64,000 bases of DNA from Bdellovibrionota bacterium (lineage in GTDB: Bacteria > Bdellovibrionota > UBA1018 > UBA923). The stretch covers positions 3,231 through 67,230 of the forward strand of contig JBFMCE010000003.1 in the NCBI GenBank assembly GCA_040754655.1. The letters run 5' to 3'. The translations under genes were made by a program, and so were the position numbers. The notes beneath the pieces were generated by a model. It worked only from the letters and a program-made list of their open reading frames with translations, was not told the DNA's origin and made no database searches. This document shows, piece after piece, positions 1 to 64,000 of this stretch; position 1 is the first letter of the stretch; each line of letters starts with the position of its first letter.

Positions 1-1196
1 GAACCTGGTTTTTTAAAGAGCACGGCTGCGATCAAACCCTTGCCCAAGATATACGAGATGCGATCCGGAAAGCTTGCTTGTATGTCCGCCAGTCCTTTGA
101 ATAAGAGCTCACCCTTGCGCTCAGTTTCAGAGATGAGTTCCAGCCTTTCAATTTCTTCCAAGGTAGCGAGACCAGCCGCCGACACCAGGGGATTGGCCGA
201 ATGGGTGCTGCTCATATTGCCTACTTCAGGCAAGTCCATGATGTGCTTTCGACCAAGTACTCCAGAAATAGGAAAACCAGATCCCATGCCTTTTCCAACA
301 GCGATGAGATCGGGTTCGACCTCGTAGTGTTCAAAACCAAATCGTTTTCCAGTTCTGGCAAAACCTGCCTGCATTTCATCGAAGGCAAGCAAGGCGCCGT
401 TGCTTCTGCAGATTCTCTCGATGCTTTTTACGAAGGCCTTGGGATAGAATACCGCGCCCCATCCCTGAAAAGTCTCAAGCATGAAACCACAAATGTCTTT
501 GGAAAGGTCAACGCCAGAGTCAGTGATCTTTTTCAGTCCTGTGGCGAGGAACCTCTCAGCAGCCGCCTCGTTTTCAATCAACCAAGGATAAGGAAATGGA
601 ATGTGATGGATGTTGGGATCAAGGTACCCCACCCACTCTTTTTGTTTAATATTGCTGCTCATCATTTGGGCGCCCATCGTGCGGCCATGCCAATTTGATT
701 CGATGCAGATGACGCCCAGTTTGCGTTTTCCTTGGGTCTGCCCGTGCATTCTCATCAGCTTGAGCGCGGCTTCAGTCGCTTCTGTGCCTGCGGAAAGCAA
801 AAAGGCCTTCTCAAAAGGAGGTCCTGCGAACTCGACGAGCTTCTTTAAGTAATGCAACCGAGGCTCGTTGGCGTAAGCGTATGAGTGCACCAGTTGTTGG
901 TCGAGCATCTTGCGAAGAGAGCTTGCAAGGTGTTCGTTTGCATGTCCAATATTCGTCACAAAGATAGTCGAAGTGAAGTCGATCCATTTATTCCCTGCTT
1001 TGTCATAAATACTATGACCCTTGGCCTTGTCCCAGACCAGAGGCAACTGGCCATGCATCGATCTAGATTCAACCTGATCGAGCTGGTTTAAGATCTGCTC
1101 AGTGCCCGGCGTAGGAATCTCGGTCTTTATCGTGCGGTGTTTCGTTTCGATGAGTGGGACTTTTTTTGGAGCGCGTGAAAATTGATATCCTGCCAT
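1..1196 (-). CDS. Class III PLP-dependent aminotransferase (GSA-aminomutase-like); the 3' end runs off the window
   Basis: Reverse-strand translation from ATG at 1196-1194 gives MAGYQFSRAPKK...AGTEATEAALKLMR...LAFDEMQAGFARTGKRFGFE...AVGKGMGSGFPISG. The FDE.Q.GF.RTG and GKG..G.P motifs are typical of class III aminotransferases. It is missing from the ORF track only because it runs off the window edge. Confidence 0.75.
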   Translation of the reverse strand, partial: MAGYQFSRAPKKVPLIETKHRTIKTEIPTPGTEQILNQLDQVESRSMHGQLPLVWDKAKGHSIYDKAGNKWIDFTSTIFVTNIGHANEHLASSLRKMLDQQLVHSYAYANEPRLHYLKKLVEFAGPPFEKAFLLSAGTEATEAALKLMRMHGQTQGKRKLGVICIESNWHGRTMGAQMMSSNIKQKEWVGYLDPNIHHIPFPYPWLIENEAAAERFLATGLKKITDSGVDLSKDICGFMLETFQGWGAVFYPKAFVKSIERICRSNGALLAFDEMQAGFARTGKRFGFEHYEVEPDLIAVGKGMGSGFPISGVLGRKHIMDLPEVGNMSSTHSANPLVSAAGLATLEEIERLELISETERKGELLFKGLADIQASFPDRISYILGKGLIAAVLFKKPG

Positions 1197-1201
1197 TATT
1201 G

Positions 1202-1921
1202 TCACCCGAATAGTTTTTGGAAAATAGTTTTGTCTTTATGGATCTGGAACTCAAGAAGTTCGAATTCTTCAAGCGTATCCACTTCGACGACCTTTGACGT
1301 TACGAAGCCGTAAACTTTGTTCCCATGAATGCGCTCGTGCTCTAATACGAATGAGGCGCGCAAGACATCTACGTATCCATTGCCATAAAAGGTCGGTGGA
1401 AACGCTTGTCTGGCAGAGTTTGAAGCATCCAGTTCGAAGGATCCTGATCCCACGGCCTTTAACCACTCTTCGTGGATCTCGAAAGACTTGTAAGCAGACT
1501 CTGGCATCTGGTGCACCGAGCGCAACGCGGTTGAGGGCGGTGAAGTTCTGAATTTTTCTATGGCTTGGTCAATGAGTTCAGGCTCTCTGAGCGGAGTTGT
1601 CGGCCTCAAGTGCACTAAGAATTCCGGTAGTTTGCCTTCATTGTCTTTAAACCAATCAAGCGCATGAGCGACAAATTCATAATCGGTTGACCGATCGCCT
1701 GAAATTGCAGCGGGTCTGAGGAAAGGAACTTCGGCGCCGTAGTGTCGCGCGATCTCGGCGATCTCGCTAGAGTCCGTTGAAACGATCGTTCTCGAGGTGT
1801 GTTTTGATAAAATCGATGCTCGTATTGAATATGCGATCAGCGGGTGCCCATGAAGTTGCTTGAGGTTTTTTCCGGGAATGCCTTTTGAGCCGCCTCTGGC
1901 GGGAATAATAGAATAAACCAT
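1202..1921 (-). CDS. Acylneuraminate cytidylyltransferase family (CMP-nonulosonate synthetase, NeuA-like)
   Basis: N-terminal IIPARGGSKGIPGKNL is the classic NeuA/CTP_transf_3 motif. Length 239 aa. Stop codon lies 3 nt from the downstream aminotransferase start. Confidence 0.85.
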   Translation of the reverse strand: MVYSIIPARGGSKGIPGKNLKQLHGHPLIAYSIRASILSKHTSRTIVSTDSSEIAEIARHYGAEVPFLRPAAISGDRSTDYEFVAHALDWFKDNEGKLPEFLVHLRPTTPLREPELIDQAIEKFRTSPPSTALRSVHQMPESAYKSFEIHEEWLKAVGSGSFELDASNSARQAFPPTFYGNGYVDVLRASFVLEHERIHGNKVYGFVTSKVVEVDTLEEFELLEFQIHKDKTIFQKLFG

Positions 1922-1938
1922 AACCTTCAGCCGAGATC

Positions 1939-2412
1939 CTAGTTCCTCGCCGCGGAATTTGCAACGACCCAGTCGTAGACATGCCTGACGATGCCGCTTC
2001 CACCGGCGGCCGGGATTGTTTTCTTCGCGAGCTTCAAGATTTCAGGATGGCTGTCATTGGGGCACATTGAAAAACCTACTATCTGCATGCAACCCGCGTC
2101 GTTCATATCATTACCGATGTAGCAAACGTCGCTTGGCGTGAGGCTTTTCTTTTCCAAAAGGGCGACAAGGGCTGCTTTTTTATCTTCCTGACCTTGAATG
2201 GCCTCAATATTGAGTTTTCTTGCGCGAGCACTCACCACGGGGTTTTTTTCGGTGGAAAGAATGATTTGTTCGATCCCCAGCTTTCGAATTTGTCCCATCC
2301 ACCACCCGTCAGAGCGGTTGCAGGCCACGCTTTCACGTCCATCTTCCGTGACCCAAACTCGGTTATCGGTGAGGACGCCATCAAAGTCGTAAACGATGAG
2401 TCGCGTTACCAT
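1939..2412 (-). CDS. HAD-IIIA phosphatase, KdsC-like (putative nonulosonate-9-phosphate / Kdo-8-phosphate type phosphatase)
   Basis: The DFDGVLTDN and GNDMNDAGCM motifs in a 157 aa protein match the KdsC / Kdn-9-P phosphatase subfamily. Confidence 0.8.
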   Translation of the reverse strand: MVTRLIVYDFDGVLTDNRVWVTEDGRESVACNRSDGWWMGQIRKLGIEQIILSTEKNPVVSARARKLNIEAIQGQEDKKAALVALLEKKSLTPSDVCYIGNDMNDAGCMQIVGFSMCPNDSHPEILKLAKKTIPAAGGSGIVRHVYDWVVANSAARN

Positions 2413-3251
2413 ATGGTTCTGCCTCCATCGATCACAAGGTTCGCACCTGTCATGAACGACGAGGCATCCGAGGCTAAAAATACTAATGCGCCCTTGTATT
2501 CATGGGGCTTAGCCATTCTTCCCATGGGGATGCGTTCAGTGAGTTCGCGAATGAACTTGGGGTCTTGATTGTTTTCAACGCCGGCAGGAGAGATCGCATT
2601 GACTCGGATATTTTGTTTCGCCCAGTAGGTCGCCCAATACCTCGTCATATGAATGAGGGCTGCCTTGCTTGTCGCGTACGACAACGGCGTATTGAATCCC
2701 ACTCCTGGATAGTCTCTTTCGGGATTTGGCTGGTAGATGCGATGGTCGGGGCTAATGACGCCTACATCGGAGGCGATGTTGATGATCGAGGCCCGCGGTG
2801 CGCGTTTTAGAAGGGGAGCCAAGCCCTGGGTCACCATGAAAGTGCCGGTTAAGTTGACGTGCATTGCAAGGTTCCAAAGTTCGAGCGGATACTCTTCGAA
2901 TGAGTCAAAATAGCGCTTAAACTTTTCTTGCCCACGGGCGACCGTCATTCCCGCATTGTTCACAAGGATATCAAGTTTGCCGAATTTCTCTTCGATAATT
3001 TGCGAAGCCTTGTCGATCGAGGCTTTGTCGCCAATATCGACTTCTTGAACGTGAATCTTTCCTTTGTGTTTTTCTTCCAAAGCCTGCTTGGCCTGTTGCA
3101 ACGCATCGGGGTTGATGTCCCAGAGCATGACAGAAGCATTTGCTTCAGCTAGCGCAGCAGCATGTTGTTTCCCAAGCAGGCCGGCACCGCCCGTAATAAC
3201 GGCAACACGGTCGGAAAGATCAAATAAGGCGTGAATCGATATCGTTTCCAT
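2406..3251 (-). CDS. SDR family oxidoreductase
   Basis: Rossmann motif TGGAGLLG, NNAG motif, and catalytic Y...K in YATSKAAL. Confidence 0.8.
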   Translation of the reverse strand: METISIHALFDLSDRVAVITGGAGLLGKQHAAALAEANASVMLWDINPDALQQAKQALEEKHKGKIHVQEVDIGDKASIDKASQIIEEKFGKLDILVNNAGMTVARGQEKFKRYFDSFEEYPLELWNLAMHVNLTGTFMVTQGLAPLLKRAPRASIINIASDVGVISPDHRIYQPNPERDYPGVGFNTPLSYATSKAALIHMTRYWATYWAKQNIRVNAISPAGVENNQDPKFIRELTERIPMGRMAKPHEYKGALVFLASDASSFMTGANLVIDGGRTIW

Positions 3252-3353
3252 AAGAACTCTCTTTGCACGGGTCGCCAGGTTAAGGCAAGGTCCTCGTTAT
3301 GGTCGACTTGTTTTGGGCTTTCTTGGACTTCAAATCATGCTACAGTTGGGCCC

Positions 3354-4247
3354 ATGGCGCAAACCGAATGCTTGAACTGCAAGTTTAGCGAACACGAAGT
3401 GAAGTACAAGGGACCTATTCGAGCAGGAACTTGGGGCCATCAGACCTCCGAAGACCAGCAAGTGCTCGCCTGCAAGCGATGCGGGCTTGCGCGGCTTGAG
3501 CATTTTCCGGATCAAAAAAAATTCTATAGCTCGGCAGAGTATCGCAATGCATATAATGGCTCTGTTCAGGTTCAAGATTATTTCAAGCTTCATGATCATG
3601 AACAGTCTCCTCGCATCGCGAACATCGGCGTTGAAAAGTTTCGGGGCGCTCGTGTTCTTGATTATGGTTGTGGCGGTGGGGCATTTCTGGATTTGGTGAA
3701 AGGTGTTGCCCAAGAGACTTTTGGGATTGAACCTTGCCTTGAGTTTCACGAGAGCTTAGGGAAACGCGGCCACCAAATTTTTGAATCGGCCCAAGATGCG
3801 CTTTCTCGAGTTGACGGGTCGATGGATGTCGTGCTGTCTTTCGGAGTGATTGAGCATGTCGTAGATCCGCTTGAATATCTTCAAAACATCAAAAGATTAT
3901 TGAAACCCGGCCGAAGCGCTTACCTGGAAACCGACAACCTCAATGAGATTTTGATGAACCTAGAAGTTCGTGAGTTTGAGCCCTTCTTTTATCGAACAGC
4001 TCATCTTTGGTATTTCACCGCTGAGACTTTGAAATCGCTTTGTGAAAGGGCGGGGCTTGAGGTGAGGCACATTGGGTTTCGGCACACTTACGATCTTTCA
4101 AACGCGATGGTGTGGATGAGAGACAGGCGTCCTACAGGGTTGAATAAGCTTGGCCTTTTTGATGATTCAATGAATGCCATGTGGCGATCTTCGTTGGAAG
4201 CAAGAGGCTTGGCTGATCTTATTTTCTTCGAGGTTGGGAAGGGTTAG
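3354..4247 (+). CDS. Class I SAM-dependent methyltransferase with N-terminal Cys4 zinc-ribbon
   Basis: CLNCKF...CKRCG zinc ribbon followed by SAM motif VLDYGCGGGAFLDL. The ORF-track start at 3231 overlaps the convergent SDR gene, so the internal ATG at 3354 (MAQTECLNCKF) is preferred. Confidence 0.7.
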   Translation: MAQTECLNCKFSEHEVKYKGPIRAGTWGHQTSEDQQVLACKRCGLARLEHFPDQKKFYSSAEYRNAYNGSVQVQDYFKLHDHEQSPRIANIGVEKFRGARVLDYGCGGGAFLDLVKGVAQETFGIEPCLEFHESLGKRGHQIFESAQDALSRVDGSMDVVLSFGVIEHVVDPLEYLQNIKRLLKPGRSAYLETDNLNEILMNLEVREFEPFFYRTAHLWYFTAETLKSLCERAGLEVRHIGFRHTYDLSNAMVWMRDRRPTGLNKLGLFDDSMNAMWRSSLEARGLADLIFFEVGKG

Positions 4248-4340
4248 GCGCTTCTTACACGAAGATATGGAAGCCTTGGTTCGCGTTCGTTCTGAGGCAG
4301 CTCAGTTTGATGACGAGGGGCTTGGAGGAGTCAGGGCAGC

Positions 4341-4994
4341 TTATTCGTTCGGTCGATCTATTTGGAATGTAATCCCGTCTTTGTACTTAGAGTCGCCGTA
4401 GTTTGTTTCCCAAAGGATTTTACTGGCGGCGCTATCGTCTCGAAAACTAATCTTGTAAGCAGTAGATCCGAGTTCGCTTGCGTTTTCTTCTGAGATCTTG
4501 AATTCGACCTGTCGTTGAAAGGTCGTATTTTCGGGCCGAAATTTTGCCTTTCCGATTGGAAACAGCGTTCCTTGGTAGGAGCCTAGACGCGACTGAACGA
4601 CTGCATGGATAGCGTCGAGGTCTCTTTTAGAGATCGTTTGCACCATCTTGTTGTAAGCGTCTCTTGCCGCATCCAAGCAGTACTTAAAGGATTTAGAGTG
4701 TTTTTTTGAGTTTCCGGCGGTCTTTATCTCGAACTTGGTTGTTCGCGGATATCCCGTTTCACCGCGTGAGATGATAAATTCGTAATCTCCCCTGACGGCA
4801 TCTTTTTGAAGATCGGCAGTCCTTATTCCGCTTCGAGTCAAGCACCCCTGAAACATTGCAAGTGGGATTCCCGTAAAATGCCATGCGGAATATTGTCTTT
4901 GGGATCGTGTAAAATTATCTGAGGGATTAGTTGCGGTTGCGCAGCCGGTGATGGAGCTGAGGATCATGCATCCAAGAAGTAGCGCTAGCTGCAT
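4341..4994 (-). CDS. Hypothetical lipoprotein
   Basis: From the internal Met, MQLALLLGCMILSSITGCATA gives a signal peptide with an ITGC lipobox. GGAGAAAAATG Shine-Dalgarno precedes this start. No recognisable catalytic motif. Confidence 0.5.
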   Translation of the reverse strand: MQLALLLGCMILSSITGCATATNPSDNFTRSQRQYSAWHFTGIPLAMFQGCLTRSGIRTADLQKDAVRGDYEFIISRGETGYPRTTKFEIKTAGNSKKHSKSFKYCLDAARDAYNKMVQTISKRDLDAIHAVVQSRLGSYQGTLFPIGKAKFRPENTTFQRQVEFKISEENASELGSTAYKISFRDDSAASKILWETNYGDSKYKDGITFQIDRPNE

Positions 4995-5183
4995 TTTTCT
5001 CCGACGTGATGGATTTAAACAGAAGTACTTTATCATGGGTTTTATTACTTCAAGGATCCCGTTTTAAAAAGCCTTATTTGGGCTCTTTTTTTGGGAGTGT
5101 CGCTCGTTCGTGTGTTCGCGTGGCGGAGAAGTAGGTGATTCGTGGCCTGAAGATTGCTTAGGTTGCGGCAAGAGGTAAAGAAA

Positions 5184-6212
5184 ATGAACGAGTTTCAATC
5201 CAAACTTCATGAACAGGCGTTGGTGGTGGCTAGAACACATCGGGAGGCAGAAGCGGATCTTCTCGACGTCTTGCAAAAGGTTGAACAGCACAAGGTATTC
5301 ATTGCGGTTGGCTGCTCGAGCATGTTCCAGTACTGCGTCCAAATCTTAAGACTGTCTGAGAACACGGCGTTCAATGCCATTACTGTCGCAAGAAAATCCA
5401 AAGAAGTTCCAAGTCTCAAGCAGGAAGTGAAGGCTGGTCGAATTACCCTTTCCAGTGCCAGAAGAGTTACTTCGGTATTAACTCCGAAAAACCAACAGAA
5501 GTGGCTGGGACTTGCCTCGCGCCTTCCACAAAGGGCGCTTGAAAGGGAGATTGCAAAAGAAAACCCAAGAACCGCTACTCGAGAGATGGCGACCTATGTC
5601 TCAGAACACAGATTGGAGTTGAAACTTGGCGTTTCGGAAAAACTTATTGCCGATTTAAGAAGGGTTCAAGACCTCTTGAGTCAAAAGCGCCAGAAGCCCG
5701 TAAGTCTTGAGCAAGCTTTGGAGGCGATGACAGCGCTTTACCTTGAAAGTAACGATCCGGTAAAGAAAGCGGACCGGATTCTTGGGAGGGTTGGCCGGCA
5801 ATCGGATTCTGTAGGAAAGACACCGCAGGTCGCGACGGAGAATCATAAGGTGCCGGCGCAATACGAAGACCAGATCTCGACAACTCAATTCGGCGCACGC
5901 CGAGAATCCCGACAAGTTAGGACAGGTGCTCCAATGTCTTTCATGACTGCGCCGCAAAGGCTAGCCGAGGCTCAACCCGTGCGTCCTAATAGGAGAGCAG
6001 CGATTTTAGCTGGAGTTCGTCATAAGGTCTTTAGGAAGACAAAGGGACAATGCACTTATCGGGACTCCAAAGGAAATCGATGCAATGAGCAGAGGTGGCT
6101 GCATTTTCACCATATCAAACCCGTTTCAGAGGGGGGCGAAAATGTTCAAGAAAATCTCACGCTTCTTTGTAGGAATCACCATGTCTATTTGCATCGGATG
6201 GGAGTGATATAG
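5184..6212 (+). CDS. HNH endonuclease domain protein (DUF222-like N-terminus)
   Basis: C-terminal C..C...HFHHIKPVSEGGENVQENLTLLCRNHH is an HNH motif (H-N-H with CxxC). RBS AAGAGGTAAAG lies upstream of the ATG at 5184. Confidence 0.7.
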   Translation: MNEFQSKLHEQALVVARTHREAEADLLDVLQKVEQHKVFIAVGCSSMFQYCVQILRLSENTAFNAITVARKSKEVPSLKQEVKAGRITLSSARRVTSVLTPKNQQKWLGLASRLPQRALEREIAKENPRTATREMATYVSEHRLELKLGVSEKLIADLRRVQDLLSQKRQKPVSLEQALEAMTALYLESNDPVKKADRILGRVGRQSDSVGKTPQVATENHKVPAQYEDQISTTQFGARRESRQVRTGAPMSFMTAPQRLAEAQPVRPNRRAAILAGVRHKVFRKTKGQCTYRDSKGNRCNEQRWLHFHHIKPVSEGGENVQENLTLLCRNHHVYLHRMGVI

Positions 6213-6285
6213 GTACTGAGTAAGTCATTGGAAGAAAAAACTTGTCGGAAAGAAGTAAGCTTTTCCTTTTGTCCCTTCTGGAATG

Positions 6286-7044
6286 CTAAGCGGGCGTTTG
6301 ACCGCCATCGACCCTAACAACGCTTCCAGTGCAAAACGAGGCTTGGGTTGAAGCGAGAAAAACCACGAAAGAAGCGATTTCTTCTGGTTTTCCAAAACGT
6401 TTCATCGGTACGGCGGCTTGAATGTGTTGCTCGATCTTTTCTTTGTCTCGGGTCATGAGAGCTTCCCAGCGCCCACCCTCAGCATAAATATTTCCCGGGG
6501 CGACGAGGTTGAAGCGTATCGAGTCTTCAGCCAGTTCTTTTGAGGCAATTACGCAAAAGTGTTCAAGGGCGCTTTTGGCGGCACTATAGCTTACTGGGGC
6601 GCCTAACCTGGTTTGGCCTGCGATTGAAGAAATGCCCACGACCGAAGCTTTTCGCGAGGTTTTCAATAAAGGTCTGAACAATCGAAGAAGCCCTGCATGT
6701 GAAACCAAGTTGAGATTTAAAACCCGGTGCCATTCTTCGTCTGGGGTATCAAGGCCTGCGTGTGATGCCTGCCCACTCCCGACGTTTAAAACCAGGATGT
6801 CGAGGCTCGTCCATGTCTGCTCGACTTCCGAAAAGAACCTTTTTCGATCATCCCCACGCTCTAAGTCGCAGATAGTAAATTTACAGTTAGCAAGCGCCTT
6901 AGATGCCTTAAGAAGTTGCTTCTCGTCTCTGCCAGTGATCCAGACCTCGGCCCCTTCTTCAAAGAAAGCCTTGGCAATAGCAAACCCCATTCCCCGCGAG
7001 CTTCCGGCAATGGCCACGCGAGCGCCCTGCAATCCTAACTGCAT
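6286..7044 (-). CDS. SDR family oxidoreductase
   Basis: AIAGSSRGMGFAIA Rossmann motif, NVGSG motif, and catalytic Y...K in YSAAKSAL. Confidence 0.8.
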   Translation of the reverse strand: MQLGLQGARVAIAGSSRGMGFAIAKAFFEEGAEVWITGRDEKQLLKASKALANCKFTICDLERGDDRKRFFSEVEQTWTSLDILVLNVGSGQASHAGLDTPDEEWHRVLNLNLVSHAGLLRLFRPLLKTSRKASVVGISSIAGQTRLGAPVSYSAAKSALEHFCVIASKELAEDSIRFNLVAPGNIYAEGGRWEALMTRDKEKIEQHIQAAVPMKRFGKPEEIASFVVFLASTQASFCTGSVVRVDGGQTPA

Positions 7045-7883
7045 AAGTTATTGATCCACTCTTTGACCATGCGACGGTACTTCGCAGCCGCACCCAAATA
7101 GTCTTCCGAAGGTGCGGTTTGAAGAATGAAATCTTCGTTATAATGAGAAGCCTTCAGCCCCTTAAATGCGCGTTCAAAGTCAGTATTACCCGAAAGTAAA
7201 GGAACCGTTGTCCCGCCAAGCATACGGTCTTTGATGTGCACATTTAAAATCCGGTCACCAAAGGCCCGACACTCCGATAGCGCGTCATATCCGAGAGCGG
7301 CAGAATTGCCTAAGTCAAGATTTGCTCCCACATTCTTTGGAAGTTGATTTAAAAAATTCCGAAACTCAACAGGTGCGAGGTCAGTTTCAACAGCGATACG
7401 CAAACCAAGCTCGCTGGCTTTCTCTGCAACCAGCGCAAGCCTCTCGACTGCAAGCGTTCTATCTTTGGGGTCCTGCAACGACGACGAGTCGACAAACGGG
7501 AATTCCACCAAAGGGCATTTGATCTGTCGAGCAATTTCCAAGAGCTCGAATGTTTTGGCCATGATGCCTTTGGCTTTCGATGAATCGCGCTCTACGAGCT
7601 TGTGGATCATGAAATAGTCAGCGCAAATAGATGCGAGGGCAATCCCAGACCGTTTCGATAGCGCCATCAGCTCTTGCCGCCCTGAGACGCTGACCAAGGG
7701 ATTGTCTACGAGGTAGAGTTCATCATAAATAAGCTCGATGCATTCGAACTCAAGTGATTGAGCTCGCTCAAATTCTTCTCGCCAAGACTCGCGTGGGAAG
7801 GCTTGAATGCGATCAGAGGGCTTTGGTGAGAGCCTTCCCTGCATGAATCCTACTCTGTGCGGGATTTTGCTTTGAAGAAGCAC
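7035..7883 (-). CDS. Sugar phosphate isomerase/epimerase (xylose-isomerase-like TIM barrel), putative
   Basis: 282 aa with alternating acidic/hydrophobic TIM-barrel pattern (ECIELIYDE, RIAVETD, NLDLGN). Weak motif-level match only. Confidence 0.4.
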   Translation of the reverse strand: MLLQSKIPHRVGFMQGRLSPKPSDRIQAFPRESWREEFERAQSLEFECIELIYDELYLVDNPLVSVSGRQELMALSKRSGIALASICADYFMIHKLVERDSSKAKGIMAKTFELLEIARQIKCPLVEFPFVDSSSLQDPKDRTLAVERLALVAEKASELGLRIAVETDLAPVEFRNFLNQLPKNVGANLDLGNSAALGYDALSECRAFGDRILNVHIKDRMLGGTTVPLLSGNTDFERAFKGLKASHYNEDFILQTAPSEDYLGAAAKYRRMVKEWINNLCS

Positions 7884-7889
7884 GTTTGT

Positions 7890-8747
7890 TTAGGCCTCGA
7901 AATAACGCAGCTTCTTTGCCACTGCCTTTTCAGCGTCGCCGAAAGTTTTTTCGCCGGTGCCAAAAGCCCCTTCCATAGCGCGAATGTATTTTGTCAAAAT
8001 CTCAAGTCCACGTGACTCAAGAGAAGCCGCCTGATCACTGCCATACATCGCGCGATCAAGCGTGATGTGTCTTTCGATCGCATCGGCTCCGAGTGCTGCA
8101 GCCAACATAGAGGGCAATACCCCTGCTTCATGGCCACTATAGCCAACAGGGCATTTGTAGCGTTCCCGCAACGAGAGCATCACAGCCACATTGGTTTCAT
8201 TTTCCGCACAAGGGTAAGTCGAGACGGTGTGCATCAAAGTGTATTTGCAGTTTTGTTTTTCAAAAATTTCTACGGCGCGATCAACTTCTGGATAGCCGCA
8301 CATCCCCGTCGAAATAAAAGTATGCTTTTTCTCGGAAGCAACGCGCTCTACAAACTTCCAGTGCGTCAGCATCGCAGAAGCGATCTTGTTATGAGCGCAA
8401 TTGAATTTTTCTAAGAAATCTTGGCTGCCTAAATCCCATGCCGAAGCAAACCAACCGATACCGACCTCTTTGCAATAACGGTCGATTTCTTTGTACTGGT
8501 CTTGATTGAATTCAAGTCCCATCTTTTGTTCACGTTGGGTTGTCCCCCACGGGCTCTCTCTGGTCTGAGAAAGTACTTCTTGCGTGTACACGACGTTGAT
8601 GTCGCGCTTCTGGAACTTCACGTAGTCGCAGCTATTCTTTTTGGCCATATCAATGAGTTGTTTTGCGATCTCCACACTTCCGTTGTGATTGATTCCGATT
8701 TCTGCGATGATGGCGCATTTAGAATTGGGGCGTTTTACAGCAAACAT
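7890..8747 (-). CDS. NeuB-family nonulosonate synthase (PEP-condensing), short form lacking the C-terminal SAF domain
   Basis: IIAEIGINHNGS is the signature NeuB motif; YSGHE metal-site region is present. At 285 aa it ends before the antifreeze-like domain that PseI and LegI in this window carry. Confidence 0.85.
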   Translation of the reverse strand: MFAVKRPNSKCAIIAEIGINHNGSVEIAKQLIDMAKKNSCDYVKFQKRDINVVYTQEVLSQTRESPWGTTQREQKMGLEFNQDQYKEIDRYCKEVGIGWFASAWDLGSQDFLEKFNCAHNKIASAMLTHWKFVERVASEKKHTFISTGMCGYPEVDRAVEIFEKQNCKYTLMHTVSTYPCAENETNVAVMLSLRERYKCPVGYSGHEAGVLPSMLAAALGADAIERHITLDRAMYGSDQAASLESRGLEILTKYIRAMEGAFGTGEKTFGDAEKAVAKKLRYFEA

Positions 8748-8762
8748 GATTCAGGTCCTTTC

Positions 8763-8777
8763 CTAAGAATTTCTTAG
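8763..8777. promoter_or_regulatory. Perfect 7-1-7 palindrome CTAAGAATTTCTTAG in a divergent intergenic region (candidate operator)
   Basis: Read directly from the sequence. Lies between the start of the NeuB-like gene (8747, minus) and the tandem-GT gene (8846, plus). Confidence 0.35.
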
Positions 8778-8845
8778 ACGCTCTAGACAGAGAATCATGC
8801 TACATTTGTGGGCGGATTGCTAATGGAAAGTGTGGCCTAAAGTCA

Positions 8846-10939
8846 ATGGATTCGAGGCGTTTTAGAGTATATCTTACGGGCGGTGACCTGCAAGGCTGGG
8901 CGCTCGACACCGACTTAAAGCTAGCGAAAAAAGCTTTGAGCGGGGTGGTGGATTTTGTCTCAGACCCACACCATGCGGACGTGATCCACACGGTATGGCC
9001 AGAGCAGTTGCTCGAAAAACCCGAACTCGCCGAATTGCGAAAGGGTAAACCGATCGTCGCGACGTTTTCAAATGATCCCCACGCTCTATTTGAAAAGGTG
9101 CCGGGGCTCTATGACGATGCGAGCGAATGGTATTGCGTCGGGCAGTCGCGTGATGCGGTCCGAAAACTCAAAGAGTTGAGCATCCCTTCCGTCGAGTGTG
9201 TTCCTTATATCGCCGACCTCGAGTCTTTTAAACCCCTGCTGAAAGACGATCCAGAACTTTTAGCTTTAAAAGCAGAGCTCAAGATTCCGCGGGACAAGTA
9301 CTTGATCGGGTCGTTTCAGCGAGATTCCTTGGGATCCAACCTTCGCCAGTTCAAGGCTCAAAAGGGTGCCGATGCCTTGTTGTCGATCGCATTGGGGCTG
9401 AAACAGCGCGTCGGCGCTAATGGATTCCATGTCGTTTTAGCTGGTCCTAGGCGGCATTGGATCATGGATGCGTTCGAGAAAAATGCGATCTCTTATTCCT
9501 TCGATGGGGAATTTCTCGGAGGCGATGATTACCCAAAGAACATCCGAAGCGCGGAAAGAATAAATCAGCTGAAGAACCTCTTGGATGTTTATCTGATCAC
9601 AAGCCGTTGGGAAGGCGGACCCCGCGCGGTCTTAGAAGCTGCCGCGAGCAAGACGCCAGTGATCAGCACGGCGGTGGGAGTGGTTCCCGATATTTTGAAT
9701 CCTGTCTGCATCTATAAAAATCTTTCACAGGCGATAGATCTGCTTGAATCTGATTTCAAGAGCCGACACCTTCGTGGTTACGTCGATGAACATTTCGTCA
9801 CGGTAAACAAGAACCATAGCGTCGAAGCTATTCATGGTCTTTGGAAAAACTTTTATGCAAACCTTGGGAGTGAACTTAAGCCTTCCTCAAATCGGGATCA
9901 AATTGACCAGAAAATCCAGGGAAGGGGCGCCAACACCCATTTTTATTTCAAGAAGGCCCTCTTCAAGGCCTCCAAAGTAAAACAGAAACTGATTCAAAAA
10001 ATCCGAAGCCAAAGCTCGCGCAAAGCGACCATCACTCTTTGGGGTGAGATGGTTGCAGGACCTTATGGCGGCGGCAGCCAAGTTTTAAAAGCAATCGCTC
10101 GCGAGCTTGAGTCTCGTGGCTTCGAGGTTTTAAACAATTCTTATACAGATGCCGACGGACACATCCTGAATTCCGCTTTCTTTGACACCGAAAAACTCAA
10201 AACCGTGCTCGGGGCTTCCCAGAAAAAACCTAAAGTCGTGCACCGGATCGATGGTCCGATCTCGCTCTACCGGGGCAAAGATCTTCATCTCGACCAGCAA
10301 ATCTTCAGGTTGAACCGCGAGGCCGCCACTGCAACCGCGTTTCAATGCGTTTACTCGTGGCGTGAGTCGCTCAATATGGGATTTCGACCGGTCAATCCAA
10401 TGATCATCCGAAACGCATGCGACCCGAGCCTGTTTTTTAAGCCAGTTTCGAAGGCTGGGCTAGATGCTTCGCGGAAAGTGAAATTGATCTCTACATGTTG
10501 GTCGACCAACAAGATCAAAGGCTTCGATGTTTACCGACACCTTGATGAGACTCTCGACTTTTCGAAATATGATTACACTTTCGTCGGAAGATCACCGGTT
10601 GAGTTTAAGAACATCCGCCTCGTCGACGCGGTCGCGTCAAAAGAGCTTGGGGATTATTTGAGGCAGGCTGATGTCTTCATAACAGCGAGCCGGAACGATC
10701 CAGCCTCGAATTCATTGCTAGAAGCGCTGAATTGCGGATTGCCTGCGATCTATGCCCAAAGTGGCGGGCATAGCGAATTTACCTGGTTCGCCGGGCTTTC
10801 GTTTCAAGGCCCTCAAGAAATCGCCGGCCTTCTCGAGAGAATCGAACGAGACTATCGGAGCTATCAACTGTCTTGTTACTCCATTTCTATTTCGGAAGCC
10901 GTTGACAGTTATCTACAGGCGTTGGGTTTATGCCGATAA
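8846..10939 (+). CDS. Tandem glycosyltransferase (two GT-B/GT4-like modules in one 697 aa protein)
   Basis: Two GT4 C-terminal EX7E-type regions are present: LITSRWEGGPRAVLEAAASKTPVIST and VFITASRNDPASNSLLEALNCGLPAIYAQSGG. A GT4 N-domain-like GPYGGGSQV...GFEV lies between them. Confidence 0.65.
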   Translation: MDSRRFRVYLTGGDLQGWALDTDLKLAKKALSGVVDFVSDPHHADVIHTVWPEQLLEKPELAELRKGKPIVATFSNDPHALFEKVPGLYDDASEWYCVGQSRDAVRKLKELSIPSVECVPYIADLESFKPLLKDDPELLALKAELKIPRDKYLIGSFQRDSLGSNLRQFKAQKGADALLSIALGLKQRVGANGFHVVLAGPRRHWIMDAFEKNAISYSFDGEFLGGDDYPKNIRSAERINQLKNLLDVYLITSRWEGGPRAVLEAAASKTPVISTAVGVVPDILNPVCIYKNLSQAIDLLESDFKSRHLRGYVDEHFVTVNKNHSVEAIHGLWKNFYANLGSELKPSSNRDQIDQKIQGRGANTHFYFKKALFKASKVKQKLIQKIRSQSSRKATITLWGEMVAGPYGGGSQVLKAIARELESRGFEVLNNSYTDADGHILNSAFFDTEKLKTVLGASQKKPKVVHRIDGPISLYRGKDLHLDQQIFRLNREAATATAFQCVYSWRESLNMGFRPVNPMIIRNACDPSLFFKPVSKAGLDASRKVKLISTCWSTNKIKGFDVYRHLDETLDFSKYDYTFVGRSPVEFKNIRLVDAVASKELGDYLRQADVFITASRNDPASNSLLEALNCGLPAIYAQSGGHSEFTWFAGLSFQGPQEIAGLLERIERDYRSYQLSCYSISISEAVDSYLQALGLCR

Positions 10940-11907
10940 ACGCAAATGAACCTTTTTTCACCATCGTAACCGCGATCAAAGATGGTTTGCTCTTTTTCCG
11001 CGAGACGGCCCCTACGATTTTGAACCAGACGTTTAATGATTGGGAGTGGATCATTGTAGATGATGGTTCCACTGAACCGATCCAAGCCTTTGTTGAGTCG
11101 TGGACTGAATCCCGAGTGCGGTATATCCGCAATGAAACGAGCATTGGGCAAACGCGCAGCTTGAACCTGGGTATTCGAGAGAGCAAGGCGCAGTGGATCG
11201 TGCGCATGGACGCAGACGACCTGGCTGAGCGGGATCGTCTTTCAGAGCTCTATCGGTATTTAACCCAGGTATCACCCCATTACCGGGGCTTGGTTTTTTC
11301 GGATTACCATGTCATCGATCAAGACGGGATGCCTATTGCGACCGTTCGTTATAACGATCAAAAGAGCGACAATCTTCTAGGATACTTGCCGAGAAACAAC
11401 CCGATCTGTCATCCGACCGTGGCGTTCTACAAGACTGGTCCTTCAGGGGGCTTGTATTCTTTCGATGAAACTCTTTTCAACGCCCAAGACTATGCCCTCT
11501 GGAAGAAAATGATTCAAGACTACGGAAATTCGATTCTCCACGTGCCGCTGCCTCTGGTTCATTATCGCTTGGTGAGAGAATCGCTTTCGAGTGCTCGCAT
11601 TAAAGAGCAGCTCCTCGAGCTAGAGTCTATCCGCGCGTCTGGGTCGGGGCCGGGCGCTCAGCGGGAGACGATTTCCGGCGTTAGTCTTTCAAGCTCTAAA
11701 CAAGAAAGCATGCAGGCCTATCGTTCGAGTTATTACAAGTTTATCGGAAATGATCTGCAGAGCGCGAAACTGGGTTGGATAGATCTGAGAGACCTCGTCA
11801 GAACGGTTTTGTATCCTCGTTTTTTTTGGAGGGCGTTTGTTTTCACGATGATGCGGCCATTCCGGGCTAGGCTAAAAAAAATCTTGTTCAACGGGGTCTA
11901 TAAATGA
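10930..11907 (+). CDS. Glycosyltransferase family 2
   Basis: FTIVTAIKDG...IIVDDGSTEP (DXD-type) and RMDADD motifs. Overlaps the upstream gene by 10 nt. Confidence 0.8.
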   Translation: MPINANEPFFTIVTAIKDGLLFFRETAPTILNQTFNDWEWIIVDDGSTEPIQAFVESWTESRVRYIRNETSIGQTRSLNLGIRESKAQWIVRMDADDLAERDRLSELYRYLTQVSPHYRGLVFSDYHVIDQDGMPIATVRYNDQKSDNLLGYLPRNNPICHPTVAFYKTGPSGGLYSFDETLFNAQDYALWKKMIQDYGNSILHVPLPLVHYRLVRESLSSARIKEQLLELESIRASGSGPGAQRETISGVSLSSSKQESMQAYRSSYYKFIGNDLQSAKLGWIDLRDLVRTVLYPRFFWRAFVFTMMRPFRARLKKILFNGVYK

Positions 11908-13490
11908 ACCTCTCGGGCCGAATGCTTCGATCCAAAGACAGGTATACCGCATGGATGGCAGTTTTCTTGATCACGCTTTTCTTCGTGGGAGCACAGCTTT
12001 TCTATATCAAGTTTCGTGCTCCCTACGGTTTTGACGAGGGAGTATTCTGGCAGACCATTCTTTCCCTGGGAGACGGGAGCAAATTGTACTCCGAAATCTT
12101 TTATGCCCAGCTGCCGCTGTTCATCCATTGGGCAAAACTCTTGTTTGATATCGGAGGGCAATCGATCGAGGCTGCCCGTTTGGGCATCGTCATCACCTCG
12201 GCTGTGGCGATACCGGCGATGTATCTCATCGGGAGCCGGCTAGCGGGTGCCCAAACAGGCCTTCTTGCCGCATTTTCGATGGCGATCAACTCCTCGTTTT
12301 TTCACAGTGCTCACGTTCTTGGCGGAAACGCTCCTTCGGTGGCATTTCTCGCTTTGAGTTTTGCATTGCTTTTGGTTGCGATTCCGCGGCCTGAGCGGAT
12401 CGGCAGTCAAAGTGGGCGCGCAATTCGCGCAGAACCCGAGATTCGAGGATTGCCTTTTTTCGGAGCGATGCTTGCGATGAGCATCAGCTTGCAATTCAAG
12501 CTCATCGCGATCGGGGCCCTGCCGGCTGCGTATTATTTGATTTACCATTGCGCGGGTTACCGAAAACGCCCCAACAAAAAAGATTTCTTCTTGCTGCTGC
12601 TCAAAACAACTTTGATTGGCGCTTTACTTGTTTTTGGGGGCGTATTTATTTTCGATCAACAGGGGCTGGTGTTTTCTCAGCTCAATGGAGGAGCGCTTTC
12701 AAAAGACTTAGTGGATAACCATGCTTTGCGACCGGTCTATACTCTGGCGGAAAAGGCCTATATTTTCTTCAGCAATGAATGGTCGTATCATCGCGGGAAC
12801 TTTCTTTTACCCATTGCCTGCCTCGTGCTCTTGTACCAGTCGAGTCGAAGAAAGGTTGAACATGCCGATGCAACGAAGCTTGTTCTTCTTTTCCTGCCAG
12901 TGCTTTCGCTGCCTCTCTTTGTTCATCCGAGGGCATGGCCCCATCATTTTGTGATACTGTCTCCGCTACTTTGCCTGGCATTGGTGATTTTATGGATGTC
13001 TACGCGTGAAACTCGCGCCTTTGGGCCCTTCCCGGGCCGCGTCTTGAATAACCTGGTTCGTGTTTTTTGCTTGGCGTGCGTGGGGTTGGATTTGCTCCTG
13101 ATTTTGCTTCCGATCCCAAAGCTTGAGCCCAGGGCCGAAGAGCTGTTCATCAAACCTTTCAAAGAAGTGACCAGCGCTTTGAAAAATAGCACTCAAAGCG
13201 GTGACTACGTTATTACAGACCACCAATTCATCGCGGCATCATTGGGTTTGCGCATTCCTGCCGCGGTGATTGACACGTCTGGAGTCAGGGTGGGAGCAAG
13301 GTCGTTGACTTGCGCTAAGCTTTTCAAAGAGCTGCTGAGCGGCAAGGTTAGGGCTGTGTTGATCACGAAGCGGCTTAAGCGCATCGATTGTGGCGAGGAA
13401 AATCTTTATCGTGAGGTACAAAGGCATTTCCCGATCCGAGAAGACTTTGGGGTCGGAGCGGTTTTATTCAGTCGGAAGCGATCTTCATGA
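11904..13490 (+). CDS. Polytopic membrane protein, GT-C fold glycosyltransferase (GT39/ArnT-PMT-like), putative
   Basis: About 11 predicted TM helices. The N-terminal periplasmic-loop region FDEGVFWQTILSLGDGSKLYSEIFYAQLPLF resembles the ArnT/PMT family loop that contains the DE motif. Confidence 0.45.
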   Translation: MNLSGRMLRSKDRYTAWMAVFLITLFFVGAQLFYIKFRAPYGFDEGVFWQTILSLGDGSKLYSEIFYAQLPLFIHWAKLLFDIGGQSIEAARLGIVITSAVAIPAMYLIGSRLAGAQTGLLAAFSMAINSSFFHSAHVLGGNAPSVAFLALSFALLLVAIPRPERIGSQSGRAIRAEPEIRGLPFFGAMLAMSISLQFKLIAIGALPAAYYLIYHCAGYRKRPNKKDFFLLLLKTTLIGALLVFGGVFIFDQQGLVFSQLNGGALSKDLVDNHALRPVYTLAEKAYIFFSNEWSYHRGNFLLPIACLVLLYQSSRRKVEHADATKLVLLFLPVLSLPLFVHPRAWPHHFVILSPLLCLALVILWMSTRETRAFGPFPGRVLNNLVRVFCLACVGLDLLLILLPIPKLEPRAEELFIKPFKEVTSALKNSTQSGDYVITDHQFIAASLGLRIPAAVIDTSGVRVGARSLTCAKLFKELLSGKVRAVLITKRLKRIDCGEENLYREVQRHFPIREDFGVGAVLFSRKRSS

Positions 13491-14554
13491 AAAAAATTAA
13501 AATGGTTTTAAGCATCGGACGCCAGTTTCTTGAATTGCTTTTCACCTTGAAGCCCAAAGAGAAATCGCGAACACCCATAAAGGTGCTCGCAAAACCTGCT
13601 TTCTTGGGTGGGCCGGCGACGAAGGTTTCTCAACTGACCGAGATAATGGCGCACCGAAGGCAGCATTATTCCTCGGTCTTTTGTCTTTCGGCGGTTCATA
13701 CGCCGATTTTTCTTTTAAGGATTTTGAAGCTTCTGGGCGCTAAGGTCGTCGTCAATCAAAACGGCGTTTATTATCCCAGTTGGTTCCCTCTCGGATGGGA
13801 GGAAAAGAACGCTTATCTCAGAAGGTTGAACGTGCTTTCTGATCATACTTTTTTTCAAAGCGAGTTCGCATTGCGAAGTTACAAACAGTGGGTTGGCGAT
13901 TTGCCCAAAAACTATTCCATCCTTCATAATCCCGTAGACACGAGAAAGTTTTTGCCACTCGAGGAAGGGGCGCTAAAGAATAATGCGCTTCGAGTCTTGG
14001 TATTCGCGGACGTGTCTGAGTTTACCGAGCCCTTGTGGCAATGCGTAAAGGGACTGCTGCATTACATGGAGTTTCACCCCTTGGAACGCGTCAGCGTTGA
14101 GTGGACTTTGATGGGAAGAATCCTTTCCGGAAAGGTGTTTGATCGCCACCAATTGGGAGAGCTTGATAAGATCGAAAAATTAAAGATAAAGATGGTTTGG
14201 GAACCCGAAGCTCATGTCGTTCCCGAGAGAATCCGAGAGCATGATGTCGCGCTACACCTGGTGTACAATGACGTTTGCCCCAACAAAGTATTGGAGTGCC
14301 TCGCCTCAGGGCTCGGAGTGATCGGCTTGAGCGCCGGAGGAACGGTCGAACTGGTCGGCGACGCGGGAATTACTCTCAACGTCCCTCAAGGCTTCGGGAA
14401 ACCGGCATTCCCGGCTTACTCTGAACTTCGAGAAGCGCTTTCATCCTATTTTGCGCAAAAACAAGAATACCGCCGCAGGGCGGTCCTGCGAGCACAACAG
14501 TTTGATTTGACTTTGTGGCATGAAAAAGTTCGAAAAGAATGCTTACGGTCTTAA
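13487..14554 (+). CDS. Glycosyltransferase group 1 (GT4-like)
   Basis: C-terminal VLECLASGLGVIGLSAGGTVELV matches the GT4 E..E-type motif. ATGA stop/start overlap with the upstream gene. Confidence 0.55.
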   Translation: MKKIKMVLSIGRQFLELLFTLKPKEKSRTPIKVLAKPAFLGGPATKVSQLTEIMAHRRQHYSSVFCLSAVHTPIFLLRILKLLGAKVVVNQNGVYYPSWFPLGWEEKNAYLRRLNVLSDHTFFQSEFALRSYKQWVGDLPKNYSILHNPVDTRKFLPLEEGALKNNALRVLVFADVSEFTEPLWQCVKGLLHYMEFHPLERVSVEWTLMGRILSGKVFDRHQLGELDKIEKLKIKMVWEPEAHVVPERIREHDVALHLVYNDVCPNKVLECLASGLGVIGLSAGGTVELVGDAGITLNVPQGFGKPAFPAYSELREALSSYFAQKQEYRRRAVLRAQQFDLTLWHEKVRKECLRS

Positions 14555-16504
14555 CTTACGCTCCAGATGGCGTGCGATCCTTTCCGCGGATTTTCCATCC
14601 AAAGGCCCGGTGTGCTGGGTGACGTAATTCAACGACATCCGGATTTGCCTCTGGCATCTCTCGCCACCGCTGAGCATTTCTTGAAAGAGATCTACTAGGT
14701 TATCCTCAGGCCCTGCTACGGGAATACCGGCTTCAGAAGCATAGTGCGTTTGTTTTTCAAGCTCTGCCTGAACGTGACGAGGCTGAATGGATACGATCGG
14801 AGTTTGAGAGAGAATGAGCTGGGAGGTGGCGCTGCTGAAGGGAACGATCACGAGATCGCAACCAGAAGCAAGTTCGATGAGATCCGCCGAATGGATGATT
14901 TTGGGCATGCGCGAAACTAGCCTTGCGATCTGTTTTTCGAGTGCGACCGGGTCTTGTTGCGGATGCGCCTTTACGAGAACTTCTGCGTTTAGCGCTGCGG
15001 CTGCCGCTAAACTTGAGCGATAAAACGCGTCAAGGTCGCGCGCGGAATACCACTCATCCGGATAAGTGGCGAGAATCAAAAAGATAGGGGCTTCTTTGTC
15101 GAAATTATAGTGCGCCACAAGTGCATCTTTTTGCACTTGTCGGTTGAGCTTCGACACTTTGTCTACAAGAGGATCTCCTACGACTTCAATTTGATCTGGC
15201 TTACATGCTCTTTCATTCACAAAGCCCGTCGCCAGAAACGAGCCGCTCGTGCCAAAGTGCCTGCTGAGCCTACGCACCAGCCCGATGAAGGGCGAAGGAG
15301 AAAGAAAGGAATACGATACTGTGGGAATCCCTTTTCGTTCAGCTTCAAGCGTGAAGGCCCGGTTGATGTCCCATTCTTCGAAGTGGACGATCAAATCGGG
15401 CGAAAAGTGATCGATGCAGCGTTTTGATGTCTCTGCGTGAAGCGCCGTAACCGGGCTTGCTTCACTGATCATTTCCTCTAGGAATGGCTGTACCAAAGGA
15501 GCAAGCTCAACTCCCTTGTACTGCAAGCTGAAGGCTGCCGTCCGGAAAACAGGCAGAACGCCTTTAATCTTCGCTGAAACCTCTCTCACGATTCGTTTTG
15601 TTTCTTCTCGTGATATGAATCCGGACGCAGCCACGATCTTCACGCCGCGATTTTCGAGCCTGCCAAGAAGGGTGTCTCGCTCTAGGTCTTTGCCTACGAA
15701 GTCAGTTGCCACGATAAACTCTGCATCCAGGGTCTGACCAAAGGTTTCAAGTAACGCCTCTAGACGCCTGAGTGTGCGTTCTTTGTATGCGACGAAGAGA
15801 AGCCGAGGTTTTTCTTTTGCGTGAACGTCTTGGCGCTTGGGTTCGGTTGGAGTGAAGGTGAGCCAGTCTTTAAGCATGTAGTCGTAGTCGATCTTAGGGG
15901 ATGCATCAAGGCCTTGGATGAGTTCCAATAGTTTCGACTCAAGGGAATCCTCGCCAGGAACTTTGATTTCTTTTCTCGGGAGCATTCTTTGGAAGATCAG
16001 TTCTGGTACAGAGTTTCTGGAAAAAGTAAAATATTCCAAGTCTGGTTCTTCGTGAGTCAAGTCCCTGAATGCCTCGACGTAAACGATATAGTTGGCAAGA
16101 ATTTGAAAGGCCCACCTGGGTTCGGAGATTTTGAAGACAGAGCTTCCTCTCCAGGCAAGACCTGATTTTTCGCCAGCCACTTGAGCAAAGGCTTCGAGTT
16201 GGTCGGCGAAGTTGTGCAAAGGAGTGTAGTCGGTTTGATGAATGACTCCGGGTAAAATATCTTGATATTGGCAAAGACCGGTTCGGACGCTTCCCGGCAA
16301 ATTCTCGCTAACGGCCTTGCTAATCAACCCTCGCCAGTGCGCGTTAGGAGCCTGTTTGAAAATGCGGGCTATTTGTCGCTTGATGACGAGGCTCCCAAGC
16401 GCTTTCAACGCCAACCTTGGAACGCGTGCATAACGCCGTCTTCCGATGGGGAAGATATGATTTGCGGTTACAAGAACCGCTTCAATGGCTGGTTGTTTTC
16501 TCAA
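14543..16504 (-). CDS. Large hypothetical GT-B-like protein (Capsule_synth/TagF-like?), paralog group A
   Basis: 653 aa. C-terminal block PIFLILATYPDE...VLVKAHPQQ...VIVPFSSATSQL...GIPV shares a [KR].HP ... S/T-rich ... G.PV pattern with the ORFs at 54285 and 59629. Confidence 0.3.
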   Translation of the reverse strand: MRKQPAIEAVLVTANHIFPIGRRRYARVPRLALKALGSLVIKRQIARIFKQAPNAHWRGLISKAVSENLPGSVRTGLCQYQDILPGVIHQTDYTPLHNFADQLEAFAQVAGEKSGLAWRGSSVFKISEPRWAFQILANYIVYVEAFRDLTHEEPDLEYFTFSRNSVPELIFQRMLPRKEIKVPGEDSLESKLLELIQGLDASPKIDYDYMLKDWLTFTPTEPKRQDVHAKEKPRLLFVAYKERTLRRLEALLETFGQTLDAEFIVATDFVGKDLERDTLLGRLENRGVKIVAASGFISREETKRIVREVSAKIKGVLPVFRTAAFSLQYKGVELAPLVQPFLEEMISEASPVTALHAETSKRCIDHFSPDLIVHFEEWDINRAFTLEAERKGIPTVSYSFLSPSPFIGLVRRLSRHFGTSGSFLATGFVNERACKPDQIEVVGDPLVDKVSKLNRQVQKDALVAHYNFDKEAPIFLILATYPDEWYSARDLDAFYRSSLAAAAALNAEVLVKAHPQQDPVALEKQIARLVSRMPKIIHSADLIELASGCDLVIVPFSSATSQLILSQTPIVSIQPRHVQAELEKQTHYASEAGIPVAGPEDNLVDLFQEMLSGGERCQRQIRMSLNYVTQHTGPLDGKSAERIARHLERKLRP

Positions 16505-18143
16505 AGTCGATCACCTTATCCGCGATTCCGACCAAAGGCTTGTAATGAGTGACGATCACAACCGAGATCTGACCTCGAAGCGCGCTCAATGCGCTAGTCA
16601 CGACCGCGGCCGATTCGCTATCAAGATTGGCCGTAGGTTCATCGAGCAAGAGCGCCGTGGGGCGTCGCAATAACGCGCGGGCCAACGAGAGCCGCTGTTT
16701 TTGCCCGGCAGACAAACCTTCGCCGCGGTCTGAAAGGCGGCGGTTGAGGTCTTCCGGAAAATTGGCCAGAAACTCAAGACAGTGGGCCTTTTCAAGAGCC
16801 GTTTTGAGTTCATCTTGGCTTGGGGCAAAGTCCAGGCCGTACACCAAGTTCTCAAGAATCGTTCCTCCGATGACGTGTGGATCTGGCCCGACGTATCCAA
16901 AGCGGGAATGCGCCTCAACGGCTCCTCTCATGGATTTGTCGCCAGAGTTTGTGCCGATGGTGCCTGCCTTGGGTTCAAGAACGCCTGCCAACAGGTAAAG
17001 CAGCGTGGTTTTGCCAGAACCTGACGCCCCAGTGATGACAGTGATTTCGCCAGGATTCGTTGCTAAGTTGATCCGGTTTAAGATGGGTTTGTTTTCATAA
17101 GAAAACCCGACGTTTTGCAAAGTCCACGAGGTAGGGCGTAGGTTTGACATTGCAGGACTGGTTGGTTGCTTGAGCCTGGGAGGCGCCTGAGTATATTGTC
17201 GTTTCCACCAGTGGATCAACTCGTTCATCTGAGGCGAATACATACGCCAGGATGCGATTGAACTTGAAAGTTCAGCGAGGATCTGCGAAGCGCGGATGAA
17301 AAGATAAATGAACGATACGAATAGACCACCGCCCAGCGCTTGTTGCTCGCGATTGAAATACGAGATGGCAATGATCACGAGCACGCCGATAAATTGAGGC
17401 GCGGAATACTTGCAACTTTTGATGGCCGAGAACAGGCGCGTGTTGAGAAAGAGGCTCTTGAGATCAGCATGGATCTTGGAAAGTTCCCTTTCTTGGGCTC
17501 TGCACACCCTCAGAAACTGCAGGTTCTTCATCGAATCGAGCAACCGCTGGTTGACGGCTGCCGACCTTTCGGTCAGCTCGTTCCCTGAGTTTTTGACGTG
17601 ACGGTCAAGCAGTCTGAGAGCGGCGCCAAAAGCAACCAAAACGCCGATACCCGAGATTGCGAGCACCGGAGCAATCTTCAATAAGTAGATCAGGATCAAG
17701 GTCAATGAGAGCGCATGGATGCTGGTGTTTTGTACGGCGGTGATGCAGTTGGCAGCGCCTGTTACCCGGTCATTGACGTAAGTCACGATCCTCGACGAAT
17801 CGCTATTGCCTGAAAGCAGCGCCCATTCAATGATCCGCGATCGCATGTGATAAGCGAAAGATTCATTGACCATGGCGTGACTGTAGACTTTGAACCACTG
17901 AATCGCGCCCCGGACAAAAGCAAATGCCGCTAAAAACGCGAGGTTGGCGAAAAAAGCCTTGGGCACCCAATCCGGCACATTCGCGACGTTGGGGTCGATC
18001 GTTCCCATTGAAACCAGGAAAGATTGGATGAGCATCGCGAAGCTCACCTCTACCGCGCTCAGCAAGATTCCGGCTATAATGCTGAGTACGAGGATGCGAG
18101 CCACCTTCGGACCAAAAAAATCAAAGAGTCTTGCAGACCGCAA
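16482..18143 (-). CDS. ABC transporter, fused permease/ATP-binding exporter (MsbA/PglK-like)
   Basis: N-terminal 6-TM domain, then Walker A GASGSGKTT, ABC signature LSAGQKQRLSLARAL, and Walker B LLLDEPTANLD. Confidence 0.85.
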   Translation of the reverse strand: MRSARLFDFFGPKVARILVLSIIAGILLSAVEVSFAMLIQSFLVSMGTIDPNVANVPDWVPKAFFANLAFLAAFAFVRGAIQWFKVYSHAMVNESFAYHMRSRIIEWALLSGNSDSSRIVTYVNDRVTGAANCITAVQNTSIHALSLTLILIYLLKIAPVLAISGIGVLVAFGAALRLLDRHVKNSGNELTERSAAVNQRLLDSMKNLQFLRVCRAQERELSKIHADLKSLFLNTRLFSAIKSCKYSAPQFIGVLVIIAISYFNREQQALGGGLFVSFIYLFIRASQILAELSSSIASWRMYSPQMNELIHWWKRQYTQAPPRLKQPTSPAMSNLRPTSWTLQNVGFSYENKPILNRINLATNPGEITVITGASGSGKTTLLYLLAGVLEPKAGTIGTNSGDKSMRGAVEAHSRFGYVGPDPHVIGGTILENLVYGLDFAPSQDELKTALEKAHCLEFLANFPEDLNRRLSDRGEGLSAGQKQRLSLARALLRRPTALLLDEPTANLDSESAAVVTSALSALRGQISVVIVTHYKPLVGIADKVIDFEKTTSH

Positions 18144-18759
18144 AGATCTCTCCTTCGCTATTGTAAAAAGAGGTTTGCACGACGAAGCCCGCTTTTTCGA
18201 CCTCGCTGTGAAGCATGCTCAAAGTGTATTCGCGACAGTGCGTCGGATCCGTCCTCGCATCAAGACCAAGGCTTTGTTTGAACTGAAACCGCCAGTTCTC
18301 TTGAGAAGGTACGCAAATGAGCAATTTCCTGAATGTGGTGAGCCTTTTTAAAAAAGCGATCGGGTCCGGCAAATGCTCAAGCACGTGGCTCAAGAGAATC
18401 GTGTTCACGCCCTGCTGGGTAAGCAAAGGGATGAGATTTTGGTCAAGGATATCCATCCTGATGAAATTCGTTTGATCCTTGAGCAAAAGCGCTGGACTCA
18501 GATCCACGCCGACGGCGGACGCTACTTTTGGGCTGACCGCAAGGACGAGTTTTCCGGTGCCGCACCCGAGGTCGGCCACCCGATCGGTCTTATCGACCCA
18601 ATTTACGAAATCCCTCGAGCGAAAGTCATGCAAGTTCTTGGGATGAGGCATGCGCAAGAGCTTGCAGAGATGATAGAAAAAACGCGATTCAATGAAATCG
18701 TGCACGAAGAAGTAAAACCGGAACAGAATTTTATAAAGGCGCTCGCGATCTTCGGTCAT
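18121..18759 (-). CDS. Class I SAM-dependent methyltransferase
   Basis: VADLGCGTGKL SAM-binding motif I and the acidic post-I residue VGVDLS. Confidence 0.65.
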   Translation of the reverse strand: MTEDRERLYKILFRFYFFVHDFIESRFFYHLCKLLRMPHPKNLHDFRSRDFVNWVDKTDRVADLGCGTGKLVLAVSPKVASAVGVDLSPALLLKDQTNFIRMDILDQNLIPLLTQQGVNTILLSHVLEHLPDPIAFLKRLTTFRKLLICVPSQENWRFQFKQSLGLDARTDPTHCREYTLSMLHSEVEKAGFVVQTSFYNSEGEIFAVCKTL

Positions 18760-18761
18760 GT

Positions 18762-20036
18762 CTAGTGCACCACATTGGGGCTCGAGGGAAAAATCCCTTT
18801 GATGTCGAGCAAGAAACCCTTGGGATCGATGATCTGATCCAAGCCTTCATCCAGCTGTTTTAAGATCGGCGCATGGGGAACCGCAAGGACTGCCGCCGTA
18901 TACTTCTTCTGGGGGATCCCATCGAGAAGTTCCAAGCCGTATTCCTTTCGGGCAAGTTCGCGGTCTGCTATCGGATCCGCCACATCCACTTTGATGCCAT
19001 ACTTCTGAAGCGCTCGTACAAGATCAACGACCTTTGTGTTCCTGACATCAGGGCAATTTTCCTTGAAAGTGAAGCCCAAGACTAAAACTTCTGATCCAAT
19101 CGGCGAAACCTTGCGTTCGAGCAATTTGCGCAAAAGTTTTTCCGCGAAAAACTCCGGCATCGAATCATTGGTACGGCGGCCTGCGAGGATCATCTCCGGG
19201 TGATAACCCACTTCAAGCGATTTGTGAGTGAGGTAATAAGGATCCACCCCGATGCAATGGCCGCCGACAAGCCCGGGTTTGAATTTCAAGAAATTCCACT
19301 TGGTGCCGGAAGCTTCGAGCACCTCATGCACGTCAAGACCCAAGCGGTCAAACAGAACCGTGAGTTCATTGATCAAGCCGATGTTCACATCACGTTGAAT
19401 GTTTTCAATGACCTTCGCCGCTTCAGCGGTGCGGATGTCTTTTGCGCAGTGAATTCCAGCAGCGACGATCTTTGAATACATCCCAGCAACGAGTTCGAGC
19501 GTCTTTTGATTCGAGCCCGATACGATCTTCTTGATCTTGGGTATCGTGTGTTCTTTGTCACCGGGATTGACGCGCTCTGGACTGTATCCCAAGAAAAAGT
19601 CCACATTGAGTTTTAGCCCCGTCAGTTCTTCTAGTTTTGGGGCCAAGACCTCTTCAGTCAAGCCCGGGTAAACCGTCGATTCAAATACGACCGTCGCTCC
19701 TTTTTGAAGCACTTCGCTTAAGATTTCACATGCGGAAAAAAGAGGGGTCAAGTCCGGTGCATTGTACTTGTCGACCGGCGTTGGAACCGTGACGATGAAA
19801 AAGTTCAAGCCCTTGAGATCGTTCTTCTTGCTTGTGAACAGAAGATTTGGCGAGCCAAGCTCCGTCGCGGGTACTTCGTTTGTTCGGTCAATTCCGGCGC
19901 TGAGTTCTTGAATACGCGTTGGGTTGCGATCATAGGCTCTCACTTTCATGACTTTGCTAAAGCAGACCGCTAAGGGCAGACCTACGTATCCAACTCCAAC
20001 AATTCCGATTTCTCGAGGAAGGTCGATGACCGCCAT
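18762..20036 (-). CDS. Nucleotide-sugar dehydrogenase (UDP-GlcNAc/UDP-ManNAc/UDP-Glc 6-dehydrogenase family; WbpA/TviB/WecC-like)
   Basis: IGIVGVGYVGLPLA NAD-binding motif; 424 aa; catalytic Cys region GGHCIGVDPYY. Confidence 0.85.
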   Translation of the reverse strand: MAVIDLPREIGIVGVGYVGLPLAVCFSKVMKVRAYDRNPTRIQELSAGIDRTNEVPATELGSPNLLFTSKKNDLKGLNFFIVTVPTPVDKYNAPDLTPLFSACEILSEVLQKGATVVFESTVYPGLTEEVLAPKLEELTGLKLNVDFFLGYSPERVNPGDKEHTIPKIKKIVSGSNQKTLELVAGMYSKIVAAGIHCAKDIRTAEAAKVIENIQRDVNIGLINELTVLFDRLGLDVHEVLEASGTKWNFLKFKPGLVGGHCIGVDPYYLTHKSLEVGYHPEMILAGRRTNDSMPEFFAEKLLRKLLERKVSPIGSEVLVLGFTFKENCPDVRNTKVVDLVRALQKYGIKVDVADPIADRELARKEYGLELLDGIPQKKYTAAVLAVPHAPILKQLDEGLDQIIDPKGFLLDIKGIFPSSPNVVH

Positions 20037-20218
20037 TCGTATTATTTCCTTTGTTGCTTGAAATGGGCTCGTATCGCTTTAGAGTACATATCACGGAAAA
20101 CTGACATGCAAGTTGCGTTTTTAGCAGTAGTTGAGTTAATTGTTTTAAGTAATGCGAACCTATGAGATCCTGCCGGTGCCGCAAGTTTTGGATCGCTCAC
20201 TTTTAGAGAAGGGACCAA

Positions 20219-21703
20219 ATGTCGGAGACTCCTGTAACGACGACGATTACGACAAAGCCGATGGAGAGTTTAAAGACCACTTCCGTGACCAGCTCTTGGA
20301 AGTGGAGAGGATACTTAGGGCGCGTTTTGACGGTCTCTCAGCTCATCACGGATTTCACCACGGTAGTTGCTTGTTATATGGCGAGCTATTGGATTTACGT
20401 GGGGCCCCTGCGCGGCTGGTCACCACAGACGATGCCCGAGTTTCTGGCGCTTTCGTTTTCGGCGGCTTTGCTTTACGCGGTTTTGCTTGAACGTGAAGGT
20501 CTTTATCGTCGTGAAATGAGCCTTTTGAACGTGAAAGAATTGAGGGGCCTTTTTCACGTGGGGATTTATGCGGCCGCCCTGATTTTGAGCGTCTCTTTCT
20601 ACATTCGATCGATCAGCTTGTCGCGCGTGACTCTTACGATAGCGCTTATCCTTACGCCGGTGATTTTGTACCTGCAGCGCCAGTTTTTTTATTGGCTCCA
20701 TGTGAGGTTGCACAGCCAGGGGCTCGCTCAGCGCCGAGTGCTGATTTACGGCGCCGGCAATATCGGAACACATCTTGCGAAGAGGCTCTTTCAGAGCCCG
20801 TCACTAGGATTGTTTCCCGTGGGGTTTCTTGACGATGATGCCTCAAGGCATGGGAGCATTTTAAAGTGGAAAGGTTCTTGCCCACGCGCTGGAGTGAAGG
20901 TTTTAGGAGGTGAAGAGACACTCAAGTCCTGGAAGAACCTGGGCGTTGAGTTGGTCTTGATCGCCATTCCTTCAGCTAGCTTTGAACGGAACAGGAAACT
21001 TGTTGAGCTCTGCGTGGAAGAAGGCCTTGAATACGCCATCGTTCCGAACGCCTATGAGAAGTTCATCCAAAGGGTTGAGGGAGTCGAGATCGGGGGCATT
21101 CCTCTGATTCGCCGTAGGTCGCGCAAAACGAGCTTGATTTATTTGGCGATGAAGCGGCTCCTCGATTTTACCTTGAGCGTCGTTTTTTTGGCTTTGCTCT
21201 CGCCACTGGTATTCTTCATTGGGCTCGCCATAAAACTTGATTCAAAGGGACCCATCGTTTTCAAGCAGAAGCGTGTCGGACAAAACGGAAAAGAATTCAC
21301 CGTCTATAAGTTTCGCAGCATGTACACCGAAGCTCCGAAGTACGCGCACACCCCGGCTGATCCCTCTGACCCGCGCATCACTAAGGTGGGTCGTTGGCTA
21401 CGACGCACAAGCCTTGACGAGCTTCCTCAATTGTTCAATGTCTTCCGTGGCGATATGAGCATCGTAGGCCCGCGTCCTGAGATGCCGTTCATTGTAGAGA
21501 ACTATGGGCCCTTAGAGCGCCTTCGGCTTGAGTGCAAACCTGGCATTACGGGTGTCTGGCAAATCAGTGCGGTGCGCGGTGAACCCATTCACGCGAATAT
21601 CGAATACGACTTGTTCTACCTCGAGAACCGATCAGTGCTTTTGGACGTCGCGATTATTATCAAAACAATCCTCTCTGTGATACGAGGAGTAGGAGCCGTT
21701 TAA
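20219..21703 (+). CDS. Polyprenyl-phosphate sugar phosphotransferase (WbaP/PssY-type bacterial sugar transferase, initiating enzyme)
   Basis: N-terminal TM helices, CoA-binding-like YGAGNIGTHLAK, and the C-terminal Bac_transf signature KFRSMY...DELPQLFNVFRGDMSIVGPRP. Confidence 0.85.
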   Translation: MSETPVTTTITTKPMESLKTTSVTSSWKWRGYLGRVLTVSQLITDFTTVVACYMASYWIYVGPLRGWSPQTMPEFLALSFSAALLYAVLLEREGLYRREMSLLNVKELRGLFHVGIYAAALILSVSFYIRSISLSRVTLTIALILTPVILYLQRQFFYWLHVRLHSQGLAQRRVLIYGAGNIGTHLAKRLFQSPSLGLFPVGFLDDDASRHGSILKWKGSCPRAGVKVLGGEETLKSWKNLGVELVLIAIPSASFERNRKLVELCVEEGLEYAIVPNAYEKFIQRVEGVEIGGIPLIRRRSRKTSLIYLAMKRLLDFTLSVVFLALLSPLVFFIGLAIKLDSKGPIVFKQKRVGQNGKEFTVYKFRSMYTEAPKYAHTPADPSDPRITKVGRWLRRTSLDELPQLFNVFRGDMSIVGPRPEMPFIVENYGPLERLRLECKPGITGVWQISAVRGEPIHANIEYDLFYLENRSVLLDVAIIIKTILSVIRGVGAV

Positions 21704-21719
21704 AAAGGACGAGAATCTA

Positions 21720-22661
21720 TTGAGAACGCTAATTACAGGCATCACGGGAATGATTGGTTCGCACTTCGCGAATGCGACTCGCAGCAAAGGTTGGTCGACA
21801 TTTGGCCTAGCGAGGAATAGTGCTTCAAGCAGGTTGGCTGCGGTGCCCGAAGAAAACGTCTTTCGTTGCGATATCCTGGACCGCGATGCTTTGGATGAAG
21901 TCGTGGCCAAGGTGAAGCCTGATCTTGTGATCCACATGGCGGCTCAAGCCTTCAACGGGATTTCTTGGCAGGCGGAAGAAACCACCCATCATGCGAATTA
22001 CCTGGGGACGATGGCGGTTTTGAGAAGTTGCCGAAAGACGGTTCCAAAAGCAAAAATCATTCTTGCATGCAGTAGCGCAGCCTATGGCGACGTGAAACCC
22101 GAAGATTGTCCTCTTGTGGAAGACCGTTTGCTCAAGCCGATCACGCCTTACGGCGTGAGCAAAGCAGCGACAGAGTGCCTTGGTTATCAATATTTCGCGA
22201 ACTACAAGATGGATGTTTATCTTCCAAGGCTCTTCATCCACGTCGGAACCGGCCATCCTCCGGCCACGGCCATTCAGAATTTCGCGCGCCAGCTCGCGCT
22301 GATTGCAAAGGGCGTCTTGCCCCCGGTCATGAAAGTAGGCGCGCTCACGACGGCCCGTGACTTCATCGACGTGCGTGATGGAGTAGAAGGCATGATGCTG
22401 ATGTTAGAGCGCGGTGCGCCGGGCCAGCCGATGAATATTTGCACGGGCACGGCTTTTAAAATCTCAGATATCCTTCGAATGCTCGTAGAGATTTCAGGGT
22501 TGAAGGTTGAGGTGACCTCAGACCCAAGTTTGCTTCGGCCCTCAGATGAACCACTGCTTTTGGGTGACAATACGAAGCTAAAGGCGTTAGGGTGGCGGCA
22601 ACGCTATTCGATGAAACAAACCTTAGAAGCAGTCTATGCCGATTGGCTTGGTCGCGTATAA
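21720..22661 (+). CDS. NAD-dependent epimerase/dehydratase (extended SDR; GDP-sugar reductase/epimerase-like)
   Basis: TTG start. ITGITGMIGSHF Rossmann motif and YGVSK catalytic Y..K. Confidence 0.75.
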   Translation: MRTLITGITGMIGSHFANATRSKGWSTFGLARNSASSRLAAVPEENVFRCDILDRDALDEVVAKVKPDLVIHMAAQAFNGISWQAEETTHHANYLGTMAVLRSCRKTVPKAKIILACSSAAYGDVKPEDCPLVEDRLLKPITPYGVSKAATECLGYQYFANYKMDVYLPRLFIHVGTGHPPATAIQNFARQLALIAKGVLPPVMKVGALTTARDFIDVRDGVEGMMLMLERGAPGQPMNICTGTAFKISDILRMLVEISGLKVEVTSDPSLLRPSDEPLLLGDNTKLKALGWRQRYSMKQTLEAVYADWLGRV

Positions 22662-22676
22662 CGAGGAGGGTCTAAA

Positions 22677-23426
22677 ATGGCGGCGAGAGTCGAACCGTTC
22701 GAATCCGTTTCTATCATTTTGCCCATCATCAACGAAACGCACTCTTTGGTGACCACGGTTGATGTGATCGAACAGATGTGCGATTCAAAAGACATCAAAG
22801 AATACATCGCTGTCGTGTGCGGTCGAACCACCAAAGACAGCCTTGAAACCTGCAAGGTTCTTCAAGAAAGGTTTGGCGCGAAATTTCGTCTGCACCATCA
22901 GAAGCTGCCCTTCATCGGTGGGGCGATGAGGGAAGCCTTTGATTTGGCCGAGGGGTCACATACGATCATGATGTCGACCGATCTTGAGACGGATCCACAT
23001 GTCGTGCGGAATTTCATTGTAGAGGCTAAGCGCCACCCTTCTTCGATTATTACGGCGTCGCGCTGGATCAAGGGCGGAGAGTTTCATGGGTACAATCCCG
23101 TGAAACTCGCGGCGAACTATGCGTTTCAAAAAATCTTCGCGTTGCTTTACAGCAGCAAACTCACGGACTTGACTTACGCCTACCGGATATTCCCGACCTC
23201 ACTCTTGCAATCGATCGCTTGGGAAGAACTCAAGCATCCGTTTTTCCTTGAGACGGTGATCAAACCCCTGCGCTTAGGCGTGAATGTGATTGAAATCCCT
23301 GCGGTTTGGAAAGCGCGCACCGAGGGAGAATCTCAAAATCCGTTTTTGAATAATTTTGTGTATTTTCGCATTGCGCTCAAAGTGAAGTTTTATCCTCGCG
23401 AAAGGATTTTGCAGAAGCACGCTTAA
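22677..23426 (+). CDS. Glycosyltransferase family 2, polyprenyl-phosphate glycosyltransferase-like (DPM1/GtrB-like)
   Basis: SIILPIINE start of the GT-A fold and MMSTDLETDP (DXD-like) motif. 249 aa soluble GT2. RBS GAGGAGGG. Confidence 0.7.
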   Translation: MAARVEPFESVSIILPIINETHSLVTTVDVIEQMCDSKDIKEYIAVVCGRTTKDSLETCKVLQERFGAKFRLHHQKLPFIGGAMREAFDLAEGSHTIMMSTDLETDPHVVRNFIVEAKRHPSSIITASRWIKGGEFHGYNPVKLAANYAFQKIFALLYSSKLTDLTYAYRIFPTSLLQSIAWEELKHPFFLETVIKPLRLGVNVIEIPAVWKARTEGESQNPFLNNFVYFRIALKVKFYPRERILQKHA

Positions 23427-23430
23427 GGTT

Positions 23431-24441
23431 ATGAAAGAAAAACTCGCTGTTGTCGTCACTTCGATTTCGAAACCCAATGATGTGCTTGAGGCGCTGGCTG
23501 ACGGCTGCAGGAAAAGGGGCCATCAATTCATCGTAGTTGGTGACCGCGCAAGCCCTCCTGATTTTCAGCTCGCGGGCTGTGAGTTCTACGGCTTGGATGA
23601 GCAGCGCGAGACCGGATTCAAGTTCGCTCAATTATGCCCCGAAAAACATTATGCCAGAAAGAACATTGGTTATCTTTTGGCGATACGTGATGGAGCCACC
23701 ATCTTGGCCGAAACCGATGATGACAACATCCCGTATGAAGAGTTTTGGGCGGAACGCAAGCGGGCCCAACGGGCCCAGGTGATTCAAAAAAGTGGCTGGG
23801 TCAACGTTTATAGGTATTTTAGCGACAAAAACATATGGCCTCGAGGGCTGCCTCTAGATCAGGTGCTAGCGGATCTTCCGGCCTTTGAAGCTTTGAAGCC
23901 TGAAGAAAAGACATGTCCCATTCAACAAGGGCTTGCCGATGACAATCCTGATGTTGATGCGATTTACCGTTTGGTGATGCCGCTTCCTCAGTTTTTCCGG
24001 AAAGATCGAAGCGTGATCCTAGCTGAAGGGGCGTGGTGTCCATTTAACAGTCAAAATACGACTTGGTGGCCCGAGGCGTTTGCCCTGTTGTACTTGCCTG
24101 CCTATTGTTCGTTTCGCATGACTGACATTTGGAGAAGCTTTGTTGCTCAACGAGTCGCGTGGGAATACAAATGGCCCATCCTTTTTCATGCTCCGACGGT
24201 GTGGCAGAAGAGGAATGACCACAACCTCATGCGCGATTTCAAAGATGAAGTGCCGGGTTATTTGAACAATAGCGCCTTGTGTGAAGCGCTCATGGGCTTA
24301 AAACTTTCCAACGAACAATCGCGTATCGGAGAAAATTTAAGGCTTTGCTACGAAAAGCTGGTGTCGCTTGGCTTGGTTGATGGCAAAGAGCTGGAGTTGG
24401 TGGATGCATGGCTCTCGGATCTTCGGCTTGCGTCGAGATGA
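23431..24441 (+). CDS. Hypothetical protein, possibly DUF288/STELLO-like glycosyltransferase
   Basis: VVVTSI...NIGYLLAIRDGATILAETDDDN resembles the DUF288 family pattern. Recalled from memory, low certainty. Confidence 0.3.
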   Translation: MKEKLAVVVTSISKPNDVLEALADGCRKRGHQFIVVGDRASPPDFQLAGCEFYGLDEQRETGFKFAQLCPEKHYARKNIGYLLAIRDGATILAETDDDNIPYEEFWAERKRAQRAQVIQKSGWVNVYRYFSDKNIWPRGLPLDQVLADLPAFEALKPEEKTCPIQQGLADDNPDVDAIYRLVMPLPQFFRKDRSVILAEGAWCPFNSQNTTWWPEAFALLYLPAYCSFRMTDIWRSFVAQRVAWEYKWPILFHAPTVWQKRNDHNLMRDFKDEVPGYLNNSALCEALMGLKLSNEQSRIGENLRLCYEKLVSLGLVDGKELELVDAWLSDLRLASR

Positions 24442-24498
24442 TGGCGGGCGAACCTGGGATCTTGGCTTCAAGATGCCCTCTACCATAGGTGGGCGAGC

Positions 24499-25692
24499 AT
24501 GCGTTTGATTTTCAAACAGCCTGATGTGCTGTTTTTTCTGGCGATTTTTTCGTTATCTGCGGCAATCATACTCGGTTTTCCCCAAGACATCCGATTTGAC
24601 CAGCAGCTCATCCGTTACGTCTTTTCATTCAAAGACTTTCCCTCGTTCGATGATGGCGTCATCTCTCATTTGATTGCGGGTTTTTACAATCGATTCGTTG
24701 CTCCCAGTGCCGAGAGTTTGAACCAACATTTCCGCTTTTTAGCAATGACCGGTTTTTTGACCTCTGCGTTTTTGCTCTGCAGGTTGGTCGTTCGTGATTG
24801 GCGCTTGCGCTGCATCTTCTTGGCGTTTTTAATGCTGTCACGTTTGCCGTTTTTATGGCTCAGTACCGAGCTTTTCACCGCGACGGCGTTTTGTGTGGCT
24901 TTGATTGGAATGCTCGAAAACTGGAAACCTCATTGGCTTGCACTGGCGCTGGTTATGCTGGCCAACACGAAGCCCGATCTGATCTTGGTTGCCACGGCGC
25001 TTTTGGGATACGCGGTTTTCTTTGAACCTTCGCATAAGAGGCAGCGCTTGAGATTGGTCTCGTGTTTTATAGGGTTTGAGGTCTTGCTTTGGATCCCTGG
25101 TTTTATCGCGAATGGGAATCAGTTTTTCGGAAACCGGGGCTTCATGGCTTTTGCCCAGCACTATTCTGATTTGGTTTATCCCCATCAGGCCGCCGCTCAG
25201 GCGGCCGATCCGTGGTTGCAACCCGAAAAGTACATGGAGCGGATTTTTCCAAAAGCGCAATCGATACGGGATCTGGTCTTGCATTACCCGGTGAAGTATT
25301 TTGATTTTCTGACCCTCTCCCTTGGAAAGGGTTTTAAGAACCTGATCCGGCTCTTTGGCTTCTTGGCTTTGCTCTTCCCGATGCGCATCGCCTTTTTGAA
25401 TAGGATGCCATTGACCCGTTTCGAGAAAATCGTGGGGATTACGCTCGTGGGTTTTGTTCCGTTCTTTTTGCTCTCGTACCCTCACGTGAGGTATATGACG
25501 AGGTATTACCCGGCTTTTGTGATTCTTTTGGCGGCATGGACGGAGAGATTGCCCGATCCAAAGAAAGGCAAAACCCATATCAAGAGATATGCTTATGCTA
25601 CGATGGCAATGGCGTTGGCCTTCCAAGCCTTTTTGTTCTTCCGCGACCTGCATGCCTTGAGCTTTGGCGGTTACTTTTGGTTTCCGGATTGA
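24499..25692 (+). CDS. Polytopic integral membrane protein (GT-C or Wzy-like), function unknown
   Basis: 397 aa with about 10 hydrophobic helices. Its position after a DPM1-like GT2 suggests a GtrC-like lipid-sugar-utilising transferase. Confidence 0.4.
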   Translation: MRLIFKQPDVLFFLAIFSLSAAIILGFPQDIRFDQQLIRYVFSFKDFPSFDDGVISHLIAGFYNRFVAPSAESLNQHFRFLAMTGFLTSAFLLCRLVVRDWRLRCIFLAFLMLSRLPFLWLSTELFTATAFCVALIGMLENWKPHWLALALVMLANTKPDLILVATALLGYAVFFEPSHKRQRLRLVSCFIGFEVLLWIPGFIANGNQFFGNRGFMAFAQHYSDLVYPHQAAAQAADPWLQPEKYMERIFPKAQSIRDLVLHYPVKYFDFLTLSLGKGFKNLIRLFGFLALLFPMRIAFLNRMPLTRFEKIVGITLVGFVPFFLLSYPHVRYMTRYYPAFVILLAAWTERLPDPKKGKTHIKRYAYATMAMALAFQAFLFFRDLHALSFGGYFWFPD

Positions 25693-25711
25693 TGAGAGGA
25701 GCAACCTATCA

Positions 25712-26533
25712 GTGAAGCGATTTGACGGAAAAGTCGTGGTGATCACCGGGGCTGCTTCAGGCATTGGAAGAGCGACGGCGCTGGCCTTTGCGCGGGAAGG
25801 CGCGAAACTTTACCTTACCGACATCAATCAACAGGCGCTCGAGGGATTCAAAGAGGAATTGCGGGCTAAGGGCGCTGCGGTTTCAGCGTGCGTCGTAGAC
25901 TCTAGGGATCAGAGACAAATGCGACAATTTGCAGATGCTGTTTCGCAAGCCGAAGGGCGCGTAGACGTGCTCTGCAATAACGCCGGTATCGGTTACGGCG
26001 CGCCAGCAGGAGAGCAAACGCTCGAAGACTGGAAGAGAGTGATCGACATCAACCTTTGGGGGGTTATTCATGGGATCCATGCTTTTCTGCCGGTGCTCGA
26101 GAGGCAAGGGGGCGATGCGCATATCGTGAACGTGGCGTCGATGGCGGGCCTCATCGGGTTTCCGGGCCTAAGCGCCTATTGCACAACCAAGTTTGCGGTC
26201 GTGGGCTTGAGCGAGAGCCTGGCCGCGGAACTTGCGGTAAAACACATTCGAGTGACGGCGATTTGCCCGGGCGTCGTCAATACCGCTATTGTCGAGAGCG
26301 CTTCAATCGCGCATCAGGGACGTTTTGCGAAAGATTCTGTTGCGCGATTTTATCAGCGCTTCGGGGCAAACCCAGAAAAAGTCGCTCGCGATATTCTGAA
26401 AGTTGTCGGAACCGCTGTGGTGATCAAGCCTTCGGTTGCAGGGCCGGCTTGGCTACTCTGGTGGCTTAAGCGCCTCTCAACGCGCATTTATGGGACCGTA
26501 GCGAGGCATTTAGCGCGAAACTTTTTAGAATAA
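25712..26533 (+). CDS. SDR family oxidoreductase
   Basis: VVVITGAASGIGRATA Rossmann motif, NNAG motif, and catalytic Y...K in YCTTKFAV. GTG start preferred (RBS GAGAGGAG) over the ORF-track TTG at 25664, which overlaps the upstream gene. Confidence 0.75.
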   Translation: MKRFDGKVVVITGAASGIGRATALAFAREGAKLYLTDINQQALEGFKEELRAKGAAVSACVVDSRDQRQMRQFADAVSQAEGRVDVLCNNAGIGYGAPAGEQTLEDWKRVIDINLWGVIHGIHAFLPVLERQGGDAHIVNVASMAGLIGFPGLSAYCTTKFAVVGLSESLAAELAVKHIRVTAICPGVVNTAIVESASIAHQGRFAKDSVARFYQRFGANPEKVARDILKVVGTAVVIKPSVAGPAWLLWWLKRLSTRIYGTVARHLARNFLE

Positions 26534-26544
26534 AGCCTATTAGT

Positions 26545-27294
26545 TCAATAGACTAGACTAGTTGAGGCAGTTCGTTCGATCTGGCCATATTTATTTAGGA
26601 TTTCTGCAACTAAAGATACTGTTCCATCGTCATGAAATGAAGTTTGTAGTTTGAATACATTTTTTTCAAAACTTGGTCGAGGCAGGTCAAAAAGCCAGGT
26701 GATCGGAATACCATCTTGAAGATTGATCTCATTTGAGGTGAACAAAGCTCCGTTCGAAGTCGCCTTTGCACTCAAAAGAAGTTCTTCTGCTCTCGCCGTT
26801 CCGAACTCAGGGATGTAAAAAGTTGCCACTGCTTTCAGGGGCTTTCCAGGTTCATTGGTAAAAGAGACATGCATGTTCATCTTGTTGTAAATTTTATTCT
26901 GGTTCTGGCGGTATGCAGGAGGTTTTGGTCGATCATAAGTATAAACTGGTATTTCAAAGGCGAAAAAAGCAGTTCTCAGATGAATTGAAGTCCTCATCGC
27001 GTCGATGCGTTTTTCTGCCGAAAGTTGCTCTGTTAGCGGTAGGTATTCTTTTAGAATCTCTCGGCGCGTCTCATATAAATTCTCGAGTGTTTCTCGCACC
27101 TTCGTCGTCCCACCAGGTACGAGGAGCGTAAAGCAGGATCTTAATAAATCATGTTGGTTCCAGATACTTTTGTTTACTTTCCCTAATTTTTCTTGAACTT
27201 GATCAAAGCGAATGTGAAGGCTGCTTGGGTCATTCGCATGGGCCAGGATCGGAGAAACCAGTAAGCTAAACAGAATAAGTTCTTTTTGAAACAT
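26545..27294 (-). CDS. Hypothetical secreted protein
   Basis: MFQKELILFSLLVSPILAHA signal peptide and no recognisable domains. Lies in a locally AT-rich patch. The start could instead be at 27306. Confidence 0.45.
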   Translation of the reverse strand: MFQKELILFSLLVSPILAHANDPSSLHIRFDQVQEKLGKVNKSIWNQHDLLRSCFTLLVPGGTTKVRETLENLYETRREILKEYLPLTEQLSAEKRIDAMRTSIHLRTAFFAFEIPVYTYDRPKPPAYRQNQNKIYNKMNMHVSFTNEPGKPLKAVATFYIPEFGTARAEELLLSAKATSNGALFTSNEINLQDGIPITWLFDLPRPSFEKNVFKLQTSFHDDGTVSLVAEILNKYGQIERTASTSLVY

Positions 27295-27440
27295 GGTGCA
27301 CTGCATTATAATAAAGGCTTTTGATTGTAAATATCTTAAATTTTGATTTGCGTTGCCTTCAGATCCGTCATCGATCGGCCTCAAAATCGTTCATGTTTTC
27401 CAGGACAGGTCGCCCAGACTTGTCGTAAGGTGTATCCAGA

Positions 27441-28418
27441 ATGGCTAAAACATTTCTTGTCACTGGCAGCGCCGGCTTCATTGGGTTTCATCTCTCAAAG
27501 AGGCTTTTGGAGCAAGGCCATCGTGTCGTGGGTTTTGACAATCTCAACGATTATTATTCGGTAGAGCTCAAGCAAGATCGAAACGACCAGCTCAAGGGCT
27601 ATTCCCGCTATTCTTTTATTCAGGCGGACGTCAGCGAAAAGAGCGCGGTATCAGATGTTTTTTCAAGGCATGAGTTTGATACCGTGTTTCACCTCGCGGC
27701 CCAGGCTGGCGTGCGTTACAGCCTTGAGAATCCTGAGGCCTATCTTAAGAGCAATATTGACGGCACTCTCACTATTCTTGAGGCCGCTCGCCATTCCAAA
27801 ACAAAGCCCCATCTTTTGATCGCCTCCTCAAGCTCGGTCTATGGGCTTTCGCAGCACTATCCTTTCAAGGAAGACGATCCGGCGGATCGACCCGTGGCGC
27901 TGTACGGAGCGACGAAAAGGGCTGATGAACTCATGGGCCATTCTTATTCCCATCTCTTCGGTCTTCGTGTCACTATGCTCAGGTTTTTCACGGTTTATGG
28001 GCCTTGGGGAAGGCCTGACATGGCGCTGTTCAAGTTTGTGCGCGCGATTCTCGGGGGCGAAGAGATCGAAGTTTATAACAATGGCGATATGATCCGCGAC
28101 TTTACGTATGTGAGTGACATCGTCGATGGTATTGTCGGGTTGGCTGAAAACCGAACTAAACCCGAGCATCCACTCTATGACGTCTTCAATATTGGATGCG
28201 CTAAGCCGCGAACCTTGATGGAATTCATTCGCGCGATCGAAAAGAGCGTCGGAAAAAAAGCCAAGATGAAGATGATGCCATTTCAGGCCGGAGATGTTTA
28301 CAAGACATACGCAGACGTCAGCAAATTAAGAGAGATCTGCGGCTACACCCCGAAGGTTGGCATTGAAGACGGTATTGAGAATTTTGTCCGCTGGTACGTT
28401 GAGTATTACAAAGCTTGA
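27441..28418 (+). CDS. UDP-glucuronate (UDP-hexuronate) 4-epimerase, NAD-dependent epimerase family (Cap1J/WbnF/LpsL-like)
   Basis: KTFLVTGSAGFIGFHLSKRLLEQGHRVVGFDNLNDYYSVELKQDR is near-diagnostic for UDP-GlcA 4-epimerases; YGATK catalytic pair. Confidence 0.8.
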   Translation: MAKTFLVTGSAGFIGFHLSKRLLEQGHRVVGFDNLNDYYSVELKQDRNDQLKGYSRYSFIQADVSEKSAVSDVFSRHEFDTVFHLAAQAGVRYSLENPEAYLKSNIDGTLTILEAARHSKTKPHLLIASSSSVYGLSQHYPFKEDDPADRPVALYGATKRADELMGHSYSHLFGLRVTMLRFFTVYGPWGRPDMALFKFVRAILGGEEIEVYNNGDMIRDFTYVSDIVDGIVGLAENRTKPEHPLYDVFNIGCAKPRTLMEFIRAIEKSVGKKAKMKMMPFQAGDVYKTYADVSKLREICGYTPKVGIEDGIENFVRWYVEYYKA

Positions 28419-28543
28419 GCCGGCTTGTAAAAAAGTTCGAGAGCGAAGAAGCTGAAGAGGAGCCGACTAAAGCGTACGAAAAGTACGCTGCAGGAGCGCC
28501 CGATGAGGATGATGAAGCTATTCGAGCTTTTTTACAAGCCAGC

Positions 28544-29416
28544 CTACATGGAGCAGTGGTAGACGGTGTGGAATACGTCTATCCCATGCCGCCTATTGAA
28601 CAGCTCGAACTGTGAATAGATTTCGACCTTCTTGAATCCTGAGGCCAACAGCGCGTTTTTAAGCGTTTCGGGATAGAAATAGAAAAAAGCTCCGCCGCTT
28701 TTATTCCCGACATACTCAACCCCATGGCTAGGATCAATGACTGGAAGGCGCAGGGCTTTCCTAAGGACTTGATACATCGACCGGTTGTAGCGGCCTAAAC
28801 GTTTCTCATTGCTATGGGCGAGGATGCATTGACCTTTGGTCACGGAAGCCAGGTTTTCAAGTGCTTCTAAAGGGTTCTTTAGGTGTTCAACCAAATCTCC
28901 ACAGAACACGAAGTCATACTTCTTGCCTAGCGTGTGCAAGTCGTAAATGTTCAGCTTTTGATGCTGTACCTTTGATTTTTTCAAGGCGATCGCCGCAAGG
29001 AGTTGGTGTCCCACAGGTACGCCGAGGCTGCGGTAAACGTCAGAGTAAGCCGCGTTCTTTTGATTAAAGTTCTTGTACTTGTCTTGGTAACTGTCGATCT
29101 TCGCGGGCGATACGTCAGTAGTGACGTTGCCATCGTAAGGATTGTTGTCAACAGCCGTGACTTGGCCTCCGCGCCGTTCAAATTCAAACGAGAAAAAACC
29201 ATCGCTTGATCCGACATCAAGCACTGTTTTTCCGGAAAGCGACTCTGGAAAGCCATACTTGGCAAGAAGCGAGTTGTGATCGTAGAGACCAGAGGATTTC
29301 AAACCCGAGCCCAAGTCAATGGTATGGTACCAGTTGGTGTTTTTTACGAACTCTGAAATCCGTTGAGCATCTAGCTTTGAGCCAGTCGTTGATTCACGCG
29401 TTGCTTCTGTGTCCAT
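28544..29416 (-). CDS. Class I SAM-dependent methyltransferase (CmoB/DUF1698-like)
   Basis: NWYHTIDLG, VLDVGSSDGFFSFEF (motif I), DFVFCGDLVEHL. Confidence 0.7.
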   Translation of the reverse strand: MDTEATRESTTGSKLDAQRISEFVKNTNWYHTIDLGSGLKSSGLYDHNSLLAKYGFPESLSGKTVLDVGSSDGFFSFEFERRGGQVTAVDNNPYDGNVTTDVSPAKIDSYQDKYKNFNQKNAAYSDVYRSLGVPVGHQLLAAIALKKSKVQHQKLNIYDLHTLGKKYDFVFCGDLVEHLKNPLEALENLASVTKGQCILAHSNEKRLGRYNRSMYQVLRKALRLPVIDPSHGVEYVGNKSGGAFFYFYPETLKNALLASGFKKVEIYSQFELFNRRHGIDVFHTVYHCSM

Positions 29417-29444
29417 AGGGTTTCAGAACTATCCCAGCTCTGAA

Positions 29445-30860
29445 TTAAAGTAAAGAACCCTGCTTTTTCGAGCCACGCTCATATTGATAGGCCCACCCCA
29501 ATCCCATTCCCGCAAAGAGCCAGAGCAAGACGCAGTTCTGCGGAGATTCGAATCCGACATTGAAAAATGCATAGACCATTCCGTTGATAGGAACGAAAAC
29601 CAACGCAAGTCGAATGAGTATATCAAGAGAGCCGCTTTCATTTCCCTGCGGTGGCTTGAGAATGCGTTTGATTCTGAGCACCCAAAAAGCCGGGATCAAT
29701 GAGAAGAGCACCAGCCCAACGACGCCCATTCGAGCCAAGATCGAAAGATATGAATTATGGGGCCCCGCAACAGGAGATGCGCTCCGTAAACGCGGAAAGT
29801 TGGCCACGCTCTCCCAGCTGTTCGGCATGTCCTCTTCAAGAAAACTTGGGATCTCAGGAATGAACCCGATCCCCAAAATGGGGTTGAGCTTCCAATCCGC
29901 AAGCGCGGTTTTCCACCAAAATTTTCTCGAACGCATTTGAAAGCTTTGAGGGTTGCCTTCGTAAGGAATGTCTTCTTTCTTTTGCATCGCCTCGAAGAAT
30001 TGGTTGGAAAGTTTTCCCGAGAATTTTTCACGCCCGAAGGATTCAGCGGTGGTCGCATGGGGTTGGCTCAACGTGATAACGAGGAAGCCGGCGATTAAAA
30101 ATGAAAGAGCGATCAGCATTGTTCTCAAAGGTTTGGCTTGAGGCCTAAATTTTGCCAAGATCCATGGCCCTAAGACGACCATCACAAGGCACAAAAGCAA
30201 AGTCGATCGCTGCATCTCTTTAAGGTGCCACAAGACCCAAAACGAGCTGAAGGCCATCAGAGCAACCGCCAATGCAAGCACTGCCTTCTTGAGACGAGCC
30301 TGCCATTTTGACTTTGAACTCAGCATATCCTCAATCAAAACGAGTAGGGGCAAGACAAGCAGCGGTCCCAGGCTGAAATTGATCACTCCCCACTGTCTGC
30401 CATCCGTCCGGAATGGGTTGGGTAAAGCGTTTGCCACGAGAAGCGCGATCACCAGCGTCTTAGTCCAGGGCCTGCCGAGCCAGGCGACCCATGCCCCGAC
30501 GCTCATCCACAAAAATGGGTAAACGAATAAAATAGCATGTTGCACGAAACGCAACGGAGTGCGGCTATCCGCGCGAAGAGATTCAAAACCAAAGACCAAG
30601 TCATGGCTAAACAGCAAGATGCCCCACGAGAAGAATACAAGCGGTGTCAGCAAGACCTTCATCAAATAAGACATCGGGGGAAAATCTCTTGTCGCGACGA
30701 CGACTGCGGCGAAAAAACAAAACAGTGCGTCAAGCATGAATAGAGGACCAACCCGAAGTTTGGCGAAACCCCCGTAGAAATAAGTTACGCCCACGGTTGC
30801 AATGATCACGGACGAAAACGCCAGCCAGCGACAGGTTCTAGAGGCTTGAACCGATTTCAA
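29445..30860 (-). CDS. Wzy_C-domain membrane protein (O-antigen ligase/polymerase or O-oligosaccharyltransferase family)
   Basis: About 12 TM helices with a large loop. A TTG at 30860 overlaps the TGA of the upstream GT4 gene (TTGA coupling). The ORF-track extension to 31049 is Arg-rich and overlaps the upstream gene, so it is probably not translated. Confidence 0.5.
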   Translation of the reverse strand: MKSVQASRTCRWLAFSSVIIATVGVTYFYGGFAKLRVGPLFMLDALFCFFAAVVVATRDFPPMSYLMKVLLTPLVFFSWGILLFSHDLVFGFESLRADSRTPLRFVQHAILFVYPFLWMSVGAWVAWLGRPWTKTLVIALLVANALPNPFRTDGRQWGVINFSLGPLLVLPLLVLIEDMLSSKSKWQARLKKAVLALAVALMAFSSFWVLWHLKEMQRSTLLLCLVMVVLGPWILAKFRPQAKPLRTMLIALSFLIAGFLVITLSQPHATTAESFGREKFSGKLSNQFFEAMQKKEDIPYEGNPQSFQMRSRKFWWKTALADWKLNPILGIGFIPEIPSFLEEDMPNSWESVANFPRLRSASPVAGPHNSYLSILARMGVVGLVLFSLIPAFWVLRIKRILKPPQGNESGSLDILIRLALVFVPINGMVYAFFNVGFESPQNCVLLWLFAGMGLGWAYQYERGSKKQGSLL

Positions 30861-32023
30861 ATGCGTATTCCTTCGATCAGAGAACTCAAGTCTGAACAGA
30901 AGCGGTTGAAGCCCAGGCGGTTTTGGAGATTTCCTTTCTGGGTCGAGTCGATTGACTGGCTCCCTAGAGCTTCTTGCACGGCTCTCGCCAAATCTTGAGG
31001 GTCGCCCGCTTTTGCCAAATGACCCGGAAAATCTCCGGTCGCGAGCCACGACGTGGAATCAAGCGCCGGAACGACACAGCGTTTTCCCTGGAAAAAGGCT
31101 TCAAGCGCAAAAGTTGAAAGCGTTTCATTGCAGATCGACGGCAAGACGGCGATGCGCGACTGGCCAATAAGGTCGAGCACAGTTTCGTGCGATACCGCAC
31201 CTAAGAAGGTGAGGTTCTTCAGCTCACTCACTGCCGCGGTTACCATAGGGCGCTCAGGGCCATCGCCTACGATGAGAAATCTCACGTTAGGCAGCAAGCG
31301 AATGGTCGCGATCAATTCGTAGATCCCTTTTTCTTCCGACAGTCTTCCCGCGTAGATTACGTCATAGTGATCGCTAGCCGAAGGATAGGCGTCTTTGGTC
31401 TTTGGCACTGCGGGCGTCTCAAAACGAAAGACAGGGTTGAGAATGTGGATCACGCGTTCCTTGGGAATGCCTAGCTTCACGAGCTCAGCTTGGAGATATG
31501 GTGATGGGGCCACGAAACGTTGAATGGCCCTTGAATACAGCTCTTCGAGGCGAAGTTCAGTGAGGGCTAGGGAATGGTAGATGCTTTTCTTCCAGCTGCC
31601 GTTGCAATTGTGGAGGATGGGCCTCCACGCCACTTTAGACGTGAAACAGTCCTTGCAGATTTTCTTGTTCCTCAAAGCCAAGCCATTTGTGCAGAAAAAA
31701 CGATGGTTGTGAACCGTCATGACCAAGGGGATGTTGCGCCTGATAGCCCACCTGAAGAAACGCGGTCCTAAGATTGGGAAGACATTGTGCAGGTGAATAT
31801 AGGCGGGCTGCGTGTCTTCCCATAATTTTTCAACCCCGGGGCTTGAGTCGACCGGCGCAAGTGAAGCGAGCGATTTGAGCAGGAGAGAGCCGGGTGGATT
31901 CCTGTCTTCAGGATAAAGCACCGGAGTAACCCCTATCTTTCGGTAGCCTTGCACCAGCGCGTCGACGTGGACATCTTCGCCTCCACGGTGCTCGTAAGGC
32001 ACATGTACGATGAGAACTTTCAT
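30857..32023 (-). CDS. Glycosyltransferase group 1 (GT4)
   Basis: MKVLIVHVPYEHRGGEDVHV N-domain; C-terminal YAGRLSEEKG and EAFFQGKRCVVP. Confidence 0.75.
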   Translation of the reverse strand: MKVLIVHVPYEHRGGEDVHVDALVQGYRKIGVTPVLYPEDRNPPGSLLLKSLASLAPVDSSPGVEKLWEDTQPAYIHLHNVFPILGPRFFRWAIRRNIPLVMTVHNHRFFCTNGLALRNKKICKDCFTSKVAWRPILHNCNGSWKKSIYHSLALTELRLEELYSRAIQRFVAPSPYLQAELVKLGIPKERVIHILNPVFRFETPAVPKTKDAYPSASDHYDVIYAGRLSEEKGIYELIATIRLLPNVRFLIVGDGPERPMVTAAVSELKNLTFLGAVSHETVLDLIGQSRIAVLPSICNETLSTFALEAFFQGKRCVVPALDSTSWLATGDFPGHLAKAGDPQDLARAVQEALGSQSIDSTQKGNLQNRLGFNRFCSDLSSLIEGIRI

Positions 32024-32142
32024 TTCTTTGAAACACTCCGTATGGGCGAAATTAAATCAAATGAGGTTAAAACACAAAAGCTAAAGACAGGCGCCGGGAT
32101 AAGCCATTGAAGAAGCAAAATGTTTCATGCATAAACAGGGAA

Positions 32143-33543
32143 ATGCCATCACTGACGCTGAAGAAGCTGCTCGCAATCGCAACCGTGTATTCTATTTTTT
32201 GTTGGGTTGGCTTTGTTGCGCGGGGCGACTACTACCATAAACAGTCAGACCAGTTTTATTACCTCTCGCTTGCTGATTCCCTGAGGGAAACGGGCGAGAT
32301 GAAGGCTCGAATCGCGATTGAAGGCGAGGAAGGCACCATCCCTCCGACTGCGAACACGGGTATCGCTCTTTTGATGTACCCGCTCTCTAGCTTAAGTTTT
32401 GACGCCGTCTGCATCAGCTTGTCTGTGTTTTATCTGATTCTGCACCTGTCATCGGTTTTCCCGCTTTCAAGGCTTCTTTTGCACTTTGGGGTGAGCGCGA
32501 AAATATCTCATTGGGTGATTCTTCTTTATTTCCTCTCATTTCCCCTCACCCTTTATAAACTAAGGCCCGTGAACGAAGGCGCTTCGTTTGCCCTTATTCA
32601 TTGGTTTTTGTATTTTTTGTTCGTAGATCGCAAGCGCTACTGGTTCTTGCTGTTTGCCCTTCTTGCTCCGATTTTTCGGGTGCATATCGTGGCAACCGAA
32701 TTGGCTGCTTTGGCAACGTCGATTTTTAACCGGTCCAAGCAAGTGGCCTTGCGGGCGATCGCTTCCATTGGCGCAAGCGTCGCGGGGCTAGGGATTTATT
32801 CGCTCTTATTTCCGTTTCACCAAAAAGGCTTGGGCCAACCTTTGGAACGCGAGAGCGTCATTGTGCCAGCGATTTTAGAGACTGCCGTCGCCTTGCTTCA
32901 CTTGATGGTACCTGAAAGCGCATTCACCTTGGCTTTTGGTGACCAGCGACGGGCGGTAGAAACCCTCTTGGGGCTTCTTGCCTTGATTGCTGTGCTTTAT
33001 TCTTTTTTGCGCAATCTTCGGAAAGAATCCAATAAAGAGCTTCATTTCTTTGGGCTGGCGGTCTTTGGGTTCTCGGTTCTTTTTTTGCTGGGCTCGACGA
33101 CTGTTATCGCGCGTTTTTTCACGGTCGCGTATTTCTGGATTTTGTTGGCTCTTGTAGTCTTTTTCAACCAACTGAGCCCCAAGGCGGCGACTTTCTTCTC
33201 GGGTGCGCTCATCGCATTGAATGTCGCGCTTGTTGCGGCGTTCTTGTCTACGAAGACGACGAACCCGCTTTATCGCGAGTTCGAGGATGTGAAGAAGTTG
33301 GCGCCGAAGGCGAAAGACTATGCGCACGTCTACTTTGACCCTGAGTTTCGTTTCAATTCACGCTTTCTCTACGGGTATCTGCGTCGTCCGGCTTGGGTTT
33401 TAGACAAGCTGCCGCCGGAAGAAAGATTTGTGTATGTATCGCGGGAACCGTCCCGAGTTTTGAAGAAACTCTCGTTTTGCAAATCAGAGATATTTAGGGC
33501 GGATGCTTTGAGTCTCGTGAACTTCGATTGCGCGCCTCGATAG
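32143..33543 (+). CDS. Polytopic integral membrane protein (GT-C/polymerase-like), function unknown
   Basis: About 12 hydrophobic helices. The ATG at 32143 has AGGGAA RBS; the ORF-track TTG at 32107 is also possible. Confidence 0.4.
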   Translation: MPSLTLKKLLAIATVYSIFCWVGFVARGDYYHKQSDQFYYLSLADSLRETGEMKARIAIEGEEGTIPPTANTGIALLMYPLSSLSFDAVCISLSVFYLILHLSSVFPLSRLLLHFGVSAKISHWVILLYFLSFPLTLYKLRPVNEGASFALIHWFLYFLFVDRKRYWFLLFALLAPIFRVHIVATELAALATSIFNRSKQVALRAIASIGASVAGLGIYSLLFPFHQKGLGQPLERESVIVPAILETAVALLHLMVPESAFTLAFGDQRRAVETLLGLLALIAVLYSFLRNLRKESNKELHFFGLAVFGFSVLFLLGSTTVIARFFTVAYFWILLALVVFFNQLSPKAATFFSGALIALNVALVAAFLSTKTTNPLYREFEDVKKLAPKAKDYAHVYFDPEFRFNSRFLYGYLRRPAWVLDKLPPEERFVYVSREPSRVLKKLSFCKSEIFRADALSLVNFDCAPR

Positions 33544-33662
33544 CGCGCTAGTGCCCATGTTTGAGCTTTTTCGATCAGCTTGTCTATGCTAGGCTGTGGT
33601 CTCAGAAATGTTCTAAGATTACGAATGGTTGCGCGAGCGTGTCGCAAAGAGGGGAACGATCC

Positions 33663-34409
33663 ATGGTCAAATCAAATGATGATGTGCTTTTGCTGACAGG
33701 GTCGAGCGGCGGCCTTGGTCTTGGTTTGGCTGAGAACTTCTTAGAGCAAGGGCATCGCAACATAGCTTTTCAATATCGATCTTCAGACACGAAACTTAAA
33801 GACCTTCTCGCCAAATATGATCTCTCGCCGGAGAGGCATCTTTTTAAGGCAGACCTCACCCGGGAAAATGAAGTCCGCCAGATGAGAGAAGGCATCGAGT
33901 CCAAGCTCGGTCCTGTTTTCGGGTTGGTGAATCTCGCGGGTGCCTCCTCGAATGGAATGAGCTGGAAGCTGACTTACGAAGAATTTCAATCGGTGGTGAA
34001 TGCGAATCTTGGCGCGACGTTCTTGTGCTCAAAAGAATTTATTCCAGGCATGCGGGCGGCCGGACGAGGGCGGATCATCAATGTCTCTAGCGTAGTTGCC
34101 TTTACCGGAGCGCCAGGAGCATCTCATTATAGTGCTGCGAAGGCTGCCATCATTGGACTAACCCACTCATTAGCTCTTGAACTTGCTGGTAAAAACATCA
34201 CGGTCAATGCATTGGCACTAGGTTATTTTGATCGCGGCTTGATTGATTCGGTGCCCGAAGAGATCCAACAGAAGATCAAAGAGAAGATCCCAGCTTCTCG
34301 GTTTGGAAACCCGCAAGAGATCTCTGGGATGATGGATTTTTTGCTGAGTGAGGGTGGGGCTTACACGACAGGTCAGGTTCTTCATATCAATGGCGGGCTT
34401 TACTTCTAA
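33663..34409 (+). CDS. SDR family oxidoreductase, FabG-like (3-oxoacyl reductase-type)
   Basis: LLLTGSSGGLGLGLA, NLAG, NVSSVVAFTGAPGASHYSAAKAA. The ATG has a GAGGGGAA RBS. The ORF-track start at 33561 is a spurious extension. Confidence 0.8.
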   Translation: MVKSNDDVLLLTGSSGGLGLGLAENFLEQGHRNIAFQYRSSDTKLKDLLAKYDLSPERHLFKADLTRENEVRQMREGIESKLGPVFGLVNLAGASSNGMSWKLTYEEFQSVVNANLGATFLCSKEFIPGMRAAGRGRIINVSSVVAFTGAPGASHYSAAKAAIIGLTHSLALELAGKNITVNALALGYFDRGLIDSVPEEIQQKIKEKIPASRFGNPQEISGMMDFLLSEGGAYTTGQVLHINGGLYF

Positions 34410-34414
34410 CTCTT

Positions 34415-35500
34415 ATGCACTATCGAGACTTTGAAGCTTCTCAGCATCTCAGTGAGCAACGGCAGCTTTTCTCGGATTGTTTCCCGGAGTCTCATCTTGC
34501 AAGCATTGGTTCAACCGAACATTATCAATGGAAGTTTCGAGGATTAAACGCGACCAGGCCTTCTTATGAGTACGCGGCCTTCGATGAAACGCGTTTGGTA
34601 GGGTATTACGCTGCCCTTCCTTATCGTTATAGGATCAACGGGAAGAAGGTCCTTTGCGGAGTTGTCTGCGACGTGATGACGCATTCTTCTTCTAGGGGAA
34701 AGGGAATTTTTACGGCACTAGGACGCCATTCCTTGAACCAGCTCCAAGCGGAAGGGATAGGCTTCGTTTCAGGCTATCCCATTCGACCTGAAGTTCTGCC
34801 GGGCCATTTGAAGGTAGGATGGAAAGTGGCTTTTTCGCTCCCTCTTTATATCAAAGTGTTGCGGGTGAATTCGGCGCTGAAGAAGGCCGGGCTGGAAGGC
34901 TTCGCGCCTTTTTGCAACGGGTTGGTCATGGGTGTTCGGTTGGTTCAGTCAATTCCCGCTCTCTTTCGGCGTAAAGATTCCGATGGCTTCGAAACCCGGG
35001 TTTTTGAAGTTGAGGAATTCTTGGGGCTGTCTGAGTACGACGCTTTTTTTTCAAGATGGAGCGCTCAATTTCAAAATGTCCTGCAAAAAGATTTGGAATT
35101 CTTGAAATGGCGGCTGCGAGCCCCCGGTGCGGCCTACCGGGTTCTGACGGTTTGGAGCGAGGGCAGCTTGATTGCTGTCTCAATCGTAAGGAAGGTCGAG
35201 TTCAATAGCTTGCCTTGTCTTGCAGTCCTAGACCTCATGAGTTTGACACAAGAGGCGGCACCTTTGAGAGCGTTGCATGGCGCTTTAGAGCAAGAGTGCA
35301 TCGTTCAGGGGGCTGAAACCATCGCCGTGATGATGAGCAGAACATCTGCCCGACGCGCAGGTCTTAGGGCCCATGGTTTTATCCGCAGCCCTAAGGGTTT
35401 TAAACTTATATTGAATCGATTGGATTCCGCTTTGAACCTCGATCAGTTGATGGAGGAAAAAAACTGGAACCTGATGTGGATCGACTCTGACGATTTATGA
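34415..35500 (+). CDS. FemAB-like / GNAT-fold acyltransferase (PEP-CTERM-locus-associated type)
   Basis: 361 aa with acyl-CoA N-acyltransferase-like core (HSSSRGKGIFTALG). Its position next to a FSVDVEDF-type deacetylase mirrors the FemAB-related/deacetylase pair of EPS loci. Confidence 0.5.
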   Translation: MHYRDFEASQHLSEQRQLFSDCFPESHLASIGSTEHYQWKFRGLNATRPSYEYAAFDETRLVGYYAALPYRYRINGKKVLCGVVCDVMTHSSSRGKGIFTALGRHSLNQLQAEGIGFVSGYPIRPEVLPGHLKVGWKVAFSLPLYIKVLRVNSALKKAGLEGFAPFCNGLVMGVRLVQSIPALFRRKDSDGFETRVFEVEEFLGLSEYDAFFSRWSAQFQNVLQKDLEFLKWRLRAPGAAYRVLTVWSEGSLIAVSIVRKVEFNSLPCLAVLDLMSLTQEAAPLRALHGALEQECIVQGAETIAVMMSRTSARRAGLRAHGFIRSPKGFKLILNRLDSALNLDQLMEEKNWNLMWIDSDDL

Positions 35501-36348
35501 TGAACCAACGACAATACAATGGCATTTTCATGTTCAGCGTTGATGTGGAAGACTTCCCGGTCATCAAAGATGGCAAAAGTTGTTATGCCGGACGCGTGAC
35601 CGAGCTCACCGATCAGTACATCGAGTTTTTGCGGAAGAGGAAAATGCGCGCCACTTTCTTCATCCTAGGCGAAGTGGCTGAAAGAAATCCTGAGCTTGTA
35701 AGAAAGCTTGTTGATCAGGGCCATGAGATTGGTTGCCATGGTTACGCACATGTGACGCTCGACAAACAGAACCCAGGGGGTTTTGAGGCCGATCTCACCC
35801 GGGCGCTCGAAGTTTTGCATCAAGCGGGTGCGACGAAGGTTTGGGGTTACCGCGCGCCTTTTCTTTCGATTACGCCGAAAACGGTTTGGGCTTACGATGT
35901 TTTAAGCAAGCTTGGTTTTCGATATTCCAGCTCGGTGATGCCTCATTATAATCCTTCTTTTGGCTGGCCCGATTTTGGTGAACGACCTCGTAAACAGGGC
36001 CAGATTTGGGAATTGCCCGTGAGTCTGATGCCTTCGCTTCCTCTTGCCATCCCTGTTGCCGGAGGAGTGTACTTTCGGATGCTTCCTTTCCGCTATATTT
36101 CCCGTGCTTTTCGGCTGCATTTAAAGCAAAACAAACCCGTGTTTGGATACTTTCATCCCTATGACATTGACTGGGAGTCAGAGAGCAAGCAGTGCGCTTG
36201 GCTGCAGCGGAATCCGCTGTTCAATTTCTTCATGTTTTACAACCGCAAGGCGATGTTGAGCCGTCTAGAGCGGGTGATGCAGCAGGGGTTCGAGATCTTG
36301 CCTTACTCTGAGTTCCTTGCAAAACATGCGGCTGGAGTTGCACTATGA
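35497..36348 (+). CDS. Polysaccharide deacetylase family (CE4/NodB homology; DUF3473-type)
   Basis: FMFSVDVEDF N-terminal motif and H..GCHGYAHV metal-site histidines. Confidence 0.75.
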   Translation: MMNQRQYNGIFMFSVDVEDFPVIKDGKSCYAGRVTELTDQYIEFLRKRKMRATFFILGEVAERNPELVRKLVDQGHEIGCHGYAHVTLDKQNPGGFEADLTRALEVLHQAGATKVWGYRAPFLSITPKTVWAYDVLSKLGFRYSSSVMPHYNPSFGWPDFGERPRKQGQIWELPVSLMPSLPLAIPVAGGVYFRMLPFRYISRAFRLHLKQNKPVFGYFHPYDIDWESESKQCAWLQRNPLFNFFMFYNRKAMLSRLERVMQQGFEILPYSEFLAKHAAGVAL

Positions 36349-37415
36349 GTGAATTGCCTGTTTTGATTATTCCCGCATACCAGCCGGAACGGCGACTTGT
36401 TTCTCTTGTCGATGATTTGTTGGCGAGCGGATTTCCGTCGATTCTGGTCGTCGATGACGGTTCAGCCCCAGAGAAGACCCCTATCTTTGACGAGCTCCGA
36501 AAGAAGAATGGGGTGAGCGTTCTCTCTCATGCCGTGAATCTTGGCAAAGGAGCTGCTCTCAAGACCGCTTTCAATCACATCCTTGTCCATATGAAAGAGA
36601 GTTTCGGAGCCGTGACGCTTGATGCTGACGGCCAACACTTGCCGGCGGATGTCTTGAAAGTGGCCGCCGGTTTGAAGTCCAATCCGAACTCGCTCATCTT
36701 GGGTTCACGGGACTTCAAAGAAGGCGTGCCGCTCAAAAGCGCTTTTGGAAACACGCTTACTCGCCATGTCTTTCATTTTCTCATCGGAAAAAAGATCAGG
36801 GACACCCAAACGGGTTTGAGAGGCATTCCTTCCTCTTTGATGCGCGATCTCTTGGTCGTGCCATCGAGCCGGTATGAATTCGAGCTGGATATGCTGGTCA
36901 TTGCGACGGGCAAGCGCGTGGCTTTGATCGAGGTCCCTATTTCAACAGTTTATATTGATGGAAACCGCGGTTCCCATTTCAACCCGTTGCTGGACTCGCT
37001 CCGCATTTATTTCGTTTTCTTGCGTTTCGTATTTTCTTCCCTCTTGACCTATTGCGCGGACCTCGTCGTTTTCACAGTGGCGTACGCTTTGGCGCACAAC
37101 ATCTTCTTTAGCGTCGTTGTCGGGCGAGCGTCTGGCGCGGCGGTGGGCTTCATGACATCGAAATCTTTCGTGTTCAAGTCCGAGAAGAACGCCAAAGAAA
37201 CGCTGGTGAAGTTTTTCTTGCTCTGGTTGAGCTTGCTCGGGATTTCATATGGACTCATGATCCTTTTTGTCGAAGCGCTCAGATTCAATGTCTATGTCTC
37301 GCGCGTGACGGTGGATTCGGTTCTGTTCGTTTTCAACTTCTTGGTGCAAAGGGATCTTATCTTCGGTGAGCGCGGCGGATCTTTTCAGAAATTCGCCTCT
37401 AAGAGGTTTCTGTGA
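36345..37415 (+). CDS. GT2 polyprenyl-phosphate glycosyltransferase fused to C-terminal GtrA-like 4-TM domain
   Basis: N-terminus LIIPAYQPE...ILVVDDGSAPE...LDADGQH is a DPM1/GtrB-like GT2. The C-terminal ~120 aa carry four hydrophobic helices ending LVQRDLIFG (GtrA-like). Confidence 0.75.
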   Translation: MSELPVLIIPAYQPERRLVSLVDDLLASGFPSILVVDDGSAPEKTPIFDELRKKNGVSVLSHAVNLGKGAALKTAFNHILVHMKESFGAVTLDADGQHLPADVLKVAAGLKSNPNSLILGSRDFKEGVPLKSAFGNTLTRHVFHFLIGKKIRDTQTGLRGIPSSLMRDLLVVPSSRYEFELDMLVIATGKRVALIEVPISTVYIDGNRGSHFNPLLDSLRIYFVFLRFVFSSLLTYCADLVVFTVAYALAHNIFFSVVVGRASGAAVGFMTSKSFVFKSEKNAKETLVKFFLLWLSLLGISYGLMILFVEALRFNVYVSRVTVDSVLFVFNFLVQRDLIFGERGGSFQKFASKRFL

Positions 37416-38758
37416 GCCAGCAAAGACGTCGCATGCTGGTTTTTGAACTGAATGAGTTCAATCTAGGGCTTCTTTCCAAGGCGGCCGAAGAATTGTCGTT
37501 AACCCATGTCCAGCGCATGCTTGCGATGAAACGCACCCAGCTTCGCACTCAAGACCGTTATGAAAGCGATTATCTTGAGCCTTGGGTGCAGTGGGTTTCG
37601 GTGCATACGGGTACGCCATCGACGGTGCACAAGATAAAACACCTGGGCGACGTTCCTCATCTGCATACGCCTCAAGTCTGGGCTGAGCTTTCCAAGCATC
37701 ATATTACCAGCGGAGTTTGGGGAGCGATGAACGCCGGGAGGGCCAATGCCGAGTCGTGCCTATTTTTCTTGCCAGACCCCTGGACCTTTTCGGAAGACGG
37801 TTATCCGCAGTCGCTCAGCAGGCTGCTTGATCTTCCGCGGTATGTTTCGAAGAACTACCTGAACCTTTCGAAATCGACGGTAGCGAAGAAGTTTTATGGA
37901 TTTTTGAGCGCATTCCTATTTTCAAAAGTTGGGTTTTCTTTCCTTGCTGAACTGCCTTCTTTTCTTTGGAACACGCTGAAGTTCAAGGGCGAGCATTTCG
38001 TGTTCATTTGCTTCACTGAATACCTCTCATCCCTTCTTTTTCTTGAGTACAAGAAAAGGCATGACCCTGATTTGAGCCTCCTGTTCGTGAACAGCTTGGC
38101 TCATTTGCAACACCACCACTGGCACAGCGATTCGTATAAAGACAATGCGCGGCTTGGTTACGGGCTGAAGATGATCGACCGTCTTTTAGGCAAGATCTTC
38201 AAGGCGCTCAAAGAAGGCGAGGTTTTTGTCGCGCTCAATGGCCTTTCTCAGATGAATACGAATCATGAGAAGCCGTGGATCTTGTATCGCCAGCGCGATC
38301 AACTTTCTTTTTTGAGGCGAGTCGGGGTTTCTTACACCCATGTCGAACCTCACATGACCCACGACGCCCATATCTTTTTCGCAAGCCCAGAAGGCTGCCA
38401 GCGTGCAAAGGCGATCTTGGGGTCTGCGACCGTGAATCAAGAAAAGTTGTTCTTGGTCGAGGCTTACGCTGATGATCCGAAGAAGCTTTTTTACCGCATC
38501 CAATTCACCGATGAACTGCCTCATGATGCCGTTCTCGAGGTGGGCGGAAAGAGAGAAAGGTTTTTCGATCTTTTTGAGGCTATTGTGCGTCGGACGGGCA
38601 AACACATCCCGGTGGGCACTCTGTTCACGAATTCACTTGAAGTCCCGGACTCGATGGAAAACCATGAATTGTATGAGCACGTCCTGGGTTTTTACGGTGT
38701 TTCGCGCGATCGTCCTCAGCCTCGCCTGAAGGAATCGGCTGAATCAACGAGACTTTGA
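37412..38758 (+). CDS. Hypothetical protein, possibly alkaline-phosphatase-superfamily phosphotransferase/phosphodiesterase
   Basis: His-rich stretches (NSLAHLQHHHW, HMTHDAH) and VSVHTGTPSTVH (possible Thr nucleophile). Weak, memory-based call. Confidence 0.25.
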   Translation: MSQQRRRMLVFELNEFNLGLLSKAAEELSLTHVQRMLAMKRTQLRTQDRYESDYLEPWVQWVSVHTGTPSTVHKIKHLGDVPHLHTPQVWAELSKHHITSGVWGAMNAGRANAESCLFFLPDPWTFSEDGYPQSLSRLLDLPRYVSKNYLNLSKSTVAKKFYGFLSAFLFSKVGFSFLAELPSFLWNTLKFKGEHFVFICFTEYLSSLLFLEYKKRHDPDLSLLFVNSLAHLQHHHWHSDSYKDNARLGYGLKMIDRLLGKIFKALKEGEVFVALNGLSQMNTNHEKPWILYRQRDQLSFLRRVGVSYTHVEPHMTHDAHIFFASPEGCQRAKAILGSATVNQEKLFLVEAYADDPKKLFYRIQFTDELPHDAVLEVGGKRERFFDLFEAIVRRTGKHIPVGTLFTNSLEVPDSMENHELYEHVLGFYGVSRDRPQPRLKESAESTRL

Positions 38759-39559
38759 GTGCTTCGTGAGAACCACCATCGGATAGGCGCCATACCTTGT
38801 GGCAAGTCGTGGGAAAAGTTCCTCTAACTTCTGGATCGCTCGAAATGCAAGTTTGCCGAAAATCGGGTTTGAAGGAATCAATCTGCGCGAGTCTTGGGCG
38901 GTGAGTGTTCTCCAGGGTAAGAGCTCAACGCTGGTTTGGTCAGAAAATCTCTTCCACCACTGCAAGGGGTGGGCATGGTAGTAAATCGTTCCTGCCTCAG
39001 GTTTGGTCTCTGAAGAGCGCATTAGCCAACGTTTGGCCAGCGCCAGGAAACGGTCGGGATTCGCATAAATGATGATGATCTTGGTATTGGGTTTAGAAAT
39101 GCGAATAAGTTGCCTCACAGCAGCTTCCTGCTGGCCTTTATCAATGTGGTAGATCGTATGCAGGCTCAATACGGCGTCAAAGTGGTCGTCAGGGAAGGGA
39201 AGTTCTAGAATGCTTGCGCAATGGTATTCGCCCAGCTCGCCCAGTTTTTTCTTGGCTTGGTCTAAAGCGTTCTGAGAAATATCCACGCAGACGCGCTTCT
39301 TAAAGCCCTTCGAGTATTCAAGGTATTCTGGGTATTGGATAGGTCCTGAGGCAGCATCCAAAATGCGTTCGCCGCTCGTCGGCAAGTGGTCAAGAAGCTT
39401 TCTTCGACAATGGCTTACATAGTCAGCAGCACAAGTCCTTAAATCTTCCCAGAGCTCAGCATCCGTACTGATGCCTTGTGAGTCAGTTTTCCAGCCTTTT
39501 TCATCATAGAAGTTTCGGACGCTATTTTCGGTCTCGAGGTCGCGCATTTCTCTGATCAA
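38744..39559 (-). CDS. Class I SAM-dependent methyltransferase
   Basis: ILDAASGPIQYPEYL motif I variant and DHFDAVLSLHTIYHI motif II/III. Confidence 0.65.
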   Translation of the reverse strand: MIREMRDLETENSVRNFYDEKGWKTDSQGISTDAELWEDLRTCAADYVSHCRRKLLDHLPTSGERILDAASGPIQYPEYLEYSKGFKKRVCVDISQNALDQAKKKLGELGEYHCASILELPFPDDHFDAVLSLHTIYHIDKGQQEAAVRQLIRISKPNTKIIIIYANPDRFLALAKRWLMRSSETKPEAGTIYYHAHPLQWWKRFSDQTSVELLPWRTLTAQDSRRLIPSNPIFGKLAFRAIQKLEELFPRLATRYGAYPMVVLTKHSKSR

Positions 39560-39647
39560 TAAGATTTTTTTGTTCGGCTAGCAACGCAAATAGTGATCTG
39601 GTGAATTGATTTGACTTATTTTGACCCCGATTGATACATTTTCGCAA

Positions 39648-42025
<2,378 letters not shown>

Positions 42026-42029
<4 letters not shown>

Positions 42030-42928
42030 AACTTGGCTTGGGTACCGTGCAGTTCGGCTTAAACTACGGTGTCTCAAACCGATCTGGGATCGTAGCGCCG
42101 TCCGAAGTGAAGAATGTACTGGCATGCGCTGCGAAGTCCGGCGCCGTTGGCTACCTTGATACGGCGACCGCTTACGGGAGCGCAGAAGAGGTTCTGGGTG
42201 CGACCCTTGAACAGAGGCACCCATTCAAGATCGTGACGAAAACCCCGACTTTTAAAGATTCCTTGATTTCTAGCGAGAGTGCCGACGAGTTGGAACGAAG
42301 TTTCAGGAAGTCATTGTTAAGACTGAACCAGACTGCAGTCTATGGCCTGCTTGCGCATCACGCCTCACCTCTTCTTGATCGCGATGGCGCGTTCTTGTTC
42401 GATCGAATGTTGAAGCTCAAAGAACAAGGCGTGGTGAAAAAGATCGGCGTCTCGGTTTACAGCGCCGAAGAAATAGATCGGGTCATTGAACGCTATCCTG
42501 TTGAGCTGATCCAAGCGCCTGTGAGTCTTTTAGATCAGCGTCTTGTGACCGGTGGGCACTTGGCGCGCTTGAACGAAAGAGGCATCGAAGTGCATGCCCG
42601 CTCTGTTTTCTTGCAAGGGCTTCTTTTGATGGAGGCCGATAATATTCCTCGGAACTTGGCTTCGATTCAAGAGCATTTGGGCAACTTGCGTGCTGAGGTC
42701 GAAGCACGGGGGCTGACGATGTTGCAGGCGGCGCTGGGTTTTGTATTGAATCTAGAAGCCGTGACGGCATGCTTGGTGGGTGTTTGCTCTTTAAGCGAGT
42801 TGAATCAAATCTTGGAAGCAGCCCGGTTGGCGCAAGAAAAGAAATTTGAGATCTCAGGCGTCGCAGCAAGTGCCGCTTGGGACGATGAGAGGGTGTTGAA
42901 CCCATTTTTTTGGGAGAAGTATGCTTAA
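42026..42928 (+). CDS. Aldo/keto reductase
   Basis: MKLGLGTVQFGLNYGVSN...DTATAYG is the AKR N-terminal signature. Confidence 0.8.
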
Positions 42929-44084
42929 AAGATGCGTGAAATGCGGTTTGCCAGAGACCTACGAGACGATCGAATTCGACGCTTCAGGGGTCTGCAATAT
43001 TTGCCGCCAAAAAAACTTCAAAGATGCTTCGATCGACTGGAAGGCGAGGAAGGTGATGTTCGATCAACTCGTTGAAGAGTATCGAGGCAAATATGAATAT
43101 GATTGCATCGTGCCCTTCTCGGGCGGGAAAGATTCGACGTTCACTTTGAATTATCTGATGCGCAAGTACAAACTCAAGCCTCTTGTCGTTCAGTTCAATC
43201 ATGGGTTCATGCGAGAGAATCTGCTGAAGAACAACGAACGGACCTTCAAAAAACTGGGAGTCGATGTGTTGAGCTTCACTCCTAATTGGAAAGTCGTCAA
43301 AAGGTTGATGCTCGAGGCTTTGATCCGAAAGGGTGATTTTTGTTGGCATTGCCATACGGGCATTTTTTCGTATCCCATGCACGTTGCGATCAAATACAAT
43401 ACGCCGCTCGTCATTTGGGGTGAACCCTCTTCTGAGTACACGGCGTATTACGATTACCGAGACAATGAAATCGAAGAAGTTGATGAGACCAGATTCAATC
43501 GTTTCGTGAACCTGGGTATCACTGCTGAAGACATGGCCGGGATGATCAAAGATGATTTCAATCTTGATCCACGAGACCTTGCTCCTTATGCGTATCCGAA
43601 GACCAGAGACTTGAAGCGCCTTAAGTATCGGTCGGTCTGCCTGGGCTCTTTCATTCCCTGGGATGTGAAGCGCAATGTTGAAGAGATCTCTCGCGATTTG
43701 GGTTGGAAGGGCGATGAAGTAGAGGGCATGCCGCCAGGCAAGTATCCTTACGAAAAGATCGAGTGCTACATGCAGGGCGTGCGAGATTACATCAAGTACC
43801 TCAAGCGTGGCTACTCACGCGTGACGCAAATGACTGCATTGGATCTTCGAAATGACCGTATTTCAAAAGAAGAAGCGGATCGACTGGTCGAGGAATATGA
43901 GGGCAAAAAGCCGCCATCGTTGCAGCTGTTCTTAGAGTACTTGGGGCTTAGCGAACAAGAGTTCAACGAGATCGTAGCGAAAACTGTGGTTCCTCCTTTC
44001 AAACCTGATTTTGAAACCATTCCGAGCGCGCCAAATACCTGGGATTTCGAACGCTGGTATCGCGAGGGTAAGGAAAAACCATGA
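42921..44084 (+). CDS. N-acetyl sugar amidotransferase, PP-loop ATPase (PseA/WbuX/WbpG-like), copy 1
   Basis: N-terminal Cys4 (CVKCGLPE...CNIC), PP-loop PFSGGKDST, and followed by hisH/hisF homologues. Confidence 0.8.
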   Translation: MLKRCVKCGLPETYETIEFDASGVCNICRQKNFKDASIDWKARKVMFDQLVEEYRGKYEYDCIVPFSGGKDSTFTLNYLMRKYKLKPLVVQFNHGFMRENLLKNNERTFKKLGVDVLSFTPNWKVVKRLMLEALIRKGDFCWHCHTGIFSYPMHVAIKYNTPLVIWGEPSSEYTAYYDYRDNEIEEVDETRFNRFVNLGITAEDMAGMIKDDFNLDPRDLAPYAYPKTRDLKRLKYRSVCLGSFIPWDVKRNVEEISRDLGWKGDEVEGMPPGKYPYEKIECYMQGVRDYIKYLKRGYSRVTQMTALDLRNDRISKEEADRLVEEYEGKKPPSLQLFLEYLGLSEQEFNEIVAKTVVPPFKPDFETIPSAPNTWDFERWYREGKEKP

Positions 44085-44698
44085 TCGGCATCCTTGACAT
44101 GAATATGGGAAATCTCAGGTCCGTGACCAATGCGGTTTACAGCTTGGGTTATGATCCCAAGGTTATTCATGACCAAGAGGGCTTGAAAGAAGCGTCACAC
44201 CTTATCATTCCGGGAGTAGGTGCTTATCCGGCAGCGATGCGCCAGCTTGAGGCGATGAACCTGAAGGACGCGATCAAAGATTTTGCCAGCACCAAGCGGC
44301 CGGTGCTTGGGATTTGCTTAGGCATGCATATCTTCTCGACTTCTGGTGAAGAGGGGGGCGGAGCCGAAGGGTTAGGCCTTGTTCCGGGAGAGGTGCTGCG
44401 CATCGATACTCAGCCCGGACTGGTAGTCCCTCATGTGGGATGGAACAACATCCGATTTCTCAAAGAGCATCCTGTGCTTGAGAAGGTCAAGGACGGCGTC
44501 GATTTTTACTTCGTGCATTCGTATCGCTATGTTTGCGAGGACCAGCAAGACGCATTTGGCGAAACCGAATATGGTGATGCTTGGCCGTCAGTGGTCGCCA
44601 AAGACAACGTCATCGGTTTTCAATTCCATCCAGAGAAAAGCCAGATCAACGGTTTGAAGCTGATCGAGAATTTCTGCGAGTGGGATGGCAAATGTTGA
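44081..44698 (+). CDS. Imidazole-glycerol-phosphate-synthase HisH-like glutamine amidotransferase (WbuY-like), copy 1
   Basis: LIIPGVGAY...GICLGMH (catalytic Cys)...FQFHPEKS (His/Glu). Confidence 0.85.
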   Translation: MIGILDMNMGNLRSVTNAVYSLGYDPKVIHDQEGLKEASHLIIPGVGAYPAAMRQLEAMNLKDAIKDFASTKRPVLGICLGMHIFSTSGEEGGGAEGLGLVPGEVLRIDTQPGLVVPHVGWNNIRFLKEHPVLEKVKDGVDFYFVHSYRYVCEDQQDAFGETEYGDAWPSVVAKDNVIGFQFHPEKSQINGLKLIENFCEWDGKC

Positions 44699-45456
44699 AA
44701 AAAAGGATCATTCCCGTGCAGTTGCTCTTGAATGGAAGACTAGTGAAGACCAAGGGATTTGACTCTTTCCGCGACGTCGGAGATCCGGTCGCCAGTTCCA
44801 AGGTCTATAGCTCGCAGTATGCAGATGAGTTGGTTTTTCTGAATATCAGCCGAGAGAATCGCACAATCGAGTCTTTGTTATCGCTCATTGAACGAGTCTC
44901 AGAGGTTTGTTTCATGCCGCTGACCTTCGGCGGGGGGATAAGATCGCTCAGAGACGCCGAGCAGTTGATAAAGAACGGGGCAGACAAGATTGTTTTGAAT
45001 TCGGTTTCTTATGAAGACAGCCAAGTGATTTCCCAGATTGCCGATAAATTTGGATCTCAGGCTGTGGTGGTTTCAATGGATGCCAGGTTCGATTTGAAGG
45101 CAAATCGATACCGGTTGTATTCTCAATGCGGCACAAAGCTCGAAGAACCCTCGATCGAAGATCATGTACGGAAGGTGATTGAACACGGCGCTGGCGAGAT
45201 CTTCATCAATTCCATCGACAGAGACGGGATGATGACGGGTTACGATCTGAATTTGATCCGGCAAGTGGTGGGTTGTTCTTCTGTGCCCGTGATCGCTTGC
45301 GGTGGGGCTGGCCATTACGAGCATATGAAAGAGGCTTTCCTTGAAACGAAGGTCAGCGCTTTGGCGTGCGGGAGCTTGTTCAATTTCGGAGACAACAATC
45401 CGATTCGCGCCAAAGCTTTTTTGAGCAACTACGAGTTGCAGTTCAAGAAGGTGTGA
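44692..45456 (+). CDS. HisF-like cyclase subunit homologue (WbuZ-like), copy 1
   Basis: RIIPVQLLLNGRLVKTKGF, FGGGIRS and ACGGAGH barrel phosphate-binding motifs. ATGTTGA overlap with hisH-like stop. Confidence 0.85.
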   Translation: MLKKRIIPVQLLLNGRLVKTKGFDSFRDVGDPVASSKVYSSQYADELVFLNISRENRTIESLLSLIERVSEVCFMPLTFGGGIRSLRDAEQLIKNGADKIVLNSVSYEDSQVISQIADKFGSQAVVVSMDARFDLKANRYRLYSQCGTKLEEPSIEDHVRKVIEHGAGEIFINSIDRDGMMTGYDLNLIRQVVGCSSVPVIACGGAGHYEHMKEAFLETKVSALACGSLFNFGDNNPIRAKAFLSNYELQFKKV

Positions 45457-45458
45457 AA

Positions 45459-46016
45459 ATGGCTTTGACGAAACCCCTTAAAGGAAAACGCATCTATCTG
45501 AGGGAAGTGAAGTTGACTGACGTGAATGATCGTTACGTCAGTTGGCTCAATGATAGCGAAGTCACCAGGTACCTTGAAGTCCGTTTTCACCCTCAGAACC
45601 TTGATACGATCGCAGGCTTCGTCGCTAAAATGCGGGAGAGCGAGAACGAATTTCTTTATGCGATCTGCTTGAGCTCGAACGACCAGCACATCGGCAATAT
45701 CAAGCTCGGTCCGGTGAATGCGCACCATCGTAGCGCTGATGTGAGCCTTTTCATCGGCGAAAAGAAATGCTGGGGGCAGGGCTATGCCGCCGAGGCGATT
45801 GGCTTGGTGACGCGATTCGCTTTTCGTGAGCTTGGGCTCAATAAGTTGAGGGCTGGTTGTTACGCGGGGAATGAGGGCAGCGCTCGCGCATTCGAGAGAG
45901 TCGGATACCGAAGAGAAGGTCTTTTGCGCGGACAAGTTCTCTGCGACGGCAAAGAAACCGACGTCATTACGCTAGGCCTAAGGGCCGTAGAGTATCGCGA
46001 GGAGGCGAATCGATGA
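45459..46016 (+). CDS. GNAT family N-acyltransferase (RimL-like)
   Basis: 185 aa with IGNIKL, GEKKCWGQGYAAEA (acyl-CoA pocket) and FRELGLNKL. Confidence 0.75.
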   Translation: MALTKPLKGKRIYLREVKLTDVNDRYVSWLNDSEVTRYLEVRFHPQNLDTIAGFVAKMRESENEFLYAICLSSNDQHIGNIKLGPVNAHHRSADVSLFIGEKKCWGQGYAAEAIGLVTRFAFRELGLNKLRAGCYAGNEGSARAFERVGYRREGLLRGQVLCDGKETDVITLGLRAVEYREEANR

Positions 46017-48055
46017 TCGCCGCGATCCTGCAGGCTCGTTTTTCATCTTCGCGACTGCCAGGAAAAGTTTTGAAACCTATTCTTGGCAAGCCGATGCTCG
46101 TACGCCAGATTGAAAGGGTGAAACGTTCGAAGAAGATTAATTCGATCGTGATCGCCACCAGCGTCGACCCGAGTGATGATGCCGTCGCCGAGGCAGCCCG
46201 TAGTGCCGGGGTTGGCTGCTTCCGGGGGAGCTTGGATGATGTTTTGGACCGGTTTTACAAAGCTGCGGGGAGCCTGCCTTCTCGTCCGGATCATCTTGTC
46301 CGGTTGACTGGCGATTGTCCGCTGATCGACCCGAGGCTGATCGATGATGTGGTCTCTTTTTGTGTTGAGGGAGACTTTGATTACGCCAGCAATGCGATCG
46401 AACCCACCTTTCCAGATGGGCTGGACGTCGAAGTATTCCGTTATGAGGTGTTGACTCAGGCATGGGAAGAGGCAAAGCTGCTTTCACAACGCGAGCATGT
46501 AACGCCCTTTATCCATACCCAACAAAATCGATTTAACGTTGGTCATTACAAAGGAAAAGTAGATTTGTCCTCGTTGCGCTGGACGGTCGATGTTCCGGCG
46601 GATTTTGAATTCGTGAATCGAATTTACGAAGAGCTTTATCCGTTAAGAGACGATTTTTCGATGGAAGACGTTCTGAAGTTGCTGGAACAGAAGCCTCGCC
46701 TGGCTGGGATCAATAAGGATTTAGAAAGAAATGAGGGTTTTAAAGTGTCTCAGCGAAAAGACTTTTTCATGAACCGTTATCAAAAATCCAATGTGCTATT
46801 GGAGCAAACTTTAAAAACAATCCCTCTTGGCAGTCAGACTTTCAGCAAGAGCAAGACCCAGTATCCGAAGGGAGTGTCTCCATACTTCATTGAACGCGCC
46901 CGGGGAAGCCGTGTCTGGGACGTCGATGGGAACGAGTATGTGGATTTTGTGAACGGTTTGTGTGCAGTGAACTTGGGTTATGGTGATCCCGATGTGACTA
47001 AGGCTGTCAAGGAGCAGCTTGAAGACGGCGTTATTTTTTCGCTCCCGCATCCCATTGAAGGCCAGGTTGCCGAGAAAATGGTAGAGATGATTCCGTGCGC
47101 AGAGATGGTTCGGTTCGGAAAGAATGGTTCGGATGCAACTTCTGGCGCCATTCGATTGGCAAGGGCTTATACACGGCGTGACCACGTCGCGGTCTGTGGT
47201 TATCATGGGTGGCAAGATTGGTATATTGGCTCGACTGCACGGAACCTTGGCGTTCCGCAAGCGACACGCGATCTCACCCATGCTTTTACTTATAATGACC
47301 TTGAATCCCTAAAGAAGGTCTTTAGCGACTATCCAGATCAAGTTGCTGCCGTGATCATGGAACCTGTAAATGCCCAAGAGCCCAAGGCAGGGTTTCTCAA
47401 TGAACTTCAGGAACTCACAAAACAAAATGGGGCTTTATTGATCTTTGACGAGACTATTACCGGGTTTCGTTTCGATAATGGCGGCGCCCAGGCGACTTAT
47501 AAAGTGACGCCGGATTTGGCTACTTTCGGCAAGGGTATGGCTAACGGGTACCCGGTCTCGGCGATCGTGGGTAAAGCAGACGTGATGCGCCTCATGGAGG
47601 AAATCTTTTTTTCTTTCACCTTTGGTGGAGAAACGCTTTCGCTAGCTGCAGCGCTGGCGACGATGACAAAGCTCCAGGCGCGCCCCGTGGTTCAGGCGAT
47701 GTATGAACAAGGCAAAAAAGTCATTGCAGGGGTGGAGAGGCTGATCGAGCAGTTTGAGATGAGCGATATGCTTTCGATCACTGGGAATCCTACTTGGTCT
47801 TTTCTAAATTTTAAGGAGATAGCCCCGTACACTCAATGGCAGATCAAGACATTGTTTTTGCAAGAGGTCTTTGCCCGGGGGATCTTGCTTCTTGGTACTC
47901 ACAATATGAGTTATTCACACAATGACGGCGATATTGAAAAGCTTCTGGCGACTTATAAAGAAGTTTTTCCCGTCTTAAGATCAGCTGTGAGAGAGAAGGG
48001 TCTTGAAAGATTGTTGTTCACTCAGCCTCTAGAGCCTCTTTTTAAATTGCGATGA
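46013..48055 (+). CDS. Bifunctional protein: N-terminal PseF/SpsF-like cytidylyltransferase (CTP_transf_3) fused to C-terminal class III aminotransferase (GSA-aminomutase-like)
   Basis: Residues 1-250: MIAAILQARFSSSRLPGKVL...DCPLIDP. Residues ~270-680: FVNGLCAVNLGYGDP...LIFDETITGFRF...TFGKGMANGYPVSA class III AT motifs. No stop or frameshift between the domains. Confidence 0.75.
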   Translation: MIAAILQARFSSSRLPGKVLKPILGKPMLVRQIERVKRSKKINSIVIATSVDPSDDAVAEAARSAGVGCFRGSLDDVLDRFYKAAGSLPSRPDHLVRLTGDCPLIDPRLIDDVVSFCVEGDFDYASNAIEPTFPDGLDVEVFRYEVLTQAWEEAKLLSQREHVTPFIHTQQNRFNVGHYKGKVDLSSLRWTVDVPADFEFVNRIYEELYPLRDDFSMEDVLKLLEQKPRLAGINKDLERNEGFKVSQRKDFFMNRYQKSNVLLEQTLKTIPLGSQTFSKSKTQYPKGVSPYFIERARGSRVWDVDGNEYVDFVNGLCAVNLGYGDPDVTKAVKEQLEDGVIFSLPHPIEGQVAEKMVEMIPCAEMVRFGKNGSDATSGAIRLARAYTRRDHVAVCGYHGWQDWYIGSTARNLGVPQATRDLTHAFTYNDLESLKKVFSDYPDQVAAVIMEPVNAQEPKAGFLNELQELTKQNGALLIFDETITGFRFDNGGAQATYKVTPDLATFGKGMANGYPVSAIVGKADVMRLMEEIFFSFTFGGETLSLAAALATMTKLQARPVVQAMYEQGKKVIAGVERLIEQFEMSDMLSITGNPTWSFLNFKEIAPYTQWQIKTLFLQEVFARGILLLGTHNMSYSHNDGDIEKLLATYKEVFPVLRSAVREKGLERLLFTQPLEPLFKLR

Positions 48056-49122
48056 GAGTAGCGATAAGAACCGACGCATCTATTCAAAGCGGTACTGGGC
48101 ACTTTTTCAGGTGCTTGACGCTCGCGCAAGACCTGAAGCTGAAAGGCGTTGATTCGGTCTTTGTCTGTCGCAAGCTTTCCCAGGATCTTTCGAGGCTTCT
48201 CTTAGAAAAAGGCTTTCCGGTCTTGGCTCTGAAGCGCTCTTTTGAGGAAGAAGACTGGGATTTAGATTTACCCGAGATGCAGCTTGAGTTCGGTCGATCT
48301 GGCAAAAGGCTGGATTGGTTGATCGTCGACCAATACTCACTCGACCGAAGATGGGAATCCCAGGCGCGCGAATTCGCAAAACGCATCATGGTGATCGATG
48401 ACCTCGCGAATCGCAAGCATGATTGCGATCTTCTTCTAGATCAGAACTACTACCAAGACAGCGCGACTCGATATTTAAATCTCGTGCCCGCACACTGTGT
48501 TCAGTTGCTTGGCCCGGAGTACGCTCTTTTGAGAAGCGAATTTCGAATTTCTCGCTCCAAACTGCGCCGCCGTTCGGGAGAGGTGCGAAGGGTTCTTGTT
48601 TTTTTTGGCGGTTCCGATCCAACAGGTGAGTCCCTGAAGGCAGTGGAAGGGATCGAAAGGTTTTCGTCTAACACCGATATGCGATTTGATTTAGTCGTTG
48701 GTGCGCTCAACCCTTCTCGAGAAGATCTCGTCGCCCGTGCGCGGAAACTACCCTACCTGACTGTTCACACCGAGACCCGGCAAATGGGTAAGTTGATGGA
48801 GAGCGCAGACTTGAGTCTGGGGGCAGGCGGAACCACGACCTGGGAGAGGTGTCGCCTGGGTTTGCCTGCACTGGTAACCATCGTGGCCGGAAACCAACGG
48901 CAGGTCGCGGAAGAACTATCGAGTTTTGGCGCGATACAGAATTTGGGCTGGCACGAGGATGTCTCGACTGATTTTCTTTATGAGTCGATGGTCAGCGTAT
49001 GCGGTGATCGCGATCGTGTTCGAAATATGAGTCAGAAGGCGCTCGAGGTCATGGGTACGAGCTTGGATTCAAATGAGCTCAAGGCTGTCGGCGCGATATT
49101 GGAGGCTGATTTTGCTGGATAG
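48052..49122 (+). CDS. pseG: UDP-2,4-diacetamido-2,4,6-trideoxy-beta-L-altropyranose hydrolase, PseG
   Basis: MRVAIRTDASIQSGTGHFFRCLTLA matches the PseG N-terminal signature. GT-B-like, 356 aa. Confidence 0.85.
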   Translation: MRVAIRTDASIQSGTGHFFRCLTLAQDLKLKGVDSVFVCRKLSQDLSRLLLEKGFPVLALKRSFEEEDWDLDLPEMQLEFGRSGKRLDWLIVDQYSLDRRWESQAREFAKRIMVIDDLANRKHDCDLLLDQNYYQDSATRYLNLVPAHCVQLLGPEYALLRSEFRISRSKLRRRSGEVRRVLVFFGGSDPTGESLKAVEGIERFSSNTDMRFDLVVGALNPSREDLVARARKLPYLTVHTETRQMGKLMESADLSLGAGGTTTWERCRLGLPALVTIVAGNQRQVAEELSSFGAIQNLGWHEDVSTDFLYESMVSVCGDRDRVRNMSQKALEVMGTSLDSNELKAVGAILEADFAG

Positions 49123-49684
49123 GAAAGATTGCATTCTTCGCGATGTCATGGTTTTCGACCTTGATCAAATTCTCGAGTGGCGAAACTCAAGCCGCATCCG
49201 CCTGAATATGTTTACTGATCACGAGATCACTCGTAGCGAGCATCTTGGGTGGTTTGAGCGCCAAAAACATGACCCGAAAACGAGGGTAAAGTTATTCGTT
49301 TACAAAAGTGGCCCTGCCGGGATCGTAACGTTTTCAGAAATCGATCCTGATTCAGCGAGCGCGAATTGGGGATTCTACTTAGGCGAGACGGAGCTTCCGA
49401 AGGGGTGCGGCCTGGCAATGGGTTTCTTGGCTTTGAACTTTGCGTTTGAAGAGATCGATTTGTCACGGGTTCACGGCGAATCCTTTTCATTCAATGAGGC
49501 CAGCGTGGGTTATCACCGCAGGCTTGGGTTCGTAGGCGCTGAGCCACGGTTTAAGCCTTTGCTGAAAAATGGTAAGTACGAAGAAATAGCTTCATTTGTT
49601 TTATTGAAAGACGCTTGGTTGCGTCGGAAACCTGAAATTGAACAGCGTATTTTTGGAGAGGTTTTATGCGAACCATCAGCATAG
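49112..49684 (+). CDS. pseH: GNAT N-acetyltransferase, PseH-like
   Basis: FDLDQILEWRNSSRIRLNMFTDHEI...HLGWFE follows the PseH W-R-N pattern. TTG start with GGAGG RBS; an ATG at 49148 is an alternative. Confidence 0.65.
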   Translation: MLDRKDCILRDVMVFDLDQILEWRNSSRIRLNMFTDHEITRSEHLGWFERQKHDPKTRVKLFVYKSGPAGIVTFSEIDPDSASANWGFYLGETELPKGCGLAMGFLALNFAFEEIDLSRVHGESFSFNEASVGYHRRLGFVGAEPRFKPLLKNGKYEEIASFVLLKDAWLRRKPEIEQRIFGEVLCEPSA

Positions 49685-50715
49685 GCGACAGGAAGATCGG
49701 GGAAGGGCAACGCCCCTTCATTATCGCCGAAATGTCGGGTAATCATAACCAGTCGCTGGAAAAGGCATTGGCCATTGTTGATGCGGCCGCCGACGCGGGC
49801 GTGCATGCGCTGAAGATCCAAACTTATACGGCCGATACCATGACGCTTGATCTCGCTGAGCGAGAGTTCGTTATCAAAGATCCGAAGAGTTTATGGAACG
49901 GATATTCGCTCTACAAATTGTACGAGGAGGCGCATACTCCTTGGGAGTGGCACAAACCCATTTTTGAACGGTGCCGTGCGCGAGGGGTAATAGGTTTTAG
50001 CACGCCTTTTGACCGAACTGCTGTTGAATTTCTCAAGACTTTGAACGTTCCTTTTTACAAGATCGCGTCTTTTGAAATTACGGATCTACCCTTGATCGCG
50101 ATGGTGGCTCGCACCGGGAAACCCATGCTGATGTCGGTGGGCATGGCTACGGCTGAAGAAATTGAAGAAGCTGTTGCAACGGCGCGTGCGGAGGGATGCG
50201 AAGAACTCGTGCTGCTCAAATGCACGAGCAGTTATCCGGCGAGTCCTGAGCACACGAACATCAGTACGATTGCTGATATGCGAAAAAGATTCCAATGCAA
50301 TGTGGGGCTTTCAGATCACACTATGGGAGTTGGGGTCGCCGTCGCCGCCATTGCTTTTGGGGCCACGGTCATTGAAAAACACTTTACGCTTTCTCGGACC
50401 GAGGGCGGAGTGGATTCCGCATTTTCTCTCGAGCCTCATGAGATGAAGAGCCTTGTGATCGAGTCTGAAAGAGCTTGGCAGGCGATTGGAAGCGTGAGCT
50501 ATGGCCCGACCGAAAAAGAGAGGCCATCTTTGCAGTATCGGCGATCGATATACATCGCTGAGGATCTGCGCGCAGGCGATGTTTTGAATGCGAAGAACCT
50601 TCGAATCATCCGTCCAGGCTTGGGGCTTGCGCCAAAGCACTATCAAGAACTCTTGGGTAAAGCTTTGAAGAGAGATGCTTCAAAAGGCACCCCAATGAGC
50701 TGGGATTTGGTATGA
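49666..50715 (+). CDS. pseI: Pseudaminic acid synthase PseI (NeuB family with SAF domain)
   Basis: PFIIAEMSGNHNQS NeuB motif and C-terminal SAF region RRSIYIAEDLRAGDVLNAKNLRIIRPGLG. Confidence 0.9.
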   Translation: MRTISIGDRKIGEGQRPFIIAEMSGNHNQSLEKALAIVDAAADAGVHALKIQTYTADTMTLDLAEREFVIKDPKSLWNGYSLYKLYEEAHTPWEWHKPIFERCRARGVIGFSTPFDRTAVEFLKTLNVPFYKIASFEITDLPLIAMVARTGKPMLMSVGMATAEEIEEAVATARAEGCEELVLLKCTSSYPASPEHTNISTIADMRKRFQCNVGLSDHTMGVGVAVAAIAFGATVIEKHFTLSRTEGGVDSAFSLEPHEMKSLVIESERAWQAIGSVSYGPTEKERPSLQYRRSIYIAEDLRAGDVLNAKNLRIIRPGLGLAPKHYQELLGKALKRDASKGTPMSWDLV

Positions 50716-51338
50716 CGGCAGTGAGTCGAATCGTTCTTTTGGATACCGGCATCGGCAACATCCAGTCGGTTGCAAACGTCTTGGAATACATTGGCGCTCA
50801 TTTCTGGGTCTCAGATAAGATCGAAGATTTGTCTAAAGCAGATAAGATCATTTTTCCCGGCGTAGGGACTTATGGCAACGCCATCAAGCGCATGAAAGAG
50901 AAGGGGCTCTTTGAGCCGCTGAAACACGCGATGAACGTCGATCAAAAACCTAGCCTTGGTATTTGCGTAGGCATGCAAGTTCTTTCGGAAATCGGATATG
51001 AGTTTGGTGAGCATCAAGGTTTAGGGATTATTCCTGGAAGCGTCAAGAGGCTGCAAACTGCCGATCGAAAACTGCGCTTGCCCCATGTCGGTTGGAACGA
51101 CGTGAGTCTTAACAAGGACTCCGCCCTTTTTAAGGATATTGAACAAGGCGCATCGTTCTATTTCCTGCACAGCTATTATTTTGAGCCCTCTGATCGTTCA
51201 AACATTTCTTGCACCGTAGATTACGGGCAAAGGTTCACCGCCGCGATCGAGAGGGGAAATGTTTTTGGCGTCCAGTTCCACCCTGAAAAAAGTCAAGGCC
51301 CTGGCATTCAACTGTTTAAGAACTTCGTGGAGATGTGA
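50712..51338 (+). CDS. HisH-like glutamine amidotransferase, copy 2
   Basis: IIFPGVGTY...GICVGMQ...VQFHPEKS. Confidence 0.85.
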   Translation: MTAVSRIVLLDTGIGNIQSVANVLEYIGAHFWVSDKIEDLSKADKIIFPGVGTYGNAIKRMKEKGLFEPLKHAMNVDQKPSLGICVGMQVLSEIGYEFGEHQGLGIIPGSVKRLQTADRKLRLPHVGWNDVSLNKDSALFKDIEQGASFYFLHSYYFEPSDRSNISCTVDYGQRFTAAIERGNVFGVQFHPEKSQGPGIQLFKNFVEM

Positions 51339-51344
51339 CGAGAG

Positions 51345-52157
51345 ATGCTAAAGCACAGGCTTATTCCGTGCCTATTCTTGAGAAATGGGGTTTTAGTTCA
51401 GAGCAGGGGCTTTAAGCGCTACCAAATGCTGGGAAATCCAGTGGTCGCCGTTGATCGCTACAACCAGTGGGGGGTCGATGAATTGATTTACATCGATATT
51501 ACGCCCGGAGCCTATAGCGGCCTGAACCGCGAGGACGTCGCTTCGCCGAGTCGCAACAACATTTTAGATATCATTCGTGACGTCTCGAAGAAGTGTTTCA
51601 TGCCCCTGACTTTTGGCGGTGGGGTGCGAACCTTGAAAGACATTGGCGATAGGCTCGCTTGTGGCGCAGATAAGGTGACGGTCAACACGGCGGCCTTAGA
51701 TGATCCCAAGTTCATTTCAGAGGGTGCAAAAGAATATGGCTCGCAGTGCATTATCCTCTCGATCGATGTCAAGAGGGCGGAAGATGGTTCTTGTCGAGTT
51801 GTGCGCAGTGGCAAAGCGATGACTGATCTTGATGTGATCGAATGGGCTAAAAAAGCTGAGGGACTGGGGGCGGGAGAAATCTTCCTCAATTCCGTTGATC
51901 GCGATGGATCAGGACAAGGTTATGACCTTGAGTTGGTTCGTACGGTCGCACGCTCAGTAAACGTGCCTGTCATTGCTTGTGGAGGAGTCGGAAACTGGGA
52001 CCACTTGGTAGAAGGCGTCAGGCAGGGAGAGGCTTCGGCAGTAGCGGCAGCCAATATTTTCAGCTATAAAGAACAAAGCATTATCGAAGCAAAACAGTAC
52101 TTGATCAAATCCGGCCTGAATTTCCGTCCTGACGGAGCGGGTGAAGGAGTCAAATAA
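51345..52157 (+). CDS. HisF-like cyclase subunit homologue, copy 2
   Basis: RLIPCLFLRNGVLVQSRGF, FGGGVRT, ACGGVGN. Confidence 0.85.
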   Translation: MLKHRLIPCLFLRNGVLVQSRGFKRYQMLGNPVVAVDRYNQWGVDELIYIDITPGAYSGLNREDVASPSRNNILDIIRDVSKKCFMPLTFGGGVRTLKDIGDRLACGADKVTVNTAALDDPKFISEGAKEYGSQCIILSIDVKRAEDGSCRVVRSGKAMTDLDVIEWAKKAEGLGAGEIFLNSVDRDGSGQGYDLELVRTVARSVNVPVIACGGVGNWDHLVEGVRQGEASAVAAANIFSYKEQSIIEAKQYLIKSGLNFRPDGAGEGVK

Positions 52158-52161
52158 AGCC

Positions 52162-53283
52162 ATGCAGTATTGTTCACGTTGTGTTTATCCAGAGATCGCG
52201 GTCAACCTTCTCTTAGATGATGAAGGGATCTGTTCCGCCTGCCGGTCTTATGAAGAGTTTGAAAAGCTTCCACTTGAGTTCTGGAACCAAAGAGAAGTTG
52301 CCTTTCGAGATCTTTTAGAGAGCTATCGCAATAAGAAACAAGACAACTATGATTGCATCATTCCGGTTTCGGGCGGGAAAGACAGCTATTGGCAGACCCA
52401 TCTCGTAAAAAATGTTTATAAGCTGACTCCGTTGTTGGTGACCTATCATGGCAACCGTTTTCTTCCCGAAGGCGAAGAGAACCTCAATAACATGCGGCAT
52501 GTCTTCGGAGTCGATCACGTCATTTTTCGCCCAAGCACCGAAATGTTGAAGAAACTCAACAGAGCTGGCTTTAAGAAGACCGGAGACATGAATTGGCACA
52601 ACCATTGCGGCATTTACACCTATCCGGTTCAAATGGCGGCTCAACTCAATATTCCTTTGATCGTTTGGGGTGAAACACCTTGGGATATTTCTGGCATGTT
52701 CGGGGCCAACGACTTCCCTGAGATGAGCGCGAGAGAGCGCCTTGAGCATGGGCAGCGCGGTTTTGATTGGCACGACTTCGTGGGCGTGGAGGGGCTTGAG
52801 GCTAAAGACTTGCTCTGGGCGCGTTACCCAAGCGACGAAGAGATCAAGCGCGTGGGGATTCGCGGCATTTACGTCGGCAACTTTATCAAGTGGGATGAGA
52901 ACAAGCATTCCAAGCTGGTTGAGGAGAAGTACGGTTTCCAGAAAGCCAGGCAGCCCTTCGAGCGTACGTACCGGCTTTTCTCGAACTTGGATGATATCCA
53001 TGAAAATGGCGCGCATGACTATCTGAAGTACATTAAATTTGGCTATGGCCGGGCTTCGGATCACGCTTCAAAAGATATCCGCAAAGGTTATATGACCCGT
53101 GAGCAAGGTATTGAAATGGTCCGAAAATATGACGCCGTCAAATCGAGTGATACCTACAATTGGCTTGAGTACGTGGGGATGAGTGAAAAGGAATTTGATG
53201 AAATAGCCGACACGTTTCGCGACAAACGGGTCTGGCGGAAAGATTCAGCGGGCAATTGGGTCAAAGACAATCTTTGGGATTGA
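52162..53283 (+). CDS. N-acetyl sugar amidotransferase, PP-loop ATPase, copy 2
   Basis: CSRCVYPE...CSACRS zinc ribbon and PP-loop IPVSGGKDSY, paralogous to the ORF at 42921. The ATG at 52162 has an AGGAG RBS. Confidence 0.8.
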   Translation: MQYCSRCVYPEIAVNLLLDDEGICSACRSYEEFEKLPLEFWNQREVAFRDLLESYRNKKQDNYDCIIPVSGGKDSYWQTHLVKNVYKLTPLLVTYHGNRFLPEGEENLNNMRHVFGVDHVIFRPSTEMLKKLNRAGFKKTGDMNWHNHCGIYTYPVQMAAQLNIPLIVWGETPWDISGMFGANDFPEMSARERLEHGQRGFDWHDFVGVEGLEAKDLLWARYPSDEEIKRVGIRGIYVGNFIKWDENKHSKLVEEKYGFQKARQPFERTYRLFSNLDDIHENGAHDYLKYIKFGYGRASDHASKDIRKGYMTREQGIEMVRKYDAVKSSDTYNWLEYVGMSEKEFDEIADTFRDKRVWRKDSAGNWVKDNLWD

Positions 53284-53289
53284 GACACG

Positions 53290-54288
53290 ATGATGAAATA
53301 TGAAGATATCAGCCCGTCTTCGCTCTTAGGCGATCAGAATGCGGCGATGATGCAAGATGTTGCAATGCTACAAGGGAGGCGACGAGAGTTCGTCGAAGTC
53401 GCTTGTCCAGCGTGCGCGGGTTCTCGGCGCACGTCTCTGTATGAGAAATATGGGATGCAGCACGTTGCCTGTGGTGATTGCGAGACCCAGTATATTTCGC
53501 CGCGACCCACCACCAAGGTATTAAGAGACTTTTACGCGCACTCAAAAAACTACGAATACTGGGCCAAACACATCTTTCCTGCAACAGCCGAAGTGAGGCG
53601 AGAGCGCATTTTTAAGCCCAGGGCAAAGCTCATCGCGGATCTCAGCCGGCAGCACGGCGCAAGACCCGGACTTCTCATGGAAGTCGGAGCAGGTTATGGC
53701 TTCTTTTGCGAAGAGATAGGCAAACTTCAGGTTTTTGACCGCGTTGTTGGCATCGAGCCCACCCCTCATTTGGCCGAGATCTGCCGTAAAAAAGGGATTG
53801 AGACGATTGAGTCGGTAATCGAAGACGTCAACCTTGAGGTGAAAGCCGATGTGGTCGTCAATTTCGAGGTCATCGAGCATCTCTTTGACCCCCATGCTTT
53901 CTTGGCTGCATGTCTCGAGCGACTCAATCCTAAAGGGCACTTGATCTTGACTTGCCCCAATATCGCGGGCTTCGAAACACAGATGCTCAAGAGGTCTTCT
54001 GACACGATTGACCATGAGCATTTGAATTATTTTTCTCCTGCTTCCCTGAAAAAACTGGCGGAACGAGTGGGCTTTCAAGTGATTCGTGTGCAGACACCGG
54101 GTGTGCTTGATGTGGATATCGTGTACCAACGGCTGAAAGACCAAGTGAAGGAAGGTATTGAAGTAGATCCTTTTATCCAAAGAATTCTCTTTTCCCAAGA
54201 TGAGAGCTTGCGCGATCAGTTCCAGAAGTTTTTGACTGAAGCAGGGCTTTCATCGAACATGATGCTGATCGCGCAAAAACCTCGATGA
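53290..54288 (+). CDS. Class I SAM-dependent methyltransferase with N-terminal Cys4 zinc-ribbon (paralogous architecture to 3354-4247)
   Basis: CPACAG...CGDC ribbon, LMEVGAGYGFF motif I, FEVIEHLFDP. Confidence 0.7.
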   Translation: MMKYEDISPSSLLGDQNAAMMQDVAMLQGRRREFVEVACPACAGSRRTSLYEKYGMQHVACGDCETQYISPRPTTKVLRDFYAHSKNYEYWAKHIFPATAEVRRERIFKPRAKLIADLSRQHGARPGLLMEVGAGYGFFCEEIGKLQVFDRVVGIEPTPHLAEICRKKGIETIESVIEDVNLEVKADVVVNFEVIEHLFDPHAFLAACLERLNPKGHLILTCPNIAGFETQMLKRSSDTIDHEHLNYFSPASLKKLAERVGFQVIRVQTPGVLDVDIVYQRLKDQVKEGIEVDPFIQRILFSQDESLRDQFQKFLTEAGLSSNMMLIAQKPR

Positions 54289-55892
54289 AGGCGTTCTCTT
54301 TACTGAAAAAAATCTGCAGGCGCGTGCTTCTTGATTCTGACGAACGTCATTTCGCACGCCACCAGGCTGAATACTCAAAGCGTTTGCTGAAGAATACGAA
54401 GCAGGACAAGAGGCGCATCCTCATCGACTTCTTCGACTCGAATTTAGTGGTTTACAGTTCAGGCCTTACTGCGCGTTATCTTGCGAGCAAGCTCAATGCC
54501 TCGATCGATGGTTTCCTCTTCGCTCGTGGCTGGGCCGGAAGACTCGGGATCCCGAGCCGAAGAATCGAGAAACTTTATGGGGCTTTTGGGGCGCGACCTA
54601 GGCTTTCTTTCAAAGAAGGGGAAAGGTTTTCGAAAGAGGCTCAAGAATACGCCGATCAGACGTTCTCAAGCCTGAAAAACAAATGGGATGTGGTCAACCT
54701 TTCAATCGATGGGGTGAAGATCGGTGATCTCGTGTATGACACCTACCTTCGAGCGGGCCGCTGGACCGTTGACCTCGCCGATCCGAGGCTAAAAGAAATC
54801 CTTTGCGACGCTTTTCTGATCTTCAAGCTTTGCAGAGAGTACTTCCGAAACCACGACGTCTGCGCAGTCATTACCTCTCACTGCGTGTATATTTCTCATG
54901 GCATCTTGGTCAGGGTCGCCAGCACTTTCCGAGTTCCTGTATTTTTCGTCATGGACCCTTATAAATTCCAAGTCGTCGAAGTTCGCGAAGATAACAATCA
55001 CTATCATTTTTATTACCACCGCTATAAAGAGCTCTTTGCGCGATTTAACGAAGTTGAAAAACAAAAGCATCGCGACGAAGCAAGAAAGGTTTTGCTAGAG
55101 CGGCTGTCAGGCAAGATCGACAGCGGGATCGCCGACATCCTGGAAGACGGTAGACCCGGATTGCACGGTTATGGCGCATTTTCAGAAGGCCGCTTGCTCA
55201 AAGAGACGGGGCGCCCTCGCGTGATCGTCATGCTCAATTGTTTTCTCGATGCCCCTCATTGTTATCGCGACATGCTCTTCCCTGATTTTTGGGAATGGAT
55301 CAACTTCGTGCTCAGTCGCGCTTCTCAGACATCGTTTGATTGGTACGTAAAGCCCCATCCCGGAGGTCTTCCTCAGAACGATCTTGTCTTGGAAGAACTC
55401 AAGAGAAAATACCCCAAAGTGAATTTCCTCGGTCGGTCTGCGTCGAATCGGCAAATTGCCGCAGAAGGAATCGACGCGATGTTCACGGTGTTCGGCACCG
55501 CGGCCCATGAGTTTGCTTACATGGGCATCCCGGTCGTGACCGCGGGAGACAACCCTCACGTCAACTATGGGTTTAACTTTCATCCTCGCACGGTTGAGGA
55601 GTACGAGAAATTCATCGCGAATGCCGGTCATTTGAAGATCGAGATCGACAAAGCCGAGATCGAAGAGTTTTTTTACATGCATTACATCGATGCGCATCGA
55701 CCGAATCCGTTCGGTGCGATCTGCGTTGATGATTCTTTGAGCTCGCAGGTTGTTGGCGCCCGGGTCAATCATCCAAGCATACTCAAGGATTACGTCAGGA
55801 CGGAAACCCAAGAGAAACTGCAAAAATTAGAAGCTTATTTGGGTGATTTTTTTGGGAACTATTTCCCTCAGATCAAAAACGAGCCTGGCTGA
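54285..55892 (+). CDS. Large hypothetical GT-B-like protein (Capsule_synth/TagF-like?), paralog group A; candidate nonulosonate transferase
   Basis: 535 aa. VIVMLNCFLDAPH...WYVKPHPGG...FTVFGTAAHEFAYMGIPVV shares the [KR].HP / S/T-rich / G.PV pattern with 14543 and 59629. It is the last gene of the pse operon. Confidence 0.3.
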   Translation: MKAFSLLKKICRRVLLDSDERHFARHQAEYSKRLLKNTKQDKRRILIDFFDSNLVVYSSGLTARYLASKLNASIDGFLFARGWAGRLGIPSRRIEKLYGAFGARPRLSFKEGERFSKEAQEYADQTFSSLKNKWDVVNLSIDGVKIGDLVYDTYLRAGRWTVDLADPRLKEILCDAFLIFKLCREYFRNHDVCAVITSHCVYISHGILVRVASTFRVPVFFVMDPYKFQVVEVREDNNHYHFYYHRYKELFARFNEVEKQKHRDEARKVLLERLSGKIDSGIADILEDGRPGLHGYGAFSEGRLLKETGRPRVIVMLNCFLDAPHCYRDMLFPDFWEWINFVLSRASQTSFDWYVKPHPGGLPQNDLVLEELKRKYPKVNFLGRSASNRQIAAEGIDAMFTVFGTAAHEFAYMGIPVVTAGDNPHVNYGFNFHPRTVEEYEKFIANAGHLKIEIDKAEIEEFFYMHYIDAHRPNPFGAICVDDSLSSQVVGARVNHPSILKDYVRTETQEKLQKLEAYLGDFFGNYFPQIKNEPG

Positions 55893-56524
55893 CGTTCTTT
55901 TACGATGCGTGCCGGAGTTCCGACGGCAACTACGTTTTGGGGAATGTCTTCCACCACCGCAGCACCCGCGCCGATGAGCGCATGCTCGCCCACATTGATC
56001 TGATGGATGATCGAGGCGCCAAGCCCCACCATCGACATCTTGCCGATCTTGCAGTTGCCTCCGAGAGTTGCACCGGGTCCGATGCTGGCAAAGTCTTCAA
56101 CCGCGCAGTCGTGGTCGATGCTCGAAGCCGTATTGACGATGCAATGAGAGCCTATTTTTGTTGAGGGGTTGATGCAGGTCCCGGCCATGACGACGCTTCC
56201 GGGTCCGATTTCCACATCTTTGCCAATTTGCGCACTGGGATGGATGGCGACTACAAATTGAAAACCTGGGGCCAAGCGCCCGATTCTTTCAACAAGCTTT
56301 GACCTCGCCCAATTGTCGCCGATGGCCACGATCCCTTGAGTGACTTTGAATTCACCCAATCGAGACTCTGGGCCTAAAACGGGGTAACCAAGGGCTGTGG
56401 CCGTCTTTACAGAATCGTCGAGGATACCGACGATCTTGTACTTGCCTTGTTTTTCCAAGATATCGATGATGACTTTGGCGTGGCCGCCCGCTCCAAAGAC
56501 AAGAACCGGTTCTTTCATTCCCAT
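55868..56524 (-). CDS. NeuD/PglD-family sugar N-/O-acetyltransferase (left-handed beta-helix), LegH-like
   Basis: N-terminal Rossmann-like PVLVFGAGGHAKVI followed by hexapeptide repeats IGPGSVVMAGTCINPSTKIGSHCIVNTAS. Confidence 0.8.
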   Translation of the reverse strand: MGMKEPVLVFGAGGHAKVIIDILEKQGKYKIVGILDDSVKTATALGYPVLGPESRLGEFKVTQGIVAIGDNWARSKLVERIGRLAPGFQFVVAIHPSAQIGKDVEIGPGSVVMAGTCINPSTKIGSHCIVNTASSIDHDCAVEDFASIGPGATLGGNCKIGKMSMVGLGASIIHQINVGEHALIGAGAAVVEDIPQNVVAVGTPARIVKERQPGSFLI

Positions 56525-56533
56525 ACCTATAAA

Positions 56534-56555
56534 TTGGCGCTGATGATAACGCCAA
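56534..56555. promoter_or_regulatory. Inverted repeat TTGGCG-N10-CGCCAA in a divergent intergenic region
   Basis: Read directly from the sequence. Lies between the NeuD-like start (56524, minus) and the PtmE-like start (56619, plus). Confidence 0.25.
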
Positions 56556-56618
56556 AGCTAACGAATTGCAGTCTGAATATCTAGTAAAAAAGCCGAGTTA
56601 TGGCTATAGATAGAAACT

Positions 56619-57668
56619 ATGAAGAACTGGCGAGATGCTTTGGTCAGAACGGATTCCACGGTTCGGGACGTGATTCAGAACCTGAACACAAGTCGAATTC
56701 AAATCGCTCTTGTGGTCGATTCCAACGAGACTTTGCTGGGCACAGTGGTGGACGGGGATATTCGTCGCGCGATCCTGAAAGGAATACCCCTTGAATCCAA
56801 TATCAGCGCGATCATGAACAAGTCTCCAAAAACCGCGCGTACGCAAGAAACTCGCGAAGAGATTCTCGCGAAGATGAAGAAGACCAAACTGCGCCATTTT
56901 CCGATCGTTGATGAGAAGGGCCGAGTCGTGGGGCTTGAGCTCTTGGAAGAGCTGATGCTTCCGGCCCAGAAGAACAATGAGGTTGTGATCATGGCTGGAG
57001 GAATGGGCAGCCGCCTCGGCGAGTTGACGGCTGAGCGCCCAAAACCCTTATTGAATGTCGGGAATAAGCCTTTGCTTGAAACCATTTTGCTGAGTTTTAA
57101 ACAGCAAGGATTTTTTAAGTTCTCGATCTCGGTTCACTACAAGGCCGATATGATCGAAGACCACTTCAGGGACGGCTCAGACTTGGGAGTGCAGATCAAA
57201 TACCTGCGCGAAGACCAAAAACTAGGCACGGCAGGCGCATTAGGGCTGATCGAGGAAAAACCCCATTTGCCTTTTGTCGTCATGAATGGCGACCTGCTGA
57301 CGAAGGTCAATTTCGAGCGGCTTCTTGAAACCCATGAAGAGCAAAAGGCGGCGTTGACGATGTGTGTGCGCGAATATGACCTTCAAGTCCCGTACGGGGT
57401 TGTTCGCCTTGAGAACCAGAAGGTCGTGGGGATCGATGAAAAACCTGTTCAGCGCTTTTTCGTGAACGCTGGCATCTATGTGCTTGATCCATCAGTACTC
57501 GAGTTTATACCAAAGAATCAGTCTCTCGATATGCCCGCGCTTGTCGAGACTTTGATCAAGAGTCGGTTGAAGACGGTGGCTTTTCCGGTGACCGAGTATT
57601 GGCTTGATATCGGGCGCCACTCTGACCTTGAGCGCGCCAAGGATGAATTTCTCGGAGAGTTCAAGTGA
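56619..57668 (+). CDS. CBS-domain sugar-phosphate nucleotidyltransferase, PtmE-like (GlcN-1-P guanylyltransferase type of legionaminic acid pathway)
   Basis: Two CBS-like segments (QIALVVDSNETLLGTVVDGDIRRA; LRHFPIVDEKGRVVGL), then the NTP-transferase motif VVIMAGGMGSRLGELTAERPKPLL. Confidence 0.75.
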   Translation: MKNWRDALVRTDSTVRDVIQNLNTSRIQIALVVDSNETLLGTVVDGDIRRAILKGIPLESNISAIMNKSPKTARTQETREEILAKMKKTKLRHFPIVDEKGRVVGLELLEELMLPAQKNNEVVIMAGGMGSRLGELTAERPKPLLNVGNKPLLETILLSFKQQGFFKFSISVHYKADMIEDHFRDGSDLGVQIKYLREDQKLGTAGALGLIEEKPHLPFVVMNGDLLTKVNFERLLETHEEQKAALTMCVREYDLQVPYGVVRLENQKVVGIDEKPVQRFFVNAGIYVLDPSVLEFIPKNQSLDMPALVETLIKSRLKTVAFPVTEYWLDIGRHSDLERAKDEFLGEFK

Positions 57669-58363
57669 TTCAAGGGAAGAAAGTCCTTGCGGTCATTTGC
57701 GCTCGCGGAGGCTCAAAGGGCATTCCTCGTAAAAATATCCGGGCGCTTGGCGGAAAACCGCTCATTGTTTGGAGCATCGAAGAGGCGAAGAAGTCACGCT
57801 TTATCGATCGTCTTGTTCTCTCATCCGATGACCAAGAGATCATTCAAGTTGCGGAAAAGTTTGGTTGCGAAGCGCCATTCGTGCGGCCGGCTGAATTGGC
57901 TGGTGACGAAGTCTCGGGAGTAGATCCTGTTTTGCATGCCCTTAAAGAGTTGCCCGGTTATGACTACGTTGTGCTGTTGCAGCCGACTTCACCCTTTCGA
58001 ACGGCTCAAGACATCGATGGTTGCATTGAGCTTTGCTTAGAGAAGAGTTCTCCATCGTGCGTCAGTATTGCCGAGGCCGAGCAGAGTCCGTATTGGATGT
58101 TTAGCCTCAATGAAGGTTTGTGTCTTTCGCCTTTATTCGACCTGAAGTCTATGCCAACGCGCAGGCAAGAAGCCAAGACCGTGTACTCGCTCAACGGAGC
58201 GGTCTATGTCGCTAAGACGGACTGGCTTTTGAAAACGAGAGGTTTTCTGACTGCCGAGACATCGGGGTATCTCATGCCAAAAGAGAGGTCGCTTGACCTT
58301 GATGATGAGCTCGATTGGGATGTGGCACAAGCACTGCTCGCTCGAAAAAGGGGAGGCGCGTGA
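57665..58363 (+). CDS. Acylneuraminate cytidylyltransferase family (CMP-legionaminic acid synthetase LegF-like)
   Basis: LAVICARGGSKGIPRKN NeuA motif. GTGA stop/start overlap with the PtmE-like gene. Confidence 0.8.
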   Translation: MIQGKKVLAVICARGGSKGIPRKNIRALGGKPLIVWSIEEAKKSRFIDRLVLSSDDQEIIQVAEKFGCEAPFVRPAELAGDEVSGVDPVLHALKELPGYDYVVLLQPTSPFRTAQDIDGCIELCLEKSSPSCVSIAEAEQSPYWMFSLNEGLCLSPLFDLKSMPTRRQEAKTVYSLNGAVYVAKTDWLLKTRGFLTAETSGYLMPKERSLDLDDELDWDVAQALLARKRGGA

Positions 58364-59661
58364 AGAAGTTCGGCATTCTTCTAGCAGCTCTTGTGAGCGT
58401 ATTGATCCTTGCGGAAATCCTTGTCGTCACGCTGGTGGATCTCGAAGCATACAAACCCATAGTACTAGCGAAAGTACACGAAAGAATAAGTGGGAAGCTT
58501 GAGCTGGGAAAAATTCGTCCTAGCATTTGGACGGGTCCCAAAATTTGGATCGAAAGCATGCGCCTTGCGGATGAACGAGGACGAACGGCCATGAAGGCGC
58601 AAGACGTGACTCTGCGTTTCTCGCTCCTTTCGTTATTGGCGGGGCAACCCAAAGTTCAACTGAGGCTCGATAGCCCGGTGTTTACGCTCATCAAAGACAA
58701 AAGCGGTCCATACAATGTGCAGATGCTGCTTGCAAAACCGAAGGGTCGATCGACATCGGCGGTGCTCGATTGGAAAGAGCGCCTCATCGGTTTTGCAAAG
58801 AAAACCAAAGGCAAACTCTTGATCAGCGGAGCCCTTGTCGAAGTCATAGAAGAGGAATCAGGAAGAAGAGCCACGATCGATGATGCAGATCTCAAAGTCG
58901 ATAATATTGCCGCAAGGGGCGACATCTCGTTCGAAGCTTCAACCGAACTCAGAACGATCATACACCATGGGATCAGGCTCTCTGGCTTAGCCTCTACGGC
59001 CGGCATAGCGTCGTTATCGGATGGAGAAGATGGATCGAAGATCGTGGCGTTTCAGGCAAGGGTGGATTTGAGCCCTGTGGACATCGCTTATCATGGAAAG
59101 TTCAACAAGCACAAAGGCGCAGCCTTTCTGCTAGACGCCAAGGGATCTGTTTCCAAACAAAAGATTGATCTTTCTTCAGCAGAATTTCGGCTTGGCCAGA
59201 TGTTTCTCGAAGGCAATGGATCGGTTGCAAAACAAGATGATGCCCGGTCTGTCGATTTGAAAATGAAGTCTAACAGGGTCGACCTAGGCGAATTGGCCAA
59301 GATTCTGCCTCGGGCGAAGTCATCAGGTCTAGACGGAACCGTTGAGTTTTCAGCCCATGTTTATGGCCTCAAAAGCGATATTCAAGGCAACGGCAATGCG
59401 CATTTGTCGGAAGTCACGTGGAAGCCCAAGATGACCCAGGCGGCTTCTCTTATGATTACGGGTGACATGAAAGTCGATCTAGATCGACAGCGCGGAATGA
59501 ATGTAGATGCGAACGCAAAAGGATTTGATTCCAGCCTTTTCAGCAAAGCCATGAAAACTTTTCTAAACTCTCGCTTTTCCTCGGGCTCCGCTCAAGGAAA
59601 GCGGGATATTGACCACGATCTCATACAACTACTCGCCGGACTCGAAGCGGCCCGGCGTTGA
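58360..59661 (+). CDS. AsmA-like envelope protein (N-terminal membrane anchor, beta-rich periplasmic domain)
   Basis: Start VKKFGILLAALVSVLILAEIL (GTG, GGGAGG RBS) gives a single TM anchor followed by an extended domain as in AsmA/TamB-like proteins. Confidence 0.45.
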   Translation: MKKFGILLAALVSVLILAEILVVTLVDLEAYKPIVLAKVHERISGKLELGKIRPSIWTGPKIWIESMRLADERGRTAMKAQDVTLRFSLLSLLAGQPKVQLRLDSPVFTLIKDKSGPYNVQMLLAKPKGRSTSAVLDWKERLIGFAKKTKGKLLISGALVEVIEEESGRRATIDDADLKVDNIAARGDISFEASTELRTIIHHGIRLSGLASTAGIASLSDGEDGSKIVAFQARVDLSPVDIAYHGKFNKHKGAAFLLDAKGSVSKQKIDLSSAEFRLGQMFLEGNGSVAKQDDARSVDLKMKSNRVDLGELAKILPRAKSSGLDGTVEFSAHVYGLKSDIQGNGNAHLSEVTWKPKMTQAASLMITGDMKVDLDRQRGMNVDANAKGFDSSLFSKAMKTFLNSRFSSGSAQGKRDIDHDLIQLLAGLEAARR

Positions 59662-61287
59662 GTTTCTTTTCAGTGCATAGCCAGCCAAATGATCTACGGT
59701 CCGACTGACTTCGGGATTGATGGCAGGATTGAGTTGCGGCGCCTTAGACTGATAATCGATATAGGCATAAACTTTTTCGTTATACACCGGCAGGCTATAA
59801 CACCGGTCGAATAGATACCAATAGGAAAACTTCAAGAAGTTTTCCCGGTGATCCTGTTGCTTGAACTTTGCAATGAGATCGGCGGGTGCTGAGAGCATTT
59901 CAAAGTATTCTTCGGGCGTCTTAGGCTCAAATGCCGATCCCGAGCCATAAGTACGGGATCGGGCAGCCAAGACCGCTGGTTTATTCAGGTAAGGCAATTC
60001 AAGCCCGATCATCCCGTCAAAGACCAGCCCAACATCCACATGATGGAGGATGAATTCATAGGTGTTCAATTTAACATCCGAGGAAATGATTGAAATGTTC
60101 TTGATTTGATCCAGGTGCGGAACGCGCGCACGGATCATGGGTTCAAGCTTTTGGCTGTACGTGAGAATTGTGGCTTCGCTCGGATGGATCCTCAGCACAA
60201 GGTGACTTTCAGGATGTGATGAGAAGAACTTCACGGTGGCCACGATCCAGTCGATCGCGCTCTTGAAGAGAGTATTTCTTTGGACAATGTCCCCATCCCA
60301 GATGACGTTGGGAAAGAGCGCAAAGGTGTGTTTCGCATTTCCTTTTTCGATTTTCGGAAGAGTCCACGTTTCCATGCCTTTATAATAACGTCTGGTGTCA
60401 ATGGCGCCCCCGGAAATGCGAGACCGGAAATACTCTTCCACCTGAAGTTTTTGTTCCGCTGAAAGAGCGGTTTTTCGAAAAGTTTCCCAGCTTCGATCGT
60501 TGGTGATGAAGTTGACTGTATTTTCGTAAATGCTGATGCGTTGCGGCCGATAGACTGAAGGGTAATAAACCAAGCAGGATTGCCCTTTTGACTTTAAATA
60601 GTCTAAAGCCGGACCCCAAACAGAATAGATTCCATGCGAGGTGACATACAGGTTAGGCTTCAAATGCTGCTCAACGTATCGCGCTACTTTTTTCGAGATC
60701 TGGCAGTTCTTCAGGCATACCTCGAAGAACATCGTGTATGCAGGATCCTCCCAACGCATTTCGCCGCTTTGGAAGTATTTACGAACCGAGCTTTCCGCAT
60801 GGTTTCGATCCCCTTGGTTAAGAGGCAGATCCTCTCGGATGGTTTTTAGGATCGTGGAGTACCGGACGATCTCGATGTTCGGATGGGAGAAGATCTTGTT
60901 TGAAAGAAAACCATATCCCCCTCTTAAGATTCGGTTCTTAAGAGTCTTGTGGAATTTGTAATCATCGTCAGAATGGGTTCTTAGAAAATATTCCCAGTGC
61001 TCGAGTTGAAAATCGTCCATGAGGATCTTCACCTGAAAGCCATCACAAGCCATCAAATAAGCCAGGTAATGCTCGGGATTGACGTCAGGAAGGTAGGCCC
61101 CGACCGCGTTGAAAACGATGCAACCTTCGCTCGAGCCTTTGTAGCCAATCTTCTTGATTTGCTCACGCAAGCCGTAAGAGTCAAAAAGTTGTTTGCTGAT
61201 CTTATGAAATCTGTTCATCTTCTTTAAAATCCCGCTCGGCGATTTTTCCAAGCCAATCCCAATAAAAAACAGGGCTGACCCCGTCAC
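59629..61287 (-). CDS. Large hypothetical GT-B-like protein (Capsule_synth/TagF-like?), paralog group A; candidate nonulosonate transferase
   Basis: 552 aa. HTFALFPNVIWDG...LVLRIHPSEAT...LELPYLNKPAV shares the pattern with 14543 and 54285. GTG start at 61287 overlaps the upstream LegI-like gene by 86 nt; an internal ATG at 61218 is an alternative. Confidence 0.3.
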   Translation of the reverse strand: MTGSALFFIGIGLEKSPSGILKKMNRFHKISKQLFDSYGLREQIKKIGYKGSSEGCIVFNAVGAYLPDVNPEHYLAYLMACDGFQVKILMDDFQLEHWEYFLRTHSDDDYKFHKTLKNRILRGGYGFLSNKIFSHPNIEIVRYSTILKTIREDLPLNQGDRNHAESSVRKYFQSGEMRWEDPAYTMFFEVCLKNCQISKKVARYVEQHLKPNLYVTSHGIYSVWGPALDYLKSKGQSCLVYYPSVYRPQRISIYENTVNFITNDRSWETFRKTALSAEQKLQVEEYFRSRISGGAIDTRRYYKGMETWTLPKIEKGNAKHTFALFPNVIWDGDIVQRNTLFKSAIDWIVATVKFFSSHPESHLVLRIHPSEATILTYSQKLEPMIRARVPHLDQIKNISIISSDVKLNTYEFILHHVDVGLVFDGMIGLELPYLNKPAVLAARSRTYGSGSAFEPKTPEEYFEMLSAPADLIAKFKQQDHRENFLKFSYWYLFDRCYSLPVYNEKVYAYIDYQSKAPQLNPAINPEVSRTVDHLAGYALKRNSTPGRFESGE

Positions 61288-62281
61288 CGGGTCTCTTTGA
61301 AGTGAGGTTTTTCTCGCTGAAAACCTCTCCTTTGCGAATGGCAGTCGCCGCTACAAGGCTTCTCCTCACGACGGGTTTGTTTTTTTCTTCGGAACGGGAG
61401 GCCTGTTTTTCACCTGTTCCAAGAGAAGCTTCAACCTGACGGATCATTTGCACCATCAGCTTGAGTTCGTGTGGTTCAAGCGAGCAAAGGTGATCGGGGC
61501 CAGGAAGCCTCTTGTCTAGAGTGAAGTGTTTCTCGATGACCGTAGCGCCCAGTGCGACCGCCGCGACGGGGGCTGATAATCCCATGGTGTGGTCGGAATA
61601 TCCGGTTGAAAGGCCAAAGACGTCTCGTAGCGTGCTGATCGCCTTGAGGTTGGCCTCTGACCAGTCGGCGGGATATTCAGAGACGCAATGGAGCAGGGTC
61701 ACCTTGGCTGCCAAGGCCTCTTTCCCTGTTTGAGAATGGAAGGCTTCTTGAAACGCCGCTAGCGAAGGTTTCCGCTGAATTTTGAGATAGCCGAATGCGA
61801 TTACGCCCAAGGCCGTTTCGATTTCACTGAGAGAGCTCATGCCCGTCGAAAGAATGACGGGTTTGCCGGTGTGCGCTACCGACAAAAGCAAAGGAGCATT
61901 GGTGATGTCGCCTGAACCGATCTTGAGCAAGTCTAAATGAAGGTCATTGGTTAAGAAGTCAGCGCTTTCAACGTCAAACGGCGTGGACAAAAAGCCGATG
62001 CCTTTCGCACGCGCATATTTGAGTAGGTTTCGATAGACCGAAGGAGCAAGTTCAAGCCGCTTGAGCATTTCAAACTGGCTTTCCGCCACTCCGGTGTTTT
62101 TCGTTTGATACTCGGCTTGCTTAGCGGATTTTGACACCAAGGCCGCCGATTTGAACGTCTGAAACTTGACCGCGTCAGCCCCTGCTTCCGCCGCCGCGTC
62201 GATGAGCTGAATCGCGAGGTCTTCTGATCCGTTGTGATTGACTCCTGCCTCAGCGATGATGAAGGTTGGTCTTTTTTTCAT
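61202..62281 (-). CDS. N-acetylneuraminate/legionaminate synthase (NeuB/LegI) with SAF domain
   Basis: FIIAEAGVNHNGS NeuB motif and C-terminal RRSLVAATAIRKGEVFSEKNLTSKRPG SAF domain. Confidence 0.85.
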   Translation of the reverse strand: MKKRPTFIIAEAGVNHNGSEDLAIQLIDAAAEAGADAVKFQTFKSAALVSKSAKQAEYQTKNTGVAESQFEMLKRLELAPSVYRNLLKYARAKGIGFLSTPFDVESADFLTNDLHLDLLKIGSGDITNAPLLLSVAHTGKPVILSTGMSSLSEIETALGVIAFGYLKIQRKPSLAAFQEAFHSQTGKEALAAKVTLLHCVSEYPADWSEANLKAISTLRDVFGLSTGYSDHTMGLSAPVAAVALGATVIEKHFTLDKRLPGPDHLCSLEPHELKLMVQMIRQVEASLGTGEKQASRSEEKNKPVVRRSLVAATAIRKGEVFSEKNLTSKRPGDGVSPVFYWDWLGKIAERDFKEDEQIS

Positions 62282-63432
62282 AGGTCGAAAAACTTCTTCT
62301 GAATGAACTTTTGATAGTTATGGGTTTTTTTTAAAGTCGCAACAATCCGCTCGCTCGCATGACCATCGCCATAAGGATTGACCACGTTTGAGCAATCGAG
62401 CGCAAGGGCTTTTGTGATGGCTTGCGCGATCTCGCTTGAGCGAGGCTCGCAATGAACAACTGATTGCGCTCGCACGCGTCCTTTCTGGCGGTCACCGATA
62501 TCGACTGTCGGCTTTTTGAACGAGGGCGCTTCAAGCAGTCCGCTTGAAGAGTTTCCTAAAACCAAATCCACCTGCGCGACCGTGCTCCAGTAACGCGTTT
62601 GTCCCAGAGAGTTGTGAAACCTCATTTGTGGCCTGGTGTTCACGTGCGTCTCGATCTTTTGGTTCAAAGCCCTGCCTCCGGAGTCGGCGTTGGCGCCGGT
62701 GAAAATCACTCCTACACTCTCATCCAATCCTTCCAAGGCGCTAAAAATCTCCTCAAGGTGAAGCATTGAGTCTTCGTGACTTGCAGTCACCGGGTGATAG
62801 GTAACGAGAATATTCCTCTCTCGTAGTTTGAAATCTAAGCTTTTTTCAAGCTCAGAGCGAGAAAGCAGTGGAAGGGTCCGCAGATAGTCGAGGCCAGGAT
62901 TGCCCACCACAAAAATCTGATTTGGGTCCTCGCCTAATTGCCTTACCCGCTTTGCCGAACTTTCGGTTGAGACGAAGTGCAGGTGTGAGAGTTTCGTGAT
63001 GCAGTGGCGGATGGAATCGTCTAGTGCGCCTTCGGTCAAGTCCCCGCCGCAAAGGTGAGCGATCGGCAATTTTGCGAGGAAAGCGGCCTGGGCCGCGGCT
63101 AAAATCTCATACCGGTCGCCTAGCAAGACCACCAGTTCAGGTTTGAGTTTTTGGAAAGCTTCGGCAAACCCGATCAGGCCGTTGCCCATGGCCCGGGTCA
63201 CGGCCAAATCCGTATCCCCTGAAGACCGCAGATCGATTTTTTCGCTGATTTGAAAGCCGTCTTTTTCAATTTCCCGATAAGTAGAGCCAAATTCTGGCAT
63301 CAAGTGCATGCCGGTCACAAACAGGTGCAAATCGAAGGAAGGCTCGTTTTGAATTTCTCGCATCAGGCTGTGCAGAAGCCCATACTCGGCTCGACTTCCC
63401 GTAACCATGCAGATCTTGCGCTTTTGGGTCAT
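62278..63432 (-). CDS. UDP-N-acetylglucosamine 2-epimerase (hydrolysing), NeuC/LegG
   Basis: KICMVTGSRAEYGLL is the NeuC signature. 384 aa. Confidence 0.9.
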   Translation of the reverse strand: MTQKRKICMVTGSRAEYGLLHSLMREIQNEPSFDLHLFVTGMHLMPEFGSTYREIEKDGFQISEKIDLRSSGDTDLAVTRAMGNGLIGFAEAFQKLKPELVVLLGDRYEILAAAQAAFLAKLPIAHLCGGDLTEGALDDSIRHCITKLSHLHFVSTESSAKRVRQLGEDPNQIFVVGNPGLDYLRTLPLLSRSELEKSLDFKLRERNILVTYHPVTASHEDSMLHLEEIFSALEGLDESVGVIFTGANADSGGRALNQKIETHVNTRPQMRFHNSLGQTRYWSTVAQVDLVLGNSSSGLLEAPSFKKPTVDIGDRQKGRVRAQSVVHCEPRSSEIAQAITKALALDCSNVVNPYGDGHASERIVATLKKTHNYQKFIQKKFFDL

Positions 63433-63518
63433 TGGCCCACAACATACCAGACCTGAAGCGTTGAAGACATGCTGATTTTGGTTGACGCGGCCACTTAAAT
63501 CCCTGACATCTAGAAGAA

Positions 63519-64000
63519 ATGAAGAAGGCTTTAGTCACCGGGGCCGCCGGATTTATTGGCTCTCATCTCTGCGAATATCTTGTAAAAAAAGGGATCGAAG
63601 TCAGGGCGTTTGTCCACTACAACTCACAAAATGCTTGGGGTTGGCTTGAAAATTCAAGCTCTAGAGGCTCACTTGAGATTGCCTCGGGCGACCTCAGGGA
63701 CTTTGACAGTGTGAGTCGCGCCATCAAAGGCGTGGATTCTGTTTTCCACCTTGGCGCCTTGATTGGGATTCCTTATAGCTATGAGTCGCCTCTGGCGTAT
63801 GTGCGGACGAATGTCGAAGGCACTTACAATATTTTGGAGTCCTCGCGTCGTGAGGGTGTAAATCGGGTTTTGGTCACCTCAACGAGCGAGGTGTACGGAA
63901 CGGCAAGATATGTCCCGATAGATGAGAAGCATCCGCTGCAACCGCAGTCGCCCTACTCTGCCAGCAAGATCGGGGCTGATAACTTGGCTCTAAGCTACTT
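63519..64000 (+). CDS. NAD-dependent sugar-nucleotide 4,6-dehydratase (RfbB-like; LegB-like), 3'-truncated by window end
   Basis: MKKALVTGAAGFIGSHLCEYL...YSASK, extended SDR dehydratase type. Partial. Confidence 0.75.
   Translation, partial: MKKALVTGAAGFIGSHLCEYLVKKGIEVRAFVHYNSQNAWGWLENSSSRGSLEIASGDLRDFDSVSRAIKGVDSVFHLGALIGIPYSYESPLAYVRTNVEGTYNILESSRREGVNRVLVTSTSEVYGTARYVPIDEKHPLQPQSPYSASKIGADNLALSY

Follow-up and report, generated by a model that had tools for sequence, protein, structure and literature searches.

The 64,000-nucleotide stretch of Bdellovibrionota DNA analysed here (the window) carries, beside its genes for pseudaminic and legionaminic acid, a candidate third sialic-acid-like pathway, and the question is whether that pathway proceeds through free sugars, as with bacterial NeuB, or through a phosphorylated intermediate of the Kdn-9-P or Neu5Ac-9-P type, as the initial annotation proposed. 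The genes named in that annotation (synthase, HAD phosphatase, CMP-transferase, TIM barrel, two SDRs and a class III aminotransferase) were all found on the minus strand in positions 1-8747, but it had left out three genes that interrupt them: a methyltransferase, a lipoprotein-like ORF and an HNH endonuclease. The features, together with two further synthases encoded elsewhere in the window, were:

7890-8747, minus strand, SAF-less NeuB-family synthase, designated NeuBs, 285 aa (Pfam NeuB, IAEIGINHNG motif)
7035-7883, minus strand, UlaE-like, xylose-isomerase-like TIM barrel (Pfam AP_endonuc_2)
6286-7044, minus strand, SDR_B, classical SDR oxidoreductase, 252 aa (Pfam adh_short_C2, 175 bits)
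5154-6212, plus strand, HNH endonuclease, outside the pathway (Pfam HNH)
4341-5036, minus strand, lipoprotein-like ORF, outside the pathway (no match to family profiles)
3354-4247, plus strand, SAM-dependent methyltransferase, inside the inserted segment (Pfam Methyltransf_23)
2406-3251, minus strand, SDR_A, classical SDR oxidoreductase, 281 aa (Pfam adh_short_C2, 180 bits)
1939-2412, minus strand, C0-type HAD phosphatase of KdsC fold, 157 aa (NCBIfam profiles, Glu56/Arg64/Lys67)
1202-1921, minus strand, CTP_transf_3 cytidylyltransferase, 239 aa (Pfam CTP_transf_3, 84.6 bits)
1-1196, minus strand, class III (omega-type) aminotransferase, C-terminus missing at the window edge (Pfam Aminotran_3, 266 bits)
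49666-50715, PseI, second synthase, 349 aa (above the NCBIfam cut-off)
61202-62281, NeuB_NnaB/LegI-like, third synthase, 359 aa (above the NCBIfam cut-off)

An insertion of about 3 kb divided the seven minus-strand genes in two. On one side, the HAD, SDR_A and CMP-transferase genes formed a single string, overlapping or abutting, with the start of the HAD gene overlapping the end of SDR_A by 7 nt; on the other, the SDR_B and TIM barrel genes overlapped by 10 nt. The lipoprotein-like ORF and the HNH endonuclease occurred in none of 83 related loci. The inserted methyltransferase was 58% identical to one at the end of the contiguous operon of the closest relative, an Oligoflexia locus (L004), and is probably cassette-associated, though it lies on the opposite strand here. 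In L004 the cassette was unbroken and a glyoxalase/VOC gene and then the methyltransferase followed the aminotransferase, so the module is probably truncated at the left edge of the window. We consider it reasonably likely (probability about 0.65) that the seven genes are one cassette, split by the insertion, that makes a CMP-activated nonulosonic acid via a phosphosugar route.

Pfam NeuB matched NeuBs with 223 bits over residues 31-267, leaving only 18 residues C-terminal of the match, too few for a SAF domain, whose absence had been claimed. The score against NCBIfam NeuB_NnaB was 229.7 bits, under the cut-off of 399.65. The missing SAF domain by itself is weak evidence and is not diagnostic of a phosphosugar route, because the NeuB homologue in PDB entry 6ncs is also SAF-less yet has no K9PS-type motifs, and vertebrate Neu5Ac-9-P synthase retains its antifreeze-like domain.

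A literature search found no characterised member of the NeuBs family or of the tailoring enzymes of the cassette. NeuBs aligned end to end with the Kdn-9-P synthetase (K9PS) of the alga Prymnesium parvum at 134 bits, while K9PS matched the LegI-like and PseI-like paralogues of the window with just 89 and 86 bits. The identity to K9PS was only 32%, numerically close to the 33% between NeuBs and the LegI-like paralogue, and transfer of the substrate to NeuBs is therefore unsafe. K9PS is a SAF-less protein of 312 aa with NeuB as its sole Pfam domain; it is strictly specific for Man-6-P, rejects ManNAc-6-P and Ara-5-P and does not use free mannose (PMC6200933, with the sequence in its supplement). 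Like K9PS, NeuBs has 1) the motif KFQKR, 2) an enlarged beta2-alpha2 loop, R..[WY]G.T..[RH]..LEF, and 3) the C-terminal tail AK.KL[RK][YW], whereas the SAF-type paralogues, PseI and LegI-like, have none of these. The use of phosphosugars by human NanS has been ascribed to its alpha2beta2 loop (PMC8208679), a loop that we equate with the beta2-alpha2 loop of NeuBs and K9PS. In a neighbour-joining tree with few outgroups, from which vertebrate NANS and B. thetaiotaomicron BT1714 were absent, the NeuBs family and the algal K9PS were split from PseI, LegI, N. meningitidis NeuB and 6ncs in 500 of 500 bootstraps. In the tree of the NeuBs family the sequences did not segregate by tailoring set. NeuBs is thus predicted from its sequence to condense PEP with an aldose phosphate, as a synthase of the Kdn-9-P type.

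The initial annotation had suggested searches with NeuB and KDN-9-P phosphatase profiles; the first gave the match described above, but the NCBIfam model for the second gave 86.1 bits with the HAD, well short of its cut-off of 180. By overall profile score the HAD was nearer KdsC and below all of these cut-offs, with 106.8 bits for NCBIfam KdsC (cut-off 208) and 103.6 bits for TIGR01670 (YrbI/KdsC), narrowly missing 106.95. Its top PDB match was 3mmz (121 bits). Glu56, Arg64 and Lys67 of the Bacteroides KDN-9-P phosphatase BT1713 were present in all 23 of the NeuBs-linked HADs, both bacterial and archaeal, while E. coli KdsC and 3mn1, the two KdsC sequences used for comparison, had Arg56 in place of Glu56 and Thr or Ser in place of Lys67 (Thr67 in E. 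coli). Glu56 and Lys67 are residues that have been probed by experiment, since PDB holds BT1713 structures with the E56A (4hgq) and E56A/K67A (4hgr) mutations; Arg64 and Lys67 of BT1713 are reported to bind the acidic nonulosonate. Phosphatases of the BT1713 type take Neu5Ac-9-P as well, and the signature consequently cannot discriminate between Kdn-9-P and Neu5Ac-9-P. The HAD is predicted to be a nonulosonate-9-phosphate phosphatase.

The CMP-transferase at 1202-1921 gave 134 bits with the PseF model (cut-off 205.7), far above the 55 bits or less obtained with KdsB models, and is a predicted CMP-ulosonate synthetase. It was 35% identical to the CMP-transferase at 57665-58363; with the N-terminal part of a 680-aa fusion at 46013-48055, the window holds three CTP_transf_3 genes, the number given in the initial annotation, which makes three different activated ulosonic acids plausible.

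The TIM barrel product has 269 aa in the NCBI annotation, which would place its start probably at the ATG at 7844. Its family profile matched UlaE in the PDB with 87 bits, and UlaE was also the best Foldseek match (TM 0.82) of the AF2 model (pLDDT 92.9); Glu251 of UlaE is replaced by an invariant Gln in the TIM family. The top NCBIfam matches of SDR_A were sugar-acid dehydrogenases (GolD/DthD, gluconate 5-dehydrogenase), and the families nearest to the aminotransferase were acetylornithine, GABA and putrescine transaminases, all under their cut-offs.

The cassette is spread over many bacterial phyla and Archaea, including Actinomycetota and MAGs of Rhodospirillales and Magnetococcales. Gene neighbours were counted in 69 related loci, each at least 12 kb long. 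A phosphatase accompanied NeuBs in 47 loci, either a KdsC-like HAD (18 loci, with no more than 300 nt between it and NeuBs in 13) or a mini-HAD of about 100 aa that keeps four of four HAD motifs (29 loci); the two never occurred together, and neither lay within 10 kb in 22 loci. A GmhA-like SIS sugar-phosphate isomerase (185 bits with the phosphoheptose isomerase model) was present in 27 of the 69, often adjacent and, in L002, as a fusion with the HAD; none was present in the window. The TIM barrel, SDR_A and SDR_B each co-occurred with NeuBs in 53/69 loci and a CTP_transf_3 cytidylyltransferase in 41/69. Most loci had an aminotransferase match (class IV in 31, class III in 24), and the trio of CMP-transferase, class III aminotransferase and VOC genes was seen again in about 20. 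Three loci (L014, L036, L081) were minimal triads of CMP-transferase, HAD and NeuBs without tailoring genes. The proposal of a phosphorylated intermediate is thus supported by the K9PS clade, the HAD signature and the conserved phosphatase and isomerase neighbours, and an intermediate of the Kdn-9-phosphate type is the most likely.

An animal-like route appears unlikely; in it, ManNAc-6-P (or ManN-6-P) and PEP would give Neu5Ac-9-P, which the HAD would dephosphorylate and the CMP-transferase convert to CMP-Neu5Ac. The HAD signature is compatible with it, and NeuBs with CMP-transferase and class III aminotransferase genes was found in a Leptospirales MAG (L064). The model would be the sas/neuB2 cluster of Leptospira interrogans, an organism with reported endogenous Neu5Ac. 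According to Ricaldi et al. 2012 (PMC3438082) and Fouts et al. 2016 (PMC4758666), a second NeuB in this organism, likened here to NeuBs on that published description only, is fused to an endonuclease-like 'phosphatase' domain and has aminotransferase and CMP-synthetase genes beside it. However, no ManNAc kinase, GlcNAc-6-P 2-epimerase or N-acetyltransferase was present among the neighbours scored in the 69 loci or in 1-8747, and ManNAc-6-P is rejected by K9PS, the sole relative of the synthase to have been characterised.

It is quite unlikely that the HAD dephosphorylates a tailored hexose-6-P and that the synthase, like bacterial NeuB, LegI and PseI, then uses the free sugar for condensation. 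Kanosamine-type pathways, which combine oxidation and transamination of a sugar-6-P with a HAD phosphatase, are a precedent, UlaE works on a sugar phosphate, and 6ncs is a SAF-less homologue outside the K9PS-like clade. The synthase, however, shares its clade and motifs with a Man-6-P-specific enzyme for which free mannose is no substrate, the HAD keeps the Arg64 and Lys67 that reportedly bind nonulosonate, and the minimal triads have no genes to make a special hexose phosphate.

A different chain length is very improbable, whether a pentose-5-P yielding a Kdo-like C8 acid or D-glycero-D-manno-heptose-7-P, via the GmhA-like isomerase, yielding a C10 deculosonic acid. The SIS partner is specifically GmhA-like, the HAD scores slightly better with KdsC models, and CMP-activated C10 ulosonic acids, with genes not assigned, were described in Magnetospirillum in a 2026 preprint (10.64898/2026.04.20.719630), the cassette being present in Rhodospirillales and Magnetococcales. 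Those C10 acids are diamino sugars, however, the SIS gene is absent from the window, K9PS rejects Ara-5-P, the HAD signature is that of KDN-9-P phosphatase, and Archaea and Actinomycetota bear the cassette yet lack Kdo-containing LPS.

That the HAD and CMP-transferase are ordinary KdsC/KdsB LPS-core genes near a NeuB paralogue, with no dedicated third pathway, an objection that the initial annotation raised for the HAD and to which the near miss with TIGR01670 and the weak KdsB matches lend some colour, is largely refuted by the preference for PseF over KdsB, the Glu56/Lys67 signature, the overlapping or abutting gene string, the recurrence of the gene set with NeuBs across phyla, Archaea included, and the finding of no kdsA, kdsB or kdsD homologue among window ORFs of at least 150 aa.

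In the favoured phosphosugar route, the synthase would join PEP to an aldose phosphate, most parsimoniously mannose-6-P and in relatives provided by the SIS isomerase, to form a 9-phospho-nonulosonate; the HAD would remove the phosphate and the CTP_transf_3 enzyme would convert the free acid to the CMP-sugar. The TIM barrel, two SDRs and aminotransferase would form a tailoring set acting by oxidation, then isomerisation, elimination or epimerisation alpha to the new carbonyl, and lastly reduction or transamination. This would yield not Kdn itself but an epimerised and/or aminated derivative, possibly deoxy and possibly methylated. We infer the substrate, the chain length, the positions of oxidation and amination, and the order of tailoring and condensation from these comparisons. 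The SDRs and the aminotransferase may work on the product, as the initial annotation suggested, or on the sugar phosphate ahead of condensation. The aminotransferase may not depend on the oxidoreductases, since L064 has the NeuBs, CMP-transferase, aminotransferase and VOC genes without the TIM barrel and SDRs. The TIM barrel is predicted to be a keto-sugar(-phosphate) isomerase, lyase or epimerase. Its closest known counterpart, UlaE, is L-xylulose-5-P 3-epimerase, a sugar-phosphate enzyme, so that tailoring may precede the phosphatase step or even the condensation and the product may be something other than a Kdn derivative; keto-sugar epimerases and lyases partnered with dehydrogenases, such as YcjR, belong to the same fold family.

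All of the genes that the initial annotation had named in the interval 1-8747 of the window were found there on the minus strand, but a block of ~3 kb inserted among them had gone unmentioned. The following features were assigned by Pfam/NCBIfam scans unless otherwise stated.

Genes of the cassette and of the inserted block (window coordinates)
7890-8747, minus strand: NeuBs, NeuB-family synthase without a SAF domain, 285 aa, motif IAEIGINHNG (ORF listing and Pfam/NCBIfam)
7035-7883, minus strand: TIM, xylose-isomerase-like TIM barrel
6286-7044, minus strand: SDR_B, classical SDR
5154-6212, plus strand: HNH endonuclease, 351 aa, inserted block
4341-5036, minus strand: lipoprotein-like ORF with no family match, inserted block
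3354-4247, plus strand: methyltransferase, inserted block
2406-3251, minus strand: SDR_A, classical SDR
1939-2412, minus strand: HAD, phosphatase of the KdsC fold, 157 aa
1202-1921, minus strand: CMPT, CTP_transf_3 cytidylyltransferase
1196 to the window edge, minus strand: AT3, class III aminotransferase, C-terminus missing

HAD and SDR_A overlapped by 7 nt and TIM and SDR_B by 10 nt, CMPT and AT3 were 5 nt apart, and SDR_A was separated from SDR_B by the ~3 kb segment (3252-6285). In the closest relative, an Oligoflexia locus (L004), the cassette was contiguous in the order NeuBs-TIM-SDR_B-SDR_A-HAD-CMPT-AT3-VOC-MT, where VOC is a glyoxalase/VOC gene, indicating that the window copy was split by an insertion. 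The cassette probably extends leftward past the window edge, and L004 was taken to represent the complete operon. No repeat, promoter or terminator signal exceeded chance expectation in scans of the insertion and operon surroundings, and no repeats were found to flank the inserted segment. The 64-kb window had no VOC gene, no GmhA-like sugar-phosphate isomerase (SIS), no class IV aminotransferase and no mini-HAD, a minimal HAD that adjoins NeuBs in other loci.

The third module is real and is set within a large surface-glycan locus. An all-against-all BLAST of the window ORFs recovered three NeuB paralogues and three CTP_transf_3 genes. A Pse set (PseB at 39874, PseC at 40866, PseG at 48052, PseH at 49073 and PseI at 49666) scored above the NCBIfam cut-offs, as did a legionaminic/neuraminic-type set (NeuC-type at 62278, NeuB_NnaB-type at 61202, a PtmE-like nucleotidyltransferase at 56619 and a CMP-transferase at 57665). 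Family scans of the other large ORFs identified glycosyltransferases, a Wzy-like polymerase, an ABC exporter and an initiating transferase, while no homologue of kdsA, kdsB or kdsD appeared in the scans of the large ORFs of the window.

Several other features of the locus were recorded. A 680-aa fusion within the Pse set (46013-48055, plus strand) joins a CTP_transf_3 domain to a class III PLP enzyme resembling glutamate-1-semialdehyde aminomutase (PRK06209, 437 bits), and repeats within the locus the pairing of CMP-transferase and class III aminotransferase seen in the cassette. Two acetamidino-forming sets (42921-45456 and 50712-53283, plus strand), each with a WbuX N-acetyl sugar amidotransferase, HisH and WbuZ/HisF2, have paralogues that are 31-37% identical in pairs, which suggests that the locus converts two distinct sugars to their acetimidoyl forms. 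Eight large ORFs inside the glycan locus (279-653 aa) had no match at the thresholds used in the one library with which each was scanned, Pfam for 14543-16504, 24499-25692, 26545-27384, 32107-33543 and 37412-38758, and NCBIfam for 54285-55892, 58315-59661 and 59629-61287.

The Pfam NeuB domain covered residues 31-267 of the 285 residues of NeuBs (223 bits). The 18 residues beyond it leave no room for a SAF domain, so that its absence, as claimed in the initial annotation, was confirmed with no need for structure prediction. NeuBs scored below the equivalog cut-offs for NeuB_NnaB (229.7 versus 399.65) and PseI (171.6 versus 340.25), and thus had neither the C-terminal SAF domain nor the equivalog score of a canonical free-sugar NeuB, LegI or PseI. 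The catalytic and metal-binding core of the NeuB TIM barrel was intact, and E16, K44, Q46, K121, S124, S146, S204, H206, E225, H227 and D238 were invariant when NeuBs was aligned with the SAF-type synthases and with K9PS, the Kdn-9-P synthetase of Prymnesium parvum (312 aa, sequence from the supplement of PMC6200933). NeuBs aligned with K9PS end to end (32% identity, 134 bits); the LegI-like and PseI-like paralogues of the window gave 89 and 86 bits with K9PS. Several elements were common to NeuBs and K9PS and absent in the SAF-type paralogues, 1) KFQKR in place of K[FI]QT[FY], 2) a longer beta2-alpha2 loop, R..[WY]G.T..[RH]..LEF, and 3) a short basic C-terminal tail, AK.KL[RK][YW].

A neighbour-joining tree with few outgroups, in which neither BT1714, the Kdn-9-P synthase of Bacteroides thetaiotaomicron, nor vertebrate NANS was among the sequences, separated the NeuBs family and the algal Kdn-9-P synthases from PseI, LegI, N. 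meningitidis NeuB, C. jejuni PseI and 6ncs in 500 of 500 bootstraps; the placement of 6ncs itself was ambiguous, as it joined the NeuBs and K9PS group in 289 of 500. The best 120 matches in a search with K9PS were all algal relatives, and this family matched Pfam NeuB only. Nevertheless, a missing SAF domain is not by itself diagnostic of phosphosugar use, since 6ncs, a PDB entry, is SAF-less yet has no K9PS-type motifs, and vertebrate NANS retains its antifreeze-like (SAF) domain. The P. parvum enzyme uses only Man-6-P and rejects Man, ManNAc, ManNAc-6-P and Ara-5-P (Wagstaff et al. 2018, PMC6200933). A review of NeuB evolution, which noted SAF-less clades in environmental bacteria and assigned them no function, attributed the phosphosugar preference of human NanS to the alpha2beta2 loop (PMC8208679), taken here to be the same as the beta2-alpha2 loop.

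Whole-sequence scores left the window HAD ambiguous between KdsC and KDN-9-P phosphatase, all being below the NCBIfam cut-offs (KdsC NF007019, 106.8 versus 208; TIGR01670, 103.6 versus 106.95; KDN-9-P phosphatase NF058599, 86.1 versus 180), and the best PDB match was the uncharacterised 3mmz (121 bits). Two mutants of BT1713, the B. thetaiotaomicron KDN-9-P phosphatase, are in the PDB, E56A (4hgq) and E56A/K67A (4hgr), and so mark E56 and K67 as residues that had been probed. With these mutant sequences as a cross-check, we take Glu56, Arg64 and Lys67 (BT1713 numbering) to be substrate-binding residues. All three were present in 23 of 23 NeuBs-linked HADs, bacterial and archaeal, including that of the window, which carries DFDG and STEK..RARK, and they were also found in 3mmz. 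Arg56 and Thr/Ser67 stood at these positions in E. coli KdsC and in 3mn1, a YrbI protein, the two KdsC sequences in the comparison. The initial annotation had considered that the HAD might be a genuine KdsC, but the window protein had neither the model score, nor the Arg at the position of Glu56, nor the kds gene context of one. The HAD is instead predicted from these residues to work like a KDN-9-P phosphatase, without being a close member of the Bacteroides family. The presence of Glu56/Lys67 as opposed to Arg56/Thr67 offers a simple annotation rule for separating nonulosonate phosphatases from KdsC.

Many related loci have a different phosphatase. The mini-HAD (~100-105 aa), found right after NeuBs in 29 of 69 loci (for example L001 10846-11151 and L003 10887-11216), matched the capsule-biosynthesis phosphatase model TIGR01689 (EcbF/BcbF) weakly, and its alignment contained all four HAD motifs, FDIDGT, TAR, GKP and DD. 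The KdsC-like HAD alone occurred in 18 loci and the mini-HAD alone in 29, never together, and most of these genes directly adjoined the synthase. The occupation of the same position by two unrelated phosphatases argues that dephosphorylation is an integral step.

NeuBs matched a protein of a Bdellovibrionota MAG with 100% identity. There were at least 8000 NeuBs homologues; the 120 listed had Pfam NeuB only and were 260-327 aa long, most of them 275-296, and among these matches NeuBs was still 62-66% identical in Melioribacteraceae and Verrucomicrobia. When one genome of each prokaryotic species was scanned with a sequence pattern, at least 599 stretches matched, and 579 of them could be confirmed. 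The best 80 of the at least 579 came from many bacterial phyla and from Archaea, with 58-79% identity to the window NeuBs, and included Pelagibacteraceae, Prochlorococcus, Magnetococcales and a Leptospirales MAG among the bacteria, and Methanoregula, Methanomicrobiales, Methanoperedens, Thermoplasmatales and Woesearchaeota among the archaea. Neighbouring genes were counted in 69 loci of at least 12 kb by tblastn of the window proteins, together with the gene tables of three distant contigs.

Neighbours of NeuBs in 69 related loci
TIM: 53 of 69
SDR_A: 53 of 69
SDR_B: 53 of 69
CMPT-like gene: 41 of 69
Class IV (BCAT-fold) aminotransferase: 31 of 69
Methyltransferase: 30 of 69
Protein of ~105 aa (mini-HAD) directly after the synthase: 29 of 69
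GmhA-like SIS isomerase: 27 of 69
Class III aminotransferase: 24 of 69, a few of them weak matches
Glyoxalase/VOC, travelling with CMPT-AT3: 22 of 69
KdsC-like HAD: 18 of 69

Methanogen loci had the gene order SIS-HAD-NeuBs, and in L002 a single 359-aa protein (13290-14369) fused a KdsC-like HAD to a SIS domain that matched the phosphoheptose isomerase GmhA (185 bits), thereby joining what are predicted to be the first and third steps of the pathway. From the stereochemistry of GmhA, the isomerase is expected to convert fructose-6-P to mannose-6-P. The CMPT of the window scored 84.6 bits with Pfam CTP_transf_3 and 134 with the PseF model, for which the cut-off is 205.7, and was 33% identical to the P. 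parvum CMP-Kdn synthetase over 124 aligned residues.

Judged from the sequences, the cassette probably follows the phosphosugar route proposed in the initial annotation, with a module resembling Kdn-9-P synthase, phosphatase and CMP-synthetase, to which we assign a probability of about 65%. This proposal is upheld mainly by the phosphatases, the isomerase synteny and the affinity to K9PS, rather than by the missing SAF domain. Minimal CMPT-HAD-NeuBs triads with no TIM, SDR or aminotransferase within 10 kb were found in L014, L036 and L081, and in the NeuBs tree the minimal triads were interspersed with loci that have an aminotransferase of class III or class IV, a pattern in favour of a shared synthase reaction onto which tailoring modules have been added. 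No ManNAc kinase, GlcNAc-6-P 2-epimerase or N-acetyltransferase was present among the scored neighbours of the 69 loci. Together with the common-reaction pattern, the lack of such ManNAc-6-P-type enzymes among these neighbours makes the conversion of Man-6-P to Kdn-9-P the most parsimonious candidate for the core reaction. A higher-carbon ulosonic acid product is conceivable, in view of the GmhA-like SIS partner in relatives and of a 2026 preprint (10.64898/2026.04.20.719630) on CMP-activated C10 ulosonic acids in Magnetospirillum, to which no genes were assigned. A hexosamine-6-P, pentose-5-P or heptose-7-P might also replace Man-6-P as the substrate, a less parsimonious alternative on the same evidence.

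The tailoring enzymes may act on the product of this reaction or on a sugar phosphate before it. The TIM family profile matched the L-xylulose-5-P 3-epimerase UlaE in the PDB (87 bits), and the AF2 model of TIM (pLDDT 92.9) was structurally closest to UlaE (TM 0.82), followed by ketose 3-epimerases, the 3-keto-glucoside 4-epimerase YcjR and keto-sugar lyases and hydratases, all of them acting at the carbon next to a sugar carbonyl. Glu155, Asp185 and His211 of UlaE were invariant in the TIM family, and the position of Glu251, which we take to be the fourth metal ligand and second catalytic base on the basis of residues cross-checked in the alignments, was an invariant Gln. The Glu-Asp-His-Glu site of UlaE and SgbU was thus incomplete, and no NCBIfam epimerase model scored more than 40 bits, the cut-offs being 200 or higher. 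The invariant Gln suggests chemistry other than two-base epimerisation, and on this basis an epimerase is no more likely than a one-base isomerase, lyase or dehydratase. No NeuB-TIM fusion occurred among the best 120 TIM homologues. Both SDRs were generic, resembling FabG or gluconate-5-dehydrogenase (NCBIfam, and PDB for SDR_A), AT3 was nearest to omega-transaminases and class III racemases (NCBIfam, PDB), and PDB searches with AT3 and SDR_A returned generic relatives only, with no clue to the substrate.

Tailoring would then consist of oxidation of a hydroxyl, rearrangement or elimination beside the new carbonyl, and reduction or transamination, with neither the carbon nor the stage fixed. 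That it follows condensation is consistent with the interspersed loci in the NeuBs tree, a CMPT-VOC fusion in L003 and the CMPT-AT3-VOC gene string, while the relatives of TIM, which act on sugar phosphates, point to tailoring at the sugar-phosphate stage. The core also carries a different tailoring set in a Leptospirales MAG (L064 9989-16963), where genes for two methyltransferases, a SPASM radical-SAM and a B12-binding radical-SAM protein come after NeuBs, CMPT, AT3 and VOC. L064 had no TIM and no SDRs, showing that the sub-modules are separable.

Nonulosonic acids on microbial surfaces govern recognition by hosts, phages and predators. Bacteria are known to make them from nucleotide sugars, as for Neu5Ac, Leg and Pse, or, in a handful of cases, from mannose-6-P, as for Kdn. 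The present cassette would add a third module, which is based on phosphosugars, highly conserved (~60% synthase identity between bacteria and archaea), present in at least 579 stretches and usually accompanied by a tailoring set. No characterised version of the NeuBs family, the tailoring enzymes or the cassette was found in the literature searched. By sequence comparison, the module stands at some distance from the characterised families, the scores falling below the KDN-9-P phosphatase and NeuB cut-offs and the synthase being 32% identical. We tentatively suggest that the product may be an undescribed nonulosonic or higher-carbon acid, a relative of Kdn that is epimerised and/or aminated and possibly also deoxygenated and methylated, made wholly from sugar phosphates without the nucleotide-sugar intermediates of Leg and Pse. 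Its carriers would be very diverse, among them SAR11, Prochlorococcus, methanogens, Thermoplasmatales, Bdellovibrionota and pathogenic Leptospira. If new, the product would account for part of the unassigned ulosonic acid diversity in environmental mass-spectrometry surveys and offer, for Leptospira interrogans, an alternative to the proposed 'animal-like Neu5Ac pathway' that can be put to the test.

In L. interrogans, a second NeuB (sas/neuB2) fused to an endonuclease-like 'phosphatase' domain adjoins an aminotransferase and a CMP-synthetase, neuA2 (LA_1613-LA_1615), and was read as an animal-like Neu5Ac-9-P route (Ricaldi et al. 2012, PMC3438082; Fouts et al. 2016, PMC4758666). As in the window, this second NeuB-type synthase lies beside a PLP aminotransferase and a CMP-synthetase in a locus that also has a Leg set. 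Going by the published descriptions, this domain plausibly corresponds to the AP_endonuc_2 TIM barrel of the fused synthase's neighbours here, where it is a separate gene. However, the fused domain was read as a phosphatase for making Neu5Ac, whereas TIM is UlaE-like and the phosphatases of the cassette are separate HADs.

The vertebrate Neu5Ac-9-P pathway (NANS, NANP, CMAS) has a similar sequence of PEP condensation with a hexosamine-6-phosphate, removal of the 9-phosphate by a HAD and CMP activation. It differs in the SAF domain of NANS, NANP belongs to a different HAD subfamily, and the cassette has no ManNAc-6-P-forming enzymes. The enlarged beta2-alpha2 loop implicated in phosphosugar use is a further likeness (PMC8208679).

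The Kdo pathway (KdsD-KdsA-KdsC-KdsB) likewise proceeds from a SIS isomerase through PEP condensation and a KdsC-fold C0 HAD to a cytidylyltransferase, and the archaeal SIS-HAD-synthase strings mirror the logic of KdsD, KdsC and KdsA. However, the synthase of the cassette is of the NeuB type rather than KdsA (DAHP-synthase-like), the SIS is GmhA-like rather than KdsD, the HAD has Glu56/Lys67 rather than Arg56/Thr67, and the cassette also occurs in organisms without LPS. C. jejuni PtmF, considered as a SIS protein paired with PtmA, was dropped from the comparison; it is a 326-aa oxidoreductase in the Plesiomonas paper.

For the tailoring set, UlaE/SgbU and the YcjQRS-type triads share the TIM fold, the retained Glu155/Asp185/His211 and the pairing with two NAD(P) oxidoreductases. 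By analogy with the dehydrogenase/TIM-epimerase/dehydrogenase logic of E. coli YcjQRS, this combination suggests oxidation, chemistry alpha to the carbonyl and then reduction. The differences are the invariant Gln at Glu251, which makes two-base epimerisation doubtful, oxidoreductases that are SDRs rather than Gfo/Idh/MocA or MDR proteins, and the added aminotransferase. In Shewanella, the oxidase KdnB and the aminotransferase KdnA form Kdo8N, an earlier example of a complete ulosonic acid being oxidised and transaminated, but KdnB is an iron-type alcohol dehydrogenase, KdnA is DegT-like, the backbone is C8 and the families are unrelated to those of the cassette.

The Kdn pathway (BT1714/BT1713/BT1715; K9PS and CKS of P. 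parvum) shares the three-enzyme logic, a synthase that in P. parvum is also SAF-less, ~300 aa long and equipped with KFQKR, the beta2-alpha2 loop and the C-terminal tail, and a HAD with the C0 KdsC fold and the Glu56/Arg64/Lys67 of BT1713. To our knowledge, it includes no TIM barrel, SDRs or aminotransferase, which usually accompany the cassette. In addition, the synthase of the cassette is 32% identical, the phosphatase match is ~60 bits and below the NCBIfam KDN-9-P phosphatase cut-off, and where the phosphatase of relatives was identified the commoner type was the ~100-aa mini-HAD (29 versus 18 loci). NeuBs itself forms a separate and very conserved clade, with ~60% identity from Bdellovibrionota to methanogens.

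Follow-up and report, generated by a model that had tools for sequence, protein, structure and literature searches.

Taken as a whole, our analysis makes it probable that the window, by which we mean the entire 64,000 nt stretch of a Bdellovibrionota bacterium MAG (GCA_040754655.1 JBFMCE010000003.1:3231-67230), is a large surface-glycan locus making three CMP-activated ulosonic acids, that each pathway has its own dedicated candidate transferase, a soluble HP-motif GT-B protein, and that these candidates come from two evolutionary lineages, with P2 and P3 in a single unannotated family that is a distant relative of KpsC/KpsS/WbbB/KpsS1. An earlier note on this DNA had singled out three ORFs, at 14543-16504, 54285-55892 and 59629-61287, as a single paralogous family. 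The ORFs are real, and correspond to the NCBI hypothetical proteins AB1540_00865 (P1, 14543..16504, minus strand, 653 aa, identical; a GT-B protein with an HP motif whose family is uncharacterised), AB1540_01060 (P2, 54285..55892, plus strand, 535 aa; a KpsC/KpsS-like candidate pseudaminic-acid transferase) and AB1540_01085 (P3, 59629..61218, minus strand, 529 aa; a KpsC/KpsS-like candidate legionaminic-type transferase). The note had stated that they have no standard GT motif, and none of the three gives a Pfam match even at E ≤ 1.

Pfam identifies three NeuB and three CTP_transf_3 (CMP-transferase) genes in the window, in agreement with the three CMP-ulosonate pathways already proposed for the locus. 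The first module, the proposed donor pathway of P1, comprises NeuB#1 (7890..8747, minus; 285 aa, without a SAF domain), an AP_endonuc_2 TIM-barrel protein (7035..7883, minus), the CMP-ulosonate synthetase CTP_transf_3 #1 (1202..1921, minus) and a double GT1/GT4 glycosyltransferase of 697 aa (8846..10939, plus). NeuB#2 (49666..50715, plus), assigned as PseI-like on the basis of PseB/PseC at 39874-42029, lies in an operon that ends with P2, and the corresponding CTP_transf_3 #2 is fused to a class-III aminotransferase (46013..48055, plus). The LegI-like NeuB#3 (61202..62281, minus) overlaps the start of P3, and CTP_transf_3 #3 (57665..58363, plus) is preceded by a PtmE-like CBS+NTP-transferase (56619-57668). 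Scanning 56 ORFs gave no member of the GT52, GT80, GT42, GT38 or Maf/MptE families, bearing out the claim that the locus has no recognisable sialyltransferase or Maf gene.

Colinear similarity of the three proteins is visible only at the profile level. Direct BLASTP comparisons are marginal (P2-P3 E 7e-4, P1-P2 0.024) or give no match (P1-P3), whereas hhalign aligns the P2 and P3 families at 99.2% (E 3e-19, 336 columns) and the P1 and P3 families at 95.6% (E 1e-8, 322 columns); the match of the A2 HMM to P2 (E 2e-13) was also counted toward P2-P3 homology. The histidine and proline of the K/R-x-H-P motif are invariant within each family (40/40 for P1, 34/34 for P2 and 19/19 for P3), and the P1 motif lines up with the HP of P3, KpsS, KpsC and the epimerases, such that this part of the C-terminal pattern described in the earlier note stands. 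These observations, together with hhalign-type profile alignment of the P1 family to KpsC-N (93.7%) and KpsS (88.8%), and the presence of D483 at the QXXXD-equivalent position in P1 and two of its three closest relatives, would be expected if all three proteins were paralogues of one family, arisen by duplication and all KpsC/KpsS-type retaining enzymes, as first suggested. We nevertheless consider this highly improbable, as an HMM of the P1 family finds neither P2 nor P3 at E ≤ 10 but does find the Epimerase_2 protein encoded in the window (E 2e-8), the Asp at position 483 is found in 5/16 core members and 7/40 members overall, the P1 and P3 models have different fold neighbours, and P1 carries an N-terminal domain that is absent from P2 and P3. 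P1 is thus a separate lineage from P2/P3, the description as three paralogues is only partly right, and the proposed likeness to KpsC/KpsS (Capsule_synth) applies to P2 and P3 and not to P1.

Retaining ulosonic-acid transferases include KpsC (GT107), the N-domain of WbbB (GT99), the KpsS/KpsS1 Pse transferase (GT118) and KrkA (GT140), with PF05159 as the Capsule_synth profile. P2 and P3 resemble KpsC, WbbB and KpsS in their modified GT-B fold, as seen in the AF2 model of P3 (pLDDT 88), for which Foldseek gives KpsC as the closest match by TM-score (TMt 0.50-0.56), along with WbbB (TMq 0.38-0.39), at E about 4e-7; the models cover P1 and P3, and P2 is predicted to share the fold because it is homologous to the P3 family. 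As in KpsC, the start of the C-domain carries a polar residue and, four positions further on, an invariant Asp, which in turn precedes an invariant basic-x-H-P motif. In P2, the QXXXD equivalent is N318-C-F-L-D322 (55236..55250, plus), where conservation (D322 in 34/34, H or N at 318 in 33/34) and alignment with KpsC make D322 the predicted nucleophile, and the basic motif is K356-P-H358-P359 (55350..55361, plus; K, H and P in 34/34), read in the context WYVKPHPGG, FTVFGTAAHE and GIPVV. In P3, the equivalents are N304-V-I-W-D308 (60295..60309, minus; N and D in 19/19), with D308 as the predicted nucleophile and aligned with P2 D322 by hhalign, and R343-I-H345-P346 (60181..60192, minus; R, H and P in 19/19), within LVLRIHPSEAT and ahead of KPAV. 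P2 has a spacing of 36 from [N/H]xxxD to [K/R]xHP and P3 one of 37, compared to 34 in both KpsC modules. Alignment of the P2 family with E. coli KpsC-N over 152 columns places N318/D322 on Q156/D160 and KPHP on KVHP (K192/H194/P195), and Asp160 is the proven nucleophile of KpsC (PMC10148158).

We note that the relationship is a distant one. PF05159 is matched by 3/19 members of the P3 family (best 2e-8) and by 13/40 of the P1 family (best 2e-7), but P2 and P3 themselves fall below significance against PF05159, KpsC and KpsS by HMMER, and hhalign of P2 or P3 against single KpsC/KpsS sequences gives low probabilities of 2-28%. In addition to this lack of a significant HMMER or Pfam match, P2 and P3 differ from KpsC, KpsS and WbbB in having N or H in place of the Q of QXXXD, and in being larger, at about 530 aa, and carrying long helical insertions. 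The KpsC-N alignments reach the C-domain only, while the general acid His94 and the general base Glu66 of KpsC lie in the N-domain; an S-H-x-[VI]-Y motif conserved in both P2 and P3 is a candidate N-domain catalytic motif.

Gene neighbourhoods point in the same direction as the motifs, with a CMP-ulosonate context like that of the KpsC/KpsS/WbbB class. All five P2 relatives sampled adjoin PseB/PseC/CTP_transf_3/NeuB operons and all five P3 relatives lie within 8 kb of NeuB, such that 10/10 stand beside NeuB or CMP-transferase genes. As with WbbB, three P2 relatives are directly coupled to Wzm/Wzt; the coupling is translational, to a Wzt with a Wzt_C glycan-reading domain, and a full Pse operon follows directly. 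KpsS1, which belongs to the KpsC/KpsS class, has been proven to transfer Pse (PMC12887879). P2 and P3 are therefore strong candidates for retaining Pse/Leg transferases, and we propose that P2 works in the Pse-type pathway (NeuB#2) and P3 in the Leg-type one (NeuB#3). By analogy with the retaining enzymes KpsC, KpsS, WbbB and KpsS1, the invariant Asp of the [N/H]xxxD loop (D322 or D308) would attack C2 of the CMP-sugar, the CMP phosphate being held by the region of the HP histidine, and the resulting covalent sugar-enzyme adduct would then be transferred to the acceptor with net retention.

P1 has a different architecture. Its AF2 model (pLDDT 92.6) is a canonical GT-B, so that the structural check proposed earlier returned this fold for both modelled proteins, and the nearest structures are UDP-GlcNAc 2-epimerases and MurG, with KpsC not among the top 50 structural matches. 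These matches align ~440 columns in the C-terminal part, corresponding to the GT-B domain (residues 230-653, 14546..15817, minus), and leave outside them an N-terminal α/β domain of ~230 residues (1-229, 15818..16504, minus), in which D92, F99 and W131 are conserved in the core family. Within the GT-B domain, F375-E376-E377 (15374..15382, minus) places an acidic pair after N-domain strand 4 (E376, as well as D/E at 377, in 16/16 core members), which aligns with epimerase D95 and which we propose as the catalytic base based on its conservation and alignment. The HP motif is K512-A-H514-P515 (14960..14971, minus), read as AEVLVKAHPQQ and followed by FSSATSQ, for which conservation (K in 37/40) and profile register suggest a role in binding the nucleotide phosphate. 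It is situated 31 residues after position 483; as the Asp there is not conserved, there is no indication that P1 uses the retaining mechanism of KpsC. Further conserved positions are S557-S558, Q562 and T568-P569-I-V (14792..14836, minus), comprising a Ser/Thr pair ([ST] in 40/40 and 29/40), Q/E (34/40) and the invariant P569 (40/40). The G.PV element of the earlier pattern corresponds in P1 to Q567-T-P569-I-V at the homologous position; the GIPV further downstream, at residues 592-595, only looks similar.

The P1 family has about 280 representatives, and its best curated match is to NF046086 (BFO_1060_trans), which 21/40 members match (best 7e-27). P1 itself scores 18.9 bits (E 6.7e-4) over its C-terminal 142 residues only, against a curated cut-off of 200 bits, and matches to BFO_1060 or TIGR04326 are weak both for P1 and for the ten relatives nearest to it (17-31 bits, where the cut-offs are 200-250). 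Knockouts have validated BFO_1060 and Tanf_01245 as Leg/Pse transferases that act on ManNAcA (PMC5420450). The Tannerella forsythia protein (Tanf_01245/TFUB4_00887, equivalent to BFO_1060) combines a GT-B/TagB-like domain, an HP motif and an acidic pair, as P1 does, and differs in length (about 445 aa, compared to 653 aa with the extra N-terminal domain in P1) and in acting in general protein O-glycosylation, whereas P1 is coupled to an ABC exporter. ManNAcA, the Tannerella acceptor, is also what the first gene of the P1 operon would form: this gene (18762..20036, minus) encodes a WecC/Cap5O-type UDP-ManNAc dehydrogenase according to its PDB matches (4r16 E 7e-53, Cap5O 5e-44, vs UDP-Glc dehydrogenase 3e-25). 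The operon continues with a methyltransferase (18121..18759, minus; Methyltransf_23) and an ABC exporter (16482..18143, minus; TMD+NBD, type IV/ABCB-like by Pfam and PDB), the stop of which overlaps the P1 start by 23 nt, making the two translationally coupled.

CMP-NulO genes accompany the P1 family in 3/5 loci, namely the window, where they are 6 kb away, L015 and L016/L017. In L015, a PseB-DegT-CTP_transf_3-NeuB operon is followed directly by the P1 homologue, and in L016/L017 the homologue is found with an ABC transporter, flanking methyltransferases as in the window, and an orthologous NeuB#1 module. The L016 NeuB#1 orthologue (57% identical) adjoins the P1 homologue P0150, and the other window proteins of this module have L016 counterparts that are 38% (AP_endonuc_2), 35% (CTP_transf_3 #1) and 39% identical (double GT1, over 693 aa). 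In L001 and L002, the loci of the two nearest P1 relatives whose context is known, no NeuB or CTP_transf_3 lies within 10 kb.

Because of the distant homology to the BFO_1060 family and the synteny in three of five loci, we regard P1 as a plausible but unproven ulosonate transferase, so that the earlier proposal that these proteins supply the missing transferases is upheld more firmly for P2 and P3 than for P1. GT-B sialyltransferases (GT38 polyST, GT52 and GT80) carry D/E-D/E-G and HP motifs; P1 shares with them the HP motif, a Ser-Ser pair and an N-domain acidic pair, as well as the proposed CMP-sugar donor, but its acidic pair lacks the following Gly, and PF07388 is matched weakly by 4/40 relatives (best 1.4e-3). 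The P1 sequence itself does not tell whether the donor is activated with CMP, UDP or CDP, and, with UDP-sugar epimerases and MurG as the best matches by structure and by profile, the donor may instead be a UDP-sugar. P1 could accordingly be a glycosyl- or polyol-phosphate transferase of MurG/LpxB/UgtP- or TagF-like type, using a UDP or CDP donor and yielding a lipid-linked product flipped by the coupled exporter, with the proximity of NeuB#1 incidental. The UDP dependence of the nearest structures (epimerases, MurG, MGDG synthase and LpxB) fits such an enzyme, as do the matches of P1-family members to Glyphos_transf (8/40, 4e-18) and to diglucosyl-DAG synthase and LpxB models, and in L001 an exporter homologue (50% identical) is retained directly upstream of the P1 homologue where ulosonate genes are absent, as they are from L002. 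We consider this alternative unlikely, although it is the most serious one, since NeuB and CTP_transf_3 stand beside the P1 homologue in the three loci above, one with the orthologous NeuB#1 module, the best curated match is a NulO-transferase family, no gene for CDP-glycerol or CDP-ribitol synthesis is found among the 56 scanned ORFs, and module 1 is otherwise without a transferase candidate. The TagF-like profile PF04464 gives no significant match.

Similarity to UDP-GlcNAc 2-epimerases (PF02350; WecB, NeuC, LegG) raises the further question of whether P1 is no transferase at all but a divergent epimerase, WecB-like or hydrolysing and NeuC-like, that provides UDP-ManNAc to the WecC-type dehydrogenase encoded in its operon, in a window where no WecB is seen. 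The P1-family profile matches epimerase PDB chains (E 1.6e-6), 16/40 members match PF02350 (best 5e-20), and the C-terminal HxGPxDGxSxxR of P1 resembles the epimerase NPYGDGxASERI. The catalytic carboxylates of E. coli WecB are D95, E117 and E131, however, and in P1 and its core family the D95 position alone is acidic, with Ser/Tyr at the E117 position and Phe/Tyr/His/Pro at that of E131. P1 itself has no PF02350 match even at E ≤ 1, and both its extra 230-residue domain and its coupling to an ABC exporter are foreign to epimerases, which makes this reading improbable.

Returning to P1 as an ulosonate transferase, its lineage is a canonical GT-B of the Epimerase_2/TagF/BFO_1060 neighbourhood with an added N-terminal domain. 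As donor it may use the CMP ester of what the NeuB#1 module makes, attaching this sugar at the cytoplasmic face to a lipid-linked glycan that possibly contains ManNAcA, given that a WecC-type dehydrogenase heads the operon. The chemistry would be a sialyltransferase-like single displacement, with E376/E377 as the putative base and H514 and S557-S558 holding CMP, after which the co-translated exporter would export the product.

Of the steps in bacterial sialic-acid-like glycosylation, least is known about the transferases that handle pseudaminic, legionaminic and related acids. Knowledge of Pse/Leg transferases has been called scarce (PMC5420450), and CAZy families for such chemistry are still being founded, with GT118 in 2024 and GT140 in 2026 (PMC12887879). 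The P2 family, with at least 234 clusters of sequences, and the P1 family are two sizeable, wholly unannotated families with predicted catalytic residues, confident models of P1 and P3 and neighbourhood support, and can therefore be tested directly for use in glyco-engineering as sources of Pse/Leg transferases; both could also mark surface-glycan loci for annotation in uncultured bacteria. More tentatively, the two may be new glycosyltransferase families for nonulosonic/ulosonic acids that often cap chain ends and are wired to ABC-transporter export, in which case the NeuB/AP_endonuc_2/SDR module travelling with P1 relatives, an ABC transporter and methyltransferases would make an undescribed ulosonic acid. 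A β-Kdo cap licenses export in the case of WbbB, and the coupling of P2 relatives to a Wzt_C-type Wzt followed by a full Pse operon suggests that a Pse cap may license O-polysaccharide export, a testable new case of export control by a terminal sugar. Finally, we note that the annotated start of P3 (61218) is Met24 of an ORF that reaches 61287, and that a GTG start at the latter position would overlap NeuB#3 by 86 nt.

The three open reading frames P1 (14543-16504, minus strand, 653 aa), P2 (54285-55892, plus strand, 535 aa) and P3 (59629-61287, minus strand) are all hypothetical proteins in the annotation of this Bdellovibrionota MAG. There, P3 begins at Met24 (61218, giving 529 aa); the longer frame would overlap the NeuB gene upstream of it by 86 nt. 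All three are predicted to be soluble, since they carry no hydrophobic segments. No Pfam model was matched by any of them, even at E <= 1, and the sole NCBIfam match was that of the P1 C-terminus to the "BFO_1060 family glycosyltransferase" model (E 6.7e-4, 18.9 bits, against a cut-off of 200). Pairwise BLASTP gave marginal matches for P2-P3 (E 7e-4 over 68 residues) and P1-P2 (E 0.024), and none for P1-P3. PDB sequence searches with the P2-family profile, the P3-family profile, P1 alone and protein P0143 returned only noise. The P2 family comprises at least 234 clusters, none of them annotated, and the P3 family 25. A word-indexed homologue search with P1 recovered P1 itself only; an exhaustive HMMER search yielded about 280 representatives, of which about 20 are full length at E < 1e-30.

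The HP-centered motif that the earlier note had seen in all three proteins is real, being the most conserved feature of each family and lying in register in profile alignments. H514 and P515 are found in 40/40 sequences of the P1 family and K512 in 37/40, with [ST]557 and Q/E562 also conserved and P569 again in 40/40; the P2 family retains K356, H358 and P359 in 34/34 sequences (also E409 and V417), and the P3 family R343, H345 and P346 in 19/19 (also E407). The "G.PV" element likewise described for P1 does have an equivalent, at QTP569IV, and not at the GIPV 25 residues downstream. Profile-profile comparison of the P2 and P3 families scored 99.2% (E 3e-19, 336 columns) with the motifs in register, and that of P1 and P3 95.6% (E 1e-8, 322 columns across both Rossmann halves), with the P1-P2 alignment (95.2%) confined to the N-terminal half.

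On the basis of family-HMM searches, the differing predicted folds and an additional N-terminal domain in P1, we nevertheless assign the three proteins to two families, not to the single paralogous family originally proposed. The P3-family HMM detects P2 directly (E 2e-13), whereas the P1-family HMM misses both P2 and P3 at E <= 10 and instead detects the UDP-GlcNAc 2-epimerase homologue of the window (62278-63432, E 2e-8). Structure prediction with AF2 gave a GT-B fold for both proteins modeled, as the earlier note had anticipated. The P3 model (pLDDT 88.3, pTM 0.89) has its best TM-scores with the CMP-Kdo enzymes KpsC (TMt 0.50-0.56) and WbbB (TMq 0.38-0.39). The P1 model (pLDDT 92.6, pTM 0.92) contains a canonical GT-B domain at residues ~230-653, preceded by a ~230-residue alpha/beta domain that P2 and P3 lack, and its nearest structures are UDP-GlcNAc 2-epimerases, followed by NeuC (16.1), MurG (14.9), WaaA (14.6), TarL/TagF (14.2) and a polysialyltransferase (12.0). 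The one-family reading was dropped because the P1 HMM misses P2 and P3 and the fold neighbors of P1 and P3 differ.

The retaining CMP-ulosonate transferases KpsC, WbbB, KrkA and KpsS1 (the last a Pse transferase of Acinetobacter) form a covalent sugar-Asp adduct, the Asp being supplied by an invariant QXXXD loop that is followed by the HP motif (PMC10148158; PMC12887879). KpsC of E. coli CFT073 has QXXXD and HP at 156-160/194-195 and 484-488/522-523, with a spacing of 34 in both modules. P2 carries N318-x-x-x-D322 followed by K356-x-H358-P359, and P3 N304-x-x-x-D308 followed by R343-x-H345-P346. The equivalent Asp and the HP motif are kept, but Q is replaced by N or H (H/N in 33/34 P2-family sequences, N in 19/19 of the P3 family) and the spacing is 36 and 37, respectively, rather than 34. 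D322 and D308 are invariant in their own families (34 and 19 sequences). Alignment of the P2 family with KpsC-N, the N-terminal module of KpsC, by hhalign has a probability of just 28%, since the template is a single sequence, yet is colinear over 152 columns and pairs N318 with Q156, D322 with D160, K356/H358/P359 with K192/H194/P195, and GIPV with GKPV; across comparisons of the P2 and P3 families with single E. coli KpsS or KpsC sequences, probabilities were 0.6-28% with the correct register. PF05159 is matched by 3/19 P3-family members (best 2e-8). We consider it well supported, and probable, that P2 and P3 are retaining Pse- and Leg-type transferases, respectively, of the KpsC/KpsS1 mechanistic class, within which they would represent new sequence families.

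The gene neighborhoods are as follows. P2 is the last gene of the Pse-type operon of the window, which runs from PseB/PseC (39874-42029) through CTP_transf_3 (46013), a GNAT gene (49073) and the synthase gene NeuB#2 (49666) to HisH/HisF, a WbpG-like gene and a methyltransferase, and all 5 sampled P2 relatives adjoin PseB/PseC/CTP_transf_3/PseG-H/NeuB genes. P3 overlaps the third synthase gene, NeuB#3, adjoining an Epimerase_2 gene, with a PglD-like acetyltransferase, a PtmE-like NTP-transferase and CTP_transf_3 #3 close by, a Leg-type gene set on the model of the Campylobacter pathway; each of the 5 sampled P3 relatives has NeuB genes no more than 8 kb away, and these NeuB genes are of several types.

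Several further features of these neighborhoods were observed. In three unrelated metagenomic contigs (L003 10001-11566, L004 10001-11626 and L012 8001-9758), the start of the P2 homologue overlaps the stop of the gene for a Wzt ABC ATPase that bears a glycan-binding Wzt_C domain, with a complete PseB-PseC-PseF-PseG/H-PseI operon directly behind. From this arrangement, a pseudaminic-acid cap may license O-polysaccharide export, by analogy with beta-Kdo and WbbB. The window itself has no Wzm/Wzt, and no relevant literature was found on a Pse cap recognized by Wzt. The CTP_transf_3 of the Pse-type pathway (46013-48055, plus strand, 680 aa) carries a fused class-III aminotransferase domain, an uncommon architecture. 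Two Pfam-less paralogues of ~380 aa (42921-44084 and 52141-53283; 31% identical, E 9e-58) accompany two HisF paralogues (44581-45456 and 51345-52157, 37% identical) and a single HisH (50712-51338); together these resemble two amidotransferase sets of the WbpG/PseA type, which would imply acetamidino-modified sugars, and the NeuB-HisH-HisF-unknown gene order recurs in L011 and L012. An AsmA/DUF748-like gene (58315-59661, plus strand, 448 aa) lies between the Leg-type CMP-transferase gene and P3, convergent with P3.

For P1, the QXXXD equivalent is A479-T-Y-P-D483, and Asp occupies position 483 in only 5/16 core members and 7/40 sequences overall. A KpsC-type nucleophile is absent as a conserved family feature, and the "retaining" label given to P1 does not hold. 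The core instead conserves F375-E376-[D/E]377 after strand 4 of the N-domain, R382, S402, R411-R412, G443-D444, K-x-H-P, [ST][ST], Q/E562, P569 and a C-terminal signature, H631-x-G-P-x-D636-G-x-x-x-x-R642. Residue 617, Cys in P1, is Arg in 15/16 core relatives and 21/24 others; this may be offset by the neighboring R616 or reflect a one-residue shift in the alignment.

Among the 40 P1-family members, curated models matched were BFO_1060_trans (21, best 7e-27), TIGR04396 "surface carbohydrate biosynthesis protein" (16, best 2e-26), wecB (7), TIGR04326 (7) and NeuC (5), and Pfam models Epimerase_2 (16, 5e-20), Capsule_synth (13, 2e-7), Glyphos_transf (8, 4e-18) and polyST (4). The ten nearest relatives of P1 score only 17-31 bits against the curated models, making the P1 clade a relative of the curated families and not a member. 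Literature searches on TIGR04396, TIGR04326 and NF046086 found nothing. BFO_1060 is a Tannerella forsythia Leg-derivative transferase, and Tanf_01245, 81% identical to it, a Pse-derivative transferase; HP and D/E-D/E-G motifs and a TagB-like domain were described in both, and knockout of either removes the terminal nonulosonic acid that is linked to ManNAcA (PMC5420450). We tentatively propose, as a possible rather than a probable assignment, that P1 is a sialyltransferase/Tannerella-like CMP-ulosonate transferase for the product of NeuB#1, feeding the coupled ABC exporter. The main alternative is a GT-B transferase with a UDP- or CDP-linked donor. As a minor alternative, P1 could be a UDP-GlcNAc 2-epimerase, the family being acidic at the position of WecB D95 and having the HP motif and an epimerase-like C-terminal signature, but this is disfavored because the positions of the other two catalytic glutamates of WecB, E117 and E131, are non-acidic.

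P1 lies in an operon of four minus-strand genes packed with overlaps, namely a WecC/Cap5O-type UDP-ManNAc dehydrogenase (18762-20036; PDB 4r16 at 7e-53 and Cap5O at 5e-44, versus 3e-25 for UDP-Glc dehydrogenase), a methyltransferase, a type IV ABC exporter and P1, with the NeuB#1 module 6 kb away. Five independent P1-family loci were readable, too few for statistics, with L001 and L002 coming from a search with a 4-sequence P1 alignment (one locus per collection). In L001 (Bacteriovoracia), the same exporter (50% identity) directly precedes and overlaps a relative 30% identical to P1, with no NeuB or CTP_transf_3 within 10 kb; L002 (relative 33% identical) showed neither exporter nor ulosonate genes in Pfam scans of 10 ORFs and in two pairwise comparisons. 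In L015, the P1 homologue P0149 is the next gene after PseB-like, DegT, MT+CTP_transf_3, NeuB, GT2 and formyltransferase genes. L016/L017 place the homologue P0150 with CTP_transf_3, a short NeuB without SAF, Aminotran_4, AP_endonuc_2, two SDRs, Wzm, Wzt, methyltransferases on either side and a double-GT1 protein. The orthologues among the left-end genes of the window are 57% (NeuB#1), 38% (AP_endonuc_2) and 35% (CTP_transf_3 #1) identical, and the double GT1 39% over 693 residues, indicating that the P1 family recurs with the NeuB#1-type ulosonate module, ABC transporters and methyltransferases. Across the five loci, this association is not universal.

The exporter stop and P1 start overlap both in the window (16482-16504) and in L001 (9992-9995), so that the genes are translationally coupled in both, and none of the other glycan genes of the window is conserved nearby in the L001 MAG; this suggests that ABC exporter and P1 form a self-contained two-gene unit. 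In L002, two small overlapping ORFs (9081-9816; 114 and 138 aa) directly upstream of the closest P1 homologue occupy the exporter position; a sequence check ruled out ABC remnants, and they look like a putative toxin-antitoxin pair.

The window holds three NeuB and three CMP-transferase genes, and a soluble HP-motif GT-B protein stands beside each of the three ulosonate pathways (fold modeled for P1 and P3). No GT52/80/42/38 or Maf-type gene was found in the 56 ORFs scanned, which bears out the reported lack of a recognizable sialyltransferase- or Maf-family gene.

Module 1 (1202-8747), the NeuB#1 set, is unusual in combining a short NeuB without SAF (NeuB#1, 7890-8747), a xylose-isomerase-like TIM barrel (AP_endonuc_2, 7035-7883), two SDRs (6286-7044 and 2406-3251) and a cytidylyltransferase (CTP_transf_3, 1202-1921), and is conserved in L016/L017, there with Aminotran_4 and a Hydrolase_3 fusion in addition. 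The known Pse/Leg/Neu/Kdo pathways do not identify the sugar that it would make. Between genes of this module, within the glycan locus, lies an ORF of 352 aa (5154-6212, plus strand) encoding a C-terminal HNH endonuclease domain. Downstream of a GT2+GtrA gene, a soluble 448-aa ORF (37412-38758, plus strand) matched nothing in Pfam or in a PDB sequence search and may encode a further glycan-modifying enzyme or an alternative candidate transferase. Finally, about 1 kb (31050-32106, GC 0.52) without any ORF of at least 100 aa is flanked by a Wzy_C-like gene and the gene for an unannotated 9-TM protein.

Follow-up and report, generated by a model that had tools for sequence, protein, structure and literature searches.

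The Wzy polymerase of O-antigen and EPS synthesis acts together with Wzx and a Wzz/PCP chain-length regulator, and these are usually linked to it. In Helicobacter pylori, Wzx is replaced by Wzk, a fused ABC flippase that works with WaaL (Hug et al. 2010, PMC2841628). In the synthesis of S-layer glycans, a WbaP enzyme, an ABC transporter and a Wzy_C transferase occur together (PMC2943079). The Wzy_C domain is common to O-oligosaccharyltransferases (O-OTases) as well, and ligases and O-OTases are told apart by experiment only (PMC3369928). PglL and WsfB have extra C-terminal periplasmic or TPR-type features (PMC2943079).

Here, we describe a 64-kb stretch of DNA, referred to as the window, from a Bdellovibrionota metagenome-assembled genome (MAG). 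The contig measures 67,634 bp, so that 3.6 kb of it lie outside the window. A preliminary description of this DNA had proposed that a fused ABC exporter of the MsbA/PglK type flips a lipid-linked glycan, which a Wzy_C-domain protein then transfers en bloc. The gene content that it claimed is real, and its interpretation is partly supported.

Gene content of the locus

Pfam scans covered all 59 non-nested ORFs of the window. The intact ORF at 16482..18143 (-), which encodes the fused exporter, is the sole recognisable exporter in the 64 kb, and no second exporter family was found among the 59 ORFs. None of them carries a Wzx/MOP, Wzz, Poly_export, Wzc-type, ABC-2, Polysacc_synt, MurJ or MatE-type domain, the Wza/Wzc models had no match, and no PglB-type N-oligosaccharyltransferase is encoded within the window. 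The statement on Wzx covers the 64-kb window, and a Wzx may be encoded elsewhere in the MAG. The initiating enzyme, a WbaP-type polyprenyl-phosphate hexose-1-phosphate transferase, is encoded at 20219..21703 (+), divergently from the exporter's gene run, and scores 222 bits with Bac_transf and 385 bits with TIGR03025 (cutoff 296). A single ORF, at 29445..30860 (-), carries a Wzy_C domain (59.5 bits, cutoff 31.7). The lone transporter, the initiating and Wzy_C proteins and the missing Wzx, Wzz and Wza/Wzc are all as the preliminary description had them.

The nonulosonate gene set of the window comprises three NeuB, three CMP-transferase, one PseG and two WbuX genes. Pfam scans of the window revealed no peptidase domain, precursor peptide or membrane-fusion protein. 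Promoter and terminator scans gave counts near the operon at chance level, and an Rfam search returned no match. A TIGR03006-like deacetylase (192 bits, cutoff 276) prompted us to consider an exosortase (PEP-CTERM) system, which was dropped because no exosortase is present.

Several further membrane proteins are encoded in the window. The 478-aa protein at 32107..33543 (+) has no Pfam or NCBIfam match. Its AlphaFold model (pLDDT 86.9) was matched by Foldseek to ALG12, STT3, ArnT and DPY19 with a probability of 1.0 (TM 0.5-0.56) and to MATE/MFS transporters with a probability of at most 0.2, so that it has the GT-C fold of a membrane glycosyltransferase and is not a flippase. A PMT_2 (GT-C) membrane glycosyltransferase gene at 11904..13490 (+) (34.4 bits, about eight hydrophobic segments) belongs to an operon convergent with the run that holds the exporter gene. 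The GT2 domain fused to a GtrA-type membrane domain at 36345..37415 (+) (Glycos_transf_2 and GtrA_DPMS_TM, with AglJ and PpgS-like matches) is probably a polyprenyl-phosphate-sugar synthase feeding GT-C enzymes. Within the WbaP operon, the 397-aa protein at 24499..25692 (+), polytopic by hydropathy with about 8-11 helices, was without a match in Pfam and NCBIfam at a threshold as loose as E 10, and matched neither the GT-C profile A3 nor any plasmid sequence; it may be a candidate flippase or polymerase.

The ABC exporter

The exporter is a fused TMD-NBD protein of 553 aa, and the NCBI annotation gives an identical product. An N-terminal six-helix ABC_membrane domain (residues 17-263; 28.3 bits, cutoff 28) is followed by an ABC_tran domain (residues 355-505; 99.5 bits) with Walker A (372-379), the LSAGQ signature (477-481), Walker B (LLLDE, 498-502) and the H-loop (His533), the arrangement of a type-IV (ABCB-like) half-transporter whose membrane domain is divergent. 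In the Q-loop, which reads GYVGPDP, another residue stands in place of the glutamine. This glutamine is missing across the family: G419 and P420 do not vary among the 19 relatives compared, some of which have as little as 30% identity.

The label 'MsbA/PglK type' is apt for the domain architecture but not for kinship. The exporter scores 111 bits with the PglK model NF050066 (cutoff 1000) over residues 338-549, that is, the NBD only; 154.9 bits with the MsbA model TIGR02203 (cutoff 602); and 168 bits with the HepA-family model NF045513 (cutoff 725). All named NCBIfam models remain below cutoff, with CydD and type I secretion exporters among the highest scoring. Among the sequences of solved structures, ABCB exporters match through the NBD. 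The membrane domain alone (residues 1-322) has a PCAT1-type chain as its best match (E~2e-3) and finds no PglK or MsbA chain at E<=1. On these sequence comparisons, the exporter is a member of no named family and its membrane domain is very divergent.

The plasmid collection holds no close relative of the exporter. One relative with 35% identity adjoins NRPS/PKS genes, so the wider family is not glycan-specific; another distant relative, also with 35% identity, lies in a glycan locus (L004) that contains two genes for Wzy_C proteins and, over the 21 kb read, yielded no Wzx call.

The partner gene

The exporter gene belongs to a same-strand run of genes that overlap or abut, and the run is divergent from the WbaP-type operon. 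The run starts with a UDP-sugar 6-dehydrogenase family gene (18762..20036 (-), three UDPG_MGDP_dh domains) and continues with a SAM-dependent methyltransferase gene (18121..18759 (-), Methyltransf_23 and related models), the exporter gene and the gene of a 653-aa soluble orphan protein (14543..16504 (-)). Overlaps of 23 nt on both flanks of the exporter gene join it to the methyltransferase gene directly upstream and to the orphan gene, which overlaps its stop, downstream.

Directly after the ABC orthologue (50-52% identity) comes the 653-aa homologue, in the window as in the two further contexts examined, L001/L006 and L011; in L001/L006, this homologue aligns over its full length at 30% identity (E 2e-90). 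The methyltransferase lies outside the conserved pair in L001 and L011. There, the pairs adjoin a Na/Ca exchanger gene, away from any WbaP/Wzy_C locus, and WbaP and Wzy_C are absent within 10 kb of the pair in L001. In L010, the 653-aa homologue has no adjacent ABC gene. In evolution, the ABC gene is thus coupled to that of the 653-aa orphan and to neither the Wzy_C gene nor that of the phosphoglycosyl transferase, and the tie between exporter and Wzy_C protein that had been proposed is no more than plausible. Membrane proteins convergent with the pair are found in L001 (DUF2079) and L010, and the PMT_2 protein of the window lies one gene further on. A conserved 'ABC + GT-B + GT-C triad' was rejected, as these membrane proteins are not homologous.

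Searches of protein, genome and metagenome collections found only three relatives of the 653-aa protein; the genome collection holds one, identical to L001, and the metagenome collection one further, L010. A word-index search returned the protein itself alone, Pfam gave no match, single-sequence and profile searches found no relative among solved-structure sequences, and its profile showed no significant similarity to either of the two other soluble orphans. The protein contains GT-B-like motifs (VVGDPLVD and KAHPQQ), and it weakly matches the BFO_1060 nonulosonate-transferase family (NF046086; Tannerella forsythia Pse/Leg transferases) with E 7e-4 and 18.9 bits against a cutoff of 200, as well as TIGR04326, a Leptospira O-antigen-locus family, far below cutoff. 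The D/E-D/E-G motif was not found in it. From these features, we infer a glycosyltransferase, possibly a nonulosonate transferase.

The Wzy_C-domain protein and its relatives

The start of the Wzy_C ORF at 30860 agrees with the 471-aa NCBI product. The structural model of this membrane protein has the WaaL fold, with twelve helices and a periplasmic loop of about 100 aa (266-369) before TM10, R218, R312 and H368 are invariant in 19 sequences, and E438 is invariant as well. WaaL likewise combines a Wzy_C domain and this fold with conserved Arg and His residues, some 12 transmembrane helices and a large loop in the periplasm that precedes the final three of them, but this topology also occurs in O-OTases and some polymerases and so does not discriminate between them. 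The protein ends at residue 471, right after the last helix (440-466), and has no extra C-terminal periplasmic or TPR-type region, a region that is not universal among O-OTases.

The comparison with ligase, OTase and polymerase profiles that had been proposed gave, with NCBIfam models, sub-threshold and conflicting matches only, and no O-OTase model matched significantly. Among solved chains of the membrane-glycosyltransferase type, the family profile matched 9rmk_A ('oligosaccharyltransferase') alone, far from significance (whole-sequence E 1.8, best domain 0.086), and one relative has a faint match to TfpM (E 0.018). As for a link to LPS core genes (heptosyl or Kdo transferases), Pfam scans of the window detected neither Glyco_transf_9 nor a Kdo transferase, and one of the five relatives examined (L009) adjoins a Glyco_transf_9 gene. 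Nor does the window encode the Wzx or Wzz/PCP that would accompany a Wzy-type polymerase.

The adjacent GT4 glycosyltransferase gene (30857..32023 (-), Pfam) is a recurrent neighbour of the family, with homologues adjoining the Wzy_C homologue in L004, L005 (71% identity), L008 and L009. In L005, the core of PGT, GT4, Wzy_C and UGD genes recurs with no ABC or Wzx gene within 10 kb. The WbaP-type transferase and the UDP-sugar dehydrogenase are each 65% identical to their L005 counterparts, the latter encoded beside the Wzy_C homologue; the Wzy_C proteins themselves are 33% identical, against 65-71% for the neighbours. In L008 and L009, the Wzy_C relatives lie about 5 kb from Wzx and from a second Wzy_C paralogue, and it is this different paralogue, undetected by the family profile A1, that is encoded beside Wzx. 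The family of the Wzy_C protein thus has no fixed tie to ABC flipping. L007 likewise has no flippase within 10 kb, so flippases in this lineage are often unlinked. Since Wzx, an ABC exporter or neither may be found near the same Wzy_C/GT4 core, the lack of Wzx in a locus is weak evidence in this lineage.

Proposed function and alternative explanations

Our main reading, to which we give a probability of about 0.5, is that the exporter, a working ABC protein of the homodimer type, forms a two-gene 'make-and-flip' module with its 653-aa partner, and that this module has been placed here within a WbaP-initiated envelope-glycan locus. The cytoplasmic GT-B-like partner and the exporter would make and then flip a lipid-linked glycan or glycolipid. 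In this locus, the two genes lie downstream of those for the UDP-sugar dehydrogenase and methyltransferase and divergent from the WbaP-type gene. As to the module's role, because it contains the sole exporter in 64 kb, it would be the most likely route of the undecaprenyl-linked glycan to the periplasmic face. On that side, the glycan would be acted on by the Wzy_C protein with its WaaL fold and by two or more GT-C enzymes, the latter probably being fed by the GT2-GtrA synthase. We infer that the substrate of the exporter is a lipid-linked glycan; that the exporter flips a glycan is probable, and such pumps have this role in known systems. A hand-over of the exported product to the Wzy_C protein is a tentative proposal towards which we do not lean. 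The make-and-flip reading is backed by the intact exporter, the 23-nt overlaps, the recurrent pairing with the 653-aa gene, the GT-B-like motifs and weak family matches of the partner in a window with many nonulosonate genes, the lack of a second exporter family, the GT-C nature of the 478-aa protein, the distant relative in the L004 glycan locus and the precedents of Wzk with WaaL and of the S-layer glycans. For the earlier scheme of ABC flipping followed by en bloc transfer, an intact exporter in the gene run of the locus, and the only one there, speaks in favor; kinship to PglK or MsbA and coupling to the Wzy_C gene have fallen away.

Several observations count against the make-and-flip reading: sequence kinship to PglK, Wzk and MsbA does not extend beyond the NBD, the entire ABC family is without the Q-loop glutamine, and the family matches of the 653-aa protein are far below cutoff. 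The position of the L001 and L011 pairs beside a Na/Ca exchanger gene and not in a WbaP/Wzy_C locus, the 653-aa homologue without an adjacent ABC gene in L010 and the 35%-identical relative beside NRPS/PKS genes weigh in the same direction. The genomic contexts lend themselves to another explanation, in which the pair acts as an autonomous module for a product of its own, for example a separate glycolipid or a glycan of the periplasm, and the WbaP/Wzy_C pathway uses a Wzx, and perhaps a Wzz, encoded elsewhere. The L001 pair, with neither WbaP nor Wzy_C within 10 kb, and its L011 counterpart with the same exchanger neighbour fit this explanation, as do the L005 core without ABC or Wzx within 10 kb (a 653-aa homologue lies on another contig of the same metagenome and GC content), the similar L007 and the Wzx near the Wzy_C relatives of L008 and L009. 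Yet the ABC run in the window, divergent from WbaP, is headed by the UGD gene that neighbours Wzy_C in L005, and 64 kb without Wzx is long for a Wzx-dependent locus; we consider the explanation rather unlikely.

An exporter of a peptide, lipid or small molecule, present in the locus by chance, would agree with the bacteriocin exporter as best solved-structure match of the membrane domain (E~2e-3), with CydD and type I secretion exporters among the top NCBIfam scores and with the NRPS/PKS neighbours of the 35% relative. We judge it improbable, given the tight translational overlaps that join its gene to glycan-type genes at either end, the GT-B-like features of the conserved partner and a window without peptidase domain, precursor peptide or membrane-fusion protein. 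It is just as doubtful that the exporter flips the glycan to a PglL/PilO-like O-OTase, which would transfer it en bloc to proteins and yield nonulosonate-rich O-glycoproteins. The occurrence of the Wzy_C domain in O-OTases (PMC3369928), the faint 9rmk_A and TfpM matches, the PMT_2-type GT-C genes that recur nearby and the abundant Pse/Leg-type genes suggest such an enzyme. Against it stand the O-OTase models without a significant match, a protein that stops just after TM12 with no C-terminal periplasmic/TPR-type domain, and the relative adjoining a gene of the GT9 heptosyltransferase family, which LPS core loci typically carry. At 33% identity, the Wzy_C proteins of L005 and the window are less alike than their neighbours (65-71%), a pattern more in keeping with a ligase or polymerase specific to its glycan than with an OTase of relaxed specificity. 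Very unlikely as a whole is an undescribed module for general, nonulosonate-rich O-glycosylation in Bdellovibrionota, in which a nonulosonate-transferase-like GT-B enzyme would cap the WbaP-initiated lipid-linked glycan, the ABC protein without Q-loop glutamine would flip it in place of Wzx and the WaaL-fold enzyme would transfer it en bloc to proteins.

We regard the make-and-flip module as a hypothesis for annotation that is plausible but not surprising. If the exporter flips the WbaP-initiated glycan, it would join PglK and Wzk as a third, sequence-unrelated lineage of fused ABC proteins that replace Wzx, this one from a predatory phylum that has been little studied, and a function would be assigned to the orphan 653-aa family.

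Comparison with known systems

The 653-aa partner resembles the Pse/Leg-derivative transferases of T. forsythia (Tanf_01245/BFO_1060; PMC5420450) in its weak C-terminal-domain match, its HP motif and its nonulosonate-rich locus. It differs in being about twice as long, in lacking the D/E-D/E-G motif and in its score of 18.9 bits against 200; moreover, T. forsythia uses Wzx, whereas the window has none. The exporter shares its architecture with MsbA, HepA and NdvA (lipid A, heterocyst polysaccharide and cyclic glucan exporters, respectively) and can be aligned with their models over the full length, but at 155-168 bits against cutoffs of 602-725 it belongs to none of these equivalogs.

The S-layer O-glycosylation systems of Geobacillus stearothermophilus and Paenibacillus alvei (WsaP, Wzm/Wzt, WsaB; PMC2943079) likewise combine a WbaP-type start, ABC export, a Wzy_C transferase and a methyltransferase in the cluster. 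Their exporter is the two-component ABC-2 Wzm/Wzt, in contrast to the fused type-IV protein of the window, their hosts are Gram-positive, and the gene of the acceptor protein belongs to the cluster or lies close by (PMC2943079). Like PglK, the lipid-linked oligosaccharide flippase of Campylobacter jejuni, the window's exporter is a half-transporter in a glycan locus without Wzx, although it reaches only 111 bits against the PglK cutoff of 1000, its TMD finds no PglK chain and no PglB-type enzyme accompanies it. H. pylori initiates with WecA instead of a WbaP-type enzyme, and its genes are scattered (PMC2841628); Wzk is a clear PglK homologue, whereas the exporter described here matches the PglK model in the NBD only and has a fixed 653-aa partner gene. 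What the locus would share with Wzk/WaaL is a fused TMD-NBD ABC protein for Wzx and a Wzy_C/WaaL-fold protein for en bloc transfer, with no Wzx, Wzy or Wzz.

The ABC exporter and its partner

The fused ABC exporter encoded at 16482-18143 (-) and the 653-aa enzyme encoded directly downstream of it, at 14543-16504 (-), may form a make-and-flip pair for a lipid-linked glycan, a reading to which we assign a probability of about 0.5. The ABC gene shares 23 nt with each of its neighbours, a methyltransferase gene upstream and the 653-aa ORF downstream. It belongs to a same-strand run that is headed by a UDP-sugar dehydrogenase gene and is divergent from the WbaP-type gene at 20219-21703 (+).

The 553-aa product is a fused exporter, as the preliminary description had it, with Pfam matches to ABC_membrane at residues 17-263 (28.3 bits, barely at the cutoff) and to ABC_tran at residues 355-505 (99.5 bits), and its Walker A motif, LSAGQ signature, LLLDE motif and H-loop histidine are all intact. 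The label ‘MsbA/PglK type’ is true of its domain architecture only, since kinship is borne out neither by family models nor by the membrane domain. NCBIfam models for CydD, type I secretion, HepA, MsbA and glucan exporters give 130-195 bits against cutoffs of 435-1000, and the PglK model aligns to the nucleotide-binding domain (NBD) only. Searched against solved structures, the full-length protein matched ABCB-type exporters via the NBD; the membrane domain alone had a bacteriocin exporter as its best match (E ~2e-3), with PglK and MsbA absent from its matches. Judged by sequence, the exporter falls in no named family. The Q-loop glutamine is replaced (GYVGPDP, protein residues 414-424), a variant that reads GYVGP(E/D) across relatives. 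All 19 relatives sampled, down to 30% identity, keep G419 and P420, so the entire subfamily is without the canonical glutamine.

The 653-aa partner is soluble. It has no Pfam domain, including in a rescan at E up to 10, and neither single-sequence nor profile searches of solved structures turned up a relative. GT-B-like motifs (VVGDPLVD and KAHPQQ) lie in its conserved C-terminal half. Sub-threshold NCBIfam matches were obtained to the BFO_1060 family, which includes the Tannerella forsythia pseudaminic/legionaminic-acid transferases, with which the partner has an HP motif in common (PMC5420450), and a homologue in a Bacteriovoracia MAG (L001) has a sub-threshold match to TIGR04326, a Leptospira O-antigen-locus family. 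Our best guess is that the partner is a glycosyltransferase, possibly a nonulosonate transferase.

True orthologues of the exporter are scarce: the protein collection has four, at 47-52% identity. We looked up two further contexts of such orthologues, L001, a stretch also listed as L006, and L011, which is a short Logan contig. In both, a 653-aa homologue directly follows the ABC gene; window and homologue proteins align over their full length at 30% identity (E 2e-90). In both contexts the pair adjoins a Na/Ca-exchanger gene and does not lie within a WbaP/Wzy_C locus. A third 653-aa homologue (L010) has no adjacent ABC gene; upstream of it, at 8700-9950, a toxin-antitoxin-like insert of ~1 kb takes its place, flanked by direct repeats of ~80-115 nt that are 91-93% identical.

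Search for a flippase and gene content

The window comprises 64,000 of the 67,634 bases of a contig from a Bdellovibrionota MAG with the NCBI locus-tag prefix AB1540, has an even GC content of ~0.50 and matched no Rfam family. From the ORFs of at least 100 aa, 59 non-nested ones were chosen and scanned with Pfam; those left without an assignment went through a second scan at E up to 10, and key ORFs were also compared with NCBIfam. None of the 59 matched a Wzx/MOP, Wzz, Poly_export, Wzc or ABC-2 model, rescan included. The absence of Wzx, Wzz and Wza/Wzc noted in the preliminary description is thus upheld within the 64 kb, where the fused ABC protein is indeed the only exporter found.

Two polytopic proteins without a family assignment were examined as possible hidden flippases. 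The product of 32107-33543 (+), 478 aa, belongs to no Pfam or NCBIfam family, and 1.8 billion cluster representatives yielded only 20 relatives of it. Its confident AlphaFold model (pLDDT 86.9) matches ALG12, STT3, ArnT and DPY19 (probability 1.0, TM 0.5-0.56), with transporters at noise level; by its predicted fold it is a GT-C glycosyltransferase, and we rejected it as a flippase. For 24499-25692 (+), within the WbaP operon, no relative was found in Pfam, NCBIfam, GT-C profile or plasmid searches. In this 397-aa protein of ~8-11 helices, a single helix is followed by an acidic loop of 50 residues, a helix cluster and a 70-residue loop. In our reading, such a layout fits a GT-C enzyme or a polymerase better than a Wzx with 12 helices; divergent polymerase, GT-C enzyme and flippase are all candidate roles. 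Two more genes of the locus are 11904-13490, which encodes a PMT_2 GT-C enzyme, and 36345-37415, which encodes a GT2 enzyme with a fused GtrA domain and is probably a polyprenyl-phosphate-sugar synthase gene. Together, the GT-C enzymes and the synthase imply that the locus includes glycosylation in the periplasm with single-sugar lipids as donors.

By Pfam and NCBIfam, the 59 ORFs are mostly glycan metabolism genes, with numerous glycosyltransferases and methyltransferases. They include three NeuB homologues (7890-8747, 49666-50715 and 61202-62281), three CMP-transferase genes (1202-1921, 57665-58363 and 46013-48055, the last a cytidylyltransferase fused to a class-III aminotransferase), PseB-like and PseC-like genes, PseG (48052-49122) and two WbuX/HisH/HisF-like amidotransferase sets (42921-45456 and 50712-53283). 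This set points to two or three different nonulosonic acids, acetamidino-modified in some cases. Amid the nonulosonate genes lie two orphan soluble proteins, 54285-55892 (+), 535 aa, and 59629-61287 (-), 552 aa, both with HP motifs and with weakly similar C-termini (E 7e-4), which are candidate nonulosonate transferases, as well as an AsmA/GspN-like protein with a single TM (58315-59661 (+)). Elsewhere in the glycan locus, an ORF with a C-terminal HNH endonuclease domain (5154-6212 (+)) and the adjoining single-TM ORF without family assignment (4341-5036) may be a mobile-element remnant. A polysaccharide deacetylase with DUF3473 (35497-36348 (+)) resembles that of the XrtA (exosortase) system, at 192 bits against a cutoff of 276; the window holds no exosortase gene.

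The Wzy_C protein and its relatives

The other two components named in the preliminary description were both confirmed. ORF 20219-21703 encodes a WbaP-type phosphoglycosyl transferase (TIGR03025, 385 bits, above cutoff), and 29445-30860 (-) encodes the only Wzy_C protein in the window (Pfam, 59.5 bits), with an identical start in the NCBI annotation. For the latter, the protein collection yields only 22 relatives, and R218, R312, H368 (in SGPHNSYL) and E438 are invariant in their alignment. The profile comparison proposed earlier does not separate ligase, O-oligosaccharyltransferase and polymerase, which, according to the literature, are distinguishable by experiment only (PMC3369928).

The neighbourhoods of five Wzy_C relatives hold evidence on ligase versus polymerase in both directions. 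In the window and in four of the five, Wzy_C has a GT4 gene as a companion. Another recurrent feature is PMT_2-like GT-C genes, which the window has in common with three of these stretches (L004, L005 and L009). In L008 and L009, ~5 kb from the window-type gene, a second, sequence-distinct Wzy_C paralogue (12062-13414 and 13544-14902, respectively), missed by the window-type family profile, lies beside Wzx, two genes apart with a GT4 gene in between; L004 also has such a paralogue (7491-8792). This suggests a division of labour between ligase and polymerase that is missing from the window. The paralogue beside Wzx, together with a GT9 heptosyltransferase-family gene that abuts the window-type gene in L009, points to a ligase role for the window-type protein. 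A polymerase would fit the strong divergence of Wzy_C next to initiating enzymes that are conserved: in L005, the phosphoglycosyl transferase, GT4 and dehydrogenase are 65%, 71% and 65% identical to those of the window, and Wzy_C only 33%. Neither an ABC nor a Wzx gene lies within 10 kb of the L005 locus.

Proposed pathway and alternatives

As the only exporter in 64 kb, the ABC protein would be the most likely route of the undecaprenyl-linked glycan to the periplasm, where it would become the substrate of the WaaL-fold Wzy_C protein and the GT-C enzymes. The make-and-flip pair would then have been recruited into the WbaP locus in this genome. That the exported glycan is handed over to the Wzy_C protein is a tentative part of this scheme. 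The main rival, which we consider somewhat unlikely, is that the pair makes a product of its own and that a Wzx gene located elsewhere serves the WbaP/Wzy_C pathway; in its favour, the two modules are separable in relatives.

Protein O-glycosylation is improbable; the Wzy_C protein has no additional C-terminal domain of the PglL kind. A non-glycan exporter is equally improbable. Of the more distant ABC relatives, at 35% identity, one (L002) adjoins NRPS/PKS genes; another (L004) belongs to a glycan locus that has two Wzy_C genes and in which no Wzx was called over the 21 kb read.

Comparison with known systems

Among fused ABC flippases that replace Wzx, Campylobacter jejuni PglK is a related case. 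Helicobacter pylori Wzk, tested by complementation, is an established example that feeds WaaL (PMC2841628). S-layer glycans are an established case of a WbaP homologue combined with an ABC transporter, Wzm/Wzt, and a Wzy_C transferase (PMC2943079). The present locus is set apart by its exporter, which has no sequence kinship to these flippases, by its WbaP-type initiator and by the fixed orphan partner gene. ABC flipping in place of Wzx is itself known, and the locus would be a variation on it.
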